This document shows, piece by piece, positions 1 through 64,000 of a stretch of DNA of 64,000 bases. Source of the stretch: Kofleriaceae bacterium (lineage in GTDB: Bacteria > Myxococcota_A > Polyangia > Haliangiales > Haliangiaceae); contig JBKJLC010000083.1 in the NCBI GenBank assembly GCA_046597055.1, positions 1-64,000 of the forward strand, in the 5' to 3' direction. Below the pieces are notes generated by a model. That model ran no database searches and was not told where the DNA came from. It worked only from the letters and a program-made list of their open reading frames with translations. Within the stretch, counting starts at the first letter, position 1, and each line of letters opens with the position of its first letter. The translations under genes were made by a program, and so were the position numbers.

Positions 1-230
1 GGGGTGAGGACGGCGTCGTTGGACGGGAACGCGCTGTTCTCGACGAAGTGGGCCTTGGCGCTCTTGCCGATGGCGTTGAGGTTGAGCTCGGCCTCGCTGC
101 GCTTGCCCTTCTTCATGTAGTCGAGGAAGGCGGGGATGGCGACGGCGGCCAGAATGCCGATGATCGCGACGACGATCATGAGCTCGATGAGGGTGAAACC
201 AGCCTGCGACTTGTTGCGGATGCGATGCAT
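1..230 (-). CDS. pilA: Type IV major pilin (3' end runs off the window)
   Basis: My translation from ATG at 230 is [56 protein letters not shown], a class III signal peptide with the G|FTLIE motif. A purine-rich RBS lies upstream. Not in the ORF track because it is truncated. Confidence 0.9.
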
Positions 231-426
231 AGAATTGCTCTCTTTCCTCGGATGGCCCGTGGGCGGTTTGGTGTCACTGGCAGGGCCACCCGCGGTGGCT
301 GCCATCGAAAATTATCAGCGGGTTGAGCCGCTGTTGTCCCCTGGTCGCAGTCACTCAGCGAGCCGGTCAGTCGGTCAGCGAGTCAGTCGACCCGCGCGCG
401 GTCAAGCATCGACCACGGTGCGATTC

Positions 427-945
427 CTAGTAGCCCTCGTTTTGCTTCTGCACCTTCGTGTCGAAGCTCGCGGTGAAGTAGTACGAGTCGCGCGTGCTGC
501 TGCCGTCGAGGTTGCAGTGCGCCAGGATGTAGTACCAGTCCGTGGCAGGCGCCGCGGTCAGGCCGAACTCGAGGGCCTTGGCGCCCGTGGGCGCGGTGCC
601 GGCCAGGCCGGCGATCGTCACGTAGCCGCAGTAGGCGCGGGTCTCGGGCACCCGGACCCGCAGGGTCGTCCAGGTCGTCGCGAGCGGAAGCAGCGATTGC
701 GCAGTGGCGACCGGGGCGGCGGGGAACGTGTCGCCCTCGTCGGCACCGGTCGAGAGGTACGTGCCGTTCTCGAGGCGGTACTGCTCCTGGGCGATGCGGA
801 GCGCCGCGAACATCGCGTTGGCCTCACCGCCACGCGCCTTGCGAGTCTGGCTGCTGAACGAGGTGACCGCGACCGCGGCCAGGACGCCCACCAGTGCCAC
901 CGCGATGATGATCTCGAGAAGAGTGAAGCCCTTTTGCTTGGTCAT
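427..945 (-). CDS. Type IV pilin-like protein (prepilin N-terminal cleavage/methylation domain)
   Basis: MTKQKG|FTLLEIIIAVALVGVLAAVAV, with two C-terminal Cys (YCGY...HCNLDG). Start is ATG 945 or GTG 957. Confidence 0.88.
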   Translation of the reverse strand: MTKQKGFTLLEIIIAVALVGVLAAVAVTSFSSQTRKARGGEANAMFAALRIAQEQYRLENGTYLSTGADEGDTFPAAPVATAQSLLPLATTWTTLRVRVPETRAYCGYVTIAGLAGTAPTGAKALEFGLTAAPATDWYYILAHCNLDGSSTRDSYYFTASFDTKVQKQNEGY

Positions 946-969
946 CGTTCGGAGCACGAGGAGACACAG

Positions 970-985
970 TGCAGCCGATGTGCCA
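970..985 (-). promoter_or_regulatory. Sigma54 (-24/-12) promoter for the pilin genes
   Basis: Minus strand reads TGGCACATCGGCTGCA, giving GG-N10-GC and matching TGGCAC-N5-TTGC. It lies directly upstream of the pilin and downstream of pilR. Confidence 0.8.
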
Positions 986-1066
986 GCTCCTGCCGCGACC
1001 CAAGTCGCCGTATCCTTGCAAGCCGGCCTACCTTCTAGACGCGGGAGAGACGAAACGCGGCGTCCA

Positions 1067-1087
1067 CGGTGCCGTAAAACGTCACCG
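1067..1087. promoter_or_regulatory. Candidate enhancer (PilR binding site)
   Basis: Imperfect inverted repeat CGGTGCCG-TAAAA-CGTCACCG (7/8 arm match) about 80-100 bp upstream of the sigma54 promoter. Confidence 0.4.
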
Positions 1088-1181
1088 GAAAGCGCGGGAG
1101 TATCCGTGGGTTAGCCGACGGGTAGCCGCGACGCGACGCGGCGCCCACTCCACCTCCCGTGTCGGCGTCGAGGGCTGTCGG

Positions 1182-2573
<1,392 letters not shown>

Positions 2574-2637
2574 CCCGGGAGAGTACGTCGGCTCGCGGCC
2601 GTTCACAAAGACTGCGGCCGCGTGATACGCGATCGGC

Positions 2638-3123
2638 ATGCCGCTCAGCGCCGGAGACAAGTTCCCCTCGGTCACCATCAAGGAAGCCACCGCGGAAGGC
2701 CCGCGCGACGTCGACCCCGCCGCGCTGTTCGCCGGCAAGAGCGTGGTGCTGTTCACCCTGCCGGGTGCCTTCACGCCGACCTGCTCGGCCAGCCACCTGC
2801 CGGGCTACGTCGCCCGCCGCGCCGACTTCGCCGCCCGCGGCGTCGACCTGGTCGCCTGCCTCAGCGTCAACGACGCGTGGGTCATGCAGGCGTGGGCCGA
2901 GGCCCACGGCGCCCTCGGCAAGATCGTGATGCTGGCCGACGGTGGCGCCGCGCTGACCAAGGCGCTTGGTCTCGAGGTCGACCTCACCGGGCCCGGCCTC
3001 GGCGTCCGCTGCCGGCGCGGCCTGCTCACGATCAAGGACGGCACCATCGAGACCGTCGCGCTCGAGGCACCCGGCAAGCTCGACGTCAGCGGCGCCGACG
3101 CCTGCCTGGTCTCGCTGGCCTGA
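2638..3123 (+). CDS. Peroxiredoxin (Prx5 type)
   Basis: LPGAFTPTCSASHLPGY and CLSVNDAWVM motifs. Confidence 0.93.
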   Translation: MPLSAGDKFPSVTIKEATAEGPRDVDPAALFAGKSVVLFTLPGAFTPTCSASHLPGYVARRADFAARGVDLVACLSVNDAWVMQAWAEAHGALGKIVMLADGGAALTKALGLEVDLTGPGLGVRCRRGLLTIKDGTIETVALEAPGKLDVSGADACLVSLA

Positions 3124-3129
3124 CCGGAC

Positions 3130-3168
3130 TTCACGGAGCCCGCGCTCACGTGGGTCACTCCCGTGAAG
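3130..3168 (+). terminator. Stem-loop after peroxiredoxin (possible terminator)
   Basis: CTTCACGG(AG)...(CTC)CCGTGAAG inverted repeat right after the stop codon; no clear U-tract. Confidence 0.35.
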
Positions 3169-3226
3169 CACACTCTTCACAGAAAAGTCGTTTTGTGAGC
3201 GCGGGTCGTCAGGCACCTTGGGCGCC

Positions 3227-3622
3227 ATGGACAAGCCGACGATCGACACCAAGGAAATCAAGACCGCCCGCCCCGCCGCGGAGCTCGACACCCCGCGCGG
3301 GTTCTTCCCGGCCGTGACCAACCTGGCGATCGACGCCACCGAGATCGGCGCGACCACCGCGATCAACCTCGGCAGCGACGTCCGCACCGAGCTGGCCAAG
3401 GGCGTCATCACGATCATCGACAGCACCGAGGCGCTCGTGAAGAGCGGCTTCGCGCTGGCGCGCCGCCTGACCCAGCGGGTCGACGGCGCCGCCGCCGAGC
3501 TGCTCGGCTCGGTCGAGAAGATCGTCGGCACCTCGGCCAACGCCGCGCGCTCGACCGCGCGCGAGGCCGCTCAGGTCGCCGCCGGCGCGCTCAACGCCGC
3601 CGTCGCGCCGCGCGGCAACTGA
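3227..3622 (+). CDS. Hypothetical Ala-rich helical protein (phasin-like character)
   Basis: Good GC3 codon usage, amphipathic helical sequence; no diagnostic motif. Confidence 0.65.
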   Translation: MDKPTIDTKEIKTARPAAELDTPRGFFPAVTNLAIDATEIGATTAINLGSDVRTELAKGVITIIDSTEALVKSGFALARRLTQRVDGAAAELLGSVEKIVGTSANAARSTAREAAQVAAGALNAAVAPRGN

Positions 3623-3625
3623 GGC

Positions 3626-4342
<717 letters not shown>

Positions 4343-4368
4343 GCCGGCGCTCCATACCACAGGACGTG

Positions 4369-4758
4369 TCACGAGCGGCGGCGGAGCGAGCTCGCCGGAA
4401 CATCGGGCGACGCGGCGGCGGCCGGGCGCGGGGTGGTCGGCGCCGCCAGCGAGTCGATCTCGAAGCAGGCCGCGGCGATCGCCGCCGTGTGGTCCCCGCC
4501 GGTGGTCATGGCCAGGCTCAGCGTGTACGCGGCCGACGCCAGCAAGCCCCAGCCCTCGAGCGGCGCCGCCCGGTCGGCGTAGCGGTGGAGGAGCGCGGCC
4601 AGGCCGGCGGCCAGGGTGGCCGCCGGCGCCGGCGTGGCGGGCGCGCTGGCGATCGCCTGGTAGGCGCCGGCCAGCACCTGGACCCGGTCGAGCGGCAGGT
4701 CGGGCAGGGTGGCGAGCAGCGCGACCACGGTGGCCTCGAGTGTGGCGGCGGACGTCAT
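4369..4758 (-). CDS. Hypothetical protein
   Basis: 129-aa ORF with typical codon bias, co-oriented with neighbours. Confidence 0.55.
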   Translation of the reverse strand: MTSAATLEATVVALLATLPDLPLDRVQVLAGAYQAIASAPATPAPAATLAAGLAALLHRYADRAAPLEGWGLLASAAYTLSLAMTTGGDHTAAIAAACFEIDSLAAPTTPRPAAAASPDVPASSLRRRS

Positions 4759-4886
4759 GCGCCACCGTAGCAGCGCGGGTCACGCCGGGCAGGCGAACTC
4801 GGAGGTGTGAAGCGCTTCCCGCGCGCCCTTCGGTTGGGCGGCCGCGCCCGATCGGTACGGAACCAGCGCCGCGTCGCTCGCGCGGC

Positions 4887-5708
4887 TCAGGTCAGCAGCG
4901 TGTCGGCGGCGGCGGTGACCTCGGCCAGGCGCGCCTCGAGTTCCTTGCGACGCACCTCGGGCACACCGGGCTGCAGATCGGGATGGAGCGCGCGGGCCAG
5001 CCGGCGATAGGCGCGCTTGACGGTGTCGCGATCCGACATCTCCGACAGGCCCAGCGTGCGCAGCGCGGCCGCGAGCCGCGGATCGATCGGGCCGCGGGCG
5101 ACCCGGTGCGGGGCCGAGTCGCCGGCGCCGACGCCGACCACGCTGAGCGCGCCGACGTGGCGGAGGAAGTGGATGAAGCAGAGCAGGCGGAAGCGCGGGG
5201 TCCGGGCCAGCGGCCAGATCTGGTCGAGGCGACGCGGCTGCGTCATCGCCGCCAGGATGCGCTTGTCGGCCTCGTCGAGGGTGGTCGGGTCGGGTGCGTG
5301 CTCGGTCCGGATCGCGAGGCGGACCCCGGCCAGCTCGACGATGAGGGCGTCGGCGCGCATGGCGTCGAGCTGGGCCTCGAGGTGCTGGCGGGCCCAGATC
5401 GCGACCCCGAGCGAGCGCGCGGACGCGCCGGGCGGAAACGCAGCGGTGCCGCCGTCGAACGTGGCGCTCACGCCTTCGAGGGCGGCCAGCCGCGCCAGGC
5501 GGCTCGCGATCTGGCGGCCGTTGACGTCGGTCTCGACCGTCATCGCGGCGCCCCGGCGGAGCACCAGCACCTCCGCCCGCTGCCAGGGCGTGTGCACGGT
5601 GAGGACGCCGCTGGCGCCGCTGCGGCCAAGGCGATACGCCAGCCGCACGAAGTCGCCACGACCGAGTGCTTCGGTCCGCCCAGCAGGCGGTCGGTTCCCC
5701 GTGATCAC
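4887..5708 (-). CDS. J-domain protein (C-terminal DnaJ domain, DUF4388-like N-terminus)
   Basis: [15 protein letters not shown] at the C-terminus; N-terminal SGVLTV strand typical of myxobacterial DUF4388-like domains. Confidence 0.85.
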
Positions 5709-5848
5709 CCCCCGATCTACGGGCGCGGCGCCTCGGGGGGCAACTTTTCGCAGGTCGGGCGGCTCACCAGGAGCCCAGCCCGGTCGCCGCGAGCCGCGCC
5801 GGAGAGCTCGGGACTCGCGCTCGGTCGCTCCGCGCGGCGTGTCGCGCT

Positions 5849-5915
5849 CCGGTTGCCCTGAGCCGCGCCGGAAGGGCGCGTGTCGAACGGGCGCGGGTGA
5901 GGGCGTGTCGAAGGG
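5849..5915 (+). repeat. REP-like dispersed element, copy 1 (CCCTGAGCC...GTCGAAGGG type)
   Basis: CCGGTTGCCCTGAGCC...GTGTCGAACGGG...GTGTCGAAGGG, related to the reverse complements of the copies at 53204 and 58633. Confidence 0.55.
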
Positions 5916-5956
5916 CGAGAATCAGATGCGTCCTTCGCGATGGAAGGACGCGGGGG

Positions 5957-6199
5957 TCACATGAAGCCGGCCTTGCGACGCTCGTTGATGTACTCCATCA
6001 CGACGTCCTTGACGGTCTCGCGGAAGTTCACGGTGCCGTCGGCGATCTCGCGGAGGGCCGTGACGGCCGGCTTGTTGTCGCACTCGACCAGCGGCGTGGC
6101 GCCACGCGCGATCTGGCGGGCGCGCTCGGCAGCGAGCACGACCAGGGCGAAGCGATTGGGAACCTTCTCGAGGCAATCTTCGACGGTGACGCGAGCCAT
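5957..6199 (-). CDS. rpoZ: RNA polymerase omega subunit
   Basis: [30 protein letters not shown]...[12 protein letters not shown]. Confidence 0.97.
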
Positions 6200-6379
6200 G
6201 GGCACCTCTGCCGGCAGGAAACGCAGCCGGCGTGCAAGAAGCGGGATAGTACAGTGGGATCGACGGGTGTCAAGGCTCCTTGCCTGCGCCGGCCCCTGAC
6301 ATTAGGCTTGTCTTCTCGACGGCTTTCGCCCGATCGCTCCTTCGAGCGTGCCTCACCCCGCCGAGCCCCAGGCGATCCT

Positions 6380-7171
<792 letters not shown>

Positions 7172-7213
7172 TCCGCGCCCCCGCCGACCGCCACGCACCG
7201 GCCGACCGCGGCG

Positions 7214-8128
7214 TCACCGACGCGGCGTCGGCGGCGCCCAGATCCAGCCATCTTCGGCGAACGGCCCCGAGGGCTCGGGCAACGTCCAGCCGTCGCGCGC
7301 CCAAAGGTACGCGGTGTACGCGCCGACCAGCGCGTCGAAGCAGTGGTCGTTGCGGAGCGCGTCCTCGCGCGCGAGCCGGCTCTGCGGCGCGAACTCGAGA
7401 TCGGTGAGGCGCTCGACGATCTCGGCGCGGGTCTCCCACGGATCGGCGTCGCGCTTGTAGCCGCGGGCGCGGCGCCGATCGAACAGCGCGGCGATGGTGG
7501 CCGCGGGCGAGACCTCGAGCAAATTCTGGTTCAGCGCGAAGCCGGCGCGGAGCAGCCGCTTGCGCAGGTGCTGCGCGCGCGCGGCGACCAGCCCGACCGC
7601 CGCGCCGACCGCGCTGGGCGGGATCAGGCCGCGGTCGTAGCAGAGCACCAGCTCGGTCGCGCGATGCGCGTAGGGTTGGATGCGGATCCGGGGCCGGGCT
7701 GGGGCCCGGCTGACCACCGCGGACGAGCCCTGCACCGCCTGGCCGGCGACGCTCTCCTCGCCGAGCAGGCGGCCGGTGGTCCGCAGCCACGCGACCGCGG
7801 GGTCGACGCATGCCTCTACGCTGGGGCAGGCCGGGACCACACAGCGCCCGCAGGCCGGGCTGGTGAGCGGGGCGTCGATCGCCACCACGACGTCGTTGCC
7901 CAGGCCCTCGACGTAGGCGAGCAGGGTCTCGTCGATCCACGGCTCGCCCCGATGTCGGGTCGAGATGGATTGGACCGACGCCTGCCCATCGTTGCCGCGC
8001 GCGATCTGCGCGACCGCCGTGGTCTTTCCTCGGGCACCCCCGAGGTCGATCCCTACGAACGTCGTGAACGTACGGCTCACCGCCTGTCCAGGTCTTGGGG
8101 TAGTGACCCCATCACTCATTTTTAGCAC
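7214..8128 (-). CDS. DUF429 family RNase H-like predicted nuclease
   Basis: [36 protein letters not shown] motifs; start uncertain. Confidence 0.8.
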
Positions 8129-8265
8129 AGGCGCCTCGGGCGAACGGGATCAACCGGTTGCGAACAGTTCGCGGGAACGTGGCCGCTCGCGTGACAACAC
8201 GCGGCAAGCCGGTGTAAGCAACGGGACCGCGTCGCGTTGTTTGACCCGGGTGAGCACAGACGGCA

Positions 8266-8592
8266 ATGGCGATCGACCGCCTCGCAACCTTCCGCGCCTT
8301 CATCGTGAAGTCGCCGAACGATCCATTTCCACGCTACGGCCTGGCGATGGAGCTGCGGACGCGCGGCGATCTCGAGGGAGCGGTCGCGGCGTTCGCCGAG
8401 CTCACCGAGAAGTTTCCCGAGTACGTGCCGCCCTACCTCATGGCCGGTGGTGTGCTCGCGCAGCTCGCGCGCCGCGCAGATGCGGCGCAGTGCTACCGCC
8501 GCGGCATCGAGGTCGCGGCCGCGAAGTCCGACTCGCACGCCAAGAAGGAGCTCGAGGCGGCGCTGGCGGAGCTCGAGACCGACGACGACTGA
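8266..8592 (+). CDS. Small TPR protein
   Basis: PNDPFPRYGLAMEL...PEYVPPYLMAG...YRRGIEVA. Confidence 0.85.
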   Translation: MAIDRLATFRAFIVKSPNDPFPRYGLAMELRTRGDLEGAVAAFAELTEKFPEYVPPYLMAGGVLAQLARRADAAQCYRRGIEVAAAKSDSHAKKELEAALAELETDDD

Positions 8593-8730
8593 TCGCCCCG
8601 ACGGGTGATCGTCGCTTGCACCGCCCGGCTGGACGCGATCCCGCCGTGGCCCTCCAGTATCCCGGCGCCCGTCAGGTCGTCGGAGGCGCGCGGCGTTCCG
8701 CGCACATCACGTGAACGAAGGAAAGACATC

Positions 8731-8940
8731 ATGAAGAAGCTAGCGATCCTGGTTGTTGCGAGCGCGCTGGCCCTTGGCGCCTGTAGCAAGAAGAAGGACC
8801 CGGCGAACGCCGGCACCACGGGCGGCGAGGTCACCGACCCGGCCACGGGCACTGACGGCGAGATGCCGGCGGATCCCGACGCGCCGGCCGATCCGGCCAA
8901 CCCGTGCGGTGGCGAAGCCAATCCGTGCGCGCCCGAGTGA
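8731..8940 (+). CDS. Small lipoprotein with DPA/NPC repeats
   Basis: MKKLAILVVASALALGAC lipobox, RBS GAAGGA, tail PADPDAPADPANPCGGEANPCAPE. Confidence 0.8.
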   Translation: MKKLAILVVASALALGACSKKKDPANAGTTGGEVTDPATGTDGEMPADPDAPADPANPCGGEANPCAPE

Positions 8941-9003
8941 TCGATCGACCTTCGATCGGTTAGAGTGACCGCGCTGCGGGCCCATCGGGTTCGCCGCGGT
9001 CGT

Positions 9004-9089
<86 letters not shown>

Positions 9090-9136
9090 CATCGGCCTCG
9101 TCGGTCCCGGCGAGGCCAGCCCAAGGGCGCGCGCGA

Positions 9137-10165
9137 TCACCGGCGCGCGTGCGGCGGCTTCCGGCCGGCGCTGCCAGCGGCGGCGCGGACTGGCTCGAAC
9201 ACGCGGGTGACGCGGTGACCGCGGGCGCGCAGCAGCGCGACCACGCCGCGCGGGCCGTGCAGGTGGTCCTCGCCGACCGCGACGAACGCGTTGCCACCGG
9301 CGATCAGCTGCTCGAGCGGCGCGATCCACGCCTGGTTGCGATCGTCGAGCAGATCGCGCTCGAGGCGGGCGAGGTCGTCGTCGCTGTAGCCGTGGGCGAG
9401 CAGCTCGGCCCGGTCCTCGGCGGTCATGCCGGGATCGTCGTCGGTGCCCGCGCAGTACTGGGCGAGGTCGCTGGCCGACTCCTGCTGGAGCTCGGCGCGA
9501 TCCTCGGTCGAGGCGATCGCGGCGCGCAGCCAGCGCAGATCCATCCAGCGCGCCATCAGGTCCTCCTGGAACGCGGTGGTCTCGAGCCCGCGCTGCGCGA
9601 CGCCGGCGGCGCGGGCGGTGGCGATCAGCTCCTGATCGAGCGCGACCGTCTTGTCTTCATAGAGCATCATCAGCAGCACCAGCGCGACCGTGGGCGGCTG
9701 GTGATCGAGCACGGCCGCGAGCTGGGCGCCGGCGAGCTCCTGGTAGCGCTGCCACAGCTCGGGGCCGAGCTGCTCGGACAGCGCCCGCGGGTTCGCGGCC
9801 GGCGGTGGGGCGGGCGCGGTGGCCGGCGCGTCCTCGTCGACGGTCTCGAGCACCGCGACCCGGGCTGCGCGCAGGCGTGTGGTCACCTCGGCGGGCAGCT
9901 TGGCCAGCCCGACGCCGATGTGGCGGGTGCCGAGCAGGTACGTCGGCGATGGGGTCTCGACCCGGTAGAAGTGCGGGGCGGTCACCGCCGGACAGGCCCG
10001 GTCGGCGAGCGCGCGGGTCTCGATCTCCGACGGCGCGGTCGCGGGCACCGGTCGTGGCGCACGCGGGGCCGCGGCGACCGGCGCGGCGGGCCGGGTCAGG
10101 CGGGCCCCGCCCGGCGGGCTTGAGCAGCCACCGGCGAGGAGCAGGACGGCGATCGCGGCGCGCAT
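9137..10165 (-). CDS. TraB/GumN family lipoprotein
   Basis: Lipobox LAGGC; YLLGTRH, GLET, LLDDRNQAW, FVAVGEDHL.G..GV motifs. Confidence 0.88.
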   Translation of the reverse strand: MRAAIAVLLLAGGCSSPPGGARLTRPAAPVAAAPRAPRPVPATAPSEIETRALADRACPAVTAPHFYRVETPSPTYLLGTRHIGVGLAKLPAEVTTRLRAARVAVLETVDEDAPATAPAPPPAANPRALSEQLGPELWQRYQELAGAQLAAVLDHQPPTVALVLLMMLYEDKTVALDQELIATARAAGVAQRGLETTAFQEDLMARWMDLRWLRAAIASTEDRAELQQESASDLAQYCAGTDDDPGMTAEDRAELLAHGYSDDDLARLERDLLDDRNQAWIAPLEQLIAGGNAFVAVGEDHLHGPRGVVALLRARGHRVTRVFEPVRAAAGSAGRKPPHARR

Positions 10166-10503
10166 GGCGGCACTATCGTGCGGATCGGGCGGCCGTGGTC
10201 GGCAGAAATCGGCGAACCGCACGGTCGCGCCCCCGGGCCGCCGTCACGGACGCTCGACCAGCGCGCGGGCGACCTCGGCGAGACCCGCCGACGCGGTCAT
10301 GCCCAGCGCGACGCCGTGCACGCGCGCGACCTCCGCGAACGGGTTGTCCTCGTTCCGCTCGACCAACGACGGCAGCGACGCGACCTCGTTCTACTTCGAC
10401 CCGCTCACGCTCGACGCGACCGTCGGTCAGTGACCGGCCGCACCGCGAGGCCCCGCCGGCGATGCGCGCCGGGCAGCGGCCGCGCGTGCGCTACACTGTC
10501 GGC

Positions 10504-11016
10504 ATGCGTAGGCTGCTCGTCGTGTTCGCGCTGGCCGGTGTGGCGGCCGGCTGCTCGCGCGCCGGTGAGGAGAGCGCGGGCAAGCGGACCCCGGTGCCGC
10601 CGCCGCCCCAGGCGGTCACGGTGCCGGCCGACCTGAAGATCGCGGTCACCGTCGATGGCGTCGCGCAGCCGGCGATCGATGCCGCGCGCCTCGGCGGCCA
10701 GGCCCCCGACTACGCCGACGACGAGCGCCGCGCCTGGCGCCTGAGCCGGCTGCTGCCGGCGTTCGATCGACCGGGCGCGATCGTCGAGGCCCACGGCCGG
10801 GCCGGCATCGCGGTCAAGCTGCAGTGGCCGGCCGCCGGTGGGCTCGAGCCGGTGCTGTTCCTCACCCGGCGCGGCGGCATCGCCGTCACCGTGGTCGATC
10901 CCGCCGTGCCGTTCCCGGACTATCACGGTCAGGGCGGGCGGCTGCGCCGGCCCGGCGATCCGCTGCCGCACGTGTCGCCGGTGCTCGAGCTGGCCGTGGT
11001 CACCGCGCCGCTCTGA
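10504..11016 (+). CDS. Hypothetical lipoprotein
   Basis: MRRLLVVFALAGVAAGC lipobox; conserved-looking YHGQGGRL.RPGDP tail. Confidence 0.75.
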   Translation: MRRLLVVFALAGVAAGCSRAGEESAGKRTPVPPPPQAVTVPADLKIAVTVDGVAQPAIDAARLGGQAPDYADDERRAWRLSRLLPAFDRPGAIVEAHGRAGIAVKLQWPAAGGLEPVLFLTRRGGIAVTVVDPAVPFPDYHGQGGRLRRPGDPLPHVSPVLELAVVTAPL

Positions 11017-11163
11017 CCTGTCGGACCCGGTGTAGTGACGGCAGTGCGGTGGCGCGCTGGCTACCCCTTGGTCGTCTGCCGTCTGCCCCTCGACGGCGCG
11101 CTGCGCGCTGCGCGCAGGGGTGGCGAGACGGGGGCCGGCCGACGGCCGGCTGCCGTCGTCTGG

Positions 11164-12195
11164 TCACGGCGCCGGCGGGGCGGGGGCCAGCCAGGCGGCG
11201 GGCCGACCGTCGGGGCCGTGGACCAGCGGATCGGCGCCGGGCGGCAGGGTGCTGTCGAGCCCGAGCTCGACCGGATGGCCGCGGCGAGTCGCCCACGCCC
11301 GCGCGACCAGCCCGAACGTCAGGCGCGCGTTGATCTCGCACAGCGGGTGGAGCTGCCGGGTGCCGCCGGCGTCGTGGACGAACGCGTCGACCACGAACGG
11401 ACCGCGATAGCCGGCCGCGCCGAGGCGGCGGGCGACCGCGGCGACGGTGGCGGCCAGCCGCGCGCGCTCGCCGGGCTCGAGGCCGGCGCCGTCGTCGACG
11501 ATCAGGCCGCGGATCACGCCGCTCGCGTCGCAGCGCGCGCGGTGCGGGGGCAGCAGGATCGCACGCGACGCGTCGACGACGATGCCGCCCTGGCCGACAT
11601 CGAGCAGTCGCGGCATCCAGGGCTCGAACACCAGCGCGCCCGTGCGGGCAAGCAGGCGCTCGACGCGGGTCGCGGTGGCGCTGTCGATCACGGCACCGGT
11701 GCGGCGCACGCGATCGCGGCCGGCGGCGGTCAACGGCGCCTTGGCCACCCAGCCGCCATCGGGACTGGCGTCGGCGCCGCCCGCGACCAGGTGCGCGCGC
11801 AGCTCGGCGACGCTGGTCACCGTGCGGGTGCCGGGGAGCGCCACCCCCAGCTCGGCTGCCAGCGCGGCGGCGAAGCGGCGGTCGTTCACGGTGCGCGCGA
11901 TCGCGAGGCCGGGCTCGGTCAGCGCCCCCCAGGGCAGACGGCGACCGGGCGGCAGCGGCCCGGTGCAGAGGATCGGGCGCGGCGCGCCGGCGTCCGGGAT
12001 CTGGGCCGGGCTCACCGGGCCCGGTAGCCACAGGCGGTCGTGGTCGTCGCGGGCGAACACCCGCAGGGTGGTCGCGAGCAGCGCCAGCCGGGCGGTGATG
12101 GCGGCGGGGAGCGCCGACGCGCCGGCCCACACGACCTCGCAGTCGAGGTTGCCGACCAGCAGCCAGCGATCGTCGTCCTCCACCGGCGTGACCAA
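11164..12195 (-). CDS. ATP-grasp fold protein (putative ligase)
   Basis: WVAKAPLTAAGR, VFEPW, GYRGPFVVDAF, EINARLTFG: ATP-grasp motifs. Confidence 0.75.
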   Translation of the reverse strand: MVTPVEDDDRWLLVGNLDCEVVWAGASALPAAITARLALLATTLRVFARDDHDRLWLPGPVSPAQIPDAGAPRPILCTGPLPPGRRLPWGALTEPGLAIARTVNDRRFAAALAAELGVALPGTRTVTSVAELRAHLVAGGADASPDGGWVAKAPLTAAGRDRVRRTGAVIDSATATRVERLLARTGALVFEPWMPRLLDVGQGGIVVDASRAILLPPHRARCDASGVIRGLIVDDGAGLEPGERARLAATVAAVARRLGAAGYRGPFVVDAFVHDAGGTRQLHPLCEINARLTFGLVARAWATRRGHPVELGLDSTLPPGADPLVHGPDGRPAAWLAPAPPAP

Positions 12196-12294
12196 CCTGG
12201 CGTGGAGCCTATGCCGGCCTTGTGACAGCCGCCGGTGCGGCGCCCCGGTCAGGGCGGGGCCGGTCGCGTCCCGCCCGCGCCGCTTCCCGCGGCG

Positions 12295-13146
12295 TCAGGT
12301 GCGCGGCGCGCCGCCCGGGCGGCGGGGGTCGGCGGCGTCGAGGCGGGCGATGAACTCGTCGTCGAAGCCGGCCCGGCGGCGGGCGGCGACGTCGAGGTGC
12401 GTGCCGCGCGCCCGGTGCCAGCCGAGCGGGAACGCGGCGACCCGGGCGTAGACGTCGGCCGGCGCCTCGCCCGGGGCCAGCTTGCCTAGCCAGGTCCACG
12501 CGAACCGCACGTGATCGACCTCGTCGGCCTGGACCTCGTCGAGGATCGCGGCGGTCTCGGGGTCACCGGCGGCGCGGGCGGCGTCGGCGTACTCGGCCGC
12601 GAAGTCGAGGTTGGCGTTCTCGAAGGTCAGGCCCATCGTGCAGACGAAGCCGAGCGGGGTCGCCAGCCGCTCGAGCTTGTTCCAGAAGTGTCCGGTGACC
12701 GGACAGTCGCCGAAGCGGCAGCCGAGCGCGGCCGCCCGGGCGGCGTAGGCGGCGCAGTGGCGCTGCTCGTCGGCGCAGATCGCGAGCAGGCCGGCGCGGA
12801 ACCCACGCGGCAGATCCGCGAACGCGAGCAGCGCCCACGCGAACAGCTCGGCGGCCTGCAGCTCGTGGTTGGCCAGCGCGTGCAGGATGCGCGCACGCTG
12901 GGACCGATCGCGCATGCCGGCCAGCGGCGGCACCGCGACCTCGCGGCCGGTGCGGATCGCCAGCTCCGGCGGCCGGCCCGGCGCGGCCAGCCACTCGGGG
13001 GCCGCGGCCTCACCGGCGAGGAGCCCGGTCGGCGGCCGCAGCTTGGCCTCGAGCGTCGTCGCGAGGACGACGCTCCGCGCCCAGTCGGCGACCGGGGAGG
13101 GCGGAGGGGCGGGGATGGACGTGGGACGACCTCGGAGCGCGCTCAG
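12295..13146 (-). CDS. DUF455 family ferritin-like diiron protein
   Basis: HALANHELQA, DEQRH, FENANLD, DEVDHV. The open frame with coding-like bias extends from the ORF-track start (12933) up to about 13146; start uncertain. Confidence 0.82.
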   Translation of the reverse strand: MSALRGRPTSIPAPPPSPVADWARSVVLATTLEAKLRPPTGLLAGEAAAPEWLAAPGRPPELAIRTGREVAVPPLAGMRDRSQRARILHALANHELQAAELFAWALLAFADLPRGFRAGLLAICADEQRHCAAYAARAAALGCRFGDCPVTGHFWNKLERLATPLGFVCTMGLTFENANLDFAAEYADAARAAGDPETAAILDEVQADEVDHVRFAWTWLGKLAPGEAPADVYARVAAFPLGWHRARGTHLDVAARRRAGFDDEFIARLDAADPRRPGGAPRT

Positions 13147-14612
13147 ACCTTACGGCGGCGCCGGCGCATCATCAACCCGGCCGCGACCACGCCGATGCCG
13201 AGCGGCAGGGTCGGGTCGGTGGCGCCGTCGGTCGAGCAGCCGAGGCAGCCGCCGGTGGCGCCGCCCGGATAGCAGAAACCCTGGCCCGGGTTGGTGCTGT
13301 CCTGCGCGCACCGGAAGCCCTCGGGACAGGCGTTCGCGGCCAGCTCGCACGACTCGGTGCACACGGTGCCATCGGCGCCACCGACGCACTGACCGGAAGC
13401 ACAGTCGAGTGCGCCGGTGCACTCGGTGCCGAGGCCACCCTCGCTGTCGGGGCCGGGGACGCAGCGGCCGCCGGCGCAGACGAGGTCGGCGCCCTGGGTG
13501 GCGCAGTCGCGGTCGTCCTGGCACGGCTCGCCCAGGATGACCGAGATCTGCGCGGTGCCTTCGGAGCCGAGGTTGTCGGTGGCCCGGATGGTGACCATGT
13601 GCGTGCCGGGGGCGACCGTCATGGGTGCGTTGAACGCGTAGGGGGCGGTGGTCAGCTGCGCGGTCGGGGTGCCGTCGATCAGGAGCTCGACCTTCTGGAT
13701 GCCCTGGTCATCTTCCACGGTGGCATTGATGACGAAGCCGGGCGTCACGATGGCGCCGTTGGCCGGGTTGGTGATGGTGATGGTCGGCGGGGTCGGCGCC
13801 GAGGTGCCGAAGATCTCGAGCAGCTTCTCGACCGAGTTCTGCTCCATCGGGCCGCACTGGCACTCGGACGCGGGCTGGCAGCAGCCCTGGGTCCCGATGC
13901 ACGCGGTCTCATCCTGGAACCGCTTGCTGGCCGGCGTCCGGATGTACGTCATCGGGTCCTTGCCGAGCATCTCGTGGGCGAGCCCGAACGCGTGCGCGGT
14001 CTCCTGCGCGATGGTCCAGCACGACTGGGCGATGTCGCTCGGATACAGGTTGATGAAGCTGAACGTGATCGCGTTCGGGATCACACCGCAGCTGTACGGC
14101 GACACGCCGGCGACCCCGTTGGGGAAGCCGACGTTGGTGGGGAGCCCGGCCGACATCGCTTCCCAGTGGCCGACGGCGCAGGTGGCGTTGGGATCCGGGC
14201 ACGGATCGGTCGCGGTCACTCCGATGTTGAACTGCGCGTAGGTGTCCTTCACGCAGGCGACGATCTGGTTCCAGGTCGTGTCGCTACCCGCGTACGCCGC
14301 CAGGGTCCGGTTGCTCGTGCCGCTGATGATCGACGACGTATTGTTCCGCGAGTCCTCGCGGCCCGTGCTGCGGCCCGGCTTGATCACGCAGCCGTTGGGC
14401 TTGCAGTTGTTCAGGTAGAGGATCCGCGACGGCGGTGCGTGCGGGACCACATCGGCGACCGGCAGGTCGACCGGGATGAAGATGCGCTGGTAGGGCGAGA
14501 GGTCGTAGCTCTCCGGCGGCGCGGGCGTCTGGTCGGCCTGCCCGAGGGCGACGCTGACACCGGCGAAGGTCACGAACAGGGCACACGCAACGGCGGTAGC
14601 GTGAATCTTCAT
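13143..14612 (-). CDS. Secreted MYXO-CTERM protein: zincin-like domain + Ig-like domain + Cys-rich repeats
   Basis: Signal peptide, QETAHAFGLAH...DPMTY, Big-like PTITITNPANG...APYAF, C-terminal GGCLGC-TM-RRRRR. Confidence 0.85.
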   Translation of the reverse strand: MKIHATAVACALFVTFAGVSVALGQADQTPAPPESYDLSPYQRIFIPVDLPVADVVPHAPPSRILYLNNCKPNGCVIKPGRSTGREDSRNNTSSIISGTSNRTLAAYAGSDTTWNQIVACVKDTYAQFNIGVTATDPCPDPNATCAVGHWEAMSAGLPTNVGFPNGVAGVSPYSCGVIPNAITFSFINLYPSDIAQSCWTIAQETAHAFGLAHEMLGKDPMTYIRTPASKRFQDETACIGTQGCCQPASECQCGPMEQNSVEKLLEIFGTSAPTPPTITITNPANGAIVTPGFVINATVEDDQGIQKVELLIDGTPTAQLTTAPYAFNAPMTVAPGTHMVTIRATDNLGSEGTAQISVILGEPCQDDRDCATQGADLVCAGGRCVPGPDSEGGLGTECTGALDCASGQCVGGADGTVCTESCELAANACPEGFRCAQDSTNPGQGFCYPGGATGGCLGCSTDGATDPTLPLGIGVVAAGLMMRRRRRKV

Positions 14613-14732
14613 CAGGACCCTGATAGCGGGCCCGGCGTCTGCCGGTCCATGCCACCGGACTGGCAAGAGATCACGTCGCGTGCTTCCCTCTCACATCAGT
14701 CCGGTTCCGAGCGAGCCCTCGGAGGCAGCGGG

Positions 14733-16184
14733 TCAGTGCGGGCGCGCGGACGGCTTCCGCCGGCGGCGCAGGAGCAGCCCGGCGACCGCCAGCCCGGCGC
14801 CGATCGGCGCGATCGGGCTGGTGCCAGATCCGGTCGAGCAGCCGAGGCAGCCGCCGCTGGTCTCGCCGGCGATGCAGTAGCCGACGCCGTCGGTGCCGTT
14901 GGCGCAGGCGAAGCTGTCGGGGCACTGGTTGGCGACGCCCGGCATGCACTGCTCGGTGCAGCTGTTGACGCCCTCGCTGCCGACGCACAGACCCGAGCTG
15001 CACTCGAGCGGCGAGCCGCAGCTCTCGCCGAGGCCGCCGGGCGCGCCGGGGCCGGGCACGCAGCGGCCACCGACGCAGGTGTAGTCGTCGCCGACCGCCG
15101 CGCAGTCGCCGGGGCGCTGGCACGGCGCGCCGATGTAGACGTCCACCGAGGCGGTGCCAGGCGTGCCGTTGGCGTCGACCGCGCGGACCTCGACGCGGTG
15201 GCTGCCGGCGCCGAGCGTGGCGGGCGCGTTGAACGCGAACGGGCCGGCGGTGAGGGTCTGGGCGATCTGGTTGTCGACCAGCAGCTCGACCTTGGCGATG
15301 CCCTGGTCGTCGATGATCTGGGTGCTGACCACGAAGCCCGGCTCGACCTCATCGCCCGGGCGCGGGCTGACGATCTCGATGGTCGGCGGCGACGGCGGCG
15401 CGGCCCCGAAGATCGCCATCAGCTCGGTCACCGAGTTCTGCTTGGTGCGGCAGTAGCAGTTGCGCACGGTGCTCTCGCCGCAGTCGGCCAGGGTGTCCTG
15501 GAACCGCTTCTTGCTCGGGGCCGGCAGGTAGGTCATCGGGTCCTCGCCGAGCAGCTCGTGGTCGAGGCCGAACGAGTGGGCGGTCTCCTGCGCGATGGTC
15601 CAGCACAGCTCGTCGACGTCGGCGCCGAGGGTGCCGGCGAACGCGTACGTGATCGAGTTGTCGATGATGTTGCAGCTGCGGAAGTCGAACGGCGACACGC
15701 CGCCGACCGCGCCGGGCGACTGGCTGACGTAGCCGATGTCGGCGGCGACGCCGGCGACGATCACCTCCCAGTGCGGCGTGGTGCAGCCGGTGGTGCTGGT
15801 ACACGGGTCGACGTCGGTGACCGCGATGTTGAAGCGGCCGTAGGTCTCCTTCACGCAGGCGACGGTCCGGTTCCAGATCGCGTCGCCATGGGTGAACGCC
15901 GGCACCATCGAGTTGCGGCGCGCGACGGTGGAGCGGTTGGTGCGCGAGTTCTCCGCGCCGGCGAAGATCGAGCAGCCGCCGACGCAGCGGTTCAGGTAGA
16001 TCAGGCGCGACGACGGCTCGGCCGGCACGGTCCGCGCCTGGTAGCGCTGGCGGGCCGGGAACGACAGCGAGGCGTTGGCCTCGGTGACCGGGACCCGCTC
16101 GCGGAGGGGCCGGTCTGCCCGCGCTCCGGCGGTGGTGGCGATCATGGCGGACAGGACGACCAGCGACGAGGCGAGCAACTTCAC
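14733..16184 (-). CDS. Secreted MYXO-CTERM protein, tandem paralog of 13143-14612
   Basis: Same architecture: IYLNRC, CWTIAQETAHSFGLDH, DPMTY, PGFVV...DDQGI.KVELL, GGCLGCST-TM-RRRRK. Confidence 0.85.
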   Translation of the reverse strand: MKLLASSLVVLSAMIATTAGARADRPLRERVPVTEANASLSFPARQRYQARTVPAEPSSRLIYLNRCVGGCSIFAGAENSRTNRSTVARRNSMVPAFTHGDAIWNRTVACVKETYGRFNIAVTDVDPCTSTTGCTTPHWEVIVAGVAADIGYVSQSPGAVGGVSPFDFRSCNIIDNSITYAFAGTLGADVDELCWTIAQETAHSFGLDHELLGEDPMTYLPAPSKKRFQDTLADCGESTVRNCYCRTKQNSVTELMAIFGAAPPSPPTIEIVSPRPGDEVEPGFVVSTQIIDDQGIAKVELLVDNQIAQTLTAGPFAFNAPATLGAGSHRVEVRAVDANGTPGTASVDVYIGAPCQRPGDCAAVGDDYTCVGGRCVPGPGAPGGLGESCGSPLECSSGLCVGSEGVNSCTEQCMPGVANQCPDSFACANGTDGVGYCIAGETSGGCLGCSTGSGTSPIAPIGAGLAVAGLLLRRRRKPSARPH

Positions 16185-16337
16185 GGCCGCCTTGATACCC
16201 GGGCGGGGGGCCCCGGTGACACCAGGGGCTCCTCTCAGTCGATTACGCGGGTTGCTTCCCCGGCATCTCAGGCATCGCACCGACAAACCGAGGCAGGACG
16301 GAGGCTTACGGCCCGGTGAGCCCGGCGGTCGCCCCGG

Positions 16338-17333
16338 TCAGAACAGCCCGGCGGCCACCATGAACACCAGATAGGCGAGGATGAGAAGCCCGCCCTCGAT
16401 GCGGGTCACCCGCCGGTTGCCGCGCATGAAGAAGACCGCCAGCAGGGTGCAGGCGGCGAGCCCGATCGCGTCGACCGCGTGCATCCGCTCGCCGACCCGG
16501 ACCGGGTGCAGGTACGCGACCATGCCCAGCACCAGGAAGACGTTGAGCAGGTTCGAGCCGATCACCGAGCCGACCGCGAGCGAGCCGTGGCCGCGCTGGG
16601 CCGCCATCACCGAGGCGATCAGCTCGGGCAGCGAGGTGCCGAGCGCGACGATGGTCATGCCGAGCATGCGCTCGGAGATGCCCAGCTCGCCGGCCAGGCG
16701 GCTGGCGCCGGCGACGAACTGGTGGCTGCCGGTGATGACCAGGAACACCCCGATCGAGGCCATGACCAGCGCCAGGAACCGCGAGCCGCCCGCGCGCTTC
16801 TTGCCTCCGCCGTAGGACGCGGCCACGTCCTCGGCCTGGTGCGCGTAGTCGACGGCCTCGTCGGAGGGGTCGTGGCGCGAGCTGATGGTGAGCGTCGCGA
16901 TCGTGAAGACGACCGCGCACCCGACCAGCACCAGCCCCTCGATCCGGGAGATGACGCCGTCGTAGAGGGTGACCGGGATCGCGACCACCGAGCCGAGCAA
17001 GATCGGCACCTCGCGGCGGATGATGCGGGCGTCGACCACCGGCGGGGCGATCAGCGCGGTCAGGCCGAGGATGAGCGCGATGTTGGCGGCGCACGAGCCG
17101 ATCACGTTGCCGAGGGCGACCGGCGTGAGGTGGCCGGCGGCGGCCTCGGTCGAGACCGCCAGCTCGGGCGCCGAGGTGCCGTAGGCGACGACGGTCAGGC
17201 CGATCACGAGCGACTTGACCCCGAGCGCGCGGGCCAGGGTCGCCGAGCCCCGGATCAGCCACTCGGATCCCACGAACAGCAGGAGGACCCCGCCGATCAG
17301 GCGCGCGACGGCGATCGGCGTGTCGAAACCCAC
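16338..17333 (-). CDS. Ca2+/Na+ (cation) antiporter, YrbG family
   Basis: Two alpha repeats GTSAPEL/GTSLPEL with GNVIGS/GSVIGSN; multiple TM helices. Confidence 0.93.
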   Translation of the reverse strand: MGFDTPIAVARLIGGVLLLFVGSEWLIRGSATLARALGVKSLVIGLTVVAYGTSAPELAVSTEAAAGHLTPVALGNVIGSCAANIALILGLTALIAPPVVDARIIRREVPILLGSVVAIPVTLYDGVISRIEGLVLVGCAVVFTIATLTISSRHDPSDEAVDYAHQAEDVAASYGGGKKRAGGSRFLALVMASIGVFLVITGSHQFVAGASRLAGELGISERMLGMTIVALGTSLPELIASVMAAQRGHGSLAVGSVIGSNLLNVFLVLGMVAYLHPVRVGERMHAVDAIGLAACTLLAVFFMRGNRRVTRIEGGLLILAYLVFMVAAGLF

Positions 17334-17343
17334 GGCGCGAGTG

Positions 17344-18006
17344 TTACCCGGGCGGCGGGCGTCGGACCAGGTACCGGGCGTGCTTCATGAGTCGCTCGAC
17401 CCGGGGCCAGTCGTCGGAGTCGTAGTAGCCGCGCAGGTGGCCGGTCTGGTCGACCAGGACGAAGTGGCCGCTGTGGGTGATGTTGGGGGCGCCCGACGCG
17501 GTGGTGCCGCCGAGGTCGTCGAAGCCGATCTGCATGCCGCGCTCGACCAGCGCGCGGACCGCGCCGATGTCACCGCGGACGAAGCGCCACCGCGCCGGAT
17601 CGGCGCCGTAGCGCTCGGCGAACGCGGCCAGGGCCGGCACGGTGTCGTGGTCGGGATCGACCGAGATCGAGAGCAGCTTGAGGGCGACCACGTCGCCGGT
17701 GCGCTCCTGGATCGTGCGCATCTTCATCGACGTGACCGGGCACACCGTGTCGCAGCGGGTGAAGATGAAGTTGACGATGGTGACGTGGCCGCGCAGCGAC
17801 TCGCGGGTGACGGTGGCCCCGGTGTGATCGGTCAGCGAGAACGGTGGCAGCTCGCCGTGATCGTCGAGCTTCGGGATCTCGGGCGGAAACACCACCGTCG
17901 GCAGGAACACGGTGGTGCCGACGATCAGCACGATGACCGCGACCAGGCTGAGGAAGAGCGTGCGACCGCTGATGCGAGCCGGCCGCGGCGCTGCCGAGGT
18001 GGACAT
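17344..18006 (-). CDS. SCO1/SenC family copper chaperone
   Basis: FIFTRCDTVCP (CxxxC), ISVDPDHD, ITHSGHFVLVD. Confidence 0.93.
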   Translation of the reverse strand: MSTSAAPRPARISGRTLFLSLVAVIVLIVGTTVFLPTVVFPPEIPKLDDHGELPPFSLTDHTGATVTRESLRGHVTIVNFIFTRCDTVCPVTSMKMRTIQERTGDVVALKLLSISVDPDHDTVPALAAFAERYGADPARWRFVRGDIGAVRALVERGMQIGFDDLGGTTASGAPNITHSGHFVLVDQTGHLRGYYDSDDWPRVERLMKHARYLVRRPPPG

Positions 18007-18078
18007 GCAGCGACATGTACCACCGTGCGGGGGTCACGCATCGCGGCATGCTGTCGCGACCCGGGGTAGGCTTGGCCG

Positions 18079-18561
18079 ATGCGACCCAAGACCACGTGCC
18101 TGGGTGTGGTGGCCGCGGCCGCGCTCGCCCTGACCGCGACCCCGGCCCGGGCCGAGGTCGGCGTCGGCGTCTTCCTGGGACAGCCGACCGGGCTCGACCT
18201 CAAGCTCGATCTCGCGCGCCGCTCGGCGCTCGACATCGTCATCGGCTGGGAGTACTTCGACGACGGCCGCGACGGCTATGCGCACCTGACCTACCTGGTC
18301 GGGCTGGGCGCGGCGCGCGGCCGCTCGGTGCTGATCCCGTTCCGGCTCGGCATCGGCGTCGCGGCCTACGGCGGTGCCGGCGACTTCGGGGACGAGGTCA
18401 ACATCGCGGTGCGGGCGCCGTTCGAGGTCGGCATCCGCTTCCGCAGCGCGCCGATCGAGATCTACGGCGAGATCGCGCTGAAGCTGACGCTGCTCGACGA
18501 GAACGAGAACGATGACGACATCGACTTCGATGGCGGCATCGGCATGCGCATCTACTTCTGA
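18079..18561 (+). CDS. Small outer-membrane beta-barrel protein (DUF3996-like)
   Basis: Signal peptide, GVGVFLGQPTGL, alternating beta strands, C-terminal GMRIYF. Confidence 0.75.
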   Translation: MRPKTTCLGVVAAAALALTATPARAEVGVGVFLGQPTGLDLKLDLARRSALDIVIGWEYFDDGRDGYAHLTYLVGLGAARGRSVLIPFRLGIGVAAYGGAGDFGDEVNIAVRAPFEVGIRFRSAPIEIYGEIALKLTLLDENENDDDIDFDGGIGMRIYF

Positions 18562-18570
18562 CCGGCCGGG

Positions 18571-22962
<4,392 letters not shown>

Positions 22963-23040
22963 ACCGAGCGAACCCTCCGGCCCGCTCGCCCCATCATAGT
23001 CGCGGAGGCGACCGATTCGCCTGCTGGAGTGCGCTTCATC

Positions 23041-23700
23041 TCACGACGGCGGCAAGCGCTTGATCACCAGGTTGTCGAACCAGGTGTCGGTCTCCCAGTT
23101 GTTGAAGCCGAGGTGGTCGTGGCCGACCCCGGTCAGCGGTTGCGGGTCCTGGTAGCGCAGGAACGGTGTGGCCAGGTCGTCGACGTACCACTCGATCGTG
23201 TCGCGGCGGCGGATGATGCGCCAGTGGTAGCGCTGGTTGGCGACCACCCGCGGCAGCGGGCGCTTGACCATCTCGGTGCCGTGCTCGTCGAGCCGGGCGA
23301 TGAACGAGGTCGTGTTCTTCCAGCCGCCCATGCCGATCACGTAGCCGGTCGCGGTGTAGCGGTTGCCGTCGGGGTCGAACGAGCGGCCATCGCCGAAGAC
23401 CTCGAGCTTGATGTCGCCGTCGGGCGAGGTCGACCAGGCGTCGAGGTCGATCTGGAGGTCGCCGGCGGGCAGCCGGCGGGCGAGCCACAGCGGGTGGTTG
23501 TGGGCGCCGTGAGCGTTCAGGGCCCCGTCGCGCAGGTGGTAGCCACTGCCGGTCCGGGTCCAGTCCGGCCCGAGCGAAGCCCGGTCGAAGCTGTCGAGAT
23601 AGCTCGACTCGATCGGCGGCGACTCGCGGACCTTGCAGGCGGGCGCGAGGCCCCCGAAGGCGACGCAGGCGATGGTGAGGAGGGCGCGGGAGGCGCGCAT
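23041..23700 (-). CDS. Hypothetical lipoprotein (beta-sandwich / concanavalin-like)
   Basis: Lipobox LAPAC, DSFDR...W, GHDHLGFNNW, WFDNLVI. Confidence 0.7.
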   Translation of the reverse strand: MRASRALLTIACVAFGGLAPACKVRESPPIESSYLDSFDRASLGPDWTRTGSGYHLRDGALNAHGAHNHPLWLARRLPAGDLQIDLDAWSTSPDGDIKLEVFGDGRSFDPDGNRYTATGYVIGMGGWKNTTSFIARLDEHGTEMVKRPLPRVVANQRYHWRIIRRRDTIEWYVDDLATPFLRYQDPQPLTGVGHDHLGFNNWETDTWFDNLVIKRLPPS

Positions 23701-23849
23701 GGCCGCGACTATGCGCGACCGACCCGGGTCGCGCAAACGTGCGGGGATCCACGTGATCGAAACCATTGTTGATTCCGATCCTGGACCCCAGGGGATCTCT
23801 TCCCGGACCGGGTTTCCGTGTCAGAGGCGGCCCTTAGGTTGGTCGCGAG

Positions 23850-24998
23850 TTGCGGATCGAGTCCCTCACACTACCGTTCGGACGGGAGTATCTGGAAGCG
23901 CCGGTCACGCCGCGCCCGTCCGACCAGGCTCCCTCCCGCGCCCGCCGCCGCGGCCGCGCCAAGCTCGAGTCGGTCGCCCCGACGCCGCTCGAGGCCGCCA
24001 CCGTCGTCACCGCGCCCATCACTGCCACTGCCACTGCCACTGCCACTGCCACTGCCACTGCCGCTGCCGCTGCGGGTGCCGCTGCCGCGGCGGGTGCCGC
24101 TGCCGCTGCCGCGGCGGATGCGGGTGCGGCGGCCGCGGCCGCTGCCAATGCCGCGGCCGTCGCCACCCTCCGCCCCCAGGACGGCGTCTACGTCCTCGAC
24201 GTCGAGACCACCGGCACCGACCGCCGCCGCGACCAGGTCATCGAGCTCTGCATCCAGTTCGGCCTCGATGACCGCGCTCCCAGCCGCACCTGGCGCTTCA
24301 AGCCCTCGGTCGCGATGTCGCCCGGCGCCCAGGCGGTCCACGGCATCTCGATGGACGACCTCGCCGCCTGCCCGAGCTTCGCCGACTGCGTCGACGAGAT
24401 CGAAGCGATCTTCGCCGACGCCCGCGTGATCGTCGGCTACAACCTCACGTTCGACATCGACATGCTCCAGGCCGAGATGGAGCGCATCAAGCGGCCCTTG
24501 CTCGACGTCAGCGGCAAGACGATCGTCGATCCGTTCCGGCTCTGGCAGCAGTGCGAGCCGCGCAGCCTGCAGCACGCCCACCAGCGGTTCGTCGGGCAAG
24601 GCTTCGAGGCCGCGCACTCGGCCTCGGCCGACGTCGCCGCGACCGGCCGGGTCCTGTCGGGCATGCTGCGCAGCTTCAACCTCGACCACCACGACTGGAG
24701 CGCGATCGCCACGATCTGCGACCCGCAGCGGTCGAGCTGGGTGGGCCCGTCGCGGCATCTGCGCTGGGAGGGGACCACCATCATCCTCTCGTTCGGCAAG
24801 CACAGCGGCACCCCGCTCCACGAGCTCGACCGCGGCTACCTGCGCTGGGTCGCCGACAAGGACTTTCCGGTCCACGTGACCGTGATCTGCAAGAAGGCGC
24901 TCGAGCTCGCGCCTGACGAGCTGGTCGCGTGGGTGCGCCAGCAGTTCGGCGAGCCGGCCCCGACCGGCGCCCCGCCGTTCGCGGCGCCCGGCGGGTAG
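23850..24998 (+). CDS. DEDDh 3'-5' exonuclease (DnaQ/ExoX-like) with C-terminal FGKH domain
   Basis: LDVETTG, GYNLTFD, HSASADV; C-terminal LSFGKHSG..L...YLRW; start uncertain. Confidence 0.88.
   Translation: MRIESLTLPFGREYLEAPVTPRPSDQAPSRARRRGRAKLESVAPTPLEAATVVTAPITATATATATATATAAAAAGAAAAAGAAAAAAADAGAAAAAAANAAAVATLRPQDGVYVLDVETTGTDRRRDQVIELCIQFGLDDRAPSRTWRFKPSVAMSPGAQAVHGISMDDLAACPSFADCVDEIEAIFADARVIVGYNLTFDIDMLQAEMERIKRPLLDVSGKTIVDPFRLWQQCEPRSLQHAHQRFVGQGFEAAHSASADVAATGRVLSGMLRSFNLDHHDWSAIATICDPQRSSWVGPSRHLRWEGTTIILSFGKHSGTPLHELDRGYLRWVADKDFPVHVTVICKKALELAPDELVAWVRQQFGEPAPTGAPPFAAPGG
24021..24156 (+). repeat. In-frame hexamer low-complexity tract (ACTGCC x7 then GCTGCC/GCGGGT variants)
   Basis: Directly visible; encodes TATATATATATATAAAAAGAAAAAG. 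Confidence 0.9.
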
Positions 24999-25006
24999 CC
25001 AACCCG

Positions 25007-25453
25007 TCAGCGCGGGACCCGCGCCGCCAGCTCGTTCGCCGAGATCAGGCCTTCGACGCGCGCGCGCTCGGTGCCATCGGGCGTCAGGAACAGGACCGTC
25101 GGCGTTGCGTGCGCCGACCAGCGATCCTGGAAGGCGAGATCGTCCTCGTCGTTCTCGGTGACGTCGATCCGGACCCGCACCCAGCCTTCGAGCGCGGCCC
25201 GCACGGTCCGGGTCTGGTAGTGGCGAGCGAGCTCCTTGCATGGCGCGCACCAGCTCGCGGTCACGTCGACCATCACGCCTTTCGCGCCCCCCGCGCGGGC
25301 CCGTGCCAGCCCGTGCTCGAGGTCGGTCTCCCAGCGCGGCGCCACGATCGGGCCGGAGCCCGACGCCCGTGGACGAGCTGGAGCATCGCGATCGCATCCC
25401 GCGAGTAACATGGTGGCCGCGAGCACGACCCGGGCGAGCGATGCTGGCGTCAC
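25007..25453 (-). CDS. Thioredoxin-family lipoprotein
   Basis: LLAGC lipobox, TASWCAPCK, TPTVLF. Confidence 0.88.
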   Translation of the reverse strand: MTPASLARVVLAATMLLAGCDRDAPARPRASGSGPIVAPRWETDLEHGLARARAGGAKGVMVDVTASWCAPCKELARHYQTRTVRAALEGWVRVRIDVTENDEDDLAFQDRWSAHATPTVLFLTPDGTERARVEGLISANELAARVPR

Positions 25454-25884
25454 GGGACGACCGCCGGGGCAGGCGTCGACGGCGACGCGATCGCGCCCGG
25501 CGGCAGGCTCCGGCCGGGCTCGTCGAGCCAGCCGCGGTGCTCCGCGCGCGCGCGGCCGCAGCGCTGGTCCTCGTGCACGCCGTACCCGGCGGACGACGCG
25601 AGCAGGACGCCCAGGACGCCATACGTGATGCCGAGCCCGCGCACCTCGGCGGGCTCGGGCTCCTCGGGGGCCCCGTTGATCATCGCCGCCGCGGCGAGGC
25701 CGGTCAGGCCAGCGAGGACCGCATCGACGGCGACGGCGAGCCTCCCTTCGGAGCAGGTCGGCAGCTGGTCGCGACGGTAGCCGCTAGGCAGGCGCTCGAC
25801 CCCCACGAACGAACAGCCGGTGACGAGCGGGGCGAGGAGGGCGAGCGTGAAGAGACGGCGGGCCGGGAGGCTCATACCGCGCAC
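25450..25884 (-). CDS. Hypothetical membrane/lipoprotein
   Basis: LVTGC lipobox-like, two hydrophobic segments, 4-bp overlap with the thioredoxin gene. Confidence 0.6.
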   Translation of the reverse strand: MRGMSLPARRLFTLALLAPLVTGCSFVGVERLPSGYRRDQLPTCSEGRLAVAVDAVLAGLTGLAAAAMINGAPEEPEPAEVRGLGITYGVLGVLLASSAGYGVHEDQRCGRARAEHRGWLDEPGRSLPPGAIASPSTPAPAVVP

Positions 25885-25998
25885 GTGTCGTCCGGACCGG
25901 TCCGCGGTTGCGTCGCGTTCGTGACGCAGCCGGCCTGCCCTCGCCGTCGGTCCGTGCGATCGTGCCGGCGCGTGTCGCGCGGTCCACGGTCAGCACGG

Positions 25999-28900
25999 GT
26001 GACGACGCCGGCGCTCGAGCGATCGCTGCCGTCGGGGCTGGTGACGCTGGGGCCGGTGGTCGATGGCGGCGTGGTCGCGCACGGCGACGACGAGCAGGCC
26101 GAGCACGAGCTGCTGGGGTTCCTCGCCGAGCACCTGGCGACCCTGCCGCCGGCGCAGGCGGCGCGCTACTTCCTGCCCGAGGGCGTCGAGGTGATCACGG
26201 TGGAGGTCGCGCTGGATCCCGGCCTGCCGACCCGGCTGCGGCCGCCGCGCCTGGTCGGCGTGGCGTGCGTGGTGGTGCCGCACGGGGTCGGCGAGCGCAG
26301 CGAGGCGACCGGGGGTGGGGACCCTGCCAGCTTCGCTGGTGGGGCGGGGGGCAACCCTCCCGGTGGGATCGACCGGTGGGGCTTCGTGCCGGCGCTCGAC
26401 GCGTCGTTCTTCGTGCACCGGCGCGAGGACTTCCTCGAGGTCGCGCGCCGCGAGATCGCCCGGGTCGCCCGCGCCCGTGGGCTCGACGGCGATGACTGGC
26501 GGCGGGTGTTGCCCGCGCTCGATACCCAGGTGGTCCCGCTCGAGCTGACGGTGCGGTTCGCCGCGGCCACCGAGGCCACCGGCGATCGGCTGGCGGCCGA
26601 GCACAGGCGGGTCGCGGCCGAGGTCCTCGACGCGATCGCGGTGCGGCTGGCCGAGCGGGTGCGCGGCGGCGGCGTCGAGCTGGTCGGCCGCGACCGCGAG
26701 CTGGCGTCGCTCGACGCGCTGCTCGGTGGCCGCGATCGGCTGTCGGTGCTGCTGAGCGGCGACGAGGCGGTCGGCAAGACCGCGCTGGTGCTGGCCTGGG
26801 CGCGGCGCCACCCGGCCCGGCCGGCGTGGGTGACCTCGGTGGCCCAGCTGGTCGCCGGTGCCTCGGGCTTCGGCGAGGCCGAGGCCCGGATGCAGTCGAT
26901 CTTCGGCGCCGCCGAGGCGCTCGACGCGGTGCTGTACTTCGAGGACTTCGGCAGCCTGTTCCGCGAGCGGCCCGAGGAGGGCGGCCTCGACGTCGCCGCG
27001 GTGGTCCGCCGGAACATCGTCGAAGGCCGGGTCCGGGTGGTCGCCGAGATCACGCCGTTCGCGCTCGAGCGCGCCGAGCGTCGCGACGTCGGCCTGGTCG
27101 GCGCGATGACCCGGGTGCCGCTGGCGCCGATGACGCCGGCGCAGGCGCTGGTGGTCGCACGCGCCCACGCCACTCACTGGCGGCGGGCCGAGCCGCGCCG
27201 GCCGCAGCTCGCCGACGCGACGGTGGCGGTCGCGGTCGAGCTGGCGCGGCGCTACCTGCCGTACCGGATGTTCCCGGGCAAGGCGGTGCGGCTGCTCGAC
27301 GAGCTGCGATCCGCTCGCGACGGTGCGGTCGGGCTCGACGGCGCGCCACTCGAGCTCGGGCCCGAGGATGCCTACGAAGGGTTCTCGCTGGTCACCGGCA
27401 TTCCCACGTTTCTCCTGCGCGACGACCAGGCGATGCGGGTCGGCGAGCTGGTTGCCCGGCTGCGCACGCGCATGATCGGCCAGGACGTCGCGGTGCAGCG
27501 GGTCGCCGAGACGCTGTGCACGGTGAAGGCGCAGCTGCAGCCGGCCGACAAGCCGCTGGCGACCTTCCTGTTCGTGGGCCCCACCGGCGTCGGCAAGACC
27601 GAGCTGGCGCGCAGCCTCGCGCACCTGCTGTTCGGCGGCGAGGAGCGGCTGGTCCGCTTCGACATGAGCGAGTACGCCGATCCGTGGGCGGCCGAGCGGC
27701 TGATCCGCGGTTCCGGTGACGGCGACGGCCTCCTGACCTCGCGGGTGCGCGAGCAGCCGTTCTCGGTCGTGCTGCTCGACGAGATCGAGAAGGCGCACCC
27801 GGCGGTGCACGATCTGCTGCTCCAGGTCGCAGGCGAGGGCCGGCTCACCGATGCGCGCGGCCGCACCAGCTACTTCCACAACACGATCATCATCCTCACG
27901 TCGAACCTCGGCGCGCACCACGGCGGCGGCGCGGTCGGCCTGCGCGCGAGCAGCGGCGACGGACGCGAGCGCGAGCTCGGCCGCTATCAGGCGGCGGTCG
28001 CGACCGCCTTTCGGCCCGAGATGCTCAACCGCTTCGACGCGGTGATCGCCTTCCATCGCCTGAGCGAGGCCGAGGTCGCCGACGTCGCGTGCCTGCAGGT
28101 CGCCAGGCTGGCCGACCGGCGCGGGCTGGTCCAGGCCGCGGTCGGGCTCGACGTGAGCGAGCGAGCGCTTGCGGCGCTGGCGGTGGGCGGCTACTCGGCC
28201 GCGTACGGCGTGCGCGCGCTGCGCCGGCACCTCGATGAGCAGGTGGTGGCGCCGGCCGCGCGGCTGCTGGCCCGGGTCGGCAGCGAGGGCCACGGCGGGC
28301 TGCTCGCGGTGCGGGTCGACGGCGAGCCGGTCGGGCTCGGGCTGTCCGAGGGCTCGCACCTCGGCACCGTCGCGCCCGCCGCCGGGCCGGTCGAGGCTCC
28401 CGCGTTGCGGGTCAGCCTGTACCGGCGGGTCGGCGCCAGCGCGCGCCGCGGTGCCCAGGGCCTGACCCTGCTCGCCGAGGTCCGGCGGGAGGCCGACACC
28501 TGGCTCGCGCGCGATGTCGCCACCGAGGTGCGAGATCAGGTCAGCTGGCTCGAGGCGCAGCTGGCGCAGACCGACGAGTCGCGCGCTCGCGCGGGACGCG
28601 CGGGCCGGTCCCGGCGCGACGTCGGTGGCAAGGCGCGCAAGGAGGCGCTGTCGGCCGAGCAGCGCCAGCAGATGGCGACCGAGCTGCATCGGCTGCGGCG
28701 CGGCTGGGACGACGCCCACGCGGCGCGCGACGAGATCACCGCGGCCGAGGACCTCGGGCTCGAGGTCGCGCTCGCGGGCGGCGCGATCGAGGAGGTCGCG
28801 GCCATGGCCGGGCCGCTGGCGGCGCGGTTCGCGACCGCGATGTTCTGGCTGGCGGTGGCGCGGCTCGAGCAGCGCGACGCGATCACGCTGGCGCTGTCGG

Positions 28901-29496
28901 CGCCCGAGCTGTCGGTGCCGCTGGAGCGCTGGCTCGGCGCGCTCCTGGCCGAGGCCCCGGCCCGGCGCTGGACGATCACCGGGCACCTGACCGGCGTGCG
29001 CGACCCGGCGGTGGCGTGGCCGGAGTCGCGGGTGTGGGGGCCGCCGCGCTCGGCGGCGTGGCTGTCCGAGCGCCTCGCTGGCGAGGGCGGGATCCGCAAC
29101 GTGCTGCTGCGGGTCCGCGGCCCCGGCGCGGCGTGCCTGCTCGGCCTCGAGGCCGGCACCCATCGCTTCGTCGGCATCGCCAAGGTGAGCCCGTGCCACC
29201 TGGTGGTGCGGCGGATCGCCTTGACCGCCGACTTCGACGACGACGCCTGGCTGCGGGTCGGCGCGCTCGCGGCGCCGGCCCAGCCCGGCAAGGGCAACTT
29301 CGAGCGGCTCCATGCGGCGACCGACCACGTGATGGTCATGGGCCGCCGGGTCGAGGTGGCGTGGCCGCGCTACATGGCGCAGCTCGAGGAGGTCGGGCTG
29401 GCGCGGATCGCGCGCGCGCTCGCCGACGACGAGGCGGTCGCCGACCTGTACCCGATCGAGCTGACCGAGCCGGCCGCGCCCGAGACCGAGGCGTGA
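25999..29496 (+). CDS. ClpA/B-like double AAA+ ATPase 1 with C-terminal release-factor-like domain
   Basis: D1 GDEAVGKT / YFED / FPGKAVRLL; D2 GPTGVGKTE, RFDMSEY, LLDEIEKAH, FRPEMLNRFD, YGVRAL; C-terminal IRNVLLRVRGPGAACLLGLEAGTHRF. Start GTG 25999 is an estimate. Confidence 0.88.
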   Translation: MTTPALERSLPSGLVTLGPVVDGGVVAHGDDEQAEHELLGFLAEHLATLPPAQAARYFLPEGVEVITVEVALDPGLPTRLRPPRLVGVACVVVPHGVGERSEATGGGDPASFAGGAGGNPPGGIDRWGFVPALDASFFVHRREDFLEVARREIARVARARGLDGDDWRRVLPALDTQVVPLELTVRFAAATEATGDRLAAEHRRVAAEVLDAIAVRLAERVRGGGVELVGRDRELASLDALLGGRDRLSVLLSGDEAVGKTALVLAWARRHPARPAWVTSVAQLVAGASGFGEAEARMQSIFGAAEALDAVLYFEDFGSLFRERPEEGGLDVAAVVRRNIVEGRVRVVAEITPFALERAERRDVGLVGAMTRVPLAPMTPAQALVVARAHATHWRRAEPRRPQLADATVAVAVELARRYLPYRMFPGKAVRLLDELRSARDGAVGLDGAPLELGPEDAYEGFSLVTGIPTFLLRDDQAMRVGELVARLRTRMIGQDVAVQRVAETLCTVKAQLQPADKPLATFLFVGPTGVGKTELARSLAHLLFGGEERLVRFDMSEYADPWAAERLIRGSGDGDGLLTSRVREQPFSVVLLDEIEKAHPAVHDLLLQVAGEGRLTDARGRTSYFHNTIIILTSNLGAHHGGGAVGLRASSGDGRERELGRYQAAVATAFRPEMLNRFDAVIAFHRLSEAEVADVACLQVARLADRRGLVQAAVGLDVSERALAALAVGGYSAAYGVRALRRHLDEQVVAPAARLLARVGSEGHGGLLAVRVDGEPVGLGLSEGSHLGTVAPAAGPVEAPALRVSLYRRVGASARRGAQGLTLLAEVRREADTWLARDVATEVRDQVSWLEAQLAQTDESRARAGRAGRSRRDVGGKARKEALSAEQRQQMATELHRLRRGWDDAHAARDEITAAEDLGLEVALAGGAIEEVAAMAGPLAARFATAMFWLAVARLEQRDAITLALSAPELSVPLERWLGALLAEAPARRWTITGHLTGVRDPAVAWPESRVWGPPRSAAWLSERLAGEGGIRNVLLRVRGPGAACLLGLEAGTHRFVGIAKVSPCHLVVRRIALTADFDDDAWLRVGALAAPAQPGKGNFERLHAATDHVMVMGRRVEVAWPRYMAQLEEVGLARIARALADDEAVADLYPIELTEPAAPETEA
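26290..26367 (+). repeat. Palindromic REP-like insert inside Clp ATPase 1 coding sequence
   Basis: GAGCGCAGCGAG, then ACCGGGGG...CCTCCCGGT outer stem with inner CCAGC-TTC-GCTGG hairpin; atypical codons encoding ATGGGDPASFAGGAGGNPPGG. Confidence 0.55.
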
Positions 29497-32400
29497 GGCG
29501 CACGCTCGCGATCGCGGTCTACGAGCACCGGGTGGACTCCAAGGTCACCTGGTGGCCGCTGGTCCCGCGCGCGTGGGGCGGGCCGATCACCGGCACCAGC
29601 GAGGTCCGCATGCGCGAGGAGTTCGGCAAGCTGGTGCGCGAGGCGCTGCGCCTGGTCGATCCCGCCGAGCACGAGCTGTGGGACGCGCCGCCCGGCCTGC
29701 GCCTGCACCGGCTCCACCTCGATCTGGCGACCCAGGGCCCCAACCCGAAGCGGGTGGCCGGGTCGTTCCCGCTGATCCTCGAGCCGCGCTGGTTCACCGA
29801 CGAGCGGCAGCGGCTGCTCGCGTATCACCCGCGCGATCGGTCCGCGTGGTTCGACGCCGACGATCTTGCCGAGGCGGAGGTGCTGGCGCCCCACTTCGCC
29901 CGCAAGGCCTGGGCGGCGCTCGACGCCGACCAGCTCGAGGAGCTCAAGGTCACCGGCAAGGATCGCCTGCTGGTGGTGTCGTACAGCGTCGAGCCGACCT
30001 CGCTGCTCGATCGGCTCAAGCCCGAGGCGACCGAGCGCGGTCGCGCCGGCCTCGGCCGCGCCACCCGCCGGGTGCTCGGCGACCTCGCGGTCGACCAGAC
30101 CGCGCGCGCGATCGACCGGACCCTGCCGATCGGCGAGCCGCGCGAGCCGTATCGCGGCCAGCTCGGGCGCCTGCTCGGTGGCGACCGGCCGCGCTCGACC
30201 GTGCTGATCGGTCGTCCGGGATCCGGACGGTCGACCCTGCTCGCGCGCTGGGTCGACGATCGGCTGGCCGAGGATGGCTGGTTCCTGCACCGCAACGCCG
30301 ATCGCATCCACCGGGTGTGGCGGCTGTCGGGCAAGCGGCTGATCGCCGGCATGCAGTACTTCGGCGACTGGGAGGCGCGCTGTCTCGACGTGGCCGAGGA
30401 CGCGCGCAAGCACCGCGGGATCCTGTGGTTCGACGACCTCCACCTGTTCGGGAGGCTCGGCATCACCCGCCAGTCCGAGCGCAGCTTCGCCGACTTCTTC
30501 CGGGGCCCGGTCCAGCGCGGCGAGCTGGTGGTGATCGGCACCGCGACCCGCGAGCAGCTGGCGCGGCTCGAGGACGACGCGCCCGCGTTCGCCGGCCTGT
30601 TCACGCGGATCGCGATCGAGCCGACCACCGCCGAGCAGACCCGCGCGCTCCTGCTGGCCGAGGTTCGCCGGCTCGAGCGCGAACATCCGGTCGCGATCCA
30701 CCCGTTCGTGCCGCGCACGGTGGCCGAGCTGGCGTCGGCGCTGTGGGCGTGGACGGCGGCGCCCGGGGCCGCGGTCGAGCTGCTGCGCAAGCTGGTCGCG
30801 TGGCGGCTGGCGGCCCAGTCGACCGAGGAGGGCGGCGAGCGGCTCGAGATCGGCCCCCGCGACGCGGTCACCCTGGCCGCGCGCGAGACCGGCCTGCCCG
30901 AGCACCTGATCACCCTCGACCAGCCGCTCGACCCGGCCGCGGTCGAGGCCCACTTCGCGGCCCGCGTGATCGGTCAGGACGAGGCGGTCGCGGTCGCCAC
31001 CGAGGTGGTGCTCAAGGTCCGCGCCGGCCTGACCGACGCCAGCCGGCCGCTCGGCGTCTACCTGTTCACCGGGCCGACCGGCACCGGCAAGACCGAGCTG
31101 GCGACCGCGCTCGCCGAGTACCTCTACGGGGATCCGAAGCGGCTCCTGCGCTTCGACATGAGCGAGCTGTCGGGACCCGATGCGGTCGCGCGCCTCATCG
31201 GCGACCGGTTCGCGCCCGAGGGGCTCTTGACCCAGCGCATCCGCGAGCAGCCGTTCGCGGTCGTGCTGCTCGACGAGATCGAGAAGGCCCACCCGGCGGT
31301 GCTGGCGCTCTTGCTCCAGCTGTTCGACGAGGGCCGGCTCACCGACGCGGCGGGCGACGCGGCCAGCTTCCGCCACGCCGTGATCGTGATGACCTCGAAC
31401 CTCGGTGCCAAGGTGGCGGCGCCGATCGGCTTCGGCGACGGCGCCGCGGTGGTGATGGGCGACATCGCGCGCGCGGTGCGGGAGTTCTTCCCGCCCGAGC
31501 TGTGGAACCGCATCGATCAGGTCGTGCGGTTCCGGCCGCTCACGCCCGAGGTCGCGGCCCGGGTGGTCGACAAGGAGCTGGCCAAGCTGCTCGGCCGCCG
31601 CGGCCTGCGCGAGCGCAACGTGTTCGTCTACGCCGGGCGGGCGATCCGCGAGCGCGCGGTCGCGCAGGCGTTCGACAGTCGCTACGGCGCGCGCACGGTC
31701 AAGCGCTGGCTCGAGGACCACGTCGCGACCCGGCTGGCCGAGGCGCTCACCACCGCGCCGCCGGCCCGGATGACGGTCGCGCGCCTGCGCGAGGACGGCG
31801 CCACCGTCGGGGTCGACCTCGAGGTGCTGGCCGAGGTCGAGTCGCTGCCCGGCGACTACCCGATGGCCGAGCTGCGCGAGCTGTCGGCGTCGGCCCTGGT
31901 GCCGCACGCCGAGGCGATGGCCGACGAGATCGACCAGGTCCTGGCGAGCCGCGAGCTGATCGCGCAGGAGGAGGCCGCGCGCACCGGTCCGCGCGCCGCC
32001 GAGGTCCGCTACTACGCCGAGGGCTATCGCGACGAGCTGCTGCGGATGCGGACGATCCTGGTCGGGCAGGGGCCCCCGGCCCGCGCCGGGCGCACGCTCG
32101 AGGAGTCGGATGACGAGCTCACCCACGATCTCGAGGTCCACGATCGCGAGTCGGTGATCCACCAGTCCTCGTACCGGCGCGGCTACGTCGAGTCGAAGAT
32201 CCGCTTCGACCGGCGCAGCCTCGGCCGCGGCGCGCAGCGGTTCGATCAGCGGACCGGGCTCGAGGCGCTGGCGCGGGCGCGGCTCCTGATCGATCACGTC
32301 GGCGAGCTCGCCGATCCTGACGCTCACGTGGTGACGGTCGAGCTGGCCGCGGTCGGCCGCGGGGTGGCGAGCTGGAGCCTGGCCCGGGTGCTGGCGTCGC

Positions 32401-32882
32401 TGCCCCACGACGAACTGGCGGTCCGGACCCGGGATGGTCGGGTCACCACGACCACGCCGGTCGCCGGTGCCCACGTGGTCCACGCGGTGCTGGTGGTGCG
32501 CGAGCTGTTCGCCGCGCCGGCGCTGGTGGCCGAGCACGGCAGCCACGTGTTCCAGTCGCTCGCGGGCGAGCCCGAGATCGTGCGGGTGTCGGTCACGCCG
32601 GGGCCAGCCGAGCCGCGCGCGCGGGTGCGCGCGCACGAGGTGGCGCTGGCCGGCTTCGAGGCGGCGGTCGCGGCGGGCCAGCCCGGGATCAACCCCGAGC
32701 CGCTGTTGCCGGTGGTGCGGGTGCTGTCGATCGCGCCGGCGCCGCGCCCCGGTCAGCCGATGACGGTCGACGTCGAGGACTTCATCACCGGGTTCACCGG
32801 CCGGCTGTCGGTGCCCAACGAGCTGGCGGCGATCAACGGCTGCCGCGAGATCCGCTGGAGTCGGGTCGGAGGTCGGCGATGA
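29493..32882 (+). CDS. ClpA/B-like double AAA+ ATPase 2 with C-terminal release-factor-like domain
   Basis: GTGA overlap with gene 1; D1 GRPGSGRS / WFDD; D2 GPTGTGKTE, LLDEIEKAH, PIGFG, YGARTV; C-terminal AEHGSHVF...VVRV...VEDFITG. Confidence 0.88.
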   Translation: MRRTLAIAVYEHRVDSKVTWWPLVPRAWGGPITGTSEVRMREEFGKLVREALRLVDPAEHELWDAPPGLRLHRLHLDLATQGPNPKRVAGSFPLILEPRWFTDERQRLLAYHPRDRSAWFDADDLAEAEVLAPHFARKAWAALDADQLEELKVTGKDRLLVVSYSVEPTSLLDRLKPEATERGRAGLGRATRRVLGDLAVDQTARAIDRTLPIGEPREPYRGQLGRLLGGDRPRSTVLIGRPGSGRSTLLARWVDDRLAEDGWFLHRNADRIHRVWRLSGKRLIAGMQYFGDWEARCLDVAEDARKHRGILWFDDLHLFGRLGITRQSERSFADFFRGPVQRGELVVIGTATREQLARLEDDAPAFAGLFTRIAIEPTTAEQTRALLLAEVRRLEREHPVAIHPFVPRTVAELASALWAWTAAPGAAVELLRKLVAWRLAAQSTEEGGERLEIGPRDAVTLAARETGLPEHLITLDQPLDPAAVEAHFAARVIGQDEAVAVATEVVLKVRAGLTDASRPLGVYLFTGPTGTGKTELATALAEYLYGDPKRLLRFDMSELSGPDAVARLIGDRFAPEGLLTQRIREQPFAVVLLDEIEKAHPAVLALLLQLFDEGRLTDAAGDAASFRHAVIVMTSNLGAKVAAPIGFGDGAAVVMGDIARAVREFFPPELWNRIDQVVRFRPLTPEVAARVVDKELAKLLGRRGLRERNVFVYAGRAIRERAVAQAFDSRYGARTVKRWLEDHVATRLAEALTTAPPARMTVARLREDGATVGVDLEVLAEVESLPGDYPMAELRELSASALVPHAEAMADEIDQVLASRELIAQEEAARTGPRAAEVRYYAEGYRDELLRMRTILVGQGPPARAGRTLEESDDELTHDLEVHDRESVIHQSSYRRGYVESKIRFDRRSLGRGAQRFDQRTGLEALARARLLIDHVGELADPDAHVVTVELAAVGRGVASWSLARVLASLPHDELAVRTRDGRVTTTTPVAGAHVVHAVLVVRELFAAPALVAEHGSHVFQSLAGEPEIVRVSVTPGPAEPRARVRAHEVALAGFEAAVAAGQPGINPEPLLPVVRVLSIAPAPRPGQPMTVDVEDFITGFTGRLSVPNELAAINGCREIRWSRVGGRR

Positions 32883-35185
32883 CCCGGCCGAGCTTCCGCG
32901 TGTTCTTCACCGAGCACGACAACGGCAAGGTGTCGGGCGTCGTGATCCGCCGCCGCGAGCTGGTGTTCGACCCGCCGCCGCCGGCAGCGTGGGGCGACGG
33001 CCAGGACGACGTGCTGGCCGCGCTCGAGCCAGGCTTGACCGCCGCGGTCGCCGAGGACGGCCCGGGCCGCTACCTGTTCACCGAGGACCTCGAGCTGCGC
33101 CGGGTGGCGGTCGAGGTCCGGCCCCGGGTGGCCGCCGATGGCGCCTGGGTGCTCGGCAGCCGCACCATCCCGGTCCGGATCGGCTTCGCCGCGTTCGCCG
33201 AGGTCACCGCCGGCACCAGCGCCGGGCGGGCCGCGACCGACGGCGGCTTTCGCGTGCTGGTCCCGCGCCATCGCTGGTCGCTGGTGCTCGAGAGCCTCGA
33301 CGACGCCGCCGAGGTGCTGCGCCACGCGGTGTTCGCCGCGATGCTCGGCGACACGCCGGCGAGCGTGTTCGACTTCCGCGCCGGCGTCCGCGAGTGGATC
33401 GAGGTCTGGGAGCTGCCGCACCTGGCCGCGGCCGACGATGAGGCGCAGGAAGCCGAGCCGCCGCCGCCGCCGACCCTGGCCGCGGTCGCCGAGGACTGGA
33501 GCCGCAAGATCCAGCGCAAGCAGCTGGTGCCGCCGGTCGGCGATCCACCGGGCGCGACCGCGCTGGTGGTCGCGCTCGAGCGCACCCCACCACGCTCGGT
33601 GCTGCTGGTCGGCGACAGCGGGGTCGGCAAGACCGCGATCGTGCGCCGCGCCGCCAAGCACCTCGCCGAGCGGAGCAAGGGCAAGGACAGCGAGCCGCGG
33701 CGGCTGTGGGCGACCTCGGCCGGCCACGTCACCGCCGGCATGGTCTACCTCGGCATGTGGCAGGACCGTTGCCTCACGCTCGCGCGCGAGCTGTCAGCGA
33801 CCGAGGACTGGCTGTACGTCGATCGCCTGGTCGACCTGCTGGCGCCGCAGCCCGACGGCGCCAGCATCGCCGACCTCCTGGCCCCGGCGGTGGTCGCCGG
33901 CGAGCTGCGCATGATCGCCGAGGCGTCGGAGTCCGAGCTGGCCCGGTGCCGCCGCCGCAACCAGGCGTTCGTCGACGCGTTCGAGGTGATCCGCGTCGAC
34001 GAGCCCGGGCCCGACCAGGTGATCCCGATGCTGGTCACCCACCAGCACCGCAAGGACCCCGAGGTCACCTGGCACCCGGGCGCGCTGCGCCGCGCGATTG
34101 CGCTGCTCGCCGGGTTCCGCCGCGATCTGCGCTTTCCCGGCAAGGCGTTCGGCTTCCTCGACTGGTGGAACCAGGACGCGCACAAGCCGCCGCGCCAGGT
34201 GCGGCCCGGTGACGTCGCCGCCGCCTACGCCCGCTGGTCGGGCCTGCCGATCGAGCTCATCACCGACGAGCGCCCGACCGGGCCGGCCGAGATCGCGGCG
34301 GCGCTGCGCGCCGGCGTGGTCGGTCAAGACGCCGCGTGCGCGGTGGTCGCGCGGGCGCTGGCGCGCTTCAAGGTCGGCCTCGACGATCCCGAGCGACCGG
34401 TCGCCTCACTGCTGTTCGCCGGCCCGACCGGCGTCGGCAAGACCGAGCTCGCCAAGCAGATCGCGACCTACCTGTTCGGCGCCGGCGACCGCCTGGTCCG
34501 CATCGATCTGTCCGAGTACATGACGCCCGGCGCGGCCGGCCGTCTGCTCGAGGTCGGCAGCGGCGCGACCTCGCTCGCCGAGCAGGTCCGGCGCCAGCCG
34601 CTGTGCGTGGTCCTGCTCGACGAGATCGAGAAGGCGCACCCCGAGGTGTTCGACCTCCTGCTCGGCGTGCTCGGCGAGGGCCGGCTCACCGACACCATGG
34701 GTCGCCTGGTCGACTTCCGCATGGCGGTCATCGTGATGACCTCGAACCTCGGCGCCGGCGGCCGTGCCGCGCCCGGCTTCGGCGCGGACGCGCTCCCCGA
34801 CCACGCCGCCGCGGTCCGGGCCCACTTCCGGCCCGAGCTGATCGGTCGGCTCGATCACGTCGTGTCGTTCCGCAGCCTGTCACCGGCCGACATCGAGCGC
34901 ATCGTCGACCTCGAGCTGGCCAAGATCCGCCGCCGGCCCGGCCTCGTGCAGCGCGGCCTGACCCTGCGGCTGTCGACCCCGGCGCGCGCCTGGCTCGCGA
35001 GCCACGGCTTCGACGCCGGCATGGGCGCCCGACCCCTGCGCCGGCTGCTCGAGGAGGTCGTGGTCGCGCCGCTCGCCGTCCGCATGGCCGGCGATCCCGG
35101 CCTGCGCGACCGCCTGCTCGGCATCGTCACGGCCGGCGAGGCGGCCGGGGCCGGGGTGGACGAGCTGATCGTCCTGCCGGCGTGA
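32879..35185 (+). CDS. ClpA/B-like double AAA+ ATPase 3 (no C-terminal extension)
   Basis: ATGA overlap with gene 2; D1 GDSGVGKT / LYVDR / FPGKA; D2 GPTGVGKTE, LLDEIEKAH, FRPELIGRLD, MGARPL. Confidence 0.9.
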   Translation: MTRPSFRVFFTEHDNGKVSGVVIRRRELVFDPPPPAAWGDGQDDVLAALEPGLTAAVAEDGPGRYLFTEDLELRRVAVEVRPRVAADGAWVLGSRTIPVRIGFAAFAEVTAGTSAGRAATDGGFRVLVPRHRWSLVLESLDDAAEVLRHAVFAAMLGDTPASVFDFRAGVREWIEVWELPHLAAADDEAQEAEPPPPPTLAAVAEDWSRKIQRKQLVPPVGDPPGATALVVALERTPPRSVLLVGDSGVGKTAIVRRAAKHLAERSKGKDSEPRRLWATSAGHVTAGMVYLGMWQDRCLTLARELSATEDWLYVDRLVDLLAPQPDGASIADLLAPAVVAGELRMIAEASESELARCRRRNQAFVDAFEVIRVDEPGPDQVIPMLVTHQHRKDPEVTWHPGALRRAIALLAGFRRDLRFPGKAFGFLDWWNQDAHKPPRQVRPGDVAAAYARWSGLPIELITDERPTGPAEIAAALRAGVVGQDAACAVVARALARFKVGLDDPERPVASLLFAGPTGVGKTELAKQIATYLFGAGDRLVRIDLSEYMTPGAAGRLLEVGSGATSLAEQVRRQPLCVVLLDEIEKAHPEVFDLLLGVLGEGRLTDTMGRLVDFRMAVIVMTSNLGAGGRAAPGFGADALPDHAAAVRAHFRPELIGRLDHVVSFRSLSPADIERIVDLELAKIRRRPGLVQRGLTLRLSTPARAWLASHGFDAGMGARPLRRLLEEVVVAPLAVRMAGDPGLRDRLLGIVTAGEAAGAGVDELIVLPA

Positions 35186-35216
35186 GTGCCGGGCAGGCTC
35201 GCAGTACGTTGGTTCG

Positions 35217-35528
35217 ATGGAAGCGGACGACGAGCTCCCCGAGCTGCTCAAACGGGTTCGAAATCGGTCAACCTTCCTGGTGTTCGTTCGAGCACTCGAA
35301 CGGGATCGACGCGCGGCAGCCGAGCTGGAACGCGCCTCGCCGTCATCGCCGTACGGTCCCGGCGCCCGCGGCTGGGAGAACGGTACGATCGAGAGCTTTC
35401 TCGAGTCGGCGGTGGGCTGGGCCGAGGACGTGATGCCGCTCCGGGGCGCGCGAGCGGCCTGGTTTCCCGCTGCGCCCTCGTGGGCGGCGTTCGCGCGGTT
35501 TCTCTACATGGGCAAGCTCTACGAGTAG
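35217..35528 (+). CDS. Small conserved protein (WEN..I..FLE...W / PSW..FA..L..GK.YE type, DUF7660-like)
   Basis: GWENGTIESFLESAVGWAED and PSWAAFARFLYMGKLYE; family name from memory. Confidence 0.75.
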   Translation: MEADDELPELLKRVRNRSTFLVFVRALERDRRAAAELERASPSSPYGPGARGWENGTIESFLESAVGWAEDVMPLRGARAAWFPAAPSWAAFARFLYMGKLYE

Positions 35529-35977
35529 CCGGACGCCGACCTCGGTCAGAGGGGGCCCGCAGGGTTGAACCCATCTCGATGTGATCAAAGACGTCCCTCT
35601 TTTCCGGATTCTCTGAGCCGGTGCGAAGCGCCGTCGTCGGGCAGCGGGCAGCGGGCAGCCGGCAGCGGGCCGAGCATCGAGTTGCCCTCGAAGCCGTTCC
35701 TCTTTCCGGTCGCCATCCTGGGCGAGGCGGCGAACTCGTCGGGGAGATCGGCCCGGATCTCGGGCGGCTGGCGGAAGTCGCGGTGCCGCGTTGGCCTGCG
35801 AGAGTGGCGCGAGGGGCCACGGGTTCGGCCGGTCAGCAGCGCGATCAGAACGACCGCGGCCACCGCGGACACGTGCGCCTCCCGCGGGCCGGGCCAGGGA
35901 CGACCGCCGACGCATGGCAGGGCGCACGGGCCCGTGGTGGTGCCGGGATGCCGCCTGGCGCCAGCGACCGCGGTGGC

Positions 35978-36703
35978 CTATGGCGCGGGCCCCGGCACCT
36001 CGCGCGGATCGATCGGGCCGTGCCGTCGCCAGCCGACCCTGAGCAGCCAGCTCGAGGCCGGCACCACCGGTAGCGGCTCCCCGCCCATCGCGGCTCCTGA
36101 CGGCACGGTGCCCGGACGCCAGCCGTCGAAGCGGAGCCCGCTGGAGTACGGATCGACCTGGGCCCGGCGCTGGGCGCCGCCGCCGAGGTCCTCGCGATGC
36201 CGCCGCCAGTTGTTGATGACGTAGCAGAGCGCGTGACGTGCCTGCCGCGGCGTGCGGATGACCGTGACGTGATATCGCGACAGGAAGACCTGGCCGCGGT
36301 GTGGTCGCGCCAGCCGGCGGTCGCGCGTGATCGCCTGGTTGAGCAAGCGTGCCGCCGAGATCTCGAAACCCTGCATGCCGCGCGCGAGCGCGCGCTCGTC
36401 GTCGGCCTCGACCAGCAGGTGGACGTGATTGTGCTGGATGCTGATGTGCACGATGCGGAAGTCATGGCGCGGTAGCGTCGTGAGCATCGCGCGACGGAGC
36501 GCCTGGTAGGCACTGCGGCGGCGGAGCCGACCGACCTCGCGGCTCACCGCCAGGACGACATGGACCGGCTGGGCGGGCGTGATGGGCGCGCGCTTGCGGA
36601 CGCGCTGGTGCGGGCGTCGGCCGGCTGCGGGCTTGCGGCCGGCGCCGGGCCGGCGACCGCCGTGGGTCCGGAACTCGAGCGTGGTCTGCCGCGAGGCCGC
36701 CAT
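35978..36703 (-). mobile_element. REP-associated tyrosine transposase (RAYT, IS200/Y1 HUH family)
   Basis: HGGRRPGAGRKP N-terminus, PVHV, SIQHNHVHLLVEA (HUH), RYH, YVINNWRRH catalytic Tyr, DPYSSG. Confidence 0.88.
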
Positions 36704-36853
36704 TCTTGATTGCACCGATATTATCAGGTTGCTGGTTCTGGTCAATGAGCGATGGCAGGATCGCGAACAGCACGGTTTGGCCTCGATCGTGTGCACCCGG
36801 CAGGCCTTGTTCGGGGCGGCGTGCTGAGGTGGGCGGCATGGTGCTCGTGGCTG

Positions 36854-37022
36854 GGCTGTGGACTTGACGCGCCTGTGGAGAGCGCGCCTGCCGACGCGTG
36901 CGCCGCGAGCGGGCAGGGAGCGCCGGCGCGACCCCGCACAGGCGCTTGGAAAGCCGCGCCTTCGGGTCGTGGGCATGCGGAGTCGCGGTTGGTGGGCGCG
37001 CCTTTCCACAAGGCCCACAGCC
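36854..37022. other. Non-coding multi-stem palindromic element upstream of RAYT
   Basis: GGCTGTGG (36854) / CCACAGCC (37015); GCGCCTGTG (36869) / CACAGGCGC (36937); TGGAAAG (36947) / CTTTCCA (37002). Confidence 0.65.
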
Positions 37023-37097
37023 GTGCCGACCCCTCACCCTGATCAAAAACTTTCCGGATCCGGAGCGATGCGGGGAGGATCCCAGCGCGGCATCCCA

Positions 37098-37147
<50 letters not shown>

Positions 37148-37153
37148 GGATGG

Positions 37154-38622
<1,469 letters not shown>

Positions 38623-38626
<4 letters not shown>

Positions 38627-39807
38627 GCGACGTCGAGCTCCGCGCCGTCGAGGGTGATCACGTCGCCGGTGATGAGCTGGACCCGGCCGTGCGCGATCGC
38701 GGCGCCGCCGAGCTGGAGCGGCCCGGTGGCGCGGCCCAGGTGCGGTCGACCCGCGATGAACACGAGGTCGCACGCCAGGCCGTGGCTGGCGAGATCGATC
38801 CGGTCGCCGGGTCGCGCCAGCAGCAGGGTGCGGCCGCGGTCGAGCCCGTTGTTCGCGGTCAGGGTCAAGACCGGCGGCTCGCCGGCGACCGCGTAGTCGA
38901 TCCGGCAGTCCTCGCCGAGCTCGAGCTGGCCGTGATCGACCAGCGGCATCTTGCCGGCGATCGGCATGCCGCCGATCAGCGTGCCGTTGCGCGAGCCGGC
39001 GTCGCGCACGACGAACCGCGGCTGGTCACCGACCTCGACCTCGGCGTGGCGGCGGGAGACCCCGCCGGCCCGCAGCGGCAGATCGCACAGCGCGTCGCGG
39101 CCGAGCCCGATGACCGGCGCCGCGCACACGATGACCGGGCTGCCGGTGCGCGGGCGCAGCTCGACCCGCCCCGACGTGATCAGCCGCGCCTGCAGCTCGT
39201 CGAGCAGCCGCCGGTGCTCGCGGCTGGGCGCGCGGGCCAGCGCCGCCTCCAGCGCGAGCCGCGCGTCATCGCGCCGGCCCAGCCGCAGGTGGACCTCGTA
39301 GTCGGCGAACGCCTCACGCGCGGCGTGCTCGCTCGACGAGCGACGCTCGTCCTCGGCCATCGCGGTCTCCATCAGCTCGACGTGGCCGCCGTCCGAGTAG
39401 GCCTGGGCCGCGGCCGGGAAGTCGTCGAGGTGCTCGTAGGCCTTGCCGGCCTCGCGGTGCTCGCCGCCGGCGGTCAGCAGCGCGGCCGCTTCGCGCACCT
39501 TGTCGTGGTCGCGCCGGGTCGCGATGCCCTCGGCGAGCGCCTTGGCCAGGAGCGCGCGGCCGAGCGCGGCCGACGCCACCCGCCGTAGCTCGGCGTCGTC
39601 ACCGGCCCAGTGGATCGCGTCGCGCAGCGCGGTGATCTCGGCGGCGCGATCGTTGGCGCGGGCGGCGCGGGCCAGGTGCATGCGCACCGCCGACGGGAAG
39701 TCGCCGGCCAGCGCATAGTGCTGGGCGGCCGCGTCGAGGTTGCCGGCCGCCTCGGCGGCGCGCGCCGCGCGGTGGTCGGCGGACAGCCAGCGGCGGAAGC
39801 TGCTCAC
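38623..39807 (-). CDS. TPR-like + FHA domain protein
   Basis: LGRDALCD...GVSRRHA...DAGSRNGT FHA motifs; helical repeat N-terminus. Confidence 0.88.
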
Positions 39808-39830
39808 GGGACGACGGTCACCCGCACGGG

Positions 39831-41189
<1,359 letters not shown>

Positions 41190-41253
41190 CCCGGCTGGCA
41201 GACCACGGTAACGGCACCCGACCGCGGTCGCGGACGGCTATACTCATGCGAGC

Positions 41254-42195
41254 GTGCGTGTCCGCCTCGTCCTGACGGCCTGCTTGCTGGGCGCCGCGTC
41301 CGCGGTGGCGGCTGCGCAGCCGGCTCCGATCGTCGACGATCGGCCGGCCACGCCGGGCGCGATCGAGGCCGGCGCCGTCCTGGTCGCCGAGGGCACCGCG
41401 CTCGGCGGCCAGAACCGCTACGAGCAGGCCCTCACCCGCTTCCTGGTCGCGGCGGATCGCCACCCGTCCGCGACCCACGACTGCCTGGTCGCGCTGGCCT
41501 ACGCGCGCATCGGTCGGCTGACGCCGGCGCGGCTCTGGCTCGACGCCGCGGCCCGGCGCGGCGACGTCCGGCCGCCGTGGTGCGCGTCGACCCTGGTCGA
41601 CGACGTGACCGCCCAGCTCGCCACCCGCGGCTTCGTCGCGATCGAGGTGGTGGTCACCCCGGCCGACGCCGAGGTCTGGATCGGCGACGACGTGCACGTC
41701 CGCGGCGGTCGCACGATCTGGCTGCCGCCGGGCGAGGTCGCGGTGCGCGCGCAGCGCACCGGTCACCAGCCGGTCGAGCGCCGCGATCCGGTCGTGGCCG
41801 GCGCGCGGCTCGTGCTCGACCTGCCCGCGATCGTCGCGACGCCGGATCGACCGGTGCGCGCCGCGCCGCCGCCGTCCGCGTCGCGATCGCGGCTGCCGTG
41901 GCTCGTCGCCGGCGCCGGCGGCGCTGCGCTGATCGCCGGCGGCGTGTTCCACGCGCTGGCGGCGGGCACCCGCGCCGATGCCAACGCCGAGTCGCCGGCC
42001 AGCGGTTCGTTCGCGACCCTCGACGCCCGGTTCGTCCAGCAGCGCGCGGTCGCGCTGTCGCTCTACGGGGCCGGTGCGGTCGGGGTCGGGGTCGGGCTGT
42101 GGCTGGCGACCCGCAGCGGCGACGAGCCGCAGCGCGGCGCCGGGCTCACGGTCGGGCGCGGTGGCGGCGCGGTCACCTGGAGCGGGACCTGGTGA
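41254..42195 (+). CDS. Secreted/membrane TPR + PEGA-like protein
   Basis: Signal peptide, TPR helices, VTPADAEVWIG PEGA-like segment, C-terminal hydrophobic hairpin ending in W. Confidence 0.75.
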   Translation: MRVRLVLTACLLGAASAVAAAQPAPIVDDRPATPGAIEAGAVLVAEGTALGGQNRYEQALTRFLVAADRHPSATHDCLVALAYARIGRLTPARLWLDAAARRGDVRPPWCASTLVDDVTAQLATRGFVAIEVVVTPADAEVWIGDDVHVRGGRTIWLPPGEVAVRAQRTGHQPVERRDPVVAGARLVLDLPAIVATPDRPVRAAPPPSASRSRLPWLVAGAGGAALIAGGVFHALAAGTRADANAESPASGSFATLDARFVQQRAVALSLYGAGAVGVGVGLWLATRSGDEPQRGAGLTVGRGGGAVTWSGTW

Positions 42196-43754
42196 GCGCC
42201 GCCGCCGCGTCGTTCGCCCCGACCCGGCTCTGCACGCGCTGCGGCGCGACCCCGATCGGCGACAGCCGGGTGTGCCCGACCTGCGGCGCGCGCGTGGTCG
42301 AGATCCGCGCGCCCGAGGACGCGCTGATCGGCAAGGTGATCGACGAGCGCTTCGAGATCCGCTCGGTGCTGGGGCAGGGCGGCATGGGCACGGTCTACCG
42401 CGCGCATCAGCGCTCGGTCGATCGCGAGGTCGCGGTCAAGCTGATCGATCCGCGGCTCGCGCGCGAGGTGACCGCGGTCCGCCGCTTCCTGCGCGAGGCC
42501 AAGCTGGCCAGCCAGCTGTCGCAGCCCAACACGGTCAGCGTGTTCGATTTCGGCCAGAGCGCCGACGGCTATCTCTACCTGGTCATGGAGCTGCTCGACG
42601 GGCGCACGCTCGGCACCGTGATCCGCGAGGACGGGCCGTTCCCGCTGGCGCGCGCGGTGCGGGTCGGCGTGCAGCTGTGCGATGCACTCGAGGCCGCCCA
42701 CCAGCTCGGCATCATCCACCGCGATCTCAAGCCCGGCAACGTGCTGGTCCTGCGCCATCCGCCCGGCCGCGATCTGGTGAAGGTGCTCGACTTCGGCCTC
42801 GCCAAGTCGGTGCTCACCGAGGGTGAGGACATCACCGAGTCCGGCCACGTGGTCGGCACGCCGCGCTATCTCGCGCCCGAGCAGCTCGCCGGGCGGCCGC
42901 CCGATCGCAAGGTCGATCTGTACGCGGTCGGCGTGATCCTCGCCGAGGTGACCATGGGCCGCTCGCTGTTCGTCGGCGACGCGCTCGGCGCGCTGCTGCT
43001 CGAGAAGCGCGATCCGCCCCCGCTGCCGGTCGAGGTGCCCGCGGCGCTGCGGCCGATCGTCATGCGGTTGATCGAGCCGGATCCCGAGCTGCGGCTGGGC
43101 GATGCGGCCGAGCTGCGCGAGGCGCTCGGCGCGCTCGGCGCGTTCGATGGGGCGCGGACGCCGCCGCGGGCGCGGCCGCCGGTGGCCGCGTCGGAGATCC
43201 CGGACGGGATGGGGACGCCGGCGACCAGCTTGATCCTCGAGATCATGCAGACGAGCGAGACCGAGGTGAGCATGCCGTCGGTCAGCACGCCGACCCCGGC
43301 GACGGCGGTGTCGGTGACGGTGCCGGCCGGGGCGGGCGCATCGGCAGCGGCATCGGCAGCGGCAGCGCGGCGGACCCGGGTGATCGGGATCGTGCTCGGG
43401 CTGGCGGCGATCGCCGCGGCCAGCGTCGTCGTGCTGTCGCGCGGGCCTGCGGACCGTGCCGGCCTGACGCCGGAGCGTGCCGGTGTGCGGCCGGATCCGG
43501 CGCCGGTGCCCGCGATGGTGGACGCGGCGGCCGAACCCGATGCAGCGCCGGCCGCGGCCGAGCCGCCACCGGCTGATGCACCGCCCGCGACCGGACGCCC
43601 GCCGGACGCACCGCGAGCGCCCGCCTCGGACCGGCCGACGCCGCGGCGCACGCCGCGGGTCAAGCCGCCGCCGCCGACCGAGCGGCCAGGCCCGACCTCG
43701 CCGACCGATCGGTGCAAGCGCACGCCGCGGCCGCCCGAGTGTCCGCCGTTCTGA
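42192..43754 (+). CDS. Membrane Ser/Thr protein kinase with N-terminal zinc ribbon
   Basis: CTRC...CPTC, LGQGGMG, HRDLKPGN, DFGLA, TM helix, Pro-rich tail; GTGA overlap. Confidence 0.92.
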   Translation: MSAAAASFAPTRLCTRCGATPIGDSRVCPTCGARVVEIRAPEDALIGKVIDERFEIRSVLGQGGMGTVYRAHQRSVDREVAVKLIDPRLAREVTAVRRFLREAKLASQLSQPNTVSVFDFGQSADGYLYLVMELLDGRTLGTVIREDGPFPLARAVRVGVQLCDALEAAHQLGIIHRDLKPGNVLVLRHPPGRDLVKVLDFGLAKSVLTEGEDITESGHVVGTPRYLAPEQLAGRPPDRKVDLYAVGVILAEVTMGRSLFVGDALGALLLEKRDPPPLPVEVPAALRPIVMRLIEPDPELRLGDAAELREALGALGAFDGARTPPRARPPVAASEIPDGMGTPATSLILEIMQTSETEVSMPSVSTPTPATAVSVTVPAGAGASAAASAAAARRTRVIGIVLGLAAIAAASVVVLSRGPADRAGLTPERAGVRPDPAPVPAMVDAAAEPDAAPAAAEPPPADAPPATGRPPDAPRAPASDRPTPRRTPRVKPPPPTERPGPTSPTDRCKRTPRPPECPPF

Positions 43755-43790
43755 GCTGGCTGCCTCGCGCACGCCGCAGCCGGGCGGCCG

Positions 43791-45011
<1,221 letters not shown>

Positions 45012-45306
45012 CGCCGCCAGTCTACACGTCGGTGCGTCGCCCGGGCGACACGGTCCCGCGCCCGGTGTGGCCTCGATCCTACAGAAGTCCCGCGGGCGCG
45101 GTGGTCCCGCGCGCTTGCGCCGGGCGCGCCTGGTACGCGCCGTGCTCCAGGTCCGGTCGTGTCCCGGCGCCGTCTCGATCGTTGCCGCTTCATGCCGGTG
45201 GTCTCCGCGGACCGCGTGAGGCTCGCTGCCCACCTGCGCGGCGGCTGACCAGCGCCCGACCGGCAATCGATCGATGTCCTGCTCACCCACTTGCCCCGGT
45301 ATCTTC

Positions 45307-46455
45307 ATGACCCCACGCATGCCTCGCTCACGCCTCGTCGGTTCGTTCGCGCTGACCGCACTCGTGCTCGCCGCCTGTGGCGGCACCGACCCAGACGATG
45401 GCAGCGACGGTGGCGGGATCGACGCTGCCATCCCCGAAGGCGCCGGGTTCACCCCGATGCCGCTCCTCTCGCGCGGCCAGCCGGTGGCCGGTGTGGGCGC
45501 CGAGCTCGCGCGGGCGGTCGACGGCGACTACCACCCGTTCTTCACCTGGACCGCGCCGGTGACCGCGGCCGCGCCGGCGTGGATCGCGATCGATCTCGGC
45601 GCGCGCGGGGCGGGCGTCACCCAGGCGATGGTGACCTGGACCCGCAGCGTCGCCGACTGGGACGCTAGCTCCGAGGCGATCGCGGTCGACTACACGCTCG
45701 CGACCTCGGCGACCTCGACCGACGGTCGCAACGGCACCTGGACCGAGGTCGCGCGCGTGGCCGGCAACACCTTCGGTCGCCGCGCCCACAAGGTGCCCTT
45801 CACCGGCCAGCGCTGGGTGCGCCTCGAGGTCACCGCGGCGGTCGGCGCCACCGTCGAGCTCGACGAGATCGACGTGCACGATGCCACCGCGGGCGCGCGC
45901 GACACCTGGATCTTCCTCGGCGATAGCATCACCGCGATGAGCGTCAACCGATCGCATCCATCGATCGGCGATCACGTGCACATGGCGGCGCCGGCCTACG
46001 ACCCGATGATGCTGCCGGCCGGCATCGGCGGCACCAGCGCGCAGAGCGCGCGCGCGCACCTCGACGCCTGGCTCGACGGGTTCCCCGACGTGCAGCACTG
46101 GACGCTCGCCTACGGCACCAACGACTCCGCCAGCGGCGATCCGCAGTTCGCGGCGCTGTACGAGACCAACCTGCGCGCGTTGATCGAGACCCTGCGCGCG
46201 CGCGGCAAGACGCCGATCGTGCCGCGCATCCCGTACAAGGTCGTCGCCGATCCGGCTCGCGACGTCGTGCCCGCCTACAACGCGGTGGTCGACCGGCTGG
46301 TCGCCGAGTACGGCCTCGTGCCGGGCCCCGATCTCTACACCTGGTTCAAGGCCCACCCCGAGCAGCTGCCCGATACCGTGCACCCCGACGAGGACGGCGC
46401 GGCCGCGCTGCGCCGGCTGTGGGCCGACGCCGTGCTGCCGCTCTACCCACGCTGA
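45307..46455 (+). CDS. SGNH/GDSL hydrolase lipoprotein with discoidin-like domain
   Basis: LAAC lipobox, WIAIDLG...RWVRL, FLGDSIT, YGTND, DTVHP. Confidence 0.88.
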   Translation: MTPRMPRSRLVGSFALTALVLAACGGTDPDDGSDGGGIDAAIPEGAGFTPMPLLSRGQPVAGVGAELARAVDGDYHPFFTWTAPVTAAAPAWIAIDLGARGAGVTQAMVTWTRSVADWDASSEAIAVDYTLATSATSTDGRNGTWTEVARVAGNTFGRRAHKVPFTGQRWVRLEVTAAVGATVELDEIDVHDATAGARDTWIFLGDSITAMSVNRSHPSIGDHVHMAAPAYDPMMLPAGIGGTSAQSARAHLDAWLDGFPDVQHWTLAYGTNDSASGDPQFAALYETNLRALIETLRARGKTPIVPRIPYKVVADPARDVVPAYNAVVDRLVAEYGLVPGPDLYTWFKAHPEQLPDTVHPDEDGAAALRRLWADAVLPLYPR

Positions 46456-46464
46456 CCGCGCCGG

Positions 46465-48375
46465 TCAGTCGGGCAGGCCGCTGCCGAACCGTCGGGTGTA
46501 CTCGGTGGCCAGCGCCTGGCGGCCGGCCTTGTCGCCGGTGACCTTCAGCGCCTTGGCGAGCGCGCGGTACGCCTGCGCCAGCTCGGGGTCGGCCGCGATC
46601 GCGCGGCGCAGCGCGCCGACCGCGACCTTGGGCTGCCCGTCCTGGAACGCGATCACGCCGGCGAGGTACTGCGCCCAGGCCGCGCCGGCCCAGCCCGCGA
46701 TCGCCTGCTTGCACAGCGGCCGGGCCCGCGGCAGCTCGCCTTGCCGCAGGTGCAGGTCGCAGCGCGCGGCCAGGATCCCGGGCGCGCCCTTCCAGCGCTT
46801 CTCGGCCGCGGCGGCCTGGGTCGCCACCCGCGCCGGCTTGTTGGCGTACACGAGATCGAGCAGCTCGCGGACCGCGGTGACGTACTCGCCCTCGTCGTCG
46901 ACCGCGATCTTCCAGCGCCGCGCGTCGGGGGGCAGCCCGTAGCGCGCGCGGGTGCGGCCCGCCCACACCGTGACCGGATGCGGCGTGGTCGGCTTGGCGA
47001 TCGCGGTCGAGCGCGCCGCGGCCCGCTCGGCGTGGGTCACCAACCCGAGCACCTGGTAGACGGTCGCGACCTCGTCCCACACCGGCGCGCGCTCGCCGGC
47101 GCGCGCCTCGACCTGGGCCAGCAGCGCGATCGCAGGCTTGCGGGTGCCGCCGGCGATGTGACCCTGGACCCGCGCCAGGTACGGGCGCGGATCGTCGGGG
47201 CTGATCTCGGCGGCGCGATCGCAGGTCGCCGTGGTGGTCGCGTGGCCGGGGCCGTCCTTGCCGATGTGGACCTCGCAGATGGCCTGACGGAGCTCGGCCG
47301 ACGCGGGATACGCGGTGACCAGCGCCGCCAGCTCGGCGAGCGCGTCGTCGCGCTGGCCCTGCTGCGCGAGCCGCTGGGCCCGCTGGTATTGCTCGTACGC
47401 GCCCGGCGGCACCGGGATGTCGGGGGTGACTGGCGCGGCCCCATCGCCAGCCTCGCTGGCGTCGGCGACCGCGTGCAGGCTGGCGATCCAGTCGCGCAGA
47501 TCGTTCTCTTCCCACCCGCCCCACGGGTTCGACTCGATGAAGCTGACCAGCCGCGCGGCCCGTGCGCGCGCGTCGCCGCCCCCGGTGGCGCCCAGCCATC
47601 CCTCGAGCGTGAGCTGCATGAGCTCGCGGCTCCGGTCCGACAGCTGCGTCATCTTCACGTCGTACGACGCGTGCATGATCCAGCTGGTGTCGCGCTCGTG
47701 CACCGCCCCGAGGGTGTGGGCGATCTCGTGGATGAGGACCAGCCCCTGCTTGTGACGCCGCCGGGCCTGGTGCACGACCTCGCGATCCTCGCGGCTGGTC
47801 TCGGGCAGGTGGCGCTCGAACCGCTTGCGCTCGGTGACGTCGGCGTAGCCGCGGACGACCAGGTGGCGACCGAGCAACCGCGCGACCCCGAGCTCCTCGA
47901 AGCGGGACTCGACCAGCGTCAGCGACGACGTGTAGCCGAGCACCCAGTCGGCGCCCTTGCCGTCGTCGAGCGCCTCGAGCGCGACGAGCACCTCGCGCAG
48001 CCCGACGCCGACCTGACGCACCGGCCACGGCTTCATCTCGGCCACCTCGAGGCGCAGGCCGACCGCCGGCGCCAGGAACTGGTTGGCCTCGTCGAGCTGC
48101 TCCTCGATCTGCGCGCGCCACCGCACGTTCTGGCTGCGGAAGTCGTCGTCGACCCAGATCCGCACGCGCGCGGTGCGGACCTCACCGGTGAACGGCTTGT
48201 TGATCTCGAGCTTGCCGGGCATCTGCCGGATCAGCTCGGTGTCTTGCGCGACCTCGGTGCTGGACTTGGTCCACAGGAAGCACGACGACAGCCCGATCAC
48301 GGCGGTGACCGCGAACAGGACCAGACGCGCGGCGGACGCGAGCGAGACCAGACGCGCGAGGGGCACGGCGTCCAC
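46465..48375 (-). CDS. Metzincin-like metallopeptidase with TPR repeats
   Basis: HEIAHTLGAVH plus Met-turn (WIMHA); TPR C-terminal half; lipobox-like LSSC. Confidence 0.85.
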   Translation of the reverse strand: MDAVPLARLVSLASAARLVLFAVTAVIGLSSCFLWTKSSTEVAQDTELIRQMPGKLEINKPFTGEVRTARVRIWVDDDFRSQNVRWRAQIEEQLDEANQFLAPAVGLRLEVAEMKPWPVRQVGVGLREVLVALEALDDGKGADWVLGYTSSLTLVESRFEELGVARLLGRHLVVRGYADVTERKRFERHLPETSREDREVVHQARRRHKQGLVLIHEIAHTLGAVHERDTSWIMHASYDVKMTQLSDRSRELMQLTLEGWLGATGGGDARARAARLVSFIESNPWGGWEENDLRDWIASLHAVADASEAGDGAAPVTPDIPVPPGAYEQYQRAQRLAQQGQRDDALAELAALVTAYPASAELRQAICEVHIGKDGPGHATTTATCDRAAEISPDDPRPYLARVQGHIAGGTRKPAIALLAQVEARAGERAPVWDEVATVYQVLGLVTHAERAAARSTAIAKPTTPHPVTVWAGRTRARYGLPPDARRWKIAVDDEGEYVTAVRELLDLVYANKPARVATQAAAAEKRWKGAPGILAARCDLHLRQGELPRARPLCKQAIAGWAGAAWAQYLAGVIAFQDGQPKVAVGALRRAIAADPELAQAYRALAKALKVTGDKAGRQALATEYTRRFGSGLPD

Positions 48376-48429
48376 GCTAGCGCGCCCACGCCGGCGGCGC
48401 GAGCGAACCGGCGCCTCGCGCGCGGGTCG

Positions 48430-48906
48430 TCAGGCGGCCAGTCGCGCCAGCAGCGGGTCGTGCGTCATCGGGGTGCCGTAGCGCACCAGCAGCGGGATGC
48501 CGACCAGCTCGAGACCCATGACGTAGTCGTCGCCCTCGTGCTCCTCGCGGAGCCACAGCACCCGGGCCTTGAACCGATACGACAGCGACTGGCCCTCGTC
48601 TTCGATGACCAGCTCGACGCTGTCGCCGGTCTCGGCCCACGGGGCCGACCGGCATACCAGCCCGCCCGGCGCGATCTCGGTCACGGTCACCGCGTCGTGC
48701 AGCTTGCCGCCGCGCAGCACCGCCGACAGCTCGACCCGCTCGCGCCGGAACCGCCGTCCGTCGGGGCCACGCAGGTCGCTGGCCTCCGCGACGAACGCGG
48801 CCTCGAGCCCGGTCAGCGTGTCGATCTCGTCCAGCGTCAGCCCGGCGCCGGTGGAGCACTTCCCCAGCAGCACTCGATACTGGTACACGAGGTCGAGCGC
48901 CGGCAT
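48430..48906 (-). CDS. PilZ domain protein
   Basis: RRFRRERV, EIAPGG, YRFKARVLW, MGLELVG. Confidence 0.8.
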   Translation of the reverse strand: MPALDLVYQYRVLLGKCSTGAGLTLDEIDTLTGLEAAFVAEASDLRGPDGRRFRRERVELSAVLRGGKLHDAVTVTEIAPGGLVCRSAPWAETGDSVELVIEDEGQSLSYRFKARVLWLREEHEGDDYVMGLELVGIPLLVRYGTPMTHDPLLARLAA

Positions 48907-49102
48907 GTCGTGGGATTGAGCAAGGGCGGTGCCACCGCTCGGGAAGCCGTCGCGCAGGCCTAACTGCTGGAAACCCTCGGCACCGTAGGGCCCCCTGGCG
49001 GGTAGGGTGACCGGGTTTTGCGTCACCAGGTGCATGCACGTTTCCCGCACGGTTGACACACCGACACACGGTGAGAAGCTGACGCGGGAGTCGGACAAAA
49101 CC

Positions 49103-50446
49103 GTGGATCTCTTCCATCAGAGCGCACAGGCCCGGAGGCTCAACCAGCCGCTGGCCGAGCGTATGCGACCGCGATCGCTCGCGGAATTCATCGGGCAGGA
49201 GCACCTGCTCGGCCCCGGCCGCCTGCTCGGGCAACTCGGCCCCGGGCAGAACATTCCGTCGCTTCTGCTCTGGGGACCGCCTGGGACTGGAAAGACCACC
49301 CTTGCTCGGCTGATGGCCGAGGCGCTGCGTGCGCACTTCATCACGCTGTCGGCGGTCCAGGCCGGTGTGAAGGAGGTGCGGGAGGCAGTCGCCGAGGCGG
49401 CCACCCGCCGCGACCAGTACGGACGCAAGACCCTGCTCTTCATCGACGAGATCCACCGCTTCTCGCGCACCCAGCAAGACGCGCTGCTGCCCCACGTCGA
49501 GGCCGGCACGGTCACGCTGGTCGGGGCAACCACCGAAAATCCGTCGTTCGGCGTGGTCGCGGCGCTGCTTTCCCGATGCCGGGTGGTGCGCCTCGAGGCC
49601 CTGACCGAGGAGGCGCTGGCGCTGATCTTGCGCCGCGCGATCGCCGACCGCGAGCGCGGCCTGGCTGCCATACCGGTCGCGGTGGCCGACCCGGTGATCG
49701 CCGAGATCGCGACCCTGGCCGCCGGCGACGGGCGGCGCGCGCTCGGCGTGCTCGAGGCCGCCGCCTCCCTGGCCCGCGGCATGGGGGGCGTCGGCGATGG
49801 CGTCACCCCCATCGACATCAGCCGTGAGCAGGTGATCGAAGCCGCCCAGACCCGTGCGCTCGCTTACGACAAGGCGGGCGACGAGCACTACTCCGTCATC
49901 AGCGCCTTCATCAAGAGCCTGCGCGGCAGCGATCCGGACGCCGCGGTCTACTGGATGACGCGGATGCTGGAGGCCGGAGAGGACCCGCGCTTCATCTTGC
50001 GTCGGATCGTCATCTTCGCGTCCGAGGACGTCGGCAACGCGGATCCGCAGGCGCTCGGGGTCGCGGTCGCCGCGCTCAACGCGTTCGAGCTGGTCGGCCT
50101 GCCCGAGGGCGCGCTGTGTCTGACCCAGGCCGTCGTCTACCTGGCCTGTGCGCCGAAATCGAACACCGCGCTGACCGCGTACGGCGCGGCGCGGCGGCTG
50201 GTCCGCGAGCATGGCGCGCTGCCGGTGCCGCCCGCGTTGAAGAACGCCACCAACGCGCTCGCCCGCCAGATGGGCCACGGCCAGGGCTACAAGTATCCGC
50301 ACGACTTCGAGGGCGCGTACGTGCCGGCCGACTACCTGCCGGTCGCCCTGGTCGGCCAGCGTATTTACGAGCCGACCACCTCCGGCTACGAAGCCGAGAT
50401 CCAGGCGCGGCTCGCGGCCCTCGCGGCCCACCGCAAGCGCGGCTGA
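49103..50446 (+). CDS. rarA: Replication-associated recombination protein A
   Basis: PLAERMRP, WGPPGTGKTT, FIDEIHRF, ATTENPSF, ISAFIKSLRGSDPDAA. Confidence 0.96.
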   Translation: MDLFHQSAQARRLNQPLAERMRPRSLAEFIGQEHLLGPGRLLGQLGPGQNIPSLLLWGPPGTGKTTLARLMAEALRAHFITLSAVQAGVKEVREAVAEAATRRDQYGRKTLLFIDEIHRFSRTQQDALLPHVEAGTVTLVGATTENPSFGVVAALLSRCRVVRLEALTEEALALILRRAIADRERGLAAIPVAVADPVIAEIATLAAGDGRRALGVLEAAASLARGMGGVGDGVTPIDISREQVIEAAQTRALAYDKAGDEHYSVISAFIKSLRGSDPDAAVYWMTRMLEAGEDPRFILRRIVIFASEDVGNADPQALGVAVAALNAFELVGLPEGALCLTQAVVYLACAPKSNTALTAYGAARRLVREHGALPVPPALKNATNALARQMGHGQGYKYPHDFEGAYVPADYLPVALVGQRIYEPTTSGYEAEIQARLAALAAHRKRG

Positions 50447-50591
50447 GCAGCGGCAGCGGGCGTCCGCTCGCATGGATCGGATCGGGCACCCGGGCGGGTC
50501 GATCGAAAGCGAGGCCTGTGACGTGAATGCTTCACCGCCTCTGACCCCGCGGAGGTGCCCCGCCGCGCCGTTCCGTGATACTCGTTACGCG

Positions 50592-50858
50592 ATGTCTGCC
50601 GCGCTCGATCCCGCCCATGAGGAGTTGTTCCTGGGCATCGCCTACGCGCTGTTCATGAATCGCCTGCACGTCCTGCGGCTCACCGAGGTGGTCCGTCATG
50701 GAATCCGGCCCAATCCCGAGGACGGGAACATGGAGGTCCCGGAGCCGCTCGACACCGAGCTGAAGCAGCAGGCGGTCGACTACGTGCTGAAGTGCTTCCC
50801 GCAGCACTTCGCCAGGAAGCTGGCCTCGTCGACCGAGACCTGGCTCGCGCTGTCCTGA
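50592..50858 (+). CDS. Small hypothetical protein
   Basis: MSAALDPAHEELFLGIAYALFMNRLHVLRLTE; strong coding bias. Confidence 0.7.
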   Translation: MSAALDPAHEELFLGIAYALFMNRLHVLRLTEVVRHGIRPNPEDGNMEVPEPLDTELKQQAVDYVLKCFPQHFARKLASSTETWLALS

Positions 50859-50990
50859 GCGTCGCGCGCGACGCCGGTCGACGGCCGGGGTGCCATCGGT
50901 CGTGATCACCGGGCCGCGCCCCGCGCACGCGATGCGGGTCTGACGGCGGCGCGCACGCGCGGGTGGGCTGCGAGCTGCTAGCCTCGCGCC

Positions 50991-51920
50991 GTGGTTGTTG
51001 TTCGCCTGCTGGTCGTATTCGTCGTCGCGGTCTCTGGGGTCGGCGCCTGCGCGCGTACCGGCCCACCCGATCCCACGATGGCCGCGCTCCACCGCGATCT
51101 CGAGCGGACGGTCTCGGTCGCGGCCGCGGCCGGCTGGAGCATCGACCGACTGGAGATCGACGACGCGCTGCCGGCCGCGCTCGACTCGGTGTGCCGGGTC
51201 GATCCGCTGGCGCGGCGCGCGCTGCTGACCTGGCTCGGCGAGGAGATCCACCGGCGCGGCGGGCCGGTCGAGAAGGCCTTCGCTGCCCGCGGTCGAAGCC
51301 TCGGCCGGGTCACCGAGCTCCTGGTGCTGACCCGCGCGCGCCTGCTGCTGGCCGCCGCCGACGACGCGGCCGGCACCGACTGTCCGTTCTGGCTCGGGGT
51401 CGAGGAGCCGTTCCGCGGTCGCCAGATCAGCGACGACCGCTGGCAGCTCAGCCTCGGCGGGGGTGGCAAGGGGCTGGCGATCCGCCAGGGCGAGCAGCGC
51501 GACCTCTCGTTCGGCGGCGCCGGCCGCCTGCTGATCGGGCGCGCCTTCGGCTCGCGCTCGGCGCTGTTCACCGGCCTCGAGCTCGGCGCCAGCGCGTCGT
51601 TCCCCAAGGACGACCTCGGCCAGCGCGGCGCGCTGCTGATCGCGGTCGACCTGGTGGTGCCGCTGGTCTACCGCCACACGTTCACCAACGCCTACGTCGA
51701 GGTCTCCGCCGGCTGGCTCGGCCACACCACCGAGGACGACCTCGAGCGGATCGATCAGGGCTTCCACGTCGGCGCGTCGGTCGGCGCGCGCGCGCTGCGC
51801 ACCCGCTTCTTCTTCCCCGGGGCCGCGCTCGGCGTGTCGTACGAGCAGACGCTGGTCGACGGCGCCGATCTGTCGATGCTCAAGCTCGGGGCCCGGGTCG
51901 CGTTCGACGCCAACCTGTGA
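50991..51920 (+). CDS. Hypothetical lipoprotein with C-terminal beta-barrel-like region
   Basis: VGAC lipobox, helical N-half, amphipathic beta strands in the C-half. Confidence 0.7.
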   Translation: MVVVRLLVVFVVAVSGVGACARTGPPDPTMAALHRDLERTVSVAAAAGWSIDRLEIDDALPAALDSVCRVDPLARRALLTWLGEEIHRRGGPVEKAFAARGRSLGRVTELLVLTRARLLLAAADDAAGTDCPFWLGVEEPFRGRQISDDRWQLSLGGGGKGLAIRQGEQRDLSFGGAGRLLIGRAFGSRSALFTGLELGASASFPKDDLGQRGALLIAVDLVVPLVYRHTFTNAYVEVSAGWLGHTTEDDLERIDQGFHVGASVGARALRTRFFFPGAALGVSYEQTLVDGADLSMLKLGARVAFDANL

Positions 51921-51944
51921 GACGGCGCGCGTGCCGTCACGTGC

Positions 51945-52568
51945 TCAGGGGGTGGCGCCGAGCATGCCCCGACGCTCGATGAAGTCGACGATCGCCGCGA
52001 CCCCGGCGCCGTCCTTGATGCACGTGAACACGAACGGGCGGTCGCCGCGCATGCGGCGGCTGTCGCGGTCCATGACCTCGAGCGAGGCCCCGACGTGGGG
52101 CGCCAGGTCGGTCTTGTTGATCACCAGCAGGTCGGACCGGGTGATGCCGGGGCCGCCCTTGCGCGGAATCTTGTCGCCGGCGGCGACGTCGATCACGTAC
52201 AGGGTGAGGTCCGACAGCTCGGGGCTGAAGGTCGCCGCCAGGTTGTCGCCGCCGCTCTCGATGATCACGAGCTCGAGCTCGGGGAAGCGTCGGACCAGCT
52301 CGTCGATCGCGCCCAGGTTGATCGACGCGTCCTCGCGGATCGCGGTGTGCGGGCAGCCCCCGGTCTCGACGCCGACGATGCGATCGGCCGGGAGCGCCTC
52401 GCTGCGCAGCAAGAACTCGGCGTCCTCGCGCGTGTAGATGTCGTTGGTGACGACCGCCATCTGGTAGCGATCGCGCAGCGCCTTGCACAGCGCGTCGACG
52501 AGGGCGGTCTTGCCGGAGCCGACGGGGCCGCCGACGCCGACACGGAGGAGGTGGTGGTCGTGGGTCAT
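51945..52568 (-). CDS. ureG: Urease accessory GTPase UreG
   Basis: [48 protein letters not shown]. Confidence 0.97.
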
Positions 52569-52582
52569 CAGTGGGTCTCCCG

Positions 52583-53134
52583 TCAGGAACGAAACAGCCG
52601 GACCTCGTCGGTCTCGTGCCAGGCGGCGGCGATCGCCGCGCCCGGCGCACACGCCCCGAGATCGTCATCGGTGGTGGCGCGCGCGGTGGCGACGATCGCC
52701 AAGATCGCCGCGCCCAGCGCGGCGAGCAGGCGCTGGCCGGCGGTCTGGCCGAGCGGCACCAGCTTCACCGCGACCGCGACCTGGGCCTCGCACCAGGCCC
52801 ACGCGTAGGAGAGCAGCCGAGCCAGGGCGTGTCCGAGCCAGCGATCGGCGGCGCGCGCCTCGGCGCTGTCGCGCATCGCCCGCAGGCGTGCGGCCCAGCC
52901 GTCGAACGCCGGGCCGTCGTCGGTCGTCGCGCGCAGCCGCGCGAGCACCGCGAGGTCGGTGGTGGCCAGGCAGCCGCGCAGCCGGCCGCCGATCCAGCCC
53001 TCGGCGCCAGCGGCATCCGCGACCCAGCCGCGCAGGATCGCGGTCTCCAGGCCGTCGGAGTACGCATACGCGCCGATCGGCAAGGCCGGGCTCACCAGCT
53101 GCAGGAGCCGCATCAGTCCGAGGTCGACGTTCAT
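52583..53134 (-). CDS. ureF: Urease accessory protein UreF, short (probable internal deletion)
   Basis: [37 protein letters not shown]...RLFRS; only 183 aa. Confidence 0.8.
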
Positions 53135-53145
53135 GTCGGCTCGTC

Positions 53146-53195
53146 CGGCTCGGGGTCGGGGTCGGGGTCGTGGTCGTGGTCGGGGTCGGGGTCGG
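53146..53195. repeat. Hexamer tandem repeat (TCGGGG/TCGTGG units)
   Basis: Directly visible upstream of ureF. Confidence 0.8.
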
Positions 53196-53203
53196 CTACG
53201 CGA

Positions 53204-53224
53204 GCCCTGGCTCAGGGCCACCGG
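53204..53224 (-). repeat. REP-like dispersed element, truncated copy 2
   Basis: GCCCTGGCTCAGGGCCACCGG is 20/21 identical to 58672-58692. Confidence 0.6.
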
Positions 53225-53848
53225 AACCTGATCTCGATCTCCGTCAGGGGCGCCGTGGTCGAGGTGCGGCCCGGCTTTTCCAGCGTCGAGCCCGACGTCG
53301 CCGTTGCGGTCATGGCGGCGTCGTCGTCGCGGTCACGGAGGCGTCGTCGTCGCGGTCTCGCCGAGCGACAGCACAGGTCGTCCCGACCTGTCCGGTGGGT
53401 TTCGCGCAGCGCTTACAGAAAATCATCGAAGTGGCGTGCGGCCTCCAGGCGTGAATCGTCCCGTCGCACTTTGCGACCGCGCCCGATCGCCCGATCGCAC
53501 AGCACCACCTGCTCACGGGGCGGGTGCGCCCGGTCTGAGCGGGAGGGCTCGTACGCACTGCCGACTCCTGAAAGTGCGCCGTGTGCGGATGTAGGTGCGT
53601 GCTCGCAGCGTCGCTGTGGGGAGGTGTAGCGACGCGTCCGCGGCGCGCGCGTTCCGGTGGCTCCACGATGTGCCGACATGTCCGCCAATCCCGCAGCGCA
53701 GCGGGCTCGCTCTTGCAGCAGTCGGAAATCGCGAGAGTTCACGGGACAGTCTGGTGGGTCGATCTCGATCACCCCGTGCCGTCGGTGTCACGCCAGGCGT
53801 GGCACGCGTCGTCGCCCCGGCTCTCGCTTGTCGCGGCATTGGCTTTCA

Positions 53849-54727
53849 ATGACCGAGATTGACAATCCGACTCAGGTCACCATTTTCGGAAGGAACATCT
53901 TGATCTTCAACTCGAAACTCGATCTCGTCGGCGTCGGCATCGCCGCCCTCCTGCTCTCGCTCACCACCGGCTGCGGCGACAGCATGAGAGCGGCCGATGG
54001 CGTCTATGGCGTCGATGGCGGGGCCGGCGAGGGCGTCAGCGAGGCGCTCAAGGCCGCGTGGCTGCCGGTGAACCTCGGGTCCGCCGGTGACTTCGTGATC
54101 CTCGCCAAGAGCGGCGTCTCGACGGTTCCGCCGGCGGTCATCACGGGCGACCTCGGCGTCAGCCCGATCGCGGCCACCGCCATCACCGGCTTCTCGCTGA
54201 CCGCCGACGCCACCAACATCTTCGCGACCTCGCCCCAGGTGACCGGGAGGGTGTACGCGGCCAGCTATGCGTCGCCCACGCCGTCGCGGTTGACGACCGC
54301 GATCGGCGACATGGAGCGCGCCTTCACCGACGCGGCCGGGCGCGCGCCGGGCGTCACCGAGCTCGGCGCCGGTAACATCGGCGGAAAGACGCTCCTGCCG
54401 GGCGTCTACAAGTGGAGCACCGGCGTCCTGATCCCCGCCAGCGTCACGCTCCGGGGCAGCTCGACGGACGTCTGGATCTTCCAGATCGCCCAGAACCTGG
54501 CCATGAGCAGCGGGACCCAGATCGTGCTGGCGGATGGGGCACGAGCCGAGAACATCGTGTGGCAGGTCAGCGGTGGGGTGACGCTCGGGACGACCGCGCA
54601 CCTCGAGGGCGTCGTGCTGGCCAAGACCGCCATCACGCTGCAGTCGGCCGCGTCGGTCCGTGGCCGACTCCTGTCGCAGACCGCCGTCACGCTCATCAAG
54701 AACACGGTCGCCAAGCCCGGCGCGTGA
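53849..54727 (+). CDS. Ice-binding family protein (DUF3494), lipoprotein
   Basis: VNLGSAGDFVILAKSG, ITGDLGVSP, DMERAFTDAAGR, LLPGVYK, VWIFQI, NIVWQV, GRLLSQTAVTL; LTTGC lipobox. Alternative start TTG 53900 has an AGGA RBS. Confidence 0.92.
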   Translation: MTEIDNPTQVTIFGRNILIFNSKLDLVGVGIAALLLSLTTGCGDSMRAADGVYGVDGGAGEGVSEALKAAWLPVNLGSAGDFVILAKSGVSTVPPAVITGDLGVSPIAATAITGFSLTADATNIFATSPQVTGRVYAASYASPTPSRLTTAIGDMERAFTDAAGRAPGVTELGAGNIGGKTLLPGVYKWSTGVLIPASVTLRGSSTDVWIFQIAQNLAMSSGTQIVLADGARAENIVWQVSGGVTLGTTAHLEGVVLAKTAITLQSAASVRGRLLSQTAVTLIKNTVAKPGA

Positions 54728-54782
54728 CCGAAGCCGGGCCGCGAGCCCGGGCGACTCCTGGAACCCCGAGCCGGTGGCGGGC

Positions 54783-54922
54783 GTGATCGGGCACGGGGTG
54801 CCGATTTGCGTGGCGCTCGAGCCGGTGGACCTGCGGCTGGGGGCGCAGCGTTGGGGCCTCGGGCGCGAGCGCATGCAGGTGGAGCCGCGGTCGCGGGCGT
54901 TGTTTGTGTTCGTCGGCAAGCG
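54783..54922 (+). pseudogene. IS66 accessory protein (TnpB/Orf2) N-terminal remnant
   Basis: VIGHGVPICVALEPVDLRLG...EPRSRALFVFVGKR resembles the IS66 Orf2 pattern (PVDMR.G...GALFVF.GKR); truncated, no transposase follows. Confidence 0.7.
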
Positions 54923-54934
54923 GGCACCAGCATG

Positions 54935-55711
54935 GCGGCTCCGGCTGGAGTGGGCGGCAGCGCGCTGATGCTGCGGCCGGATGCCGACGTGCTGACGGTT
55001 GCGCTCGATAGCGGCTTCCAGTCGGCCAGCTCGTTCGCGCGGGCCTTCGAGGACCACTTCGGCATGACCGCCACCCAGTGGCGCGCTGGCGGGGCGGCGG
55101 CGTGGAGCAAGGATCGGCGAGCGGTTCGCAAGCCGGGTCAAGCGGACCGCAAGGACTGCAACGCCCCGGCCGATGGCCTCGCGCATTCTCCGTCGGGAGA
55201 GGCGCTCGACGCCTCGCCACCCACGGAGAACCTCATGAACGCGACCGTGAAGACCCTGCCGAGTTACCGACTGGCCTACATGCGATACACCGGCCCCTAT
55301 GGCGCCAACAGCGGCATCCCGCAGCTGTGGATGCGGCTGCAGCGCTGGGCGATACCGCGCGACCTGTGGACCGCCGACCGCCTGTGCATGGGCATCGCCT
55401 ACGATCACCCCGCGGTGACCGATCCGGCGAAGTGCCGCTACGACGCCGGCATCGTCGTCCCGCCCGGGCTCGAGCTCGATGCGCAGGTGAACGTCCTCGA
55501 CTTTTCCGGCGGCAAGTTCTGCGTGGCACCGTTCGAGGGCACCGCGCGCGACATCGCCGACAGCTGGGGCCGCGTGTTCAGCGAATGGATGCCGCGAAGT
55601 GGCTATCAGCCGACCGACGGTCCCTGCGTCGAGCTGTATCGCGGCGACGCCTTCGACGAAACGACCGGCGTGGTGCGGTGCGACCTGGGCACGCCGGTCA
55701 AGCCGCTGTAG
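54935..55711 (+). pseudogene. 5'-truncated, frameshifted AraC-GyrI regulator; GyrI-like domain intact from ATG 55235
   Basis: RLRLEWAA in one frame and LMLRPDADVLTVALDSGFQSASSFARAF...FGMTATQWR in another; GyrI-like YTGPYG, YDHP.VT...KCRYDA, EWMPRSGY. Confidence 0.75.
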
Positions 55712-55728
55712 CCGCGACGCACGGCCGT

Positions 55729-56091
55729 TCAGCGGGCCGCGACCTGGTCCGGCGTCCGGCGCGCCGATGCCCCGGCCCGCGACTGCCCGATCCACTCCCA
55801 CGCGCAGGCGGTGCCGCGCTCGGGTCGCAGGCTGACCGCGACGCTGAGCTCGGCGCACTCGTGATCGAAGATCAGCAGCGTCTCGACGTCCTCGACCACC
55901 CCGGCGACCAGGCGCAGGAACCCCTCGACGCCCGCGCGCAGCCCGGCGTCGTCGAAGCGCTCGGCCAGCTCCACCTGCGTGACCGAGGTCCAGAGCGCCC
56001 GCGACCGGGCCCGGGCCAGCCGCCAGCGGCTACCCCGCAGCAAGGGGTGACAGTGGATGGAGGGGGGCGTCATCGTCATCGCGTCCACCAT
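55729..56091 (-). CDS. Hypothetical protein
   Basis: Coding-like codon bias in the VTQVELAERFDDAGL...WEWIG segment; no motif recognised. Confidence 0.4.
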   Translation of the reverse strand: MVDAMTMTPPSIHCHPLLRGSRWRLARARSRALWTSVTQVELAERFDDAGLRAGVEGFLRLVAGVVEDVETLLIFDHECAELSVAVSLRPERGTACAWEWIGQSRAGASARRTPDQVAAR

Positions 56092-56174
56092 CGCAGCCGT
56101 GCATGGACGCCAGGACTGGCTCCGGCAACCGCTGGGGAACGTTTGCGTGGCGGCGCGAACCGCCGTTCCCGCGG

Positions 56175-56564
56175 TCACGCCAGCGTGGTGCCCAGCCAGC
56201 CGGCGACCCCCAGCGGCAGGAACGCGATCCACTGGCCCAGCTGGATCAGCGCGCGCGGTCGCTTCGACGCCAGCGCGACCGCCACGAACAGCCCGGCGTA
56301 CGCGAGGTACAGCGTGGCGACCGCGCGCACGAGGGTGTCGGTGCCAGCCGAGGGTGCCAGGCCGGTGGCGACCAGGGCGAGCCCGGCCAGCCCCAGCTGG
56401 GCGCTGACGCCATGCCACACGACATGCATGGTGTCGCGGGCGACCGCGTCGAAGTGGGCCGCGAGCATGGGCCGGGCGACCGCACGGCCACCGCCGATGA
56501 CGTGGACGACCGTGAGCCAGAGCGAGGCGGTGCCGAGAACGAGGGCGGTGACATGGACGGACAT
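56175..56564 (-). CDS. Small 4-TM membrane protein
   Basis: Hydrophobic helices, HVIGGG, VVWH, LGQW; divergent from tetR. Confidence 0.75.
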   Translation of the reverse strand: MSVHVTALVLGTASLWLTVVHVIGGGRAVARPMLAAHFDAVARDTMHVVWHGVSAQLGLAGLALVATGLAPSAGTDTLVRAVATLYLAYAGLFVAVALASKRPRALIQLGQWIAFLPLGVAGWLGTTLA

Positions 56565-56578
56565 GGGATGACTCCTTC

Positions 56579-56600
56579 CACCATACGATGGCGTATGGTG
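56579..56600. promoter_or_regulatory. TetR operator 1
   Basis: CACCATACG-ATGG-CGTATGGTG, perfect 9-bp arms. Confidence 0.8.
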
Positions 56601-56640
56601 ACGAATTCGTCTCGCCCGATCGTGCTGGCGACCGCGAAAA

Positions 56641-56658
56641 ACATACGGTACCGTATGT
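56641..56658. promoter_or_regulatory. TetR operator 2
   Basis: ACATACGGTACCGTATGT perfect palindrome with the same CATACG-N4-CGTATG core, abutting the tetR start. Confidence 0.8.
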
Positions 56659-56659
56659 C

Positions 56660-57217
56660 ATGGCGCGCGCCGCTGGCCCCCGGGCACCCCTCGACTGGAT
56701 CCAGGCGGCGGTCGCGGCGCTGGGCCGCGAGGGGATCAAGGGCGTCCGGGTCGAGGCGCTGGCCCGCCGGCTGGGGGTGACCAAGGGCAGCTTCTACTGG
56801 CACTTCACCGACCAGCGCGCGCTGCTGGACGCGGTCCTGGCGCACTGGGCCGAGCTCGGCACCCGCGGCATCATCGAGCAGGTCGAGGCCGGCGGCGGCT
56901 CGGCGGCGGACCGGCTGCGCCGGCTGTGGCAAGTGGTCAGCGGACCCGACCTCGGGCCCGAGCTGGCCCTCCGCGACTGGGCGCGCAACGATCGGCGGGC
57001 CGCGGCCGCGGTGGCCCAGGTCGACAGCGAGCGCGTCGCGTACCTCCGGCGGTTGTTCCGCGAGCTGGGCTGCGCGCGCCGCGAGGCCGAGGCGCGGTCG
57101 CTGCTCCTCTACTCGCTCCTGGTCGGCGCCTATTTCATCCGGGCCGACCACGCCGGACGTACGCCAGCCTCGGTCGCCACCGATGCGGTCGACCTGCTGG
57201 TCACTCCGACCGGGTAG
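56660..57217 (+). CDS. TetR/AcrR family transcriptional regulator
   Basis: VRVEALARRLGVTKGSFYWHF HTH. Confidence 0.93.
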   Translation: MARAAGPRAPLDWIQAAVAALGREGIKGVRVEALARRLGVTKGSFYWHFTDQRALLDAVLAHWAELGTRGIIEQVEAGGGSAADRLRRLWQVVSGPDLGPELALRDWARNDRRAAAAVAQVDSERVAYLRRLFRELGCARREAEARSLLLYSLLVGAYFIRADHAGRTPASVATDAVDLLVTPTG

Positions 57218-57221
57218 CCGG

Positions 57222-58181
57222 TCAGGCGCCGAGCGTGCGGCGGGCGAGGTCGAGCGCGCGCGGGCCCAGCGTCGAGCCGCGCCAGGCGAGGGCGCGGGTG
57301 ACGACCAGCGCCTTGTCGGCCGAGCTCAGCCGCGGCCGGCCGGCGAACAGGTCGGCGCCGGCCGACTCGATCTTGTCGAGGATCCGGGTGCCGCCGTGCC
57401 ACATGAGCGCCAGCTCGACCGAGAGGTCGGCCGAGACCACCTCGACCAGCGGGCGAGCGCGCTCGAACAGGGCGCGGGTGCGTGCGACCAGGTAGCGGAC
57501 CAGGTGGCCGATCTGCGGGCTGGCGCGGCGTGCGGCGATGTCGGCCTCGGTGACGCCGAAGTGGCGGAGGTCCTCGGCCGGCACGTAGACCCGACCGCGC
57601 GCGAGGTCGGCGGGCATGTCCTGGACCAGACGAGCGATCGCGAGCCCACTCGACAGATCGTCGGAGAACGCGTGCAGGTGGGGCGCGCGATAGCCGCCGA
57701 TGTAGAGCAGCAGGTGGCCCACCGGCTCGGCGGCCTGGCGGGTGTAGCCGAGCAGCTCGCTCCAGGTCGCGTAGCGGTGGACGTCGAGGTCGGTCCGGAA
57801 GCCGGACAGGAGCTGGGTGAACTCGGTGATCGGCAGCGAGAACTTGGCGACGGTGTCGGCCAGCGCGATGAACACCGGGTGCTCGGGCGGGCGGCCGTAG
57901 TAGGTCGCGTGGAGGTCGGCCTCCCAGCGGTCGAGCTCGCGGGTCCGGCGGCCCTCGTAGGCGGCCTCGTCGGCGAAGTCGTCGGCCGCGCGCGCGAACG
58001 CGAACATCGCCCAGATGTGCTTGCGCAGCTGCGAGCGGGCGAAGATCGACGCCACCGGGAAGTTCTGGTGGTGGGCGTGGCAGAGCGCCTCGCAGTAGCG
58101 ATAGCAGGCCTCGAGCTCGAGGCTGGGCGGCAGGGGTACGGCCTGAGCCGGAGCCCGTCGGTCACCGATGCGATGGATCAC
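57222..58181 (-). CDS. hpnC: Squalene/phytoene synthase family protein, HpnC type
   Basis: HHQNFPVAS, FARAADDFADE, QDMPADLARGRVYVP, RP.LS..DK. Confidence 0.85.
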   Translation of the reverse strand: MIHRIGDRRAPAQAVPLPPSLELEACYRYCEALCHAHHQNFPVASIFARSQLRKHIWAMFAFARAADDFADEAAYEGRRTRELDRWEADLHATYYGRPPEHPVFIALADTVAKFSLPITEFTQLLSGFRTDLDVHRYATWSELLGYTRQAAEPVGHLLLYIGGYRAPHLHAFSDDLSSGLAIARLVQDMPADLARGRVYVPAEDLRHFGVTEADIAARRASPQIGHLVRYLVARTRALFERARPLVEVVSADLSVELALMWHGGTRILDKIESAGADLFAGRPRLSSADKALVVTRALAWRGSTLGPRALDLARRTLGA

Positions 58182-58384
58182 GTGCAGTCCTCGAGAATGG
58201 TGGCGCCAGCATAGCTCGCGCGGGGCAGAGCGACCGAGCGAAAGTGGCGTCCGGTCGGCCGGAGGGCCACGGGCGGGGTTCGCGGGTGGCCAGAAGCGAC
58301 CTCAGGGGGTTGATGGAACAACCGGGAGCGGGGTTACAGCCGGCCCCGCCGTTCGCCCCGAGGCGCGGGCGCTCGTGTTGAGCC

Positions 58385-58565
58385 CGGTGCCGGTGCCGAC
58401 GCGGATGCCGCTGCGGGCGTGGGTGCCGCTGCCGCTGCGGTTGCGGTTGCGGTTGCCGCTGCCGCTGCCGCTGCTGATGCCGATGCCGCTGCTGATGCCG
58501 ATGCCGATGCTCCTGCCGGTGCCGCGGCCGGTGTCCGCGGCGAATGCGGATGCCGCCGCTGCGGG
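58385..58565. repeat. Intergenic hexamer low-complexity tract (GCCGCT/GCGGTT/GCCGAT)
   Basis: Directly visible; similar in style to the tract at 24021. Confidence 0.85.
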
Positions 58566-58632
58566 TGGTTTCGCTCAGGATGCTCGGGGGGGGGCCTACT
58601 GCGAACGCAGGCGCGCGAGGTGCAGCATGTGA

Positions 58633-58692
58633 CTTCGACACTGCCCTTCGACGGCGGGCTCGCTTGCGCTCGCCCTGGCTCAGGGACACCGG
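58633..58692 (-). repeat. REP-like dispersed element, copy 3
   Basis: CTTCGACAC-TGCCCTTCGAC...GCTCGCTTGCGCTCGC-CCTGGCTCAGGGACACCGG. Confidence 0.6.
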
Positions 58693-58808
58693 GAAAGGTG
58701 GAGCTCTTCGCTCGCTCGGCGGGGCACCGGCAGCCGAGCGGCTCCGCGCAGGGGCAGGGGCAGCGGCACCCGCAGCGGCACCCGCAGCGGCAGCGGCAGC
58801 GGCGGCGG

Positions 58809-60083
58809 CTACGCGCCGGCCAGCCGGAGCAGGATGGCGCGGGCCGCCTCGGGGCGGACGTCGCCGGCCGCGGCCATCTCGGCGGCGACATCGTCGACTT
58901 GCTCGGACGAGGCGCCGGCCGAGCGGGCGACGGCGCGGGCGTGCAGGGCCATGTGACCGCGCTGGATACCCTCGGTGGCCAGCGCGCGCAGGGCCGCGAG
59001 GTTGCACGCGAGACCCGCCGCGGCCGCCAGCGCGGCCAGGCGGGCGGCGCTGGCGGCGCCGGCCAGGCGCAGCGCCAGCCGGGCGCCGGGGTGGACGTGG
59101 AGCGCGCCGCCGACGGTGCCGACCGCCAGCGGCAGCTCGAGCTCGCCGAGCAGCGCGCCGGGCGCCTCGCGCCACACCGCGAGCGGCCGGTACGCGCCGG
59201 TGCGCGCGGCGTAGGCGTGGGCCCCGGCCTCGACCGCGCGCCAGTCCTGGCCGGCCGCGAGCAGCACCGCGTCGATGCCGTTCATGACGCCCTTGTTGTG
59301 GGTCGCGGCTCGGTACGGATCGAGCTCGGCGAACCGTGACGCCGCGGCGATCGCGGCGCGGACCTCGTGGCCGGGAGTGTGCGCGTCGCCCAGGGCCGGG
59401 TCGGGCACCCGGCACGAGATCCGGACTGTCCGGCGATCGGACAAATTGGAAAGGATGCGCAGGCCGACCCGGCCGCGCGCGATGGCGGCCGCCTCGTCGG
59501 CCAGCCGCTCGCACAGCGTGTTGACCAGGTTGGCGCCCATCGCCTCGACGCAGTCGACGTCGAGGTGGATCACGACCACCCCGCCATCGAGGCCGGCGCG
59601 GGCCAGGATCCGGCTGGAGATCGCGACCGGACCGCCGCCGCGCGCGCACAGCCGGGGCGCGAGGTCGCGAGCGCGCGCGAGCAGGCGCGGGGCGTGGTCG
59701 GCGAGCGCCGCGGTCGCCGCGTCGACGTCGGCGACGTGCGTGACCTGGATCTGGCCGGTGACCACCGCCGGCGCCACCACCGCGGTGAAGCCGCCTCCGG
59801 CGCGGACCATGCGGGCGCCGTTGCCGGCCGCCGCGACCACCGACGGCTCCTCGACCACCATCGGGACCAGCGCGTCGACGCCGTCGACCGTGAAGTTGGT
59901 CGCGACCGCGAACGGCAGCGCGTAGCGGCCGAGCACGTTCTCGATCATGTCGTCGGCCGCCTCGAGCGTGAGGCCGTCGTCGAGGGCGTCGAGCTCGGCC
60001 AGCGCGAGGCCCGCCGCCTCTGCCACCCGCCGGCGGCGCTCGGCCACCGGGACCGCGTACAGGCCAGGCAGGCGAGACGACAT
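58809..60083 (-). CDS. mvaA: HMG-CoA reductase (class II)
   Basis: MIENVLG, EEPSVVAA, EAMGAN, ILSNL, YRAATHNKG.MNG, GIQRGHM.LH. Confidence 0.94.
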   Translation of the reverse strand: MSSRLPGLYAVPVAERRRRVAEAAGLALAELDALDDGLTLEAADDMIENVLGRYALPFAVATNFTVDGVDALVPMVVEEPSVVAAAGNGARMVRAGGGFTAVVAPAVVTGQIQVTHVADVDAATAALADHAPRLLARARDLAPRLCARGGGPVAISSRILARAGLDGGVVVIHLDVDCVEAMGANLVNTLCERLADEAAAIARGRVGLRILSNLSDRRTVRISCRVPDPALGDAHTPGHEVRAAIAAASRFAELDPYRAATHNKGVMNGIDAVLLAAGQDWRAVEAGAHAYAARTGAYRPLAVWREAPGALLGELELPLAVGTVGGALHVHPGARLALRLAGAASAARLAALAAAAGLACNLAALRALATEGIQRGHMALHARAVARSAGASSEQVDDVAAEMAAAGDVRPEAARAILLRLAGA

Positions 60084-60094
60084 GGGCTCGGACC

Positions 60095-61024
60095 TTATGC
60101 CCCGTGCGGTCGGAAGTCCACGCCGGTCGGGTCGACCGCGAGCGGCAGGGGCGCCAGCGCCGCGGCCGCGATCACGTCGCGCAGCTCGCCCGGATCGACC
60201 GTGGCCGGGGCCGCGATGACGACCACGTCGCCCCCGCCAGCGCCGGTGGTCTTGGCGGCGGCGCCGAGCCGGCGCAGCGCGGCCTGGAGCGCGGTCACCG
60301 CTGGGGGGACCAGGGCGACCCCGGTGGTGGTGGCGAGCGCGGCGAGCGCGCGACCGCCGGCGTCGATCGCGGCGATCGCGCGGACGGCATCGGGCGCGGC
60401 CGCGAGGTCGGCGGCGGCCGCGGCGATCGCGCGCAGGGCGTCCTCGACGCCGGGCGCCAGCCGGGCGCGCGCCGCCTGGACCGCCTTCACGAGCGTCGCG
60501 GTGTCGGCCGGGGCGCCGGTCCACACGAACGCGAGCTGCAGGTCGGTCGGCAGCGTGACCGGCTCGACCGCGCCGGCGCGAAAGCCGATCACGCCGCCGT
60601 GGGTCGCGGCCGCGATGTCGGCACCGCTGCCAGGCGCGCCACGCCGACCCTGCGCGCGCGCATGAGCGACGTGGGCCAGCCCGCGGATCACGCCCGGGTC
60701 GGTGACCCCGGCCAGCCCGCAGGCGAGGCCGATCGCGGCGACGGTGGCGGCGGCCGACGAGCCCAGGCCGAGCTTGCGGTCGCGATCGCGCAGCGGGTTG
60801 GTGTCGACGTCGATGCGGGCGAACGGCGCGGCCGCATCGACGCCGAGCTTCTCGGCGACCACGTCGCGGGCGGCGACCAGGAATGGCGACGGCGCCACCG
60901 GCGCGCGCGCGAGGGTCGCCCGGGCCCGGCGATCGACCGCGACCAGCACCGCCAGCCCGCCGTCGAGGACCGCGTACTCGCCGGCGAGCATGACCTTGCC
61001 GGGTGCGGTCGCGACCGCGGTCAT
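60095..61024 (-). CDS. Phosphomevalonate kinase (GHMP family)
   Basis: APGKVMLAGEYAVL, KLGLGSSAA, GSGADIAA, KTTGAGGGD. Confidence 0.88.
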   Translation of the reverse strand: MTAVATAPGKVMLAGEYAVLDGGLAVLVAVDRRARATLARAPVAPSPFLVAARDVVAEKLGVDAAAPFARIDVDTNPLRDRDRKLGLGSSAAATVAAIGLACGLAGVTDPGVIRGLAHVAHARAQGRRGAPGSGADIAAATHGGVIGFRAGAVEPVTLPTDLQLAFVWTGAPADTATLVKAVQAARARLAPGVEDALRAIAAAAADLAAAPDAVRAIAAIDAGGRALAALATTTGVALVPPAVTALQAALRRLGAAAKTTGAGGGDVVVIAAPATVDPGELRDVIAAAALAPLPLAVDPTGVDFRPHGA

Positions 61025-62028
61025 GGGCCCGCTGCCTCGGCGATCACGACGGCTGGGCCCCCGGCGGCGGCGACGGTCACCGCGGTCACGCCCGGCACCG
61101 CGCGCATCGCGGCCGCGACCGCGTCGGCATCGGCGCGGTCGGTCAGGACCTTGACGTGGGGCCCGGCGTCCATCGTCGCCCACGCCATCCGGCCGGCGGC
61201 GCGCAGCCCGCGCACGGCCTCGAGCGCGGCCAGGCTCGCCGGCAGCCAGTAGATGATCGGCGGCCGCGACGCGATCGCGGTGGCGTGCATCGCCAGCGCG
61301 TCGTGCTCGGCGACCGCGCCCAGCGCGGCCAGATCGCCCGCCGCGATCGCCGCCTCGGCGCTGATCAGGTCGCGCGGGACCACCGCCAGCCAGCCGGGGT
61401 AGAGCGGCGAGGTCTCCGCACAGTGCTCCATCGCGTCGCGCGAGCCGTGGGTCTTGGCGACGCCGCCACCGATCTCGCATACGACCATGCGCACCCGCGC
61501 CGCCAGCGCCGGCGCATCGATCGGCGTCGCGTAGGCGTCGTCCCCATCGGGACGCGCGCCGGCGTGCATGCGGACGAACCCGCCGTGGATCGAGCGCGCC
61601 GCCGAGCCCGAGCCGATCCGCGCCAGCCGCGACAGCGCCGCGGCGTCGAGCGTGAGCCCGGCCGCGCGGGTCGCCGCCAGCGCGAGCGCGGCGAACCCCG
61701 ACGCCGACGACGCCAGCCCCGACGCGGTCGGGAAGTGATTCACCGTGTCGATCGCGGCGTGGGCGCGGGTGCCCGCGATCGCGCGGACCTGATCGAGCCA
61801 GACGCTGGTGCGGGCCAGCACGCCGGCCGCGGCGGGCGCGCCGCCCAGCCGCATCTCGTCGGCGGGGAGGGCCGGGTCGAACCGCACGGTGGTGATCGTG
61901 GTCAGCGCGTCGAGCGTGAGCGACAGGCTGCCGGCCGCGGGCAGGTTGCGCGCGGCGTCGCGCTTGCCCCAGTACTTGACGAGCGCGATGTTGGCGCAGG
62001 CGCGGGCGGTGACAGGCTGGCCGATCAT
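61021..62028 (-). CDS. mvaD: Diphosphomevalonate decarboxylase
   Basis: NIALVKYWGKRD, PTASGLASSASG, GSGSAARS, TMDAGPHVK. Confidence 0.96.
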   Translation of the reverse strand: MIGQPVTARACANIALVKYWGKRDAARNLPAAGSLSLTLDALTTITTVRFDPALPADEMRLGGAPAAAGVLARTSVWLDQVRAIAGTRAHAAIDTVNHFPTASGLASSASGFAALALAATRAAGLTLDAAALSRLARIGSGSAARSIHGGFVRMHAGARPDGDDAYATPIDAPALAARVRMVVCEIGGGVAKTHGSRDAMEHCAETSPLYPGWLAVVPRDLISAEAAIAAGDLAALGAVAEHDALAMHATAIASRPPIIYWLPASLAALEAVRGLRAAGRMAWATMDAGPHVKVLTDRADADAVAAAMRAVPGVTAVTVAAAGGPAVVIAEAAGP

Positions 62029-62944
62029 GGGGTTCCTCCGACGGTGGCGATGAAGCCGTCCTTGCCGAGCGCGCGCCAGCCCGCGAGCACCGCGTCCTCG
62101 CGGCCGGGCGCCAGCGCGATCACCGCGCCGCCACCACCGCCACCGGTGAGCTTGGCGCCGGCCGCACCGGCCGCGGTCGCGGCGGCGACCAGCTGGTCGA
62201 GCACCGGCGCCGACACGCCCAGCCGGGCCAGGCGCTGGTGGGCCTCCGCGAAGATCGCGCCCAGCTGGGCGTGATCGCGGGGCGCGTCCGCGCCGAGGAG
62301 CTGCGCAGCGGTCTCGGCGCTGGCGCCGAGCGCCGCCAGCTCGGCATCGACCGAGGTCGGGTGCGCGGCCCGCGCGGCGGCGACCCGCTCGACCATCGCG
62401 GCGGTGGACCGCGGCTGGCCCGACAGCCCGATCACGACGGTGAGCGGGGCCGCCGCCAGCGGGGTCAGCCCGGCGCCGCGACGGAACAGGCCGAACCCGC
62501 CGCGGGTGGCGATCGCGACGTCGACCCCGCTCGGATTGCCGTGGAAGCAGCGCTCGGCGTGATCGGCGATCGCCGCGACCGCGTCGTCGTCGAGCTGGCG
62601 CCCGGTCGCCACCGCCAGCGCGCGGGTGATCGCGACCGCGAGCGCGGCCGACGAGCCCAGCCCGGCCCGCGCCGCCAGGTCGCTAACGCCGTCGAGCCCG
62701 AAGCCTCGCTCGAGGCCGAGCGCGCCCGCGACCGCGACCAGCGCGCGCGCGACCGGATGGTCGTCGTCGGCGCCCACGTCGATCGACCAGCCCGGCACCC
62801 GCAGCGCCAGCGGCCCCGGTCGCGCCGTCGCGATCAGCGCGACGCCACGATCGAGCGCGCCGGCCAGCGCCGGGTGGCCGTAGACCGCGGCGTGCTCGCC
62901 GACAAGGATCACCTTGCCGTGACCGCGGCTGGGCGCCGGCGGGG

Positions 62945-62948
<4 letters not shown>
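62025..62948 (-). CDS. mvk: Mevalonate kinase
   Basis: GKVILVGEHAAVYG, GLGSSAA, HGNPSGVD, KLTGGGGGG. Confidence 0.93.

Positions 62949-64000
<1,052 letters not shown>

Follow-up and report, generated by a model that had tools for sequence, protein, structure and literature searches.

A co-inherited three-gene Clp/Hsp100-like module of soil myxobacteria with release-factor-like C-terminal extensions

What do three consecutive, overlapping genes for Clp-like double-AAA+ ATPases do in a Kofleriaceae bacterium, and do their products work together or apart? A preliminary description of the window, that is, the whole stretch of 64,000 nucleotides analysed here, had proposed three such genes of 1165, 1129, and 768 aa joined by GTGA and ATGA overlaps, and reading of the open reading frames bore this out, with three successive plus-strand frames having stops at 29496, 32882, and 35185. 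The locus is laid out as follows (RF, release factor).

25885..25998, + strand: upstream intergenic region, presumed operon promoter and RBS; divergent from a minus-strand lipoprotein-like ORF
25999..29496, + strand: P1, 1165 aa, GTG start; N-domain, degenerate D1, active-type D2, RF-like C-terminal module
29493..29496, + strand: GTGA overlap P1/P2, 4 nt; P2 start GTG, P1 stop TGA
29493..32882, + strand: P2, 1129 aa, GTG start; N-domain, degenerate D1, active-type D2, probably a diverged RF-like C-terminal module
32879..32882, + strand: ATGA overlap P2/P3, 4 nt; P3 start ATG, P2 stop TGA
32879..35185, + strand: P3, 768 aa, ATG start; N-domain, dead D1, active-type D2
35479..35495, + strand: weak terminator-like hairpin, about 300 nt past P3

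The start codons and coordinates give both overlaps their length of 4 nt, and the starts at 25999, 29493, and 32879 match those expected from the orthologues. The frame 5' of 25999 is open back to 25240, and since this longer frame overlaps a minus-strand thioredoxin-like gene (25007-25453) and the lipoprotein-like ORF (25450-25884), 25999 is the likely start of P1. The region 25885..25998 presumably carries the promoter and RBS of the operon, and no match to the sigma-70 consensus was found in 24800-36200; the hairpin is not significant, because two were found vs. 1.1 expected in shuffles. The genes neighbouring the operon are ordinary chromosomal genes, and, in agreement with the preliminary description, none of the 42 other candidate ORFs scanned in the window belongs to the clpP, clpS or T6SS families; ClpP is encoded in this genome. 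Immediately downstream of the operon is a gene for an IS200-like Y1 transposase.

The domains shared by the three proteins are the following.

25999..26682, + strand: P1 N-domain, residues 1-228; family-specific, homologous to the P2 and P3 N-domains
26683..27408, + strand: P1 D1, about residues 229-470; Pfam AAA_16 at 227-280, AAA_lid_9 at 405-438
27445..28278, + strand: P1 D2 and D2-small, about residues 483-760; AAA_2 at 518-681 (133.9 bits), ClpB_D2-small at 688-758
29493..30134, + strand: P2 N-domain, residues 1-214
30135..30902, + strand: P2 D1, about residues 215-470, from Pfam and the motif table
30939..31757, + strand: P2 D2 and D2-small, about residues 483-755; AAA_2 at 518-676 (135.1 bits), D2-small at 683-753
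32879..33535, + strand: P3 N-domain, residues 1-219; alpha/beta domain
33536..34243, + strand: P3 D1, about residues 220-455, from the motif table
34286..35098, + strand: P3 D2 and D2-small, about residues 470-740; AAA_2 at 506-660 (134.2 bits), D2-small at 667-736

In each protein, Pfam finds a strong AAA_2 D2 (134-135 bits) followed by ClpB_D2-small, weak D1 matches (AAA_16, AAA_lid_9), and no Clp_N match at E<=0.01, while ClpB is matched in two separate segments with the M-domain left out, and ClpA in one contiguous stretch. The double-AAA+ architecture without Clp_N or M-domain, as first described, is thus upheld; it resembles the class-I Clp/Hsp100 proteins of the ClpA/ClpC type in its two tandem AAA+ modules with an AAA_2-type D2 and D2-small, and ClpA in having no M-domain insertion. 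Unlike ClpA/ClpC, however, the three proteins have in place of Clp_N a different N-domain of about 220 aa, and their NCBIfam scores of 279-331 bits are far under the cut-offs of 993-1232; their mutual identity over D1+D2 is 37-38%. The N-domains are related to one another by hhalign (P1 vs. P3, 88.9%, E 2.4e-6; P1 vs. P2, 67.8%, E 4.9e-5; P2 vs. P3, 86.8%, E 4.2e-6). For the AF2 model of the P3 N-domain (pLDDT 88.2), Foldseek returned nothing at E<=1e-3, ESM gave no usable match, and the best hit of a wide VIA search, to the dsRBD-like HicB N-domain, had a Z of 6.0, under the stated background of the tool.

Judged by its motifs, D1 keeps in all three proteins what is needed for nucleotide binding and lacks the residues needed for hydrolysis, namely the Walker-B Glu and the ERRF arginines, which are present in ClpA/ClpC. 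The P1 D1 has Walker A GDEAVGKT, Walker B YFED with the catalytic Glu missing, no Arg fingers, and Gly instead of the pore-loop Tyr; the P2 D1 has GRPGSGRS, with a Lys to Arg change found only here and in the L111 orthologue, WFDD, no Arg fingers, and the pore-loop Tyr; and the P3 D1 has GDSGVGKT, YVDR, no Arg fingers, and an invariant pore loop AGM-Y-LGMWQ, with D315-R316 of Walker B invariant in 14 orthologues. By the same kind of evidence, D2 has every catalytic motif in the three proteins (in P1, canonical Walker A/B, sensor 1, Arg finger, and GAR sensor 2), but not the canonical GYVG pore loop of ClpA/ClpC, which is shortened without an aromatic in P1, shortened with an aromatic (R-F-A-P-E-G) in P2 only, and taken out in P3 by a 6-residue deletion relative to T. 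thermophilus ClpB (1qvr). Where the ClpP-docking loop would lie, P1 has VGL and P2 has IGF; an x-G-F/L tripeptide of this kind, which the reference sequences of ClpA and ClpC have and those of ClpB do not, occurs in 8 of 13 P1, 12 of 14 P2, and 11 of 16 P3 proteins.

Since the P1 D1 has Gly and the D2 aromatic is found only in P2, both tiers of a ring made of P1 alone would lack an aromatic pore loop, and some homo-rings would therefore be without the usual substrate grip. This bears on one explanation of the locus, that of three independent homohexamers merely co-expressed, each for one substrate class, which we consider improbable. Characterised ClpA/B/C/V do act as homohexamers, one P3 orthologue (L113) occurs without P1 or P2, and there are solo Clp-PCRF proteins (about 930 aa); on the other hand, the conserved gene order, the 4-nt overlaps, and the congruent phylogenies given below speak against it, as does a D1 without Arg fingers and Walker-B Glu, like the degenerate tiers of known hetero-hexamers such as Pex1/6.

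Of the 15 loci with a P3 orthologue, 13 have P1, P2, and P3 in this order on one strand; of the other two, one is cut by a contig end and one is the solitary P3 of L113, so that the homologues come in conserved triplets instead of being scattered singly. A -4 start is available at the P1-P2 junction in 10 of 14 loci (and a -1 start in one more) and at the P2-P3 junction in 13 of 15 (and a -8 start in one more), and the tight coupling first noticed in the window is conserved among related loci. In a quick LG+G4 tree search, run with composition warnings and without resolution in the branching of the P1, P2, and clade-2 classes, the family is not nested in ClpA, ClpB or ClpC and forms its own clade outside them (SH-aLRT 100); P1 (13 rows), P2 (14 rows), and P3 (16 rows) are each monophyletic (SH-aLRT 100), and their inner topologies match. 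A long-long-short triple is also present in a second Myxococcota clade and in a Pirellulaceae (Planctomycete) MAG, and across 20 loci there is no flanking gene common beyond the same genus and no translation gene that is a conserved neighbour. Together the three genes constitute a self-contained module that is inherited as a unit, each encoding a paralogue from one distinct Clp/Hsp100-like family, built of N-domain, D1, and D2; from this co-inheritance, the translational coupling, and the complementary loss of motifs we infer that their products would form a hetero-oligomer.

A second feature, missing from the preliminary description, is found behind D2 in P1 and P2, unlike in P3, which has no C-terminal extension.

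28336..29493, + strand: P1 C-terminal extension, residues 780-1165, 386 aa; predicted helical domain 1 and decoding superdomain 2/4
31815..32879, + strand: P2 C-terminal extension, residues 775-1129, 355 aa; probable diverged relative of the P1-type RF-like module

The P1 extension is predicted by its AF2 model (pLDDT 90.6, pTM 0.86) to have the bacterial class-I release-factor fold, with domain 1 and superdomain 2/4 in the order of RF1/RF2 and, unlike in these, without the inserted GGQ peptidyl-tRNA-hydrolase domain 3 and fused behind a double AAA+ motor. All 34 Foldseek matches at E<=1e-3 are class-I RFs (RF1, RF2 or mtRF1), the best being RF2 (5mdw_7, 2.3e-7), and VIA gives RF1 (1rq0_A, Z 13.6), with model residues 177-367 covering RF1 102-349, 139-161 residues aligned, domains 2/4 superposed at 3.0-3.7 A, and a gap of about 100 RF residues. 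The alignments agree with this (hhalign vs. RF1/RF2, 94.7%, E 6.3e-8; RF2 as the best hmmsearch matches in the PDB; a weak Pfam PCRF match in 5 of 13 P1 orthologues), but in the P1 alignment the tripeptides with which RFs read codons (SPF, PxT) have not been conserved. The domain loss is opposite to that of PrfH and ArfB, in which the catalytic domain is retained and other parts are gone (PMC6514570, section 2.4); the helical RF domain 1 is named there the GTPase-interacting domain.

The C-terminus of P2 is probably a diverged form of the P1 module, a relation that runs mainly through intermediates: hhalign gives E 2.7e-4 (41%) vs. the P1 extension, 89.8% (E 1.8e-6) vs. bridging Clp-PCRF proteins, and only 8.8% directly vs. 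RF, with no Pfam PCRF match in the 14 P2 proteins. The bridging proteins score 37.7-57.8 bits for PCRF, above the Pfam cut-off of 24, and match RF at 99.4% (E 5.9e-21) with the GGQ region skipped; the P2 extension family comprises 253 clusters at E<=1e-3, and its ESM-feature neighbours are all PCRF clusters (0.85-0.79), as a lead only. In clade 2, the A-type extension (distA) matches P1 at 97.1% (E 7.1e-11) and the B-type (distB) matches P2 at 77.3%, with no signal of the B-type vs. RF (0.2%). The L117 P1 orthologue additionally carries a ribosomal L7/L12 C-terminal domain (E 1e-4), and in one case a solo Clp-PCRF gene lies directly 3' of cysS.

Does this RF-like module act on the ribosome? 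One alternative, which we regard as rather unlikely, is that it has been exapted and no longer contacts ribosomes. It would then be an arm with which a specialised unfoldase, perhaps one that partners ClpP, oligomerises, regulates itself or binds substrates or adaptors, e.g., in the development or stress proteostasis of myxobacteria. The unconserved codon-recognition motifs, the drift of the P2-type and clade-2 B-type extensions almost past recognition, the want of conserved translation genes as neighbours, and the retained loop typical of ClpP-binding Clp ATPases in a genome with ClpP would all fit such an arm; however, the two-part RF architecture is kept in P1 with high model confidence and across phyla (distA vs. 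RF, 97.1%), which is unexpected for a mere spacer, and the L7/L12 fusion and cysS linkage are translation-flavoured.

We prefer, tentatively and at a little short of an even chance, to see in P1-P2-P3 a heteromeric motor of the Hsp100 type that is anchored at the ribosomal A site and works, by analogy, like Dom34-ABCE1. The three proteins would form one hetero-hexameric double ring, e.g., (P1-P2-P3)x2, in which D1 would serve as a structural ring and D2 as the motor; substrate selection would fall to the N-domains, and the RF-like arms on flexible linkers would bring the ring to the factor-binding side of ribosomes whose A site is free or aberrant. The output would be mechanical, because the RF-like arms cannot hydrolyse peptidyl-tRNA, and could consist of ATP-driven splitting or of pulling out a bound factor, a tRNA or a nascent chain, with the product perhaps passed to ClpP via the x-G-F/L loop; it is made uncertain by the lost D2 pore-loop Tyr, which argues against classical threading. 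This heteromeric motor is favoured by the conservation of the module, the specialisation of its subunits, the RF-like module, the ClpP-loop tripeptide, and the translation-related hints of the L7/L12 domain and the cysS-adjacent gene, and is weakened by the unconserved SPF/PxT, the transitive evidence for P2, the clade-2 B-type without RF signal, the solitary P3 of L113, and the absence of a conserved translation neighbour. No description of a three-gene Clp/RF-like system was found in the literature searched, and this conserved unit of soil myxobacteria may point to an undescribed ATP-driven machine acting on ribosomes.

The preliminary description had offered either a ribosome-linked or a defence role; the former gains support from the GGQ-less RF-like extensions, and the latter gains no specific support, since PADLOC gave only generic AAA+ matches (DolB, PDC-M37B) in the D2 region only. 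A conflict or defence module would sense phage- or toxin-damaged ribosomes, or fill A sites with a dead RF and so shut translation down, and would have spread as a mobile three-gene unit. Its patchy spread among the sampled Myxococcota genomes (clade 1 in 17/401, clade 2 in 24/401, both together in G201 and G301), the Planctomycete triple, the changing neighbours, and the downstream transposase gene would agree with this, as would the precedent of PrfH-RtcB for RF paralogues in conflicts, argued to counter ribosome-jamming effectors (PMC6514570, section 2.4). We nevertheless judge it unlikely, given the PADLOC result, the absence of a toxin-like effector domain, the ordinary chromosomal neighbours, and the congruent P1/P2/P3 trees over many families, which fit long co-inheritance equally with transfer.

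Among known systems, the archaeo-eukaryotic rescue pairs in which the inactive eRF1 paralogue Dom34/Pelota works with ABCE1, or Vms1 with Cdc48, would share with the proposed heteromeric motor only the functional logic of an RF relative plus an ATPase motor; unlike it, Dom34/Pelota-ABCE1 has unrelated folds (aeRF1, ABC ATPase) in separate partners and not in a fusion, and no homology is claimed. Pex1/Pex6 has a degenerate D1 and an active D2. Dom34, which has no catalytic Gln, works on stalled ribosomes (PMC6514570), and in Pex1/Pex6 paralogous double-ring AAA+ subunits make up one ring (PMC4490564). Paralogous double AAA+ subunits are shared by P1/P2/P3, for which hetero-assembly is only inferred; Pex1/Pex6, however, is eukaryotic, with two paralogues of the CDC48-type AAA vs. 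the Clp type here, and three co-inherited paralogues, two with an RF-like C-terminus, also set the module apart from ClpA/ClpC. The solo Clp-PCRF fusions (about 930 aa; L161, L162; ESM Atlas cluster 'ClpB_D2-small/PCRF'), themselves uncharacterised, are single genes and not triples and lack the family N-domain (D1 Walker A at about residue 50), but share the D1-D2-RF-like layout, and their RF part is recognised more readily (PCRF 37.7-48.4 bits).

The window carries three consecutive genes for Clp/Hsp100-like proteins, each composed of an N-domain followed by the AAA+ modules D1 and D2, with C-terminal extensions on P1 (residues 780-1165) and P2 (residues 775-1129) and none on P3:

25999-29496, plus strand: P1, start codon GTG, 1165 aa
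29493-32882, plus strand: P2, start codon GTG, 1129 aa
32879-35185, plus strand: P3, start codon ATG, 768 aa

The reading frames end at 29496, 32882, and 35185, with a 4-nt overlap at both the P1/P2 and the P2/P3 junctions, so the three coupled genes of the preliminary description stand as proposed, and so does its remark that the neighborhood lacks clpP, clpS, and T6SS genes, none of these families being present among the 42 other ORFs scanned in the window. The G+C content here is about 74%; the starts of P1–P3 match the aligned start positions of their orthologues, and the open frame 5' of 25999 overlies the minus-strand genes at 25007-25453 and 25450-25884.

P1, P2, and P3 belong to a distinct Clp-like family that is inherited as a triple. 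In Pfam, each of them has an AAA_2 D2 (134-135 bits) with ClpB_D2-small and a weak D1, and therefore two tandem AAA+ modules, and none has a Clp_N match at E<=0.01; likewise, the structure searches with the P3 N-domain model gave no match to Clp_N. Their NCBIfam ClpA/ClpB/ClpV1 scores of 279-331 bits lie below the equivalog cut-offs of 885-1232, the reference point being the true ClpA of the same genome (1078 bits), which is encoded outside the window together with a ClpB-like gene and one ClpP; no ClpV over the cut-off was found in this genome. ClpB aligns to the family in two pieces with its M-domain skipped, and the pairwise identity of P1, P2, and P3 over D1 and D2 is 37-38%. The double AAA+ architecture lacking both Clp-N repeats and the ClpB middle domain, as first read from the DNA, is thus upheld, and the doubt whether these proteins might nest within ordinary Clp clades was addressed by a tree (IQ-TREE quick, LG+G4, 73 rows, 757 columns, with composition warnings) having as references six ClpB, six ClpC-like proteins, and the genome's own ClpA, with ClpV unrepresented. 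In this tree, which was built without the fragmented P1 and P2 of locus L120 and without L001_A and L001_B, the whole family is a single clade (SH-aLRT 100, branch 0.69) outside the ClpB, ClpC-like, and ClpA references.

Within this clade, P1 (13 rows), P2 (14), and P3 (16) are each monophyletic with SH-aLRT 100, and the same inner groupings of loci recur in the three subtrees, namely the window with the same-genus locus L111, joined by L112 and L119, and the pairs L114+L116, L115+L118, L122+L123, and L124+L125. A second Myxococcota triple (clade 2), found in the loci L126-L130, has subunits A, B, and C that are also monophyletic each (SH-aLRT 99). In this LG+G4 tree with its composition warnings, P1, P2, A, B, and C branch without a supported order; the extension profiles pair A with P1 (97.1%, E 7.1e-11) and B with P2 (77.3%, E 2e-5), which favors one old triplication.

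A search with P3 residues 1-440 against 401 Myxococcota genomes found a full-length P3 orthologue in 17 of them (E at most 9e-65), and in many more of these genomes Clp-like ORFs of about 1100-1200, 1100-1200, and 780-830 aa lie side by side. Twenty loci were retrieved, 15 with a P3 orthologue, and the P1-P2-P3 order and strand are kept in 13 of the 15 (L120 is fragmented), the exceptions being one locus that ends with its contig after P2 and another, L113, with P3 alone; the family thus occurs, in line with the earlier expectation, as conserved triplets rather than as scattered single genes. Counting the window in, the P2-P3 junction has a start codon at -4 to the upstream stop in 13/15 loci; the P1-P2 junction has one in 10/14, and a further locus has a start at -1 there. 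No flanking ORF of one locus recurs in another of the 20, except in the same-genus locus L111. The clade-2 short subunit is present in 24/401 genomes (E<=1e-40), 19 of these among the 34 genomes of a single family (f20), and either clade occurs in 39 of the 401 sampled genomes, both occurring together in G201 (contigs C47 and C13) and G301 (C1166 and C1222). A search of genome contigs in which the P3 alignment served as query selected D2 patterns and brought up generic ClpB/ClpC loci, of which only L001 was useful and the others became tree references; this L001, a Pirellulaceae MAG contig of 53% G+C, carries a long-long-short triple of 1184, 1147, and 779 aa. A family-specific D1 HMM scored its training members at 164 bits or more and the ClpA/B/C references at up to 141 bits, and owing to this thin margin it was not used for the census.

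The main new result of the analysis is the C-terminal extensions, the one on P1 being predicted to have the fold of domain 1 and the decoding superdomain 2/4 of a class-I release factor (RF). A profile of 13 P1 extensions matched PDB chains of RF2 and RF1 (best 1gqe_A, E 8e-4), Pfam PCRF, the RF domain, was weakly matched in 5 of the 13, and when RF1/RF2 sequences from the relatives' genomes were aligned and compared with the extensions, hhalign gave 94.7% (E 6.3e-8, 176 columns). The AF2 model of the P1 extension (30 sequences; pLDDT 90.6, pTM 0.86) had 34 Foldseek matches at E<=1e-3, all of them class-I release factors (best RF2 5mdw_7, 2.3e-7), and in VIA it was superposed on RF1 1rq0_A with Z 13.6 (238 residues, 4.3 A). 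When only the decoding superdomain was superposed, model residues 177-367 were matched to RF1 102-349 over 139-161 residues, with a deviation of 3.0-3.7 A (Z 12-12.8), and about 100 RF residues, corresponding to domain 3, have no counterpart in the model. The GGQ tripeptide is found in 2/38 extensions versus 14/14 release factors, and neither SPF nor PxT, the stop-codon tripeptides, is conserved at the aligned position in the 13 P1 extensions. The lack of conserved stop-codon tripeptides speaks for the rival reading that the arm was exapted from a release factor and would have no role on the ribosome; the two-part release-factor architecture (domain 1 plus 2/4) kept in the P1 model speaks against it.

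A GGQ-less RF-like arm is probably also present on P2, on a transitive basis and with a weaker case than that of P1. The P2 extension matches the P1 extension at 41% and release factors directly at 8.8%, with Pfam PCRF in 0/14 P2 extensions. The connection is made by bridging proteins, i.e., the related protein P0025 and two solo Clp-PCRF fusions of about 930 aa, which exceed the Pfam PCRF cut-off (57.8, 48.4, and 37.7 bits vs. 24), match release factors at 99.4% (E 5.9e-21) with the GGQ region skipped, and match the P1 and P2 extensions at 94.3% and 89.8%, respectively. The ESM-feature neighbors of the P2 extension are all PCRF clusters (0.85-0.79), which we take as a lead only. The P2-type extension comprises 253 clusters at 50% identity, and among the clade-2 extensions, Pfam PCRF was matched in 1/11 (E 0.015). 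An HMM built on either extension, P1 or P2, recovers its own class only, and an RF HMM recovers neither, so that the relationship to release factors is visible only by profile-profile and structure comparison. A complex prediction for the P1 and P2 C-extensions returned "no answer" with a score of 0.00, which is evidence neither way.

Several related proteins vary this architecture. P0025 (1080 aa), an NCBI-sourced metagenome protein, is P3-type, being 61% identical to P3 with the same N-domain, and its C-terminus is a clear PCRF module lacking GGQ (57.8 bits); hence, some P3-type subunits carry the arm too. The solo Clp-PCRF proteins (L161:8349-11135, plus strand; L162:8158-10956, minus strand) have a Clp-like D1-D2 and a clear PCRF and lack the family N-domain, and the L161 gene starts 15 nt after cysS (6835-8334). 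In locus L117 (G215:C2), the P1 orthologue has a segment like the C-terminal domain of ribosomal L7/L12 after its RF-like module (~6500-6640; Pfam Ribosomal_L12, E 1.1e-4).

At the other end of the proteins, the non-canonical N-domain noted at the outset proved to be a domain of about 220 aa in place of Clp_N, mutually related among the three subunits by hhalign (P3-P1 88.9%, E 2.4e-6; P3-P2 86.8%, E 4.2e-6; P2-P1 67.8%, E 4.9e-5). The P3 N-domain model (pLDDT 88.2 from 83 sequences) had no Foldseek match to known structures at E<=1e-3 and no usable match in the ESM Atlas; the best hit in a wide VIA search was a HicB-N, dsRBD-like structure at Z 6.0, below the tool's stated background, as were the HPF and RF-domain-3 rows at Z ~4-4.5.

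By their motifs in a table of 60 family rows and four references, D1 is degenerate, D2 is of the catalytic type, and pore-loop loss is complementary between the subunits. The D1 Walker A G-K-T/S is kept in most rows, with G-R-S (GSGRS, Arg for Lys; entered under window 29493-30134) in P2 of the window and the same-genus locus only (2/14 P2 rows), and the D1 Walker-B Asp-Glu (hhhhDE) and the RR pair of ERRF are found in 0/60 family rows vs. 4/4 references. The D1 Walker-B position reads F-[DE]-[DEN] in P1, [DE]-D in P2, and D-R, G-A, or D-H in P3; the D1 pore-loop Tyr is present always in P3 and mostly in P2, with Gly in P1. D2 has a canonical Walker A, Walker B (LLDEIEKAH), sensor 1, Arg finger, and GAR sensor 2, and in a residue alignment to ClpB 1qvr, the GYVG pore loop is gone through a deletion of about six residues, the shortened loop being found in nearly all family rows. 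A D2 pore aromatic occurs only in P2 (R-[FWY]-x-P-x-G), the aromatic subunit of clade 2 being C. After D2 sensor 1, at the position of the ClpP-docking loop of ClpA/ClpC, a candidate docking tripeptide, hydrophobic-Gly-Phe/Leu, occurs in P1 (8/13), P2 (12/14), and P3 (11/16); the ClpB references lack this tripeptide.

Taking these features together, we infer, with slightly less than even confidence, that P1, P2, and P3 would form one hetero-hexameric ring, that its RF-like arms would dock the ring at the ribosomal A site, and that its output would be mechanical and possibly coupled to ClpP. The rival reading, in which each protein forms an independent homohexamer, has on its side that bacterial Clp/Hsp100 proteins are homohexamers, and on the other side is the conserved inheritance of the triple; if true, a three-paralogue ring would break this homohexamer rule. 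The genes may alternatively be a conflict or defense module. In PADLOC, the DolB and PDC-M37B models matched only partially, in D2 (E 1e-17 to 1e-28), IetA, TRIP13, and mad8 matched weakly, and since no match was system-specific, we rejected filing the triple as a known anti-phage defense system.

A wider proposal, tentative and to our minds rather unlikely in its entirety, is that the single ring would be a new bacterial ribosome-directed machine, a three-paralogue hetero-hexameric Hsp100-type motor using dead-RF arms as A-site probes and rescuing, splitting, or clearing ribosomes mechanically, possibly feeding ClpP. It would then be a putative bacterial counterpart, of independent origin, of Dom34-ABCE1 or Vms1-Cdc48, as well as the first naturally heteromeric ring of the Clp/Hsp100 type. 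The known bacterial ribosome-rescue routes (tmRNA, ArfA with RF2, ArfB, PrfH-RtcB, RqcH, HflX, and MutS2) rely on hydrolases, GTPases, or nucleases, and we know of no bacterial rescue route in which an AAA+ unfoldase bears a release-factor mimic of its own. If true, the fusion of a GGQ-less RF to a Clp-type motor would provide a direct physical link between Hsp100 proteostasis and the ribosomal A site, and with 253 P2-type extension clusters and 39/401 Myxococcota genomes with either clade, the family is big enough for study. Full-text literature searches found no description of a Clp/Hsp100-release-factor fusion or of a three-paralogue Clp operon. In section 2.4 of Burroughs and Aravind (2019, PMC6514570), whose supplements may hold further architectures, the bacterial RF versions are RF1, RF2, ArfB, and PrfH, with ArfB and PrfH being ribosome-rescue factors, and all of these keep the catalytic domain, in contrast to the P1 arm, which has no GGQ domain. 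As far as the account of Kaur et al. (2020, PMC7159879) covers them, ClpN and ClpS domains appear only in other systems.

The surroundings of the triple in the window are varied. Divergent from P1 are a thioredoxin-like gene (25007-25453, minus strand; WCAPC motif, Thioredoxin_7 E 2.1e-11) and, at 25450-25884 (minus strand), a short ORF with a lipoprotein-type signal peptide at its start, and upstream lies a DEDDh/RNase_T exonuclease whose tail weakly matches QSregVF_b (23838-24998, plus strand; PADLOC DEDDh E 2.8e-26, PDC-S48 E 4.5e-23), kept only in the same-genus locus. Directly 3' of P3, an IS200-like Y1 transposase (35978-37033, minus strand; Y1_Tnp, E 3.1e-8) has no counterpart in that locus. 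In a protein of ~1460-1490 aa (18571-23040, minus strand), a Ser/Thr kinase is joined to an AAA_16 (STAND-like) NTPase and TPR repeats; additional kinases lie at 37154-39025 (minus strand) and inside 39843-43754 (plus strand), together with an FHA-sigma54 activator at 39831-41237 (minus strand). The genes inserted in L130 and the neighbors in L001 and L162 (TonB receptor, HAD hydrolase, signal peptidase) are uninformative. Further along the window are urease accessory genes (UreG/CobW-type, UreF; 51945-53332, minus strand) and an ice-binding-like protein (PF11999, E 3.9e-71; 53630-54727, plus strand).

Follow-up and report, generated by a model that had tools for sequence, protein, structure and literature searches.

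Release-factor-like tails lacking GGQ on two members of a conserved trio of Clp-type AAA+ paralogs

What are release-factor-like tails doing at the ends of Clp-type motor proteins? The question is raised by three adjacent genes in a 64,000-nucleotide stretch of a Kofleriaceae contig (JBKJLC010000083.1; hereafter the window). An earlier reading made from the letters of the window only (the sequence-only reading) had proposed that two Clp-like ATPases, here g1 and g2, end in domains resembling domain 2/4 of class I release factors (RFs) and lacking GGQ. All ten motifs quoted in that reading were present in the correct frame and at the correct coordinates, including DAITLALSA (28876-28902), ERWLGALL (28924-28947), RRWTI (28963-28977) and the segment from GIRNV to GLEAGTHRF (29089-29169) in g1, and HVVTVEL (32325-32345), the segment from HAVLV to EHGSHVF (32481-32552), VRVSV (32580-32594), PVVRV (32709-32723) and VEDFITG (32772-32792) in g2. 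The GGQ tripeptide was absent from both C-termini, as that reading stated, and indeed from the whole of g1, g2 and g3.

The three genes and their parts are listed in Table 1. A public gene prediction (P0163, 1165 aa) implies the start of g1, and the GC3 profile indicated that its coding frame runs from ~25700. For g2, the start first proposed (29016) had to be replaced by a GTG at 29493 that overlaps the TGA of g1, with the frame switch visible in the GC3 profile; a public protein of 1129 aa (P0004) is 100% identical to g2. An ATG at 32879, overlapping the TGA of g2, is the start of g3, and both junctions are 4-nt start/stop overlaps. In the public records examined, these proteins carry no more specific name than "AAA family ATPase" or "ClpC". 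Rfam, promoter and terminator scans yielded nothing useful.

Table 1. Genes, protein modules and motifs of the three-gene cassette, in positions of the window
Feature	Position	Strand	Description or basis
g1	25999..29496	+	Clp-like double-AAA+, 1165 aa, RF-like tail
g1 N-terminal domain, ~200 aa	25999..26650	+	no known family
g1 D1 AAA+ module, degenerate Walker B	26677..27312	+	AAA_16, AAA_lid_9 matches
g1 D2 AAA+ module and D2-small	27550..28272	+	AAA_2 1.1e-38, ClpB_D2-small
g1 RF domain-1-like helical arm	28435..28863	+	predicted model, hhalign
g1 RF domain-2/4-like alpha/beta domain	28864..29448	+	model alignment; short linker instead of domain 3
g1 E-x-G-x-H-R motif (GLEAGTHRF)	29143..29169	+	string search, family conservation
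g2	29493..32882	+	Clp-like double-AAA+, 1129 aa, second, diverged RF-like tail
g2 D2 AAA+ module and D2-small	31044..31751	+	AAA_2 3.8e-39, ClpB_D2-small
g2 RF domain-1-like helices	31860..32294	+	predicted; disordered insertion ~32082-32231
g2 RF domain-2/4-like alpha/beta domain	32295..32879	+	model alignment to RF1
g2 conserved block ending E-H-G-S-H-V-F	32481..32552	+	string search, family conservation
g3	32879..35185	+	third Clp-like double-AAA+ paralog, 768 aa, without RF-like tail

Pfam analysis of the motor parts identified two AAA+ modules in all three proteins, with AAA_2 matched at E 1e-38 to 6e-39 and D2-small scoring above its cut-off; g1 matched AAA_2, ClpB_D2-small and AAA_16, and g3 stops directly after D2-small, its AAA_2 and ClpB_D2-small matches ending at residue 736. 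All three scored below the NCBIfam cut-offs for ClpA (TIGR02639, 1232) and ClpB (TIGR03346, 993), with ClpA/ClpB bits of 296.7/278.5 for g1, 276.8/294.2 for g2 and 331.3/299.9 for g3. When aligned to the ClpB of the same genome, all three had a gap opposite the coiled-coil M-domain. The N domain of g1 had no Pfam match at E ≤ 10, and the other N-terminal domains likewise had none in Pfam. The g1 N domain was distantly homologous to those of g2 (hhalign E 5.5e-5) and g3 (6.7e-6), and an ESM Atlas search with the N domain of g3 reached scores no higher than 0.75-0.76. Each paralog carries a novel N domain. No nuclease, protease or pore effector domain was found by Pfam in the three proteins.

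For the pore loops, 35 orthologs were aligned to the ClpB of the same genome. D1 keeps the Walker A GK[ST] but has its pore-loop Tyr replaced in g1, and the Walker B D-E pair is missing from D1 in 35/35 orthologs, which predicts ATP binding without hydrolysis. The Walker A/B motifs of D2 are intact, as are sensor-1 and the Arg-finger region in g1. Canonical Clp unfoldases thread their substrate by the D2 GYVG pore loop, and a 5-6 residue deletion has removed this loop in all 35 orthologs; this deletion and the loss of the D1 Walker B pair argue against a canonical threading unfoldase. An insertion after sensor-1 carries an x-G-[FLI] motif in each of the 35, seen as a V-G-L loop in g1 and as a nearly invariant P-I-G-F-G-D loop in g2 (20 sequences), at what we take to be the position of the ClpP-docking tripeptide in ClpA/ClpC. 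One clpP gene lies on a different contig of the genome.

Sequence comparisons of the tails were based on family alignments of 84 sequences for g1 and 20 for g2, with 31 RF sequences as control. The g1 tail family profile aligned with the profile of the 31 RF1/RF2 over 240 collinear columns (hhalign, Prob 94.7, E 6.4e-8). The Pfam PCRF profile, which the sequence-only reading had suggested as a check, matched the g1 tail itself weakly: residues 267-301 of the tail aligned with profile positions 144-178 at E 0.025 and 14.8 bits, below the cut-off of 24. The g2 tail had no PCRF match at E ≤ 10 and no significant similarity to RFs (hhalign E 0.18). Between the two tails, BLASTP found nothing and hhalign gave E 0.072 over 27 columns at the E-x-G-x-H motif. 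Neither comparison linked the g2 tail significantly to RFs or to g1; it is assigned by its predicted structure. Searches of the PDB by sequence returned nothing for the g1 tail and one chance match (E 3.1) for the g2 tail. The RF-1 domain (PF00472) had no match in g1 or g2. GGQ tripeptides in the family alignments (6/84 rows for g1, 1/20 for g2) were located at scattered, non-homologous columns, and the RF-1 domain was absent from these seven proteins and from one more scanned alongside.

Structure prediction and fold searches indicated the same relationship for both tails. The AlphaFold2 model of the g1 tail (pLDDT 92.7; helices 54-193) had class I RFs in all 36 Foldseek matches listed at E ≤ 1e-3 (the best 36 of 38), and VIA-align gave Z 10.8-13.2 against 41 RF PDB entries. 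Whole-chain alignment to RF2/RF1 placed model residues 57-391 on chain residues 4-365, model residues 197-387 superposed on RF1 ~104-354 (141-161 residues, rmsd 3.0-3.6, Z 11-13), and, for the domain-1-like arm, hhalign aligned tail residues 70-196 with RF1 2-105. The g2 tail model (pLDDT 82.7; helices 36-103 and 165-180; pLDDT <50 for residues 110-159) likewise had RFs in all 26 matches listed at E ≤ 1e-3 (the best 26 of 28), and its Z-scores against the 41 RF entries were 10.1-11.9, compared with 5.8 for the best unrelated chain. Residues 179-375 of this model superposed on RF1 ~100-354 (130-146 residues, rmsd 2.8-3.6, Z 10.1-11.9), residues 43-371 aligned with chain residues 5-364 of 1gqe, and a Foldseek-independent scan of 48,161 chains placed RFs in the top four. 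Complex prediction for the two tails together returned a score of 0.00, which is no answer and says nothing either way.

Both predicted models consist of a helical domain 1 followed by a domain 2/4 superdomain, with a short linker where domain 3, the GGQ domain, would be. Class I RFs were the sole strong matches of both tails. The RF-like domain 2/4 proposed for the C-termini was thus recovered by fold searches for both proteins and by profile-profile alignment for g1, in which the module begins at ~28435, upstream of the start first assigned to it. The predicted models mark the two tails as derivatives of a bacterial class I RF in which domains 1 and 2/4 are kept. Alternatively, the likeness could be misleading, with an alpha/beta fold in the predicted models that arose by convergence or chance and without RF descent, and such a reading could appeal to the g2 tail, which lacks significant sequence similarity to RFs, to the g1 tail, which alone falls below the PCRF cut-off, and to the fact that the tail structures are predictions. 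This explanation was already disfavoured and is very improbable, given the E of 6.4e-8 over 240 columns, the lack of a rival fold for the alpha/beta domain in two independent structure searches, and a related architecture, described next, that exceeds the curated PCRF cut-off.

This architecture is a separate fusion in the same phylum (locus L059, protein G005), a 922-aa protein with a Clp-like AAA+ module, D2-small and a full-length degenerate RF. Its tail scores 61.7 bits against PCRF, above the Pfam cut-off, and aligns with each of the four RF domains, carrying GGP where RFs have GGQ. It resembles g1 and g2 in joining a Clp-like AAA+ module to an RF-derived C-terminus without the catalytic Gln or the tripeptide loop, and differs from them in retaining a degenerate domain 3 and in being a lone gene without the triad. 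It was not detected by the g1 and g2 tail profiles. This type of fusion occurred in 1/401 genomes sampled, and no further one was found in 8000 word-sharing candidates or in the 401 genomes. Two 713-aa open frames (L076 and L079) considered as fusions were rejected as ordinary prfB with high-GC read-through. The L059 protein backs the RF-derived reading of the tails, and G005, with GGQ changed to GGP and domain 3 kept, followed by the g1 and g2 tails, with domain 3 excised, look like successive stages in the decay of a fused RF.

Conservation analysis identified the elements of the RF decoding site that are kept and those that are lost. In both tails the best-conserved window is the E-x-G-x-H block, which in RFs lies beside the stop-codon tripeptide loop. 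In the 84 g1-family sequences G294 is invariant and E292 and H296 are at least 90% conserved, all within the most conserved 15-aa window; in the 20 g2-family sequences E260, H261, G262 and H264 are invariant and the top window has a mean of 0.85. The recognition loop itself is shorter than in RFs and not conserved: PxT/SPF after E.G.H was found in 2/84 g1-family and 0/20 g2-family rows, compared with 31/31 RFs. The GTGG-E helix tip of RFs is also missing. Conversely, the g1 family has a conserved motif, W-P-x-x-R-x-W-G-P-P-R, that is absent from RFs. The median net charge of the domain 2/4-like part was -4 and -6 in the tails and -1 in RFs, a comparison that gave no discriminating signal and no sign of an enhanced RNA-binding surface. 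The loss of the stop-codon reading elements cuts against a simple RF mimic mounted on an unfoldase, as does the deletion of the D2 pore loop.

The missing stop-codon reading elements, together with family-specific motifs such as that of g1, would also fit an RF module exapted as a scaffold that works off the ribosome. It would then serve assembly, auto-regulation or the binding of substrates or adaptors in an atypical Clp machine of three subunits, which may be coupled to ClpP and would act on ordinary protein clients. The x-G-F/L loops, which resemble ClpP-docking loops, and the absence of translation genes near most loci are also consistent with this possibility. It is harder to reconcile with the retention of RF domains 1 and 2/4, in RF order, in two long-diverged paralogs, with the strongest conservation falling on the strand beside the RF decoding loop, and with RFs or PrfH as every strong fold match; the domain 2/4 fold of class I RFs is not known outside ribosome-binding RFs and PrfH. 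We regard such a scaffold as a possible but doubtful alternative.

The distribution of the cassette was surveyed across the phylum. It was patchy, at 13/401 genomes, and the g1-g2-g3 order was found again in 11 of the 12 other genomes, with g3 orthologs of the same length at 11/12 loci. In the paralog tree each paralog formed one clade (support 1.0 for g2, 1.0 for g3, 0.50 for g1) with parallel branching, which suggests mostly vertical descent within the class. The three genes are a conserved, translationally coupled trio of anciently diverged Clp-type double-AAA+ paralogs. No conserved fourth gene was detected among ORFs of at least 150 aa common to at least three loci, and none of 39 flanking ORFs scanned recurred. 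The flanks consist of housekeeping or regulatory genes that vary between loci and are unrelated to translation at most of them, with RtcB at 1/12 loci. Ordinary prfA and prfB are present elsewhere in the same genome.

A patchy, self-contained cassette in variable neighbourhoods might also be a conflict system, in which the gutted RF would lure a factor, made by a phage or a competitor, that attacks RFs or the A site, and binding would activate the AAA+ ATPase. Paralog expansion is common among defence ATPases, and PADLOC models did match the proteins (PDC-M37B, DolB, IetA, mad8, TRIP13), although by generic AAA+ core similarity only. No match to a defence-specific model extended beyond this core, no defence, integrase or toxin genes recurred in the flanks, g1, g2 and g3 carry no effector domain, and the parallel paralog trees suggest mostly vertical inheritance. 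Such a decoy or sensor, also raised in the sequence-only reading, is therefore unlikely.

The reading that we prefer, at a probability of roughly 45%, is that the trio forms a Clp-type motor whose RF-derived, non-releasing tails would dock it on the ribosome for remodelling driven by D2. In this model, g1, g2 and g3 would assemble into a single mixed ring, and the RF-derived arms, through their RF-like domain 1 and 2/4 geometry, would insert into the ribosome at its factor-binding site and at the A site, as an RF does, where they might recognise a non-stop state, such as a vacant, stalled or damaged A site. The arms would be unable to release the peptide. ATP hydrolysis by D2 would next drive remodelling of the ribosome so bound, or of a factor trapped on it, which could end in splitting, in eviction or, by way of the conserved x-G-F/L loops, in delivery to ClpP. 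The specific version, in which a hetero-oligomeric motor probes the A site with its gutted arms and spends ATP on splitting or stripping the ribosome, or on passing a protein bound there to ClpP, is offered tentatively.

The docking model would account for the concentration of conservation on the E-x-G-x-H strand leading into the RF decoding loop, and for domains 1 and 2/4 being kept in RF order in the predicted models. In RF-ribosome structures the RF N-terminus, where the motor is attached here, points out of the ribosome. The recurring gene order, the parallel trees, the overlaps, the intact D2 Walker A/B motifs and the x-G-[FLI] loop also count for the model. Against it count the loss of the stop-reading elements, of the D2 pore loop and of the D1 Walker B D-E pair, the assignment of the g2 tail by fold, the lack of a charge signal, the non-translation neighbours at most loci and the patchy spread.

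Joining the RF recognition domains 2/4, which are not otherwise known outside proteins that occupy the ribosomal A site, minus the hydrolase, to a Clp-type motor points to an undescribed coupling of A-site recognition to mechanical work, and the conservation of the trio across a bacterial class strengthens this A-site-coupled motor reading. If the tails bind ribosomes, they would represent a new pathway in bacteria for rescue, quality control or ribosome turnover, and a natural case in which an RF recognition domain has been retuned to read a signal other than a codon. The tails and the G005 fusion also bear on RF evolution. Full-text literature searches turned up no account of a fusion between a Clp/AAA+ protein and an RF, and passages of PMC6514570 mention none, although its supplementary lists might contain such architectures.

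Compared with RF1/RF2 (PrfA/PrfB; PF03462 and PF00472), the tails share the order of domain 1 and domain 2/4, the E-x-G-x-H-R strand and the fold (Z 10-13). Unlike RFs, they have a shortened recognition loop, lack PxT/SPF, the GTGG-E helix tip and domain 3 with GGQ, and sit at the end of a double-AAA+ protein of ~750 aa. Since domain 3 and GGQ are missing, the tails would not hydrolyse peptidyl-tRNA, in agreement with the earlier proposal that they are hydrolysis-dead. PrfH (PDB 7sa4 and 9mor), which acts with RtcB on damaged ribosomes, is similarly RF-derived with a recognition domain that no longer reads stop codons, and its structures matched the tails at Z 6.5-8.8. According to passages of PMC6514570, PrfH lacks domain 1 and retains the catalytic domain. 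The tails, in contrast, keep domain 1 and have lost the catalytic domain, and with RtcB at a single locus they do not belong to the PrfH-RtcB module.

With ClpA, ClpC and ClpB, which include the best NCBIfam matches (ClpA and ClpB), the trio shares two AAA+ modules and an AAA_2-type D2 with D2-small, and with ClpA/ClpC an x-G-F/L loop after sensor-1, presumably at the docking position. It differs in lacking Clp_N and the ClpB M-domain, in scoring ~280-330 bits against cut-offs of 993-1232, in its degenerate D1 Walker B and deleted D2 GYVG, and in comprising three obligate paralogs, two of them RF-tailed. The archaeal/eukaryotic rescue systems Pelota/Dom34-ABCE1 and Vms1-Cdc48 provide a functional analogy only, with no homology claimed. 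Pelota/Dom34 and Vms1 derive from the eRF1 fold, which is unrelated, and their contact with the ATPase is non-covalent, whereas in g1 and g2 the RF module is of bacterial type and is covalently joined to a Clp-type AAA+ protein. If the docking model is correct, a similar logic would have been built from bacterial parts, and the trio would be an RF-derived bacterial counterpart of Pelota-ABCE1 and Vms1-Cdc48, serving ribosome rescue or quality control by a new route.

The stretch has a G+C content of about 74%, and the named relatives of its proteins are found in metagenome bins of Kofleriaceae, Myxococcales and Polyangiales. Gene limits were set from the third-position GC profile and ORF lists (see table); the g1 ORF is open already from 25240, with coding signal in the GC profile only from about 25700. 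All strings quoted in the sequence-only reading were found at the positions and in the frames assigned to them.

Coordinates of the Clp-like genes, their neighbours and related loci in other genomes
Feature	Location	Strand	Remarks
g1	window 25999..29496	+	start set by public gene call P0163, 1165 aa
g2	window 29493..32882	+	GTG start overlaps TGA of g1
g3	window 32879..35185	+	ATG start overlaps TGA of g2
RNase_T-family exonuclease with QSregVF_b-like tail	window 23850-24998	+	just upstream of g1
Thioredoxin-like gene	window 25007-25453	-	just upstream of g1
IS200-like Y1 transposase-domain ORF	window 35978-37018	-	PF01797, E 3.1e-8; about 0.8 kb downstream of g3
Signalling genes	window 18571-22962 (-), 37154-38773 (-), 38623-39807 (-), 39831-41189 (-), 42201-43754 (+)		
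g1 and g2 that look split or rearranged	L052 (G175:C119) 1543-6503		
RtcB RNA ligase, genome G355	L054:3-686	+	its end lies some 2.3 kb upstream of the cassette (g1-g2-g3)
L059 fusion, 922 aa, genome G005	L059:5857-8622	-	degenerate AAA+, ClpB_D2-small and full-length degenerate release factor

Pfam analysis of g1, g2 and g3 identified in each a second AAA+ module (D2) of the ClpB/ClpA type (AAA_2, E about 1e-38 to 6e-39), a ClpB_D2-small domain and a weaker first module (D1), and scores against the NCBIfam ClpA/ClpB models were 277-331 bits, far under the cut-offs of 993 and 1232. No Pfam family matched the N-terminal domains (about 200 aa each), which are distantly related pairwise (hhalign E 5.5e-5, 6.7e-6 and 3.6e-3). 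Alignment of the window proteins to the genome's own ClpB detected no M-domain in any of the three. The genome also encodes normal prfA, prfB and clpB genes, as well as a single clpP on a different contig.

The motif comparison, based on the alignment to ClpB, was widened to 35 orthologs from 13 genomes (12 g1, 11 g2 and 12 g3), with g1 and g2 of locus L052 omitted as apparently split or rearranged genes. Most D1 modules retain the Walker A motif, with its lysine replaced by arginine in g2 of the window and of its closest relative, whereas the D-E pair of Walker B is absent from all 35 orthologs; the D1 modules are therefore probably hydrolysis-dead. The D1 pore-loop tyrosine is present in 1 of 12 g1, 8 of 11 g2 and all 12 g3 proteins. 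In D2, both Walker motifs are intact in every ortholog and the sensor-1 and Arg-finger region is conserved in nearly all, whereas the GYVG pore loop has been lost throughout via a deletion of 5-6 residues. Without a D2 pore loop, and with D1 probably hydrolysis-dead, these ATPases are doubtful candidates for classic threading. An x-G-[F/L/I] motif lies within an insertion after sensor-1 in 35/35 orthologs, at what we take to be the position of the ClpP-docking tripeptide of ClpA and ClpC, and the g2 version contains a nearly invariant P-I-G-F-G-D.

The C-terminal tails of g1 and g2 had been proposed to resemble bacterial class I release factors (RFs), a claim which stood for both tails by predicted fold, and by sequence profile for the g1 family but not for g2. 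The g1 tail (406 aa beyond D2-small) by itself gave a sub-threshold match to Pfam PCRF (E 0.025). An exhaustive HMMER search found g1-tail homologs in 139 representative clusters, most of them proteins of 1100-1190 aa matched at the C-terminus. In an 84-row alignment made up of the query and its 83 best hits, G294 is invariant, and conservation reaches at least 90% at E292, H296, G282, E158 and R344. The family aligned collinearly with a reference profile built on 31 RF1/RF2 sequences drawn from the same phylum (Prob 94.7, E 6.4e-8, 240 columns), over RF domain 1 (helical) and domain 2. The g2 tail family (20 sequences) gave no significant match to the RF profile (E 0.18), and comparison of the two tails with each other gave none either (E 0.072, over 27 columns around the conserved E-x-G-x-H motif). 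Chance likeness to RFs would be compatible with these g2 scores; it would also have to account for the g1-family alignment and for the structural results that follow.

Both tails were folded by AlphaFold2 with templates off. The g1 model (pLDDT 92.7, pTM 0.87) had 38 Foldseek matches in the PDB at E<=1e-3, and the 36 listed were all class I release factors (RF1, RF2 and mtRF1). VIA-align placed 41 RF entries on top (Z 10.8-13.2), followed by rows matching long helices only (Z 8.9-9.9), while the RF homolog PrfH scored Z 8.5-8.8. Residues 197-387 of the model superposed on RF1 residues ~104-354 with 141-161 residues paired at 3.0-3.6 Å, which indicates that the codon-recognition domains 2 and 4 are matched and domain 3, the GGQ hydrolase, is skipped; in whole-chain alignments helices 57-196 fall on RF domain 1. 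The g2 model (pLDDT 82.7, residues 110-159 disordered) had 28 Foldseek matches at E<=1e-3, the 26 listed again all being RFs, and 41 RF entries at Z 10.1-11.9, then an RF2 fragment (Z 7.5) and PrfH (6.8 and 6.5), ahead of the first unrelated chain at 5.8. When 48,161 representative chains were scanned with the g2 model independently of Foldseek, RF1, mtRF1, RF1 and RF2 came out on top (Z 10.7-11.9), and the matches below them were only helical bundles aligned to the helical part. The Foldseek comparison with RF structures thus bore out the proposed likeness, with the predicted structure suggesting that the g2 tail is RF-like.

In the secondary structure of both models, RF domain 3 is swapped for a linker of about 30-40 residues. 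The reported lack of GGQ in g1 and g2 was confirmed by a scan of the three proteins and extends to g3. The tripeptide occurs in 6/84 g1-family and 1/20 g2-family rows, in scattered, non-homologous columns, and no RF-1 Pfam domain was detected in these seven proteins or in one other. The PxT or SPF stop-codon recognition tripeptide that follows E-x-G-x-H in 31/31 RFs is found in 2/84 g1-family and 0/20 g2-family rows, and the recognition loop is shorter in the tails in the alignment. The most conserved 15-residue window in both families is nevertheless the E-x-G-x-H block leading into this loop (mean top-residue frequency 0.70 in g1 and 0.85 in g2), so that the RF decoding locus is still a hot spot of constraint. 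Of the three atypical Clp ATPases, which are inherited together, two carry an RF-derived module that is hydrolysis-dead and without the recognition tripeptide.

An independent anchor was provided by a Pfam PCRF scan across the phylum, which identified the L059 fusion (61.7 bits, over the curated cut-off), a single gene not in a triad. Its tail aligns with all four domains of RF1/RF2, with GGP in place of GGQ and a shortened tripeptide loop, and matches ordinary RF genes in 392/401 genomes (listed matches about E 1e-13 to 1e-19; per-genome best E up to 5e-4). Its flanking genes are unrelated (Thi4, GH43, DUF2804 and M16 peptidase-like). Such fusions appear to be rare, and L059 shows that whole RFs became joined to Clp-like ATPases and subsequently decayed, a process of which the tails of g1 and g2 appear to represent a more advanced stage. 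Two further candidates, L076 and L079, were rejected as ordinary prfB genes showing as 713-aa open frames with GGQ in a second overlapping frame, which fits high-GC read-through and the usual prfB frameshift. A full-text literature search found no description of a Clp/AAA+-RF fusion, and the part of a survey of release-factor evolution considered here (PMC6514570), centred on the hydrolase domain, mentions neither a Clp fusion nor a hydrolase-less codon-recognition domain.

Of 401 sampled genomes of the phylum, 13 contain homologs of the g1 tail, and 11 of the 13 belong to the same class. Genes of the g1-g2-g3 type are in the same order in 11 of the 12 other genomes, the remaining locus (L056) having a g1-type gene alone. 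At L058 the g2-position gene falls in the g2 clade, but its tail was missed by the g2 tail profile. At L052 a separate ORF encodes the g1 N domain, the tail of g1 is truncated at profile position 269 and the ORF of g2 has just 753 aa; the cassette may be decaying here, or the assembly may contain an error. A maximum-likelihood tree was built from 714 well-occupied columns, with the genome's own ClpB as the only outgroup. Each paralog formed one clade (g1 12/12, support 0.50; g2 11/11, 1.0; g3 12/12, 1.0) and sister pairs repeat in parallel over the three clades, indicating that the triplication is old and that the genes co-diverged. With this rooting g1 and g3 are sisters, and most simply g3 lost its tail.

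No other ORF was common to at least three loci, and 39 flanking ORFs have unrelated functions. One rival explanation is that the tails serve a conflict system as decoy or sensor; decoys or sensors for RF-targeting factors had also been allowed for in the sequence-only reading. RtcB, a known partner of PrfH, lies near the cassette at 1 of 12 loci, which may be coincidence; between the two is a 434-aa ORF, unassigned and oppositely oriented. The RNase_T-type exonuclease is common only to the window and a same-genus genome (L047), and coding signal is weak at 35200-37000. One of the signalling genes encodes a 1463-aa Ser/Thr kinase carrying AAA_16 and TPR repeats, and two more encode Ser/Thr kinases; the others code for an FHA protein and an FHA-sigma54 activator. 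Such dense signalling neighbourhoods are typical of myxobacteria, and these genes are not conserved beside the cassette at other loci. Nothing in the genomic context points to translation.

The RF-derived module may still enter the ribosomal factor site and A site, as is known for its fold, and in doing so could bring an ATPase ring to ribosomes. Caution is warranted by the D2 pore-loop deletion and the D1 modules without the Walker B glutamate, by a g2 assignment drawn from predicted structure and by a context silent on translation. A further rival explanation is an exapted module for protein binding or assembly. Ribosome entry is favoured because the tails keep both domain 1 and domains 2/4 in the order found in RFs, because constraint concentrates at the decoding locus, and because the motor is joined at the N-terminus of the RF module, the end that points outward in structures of RFs on the ribosome. 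It is favoured also by the precedent of PrfH, in which an RF recognition domain has been retuned to a non-codon A-site state.
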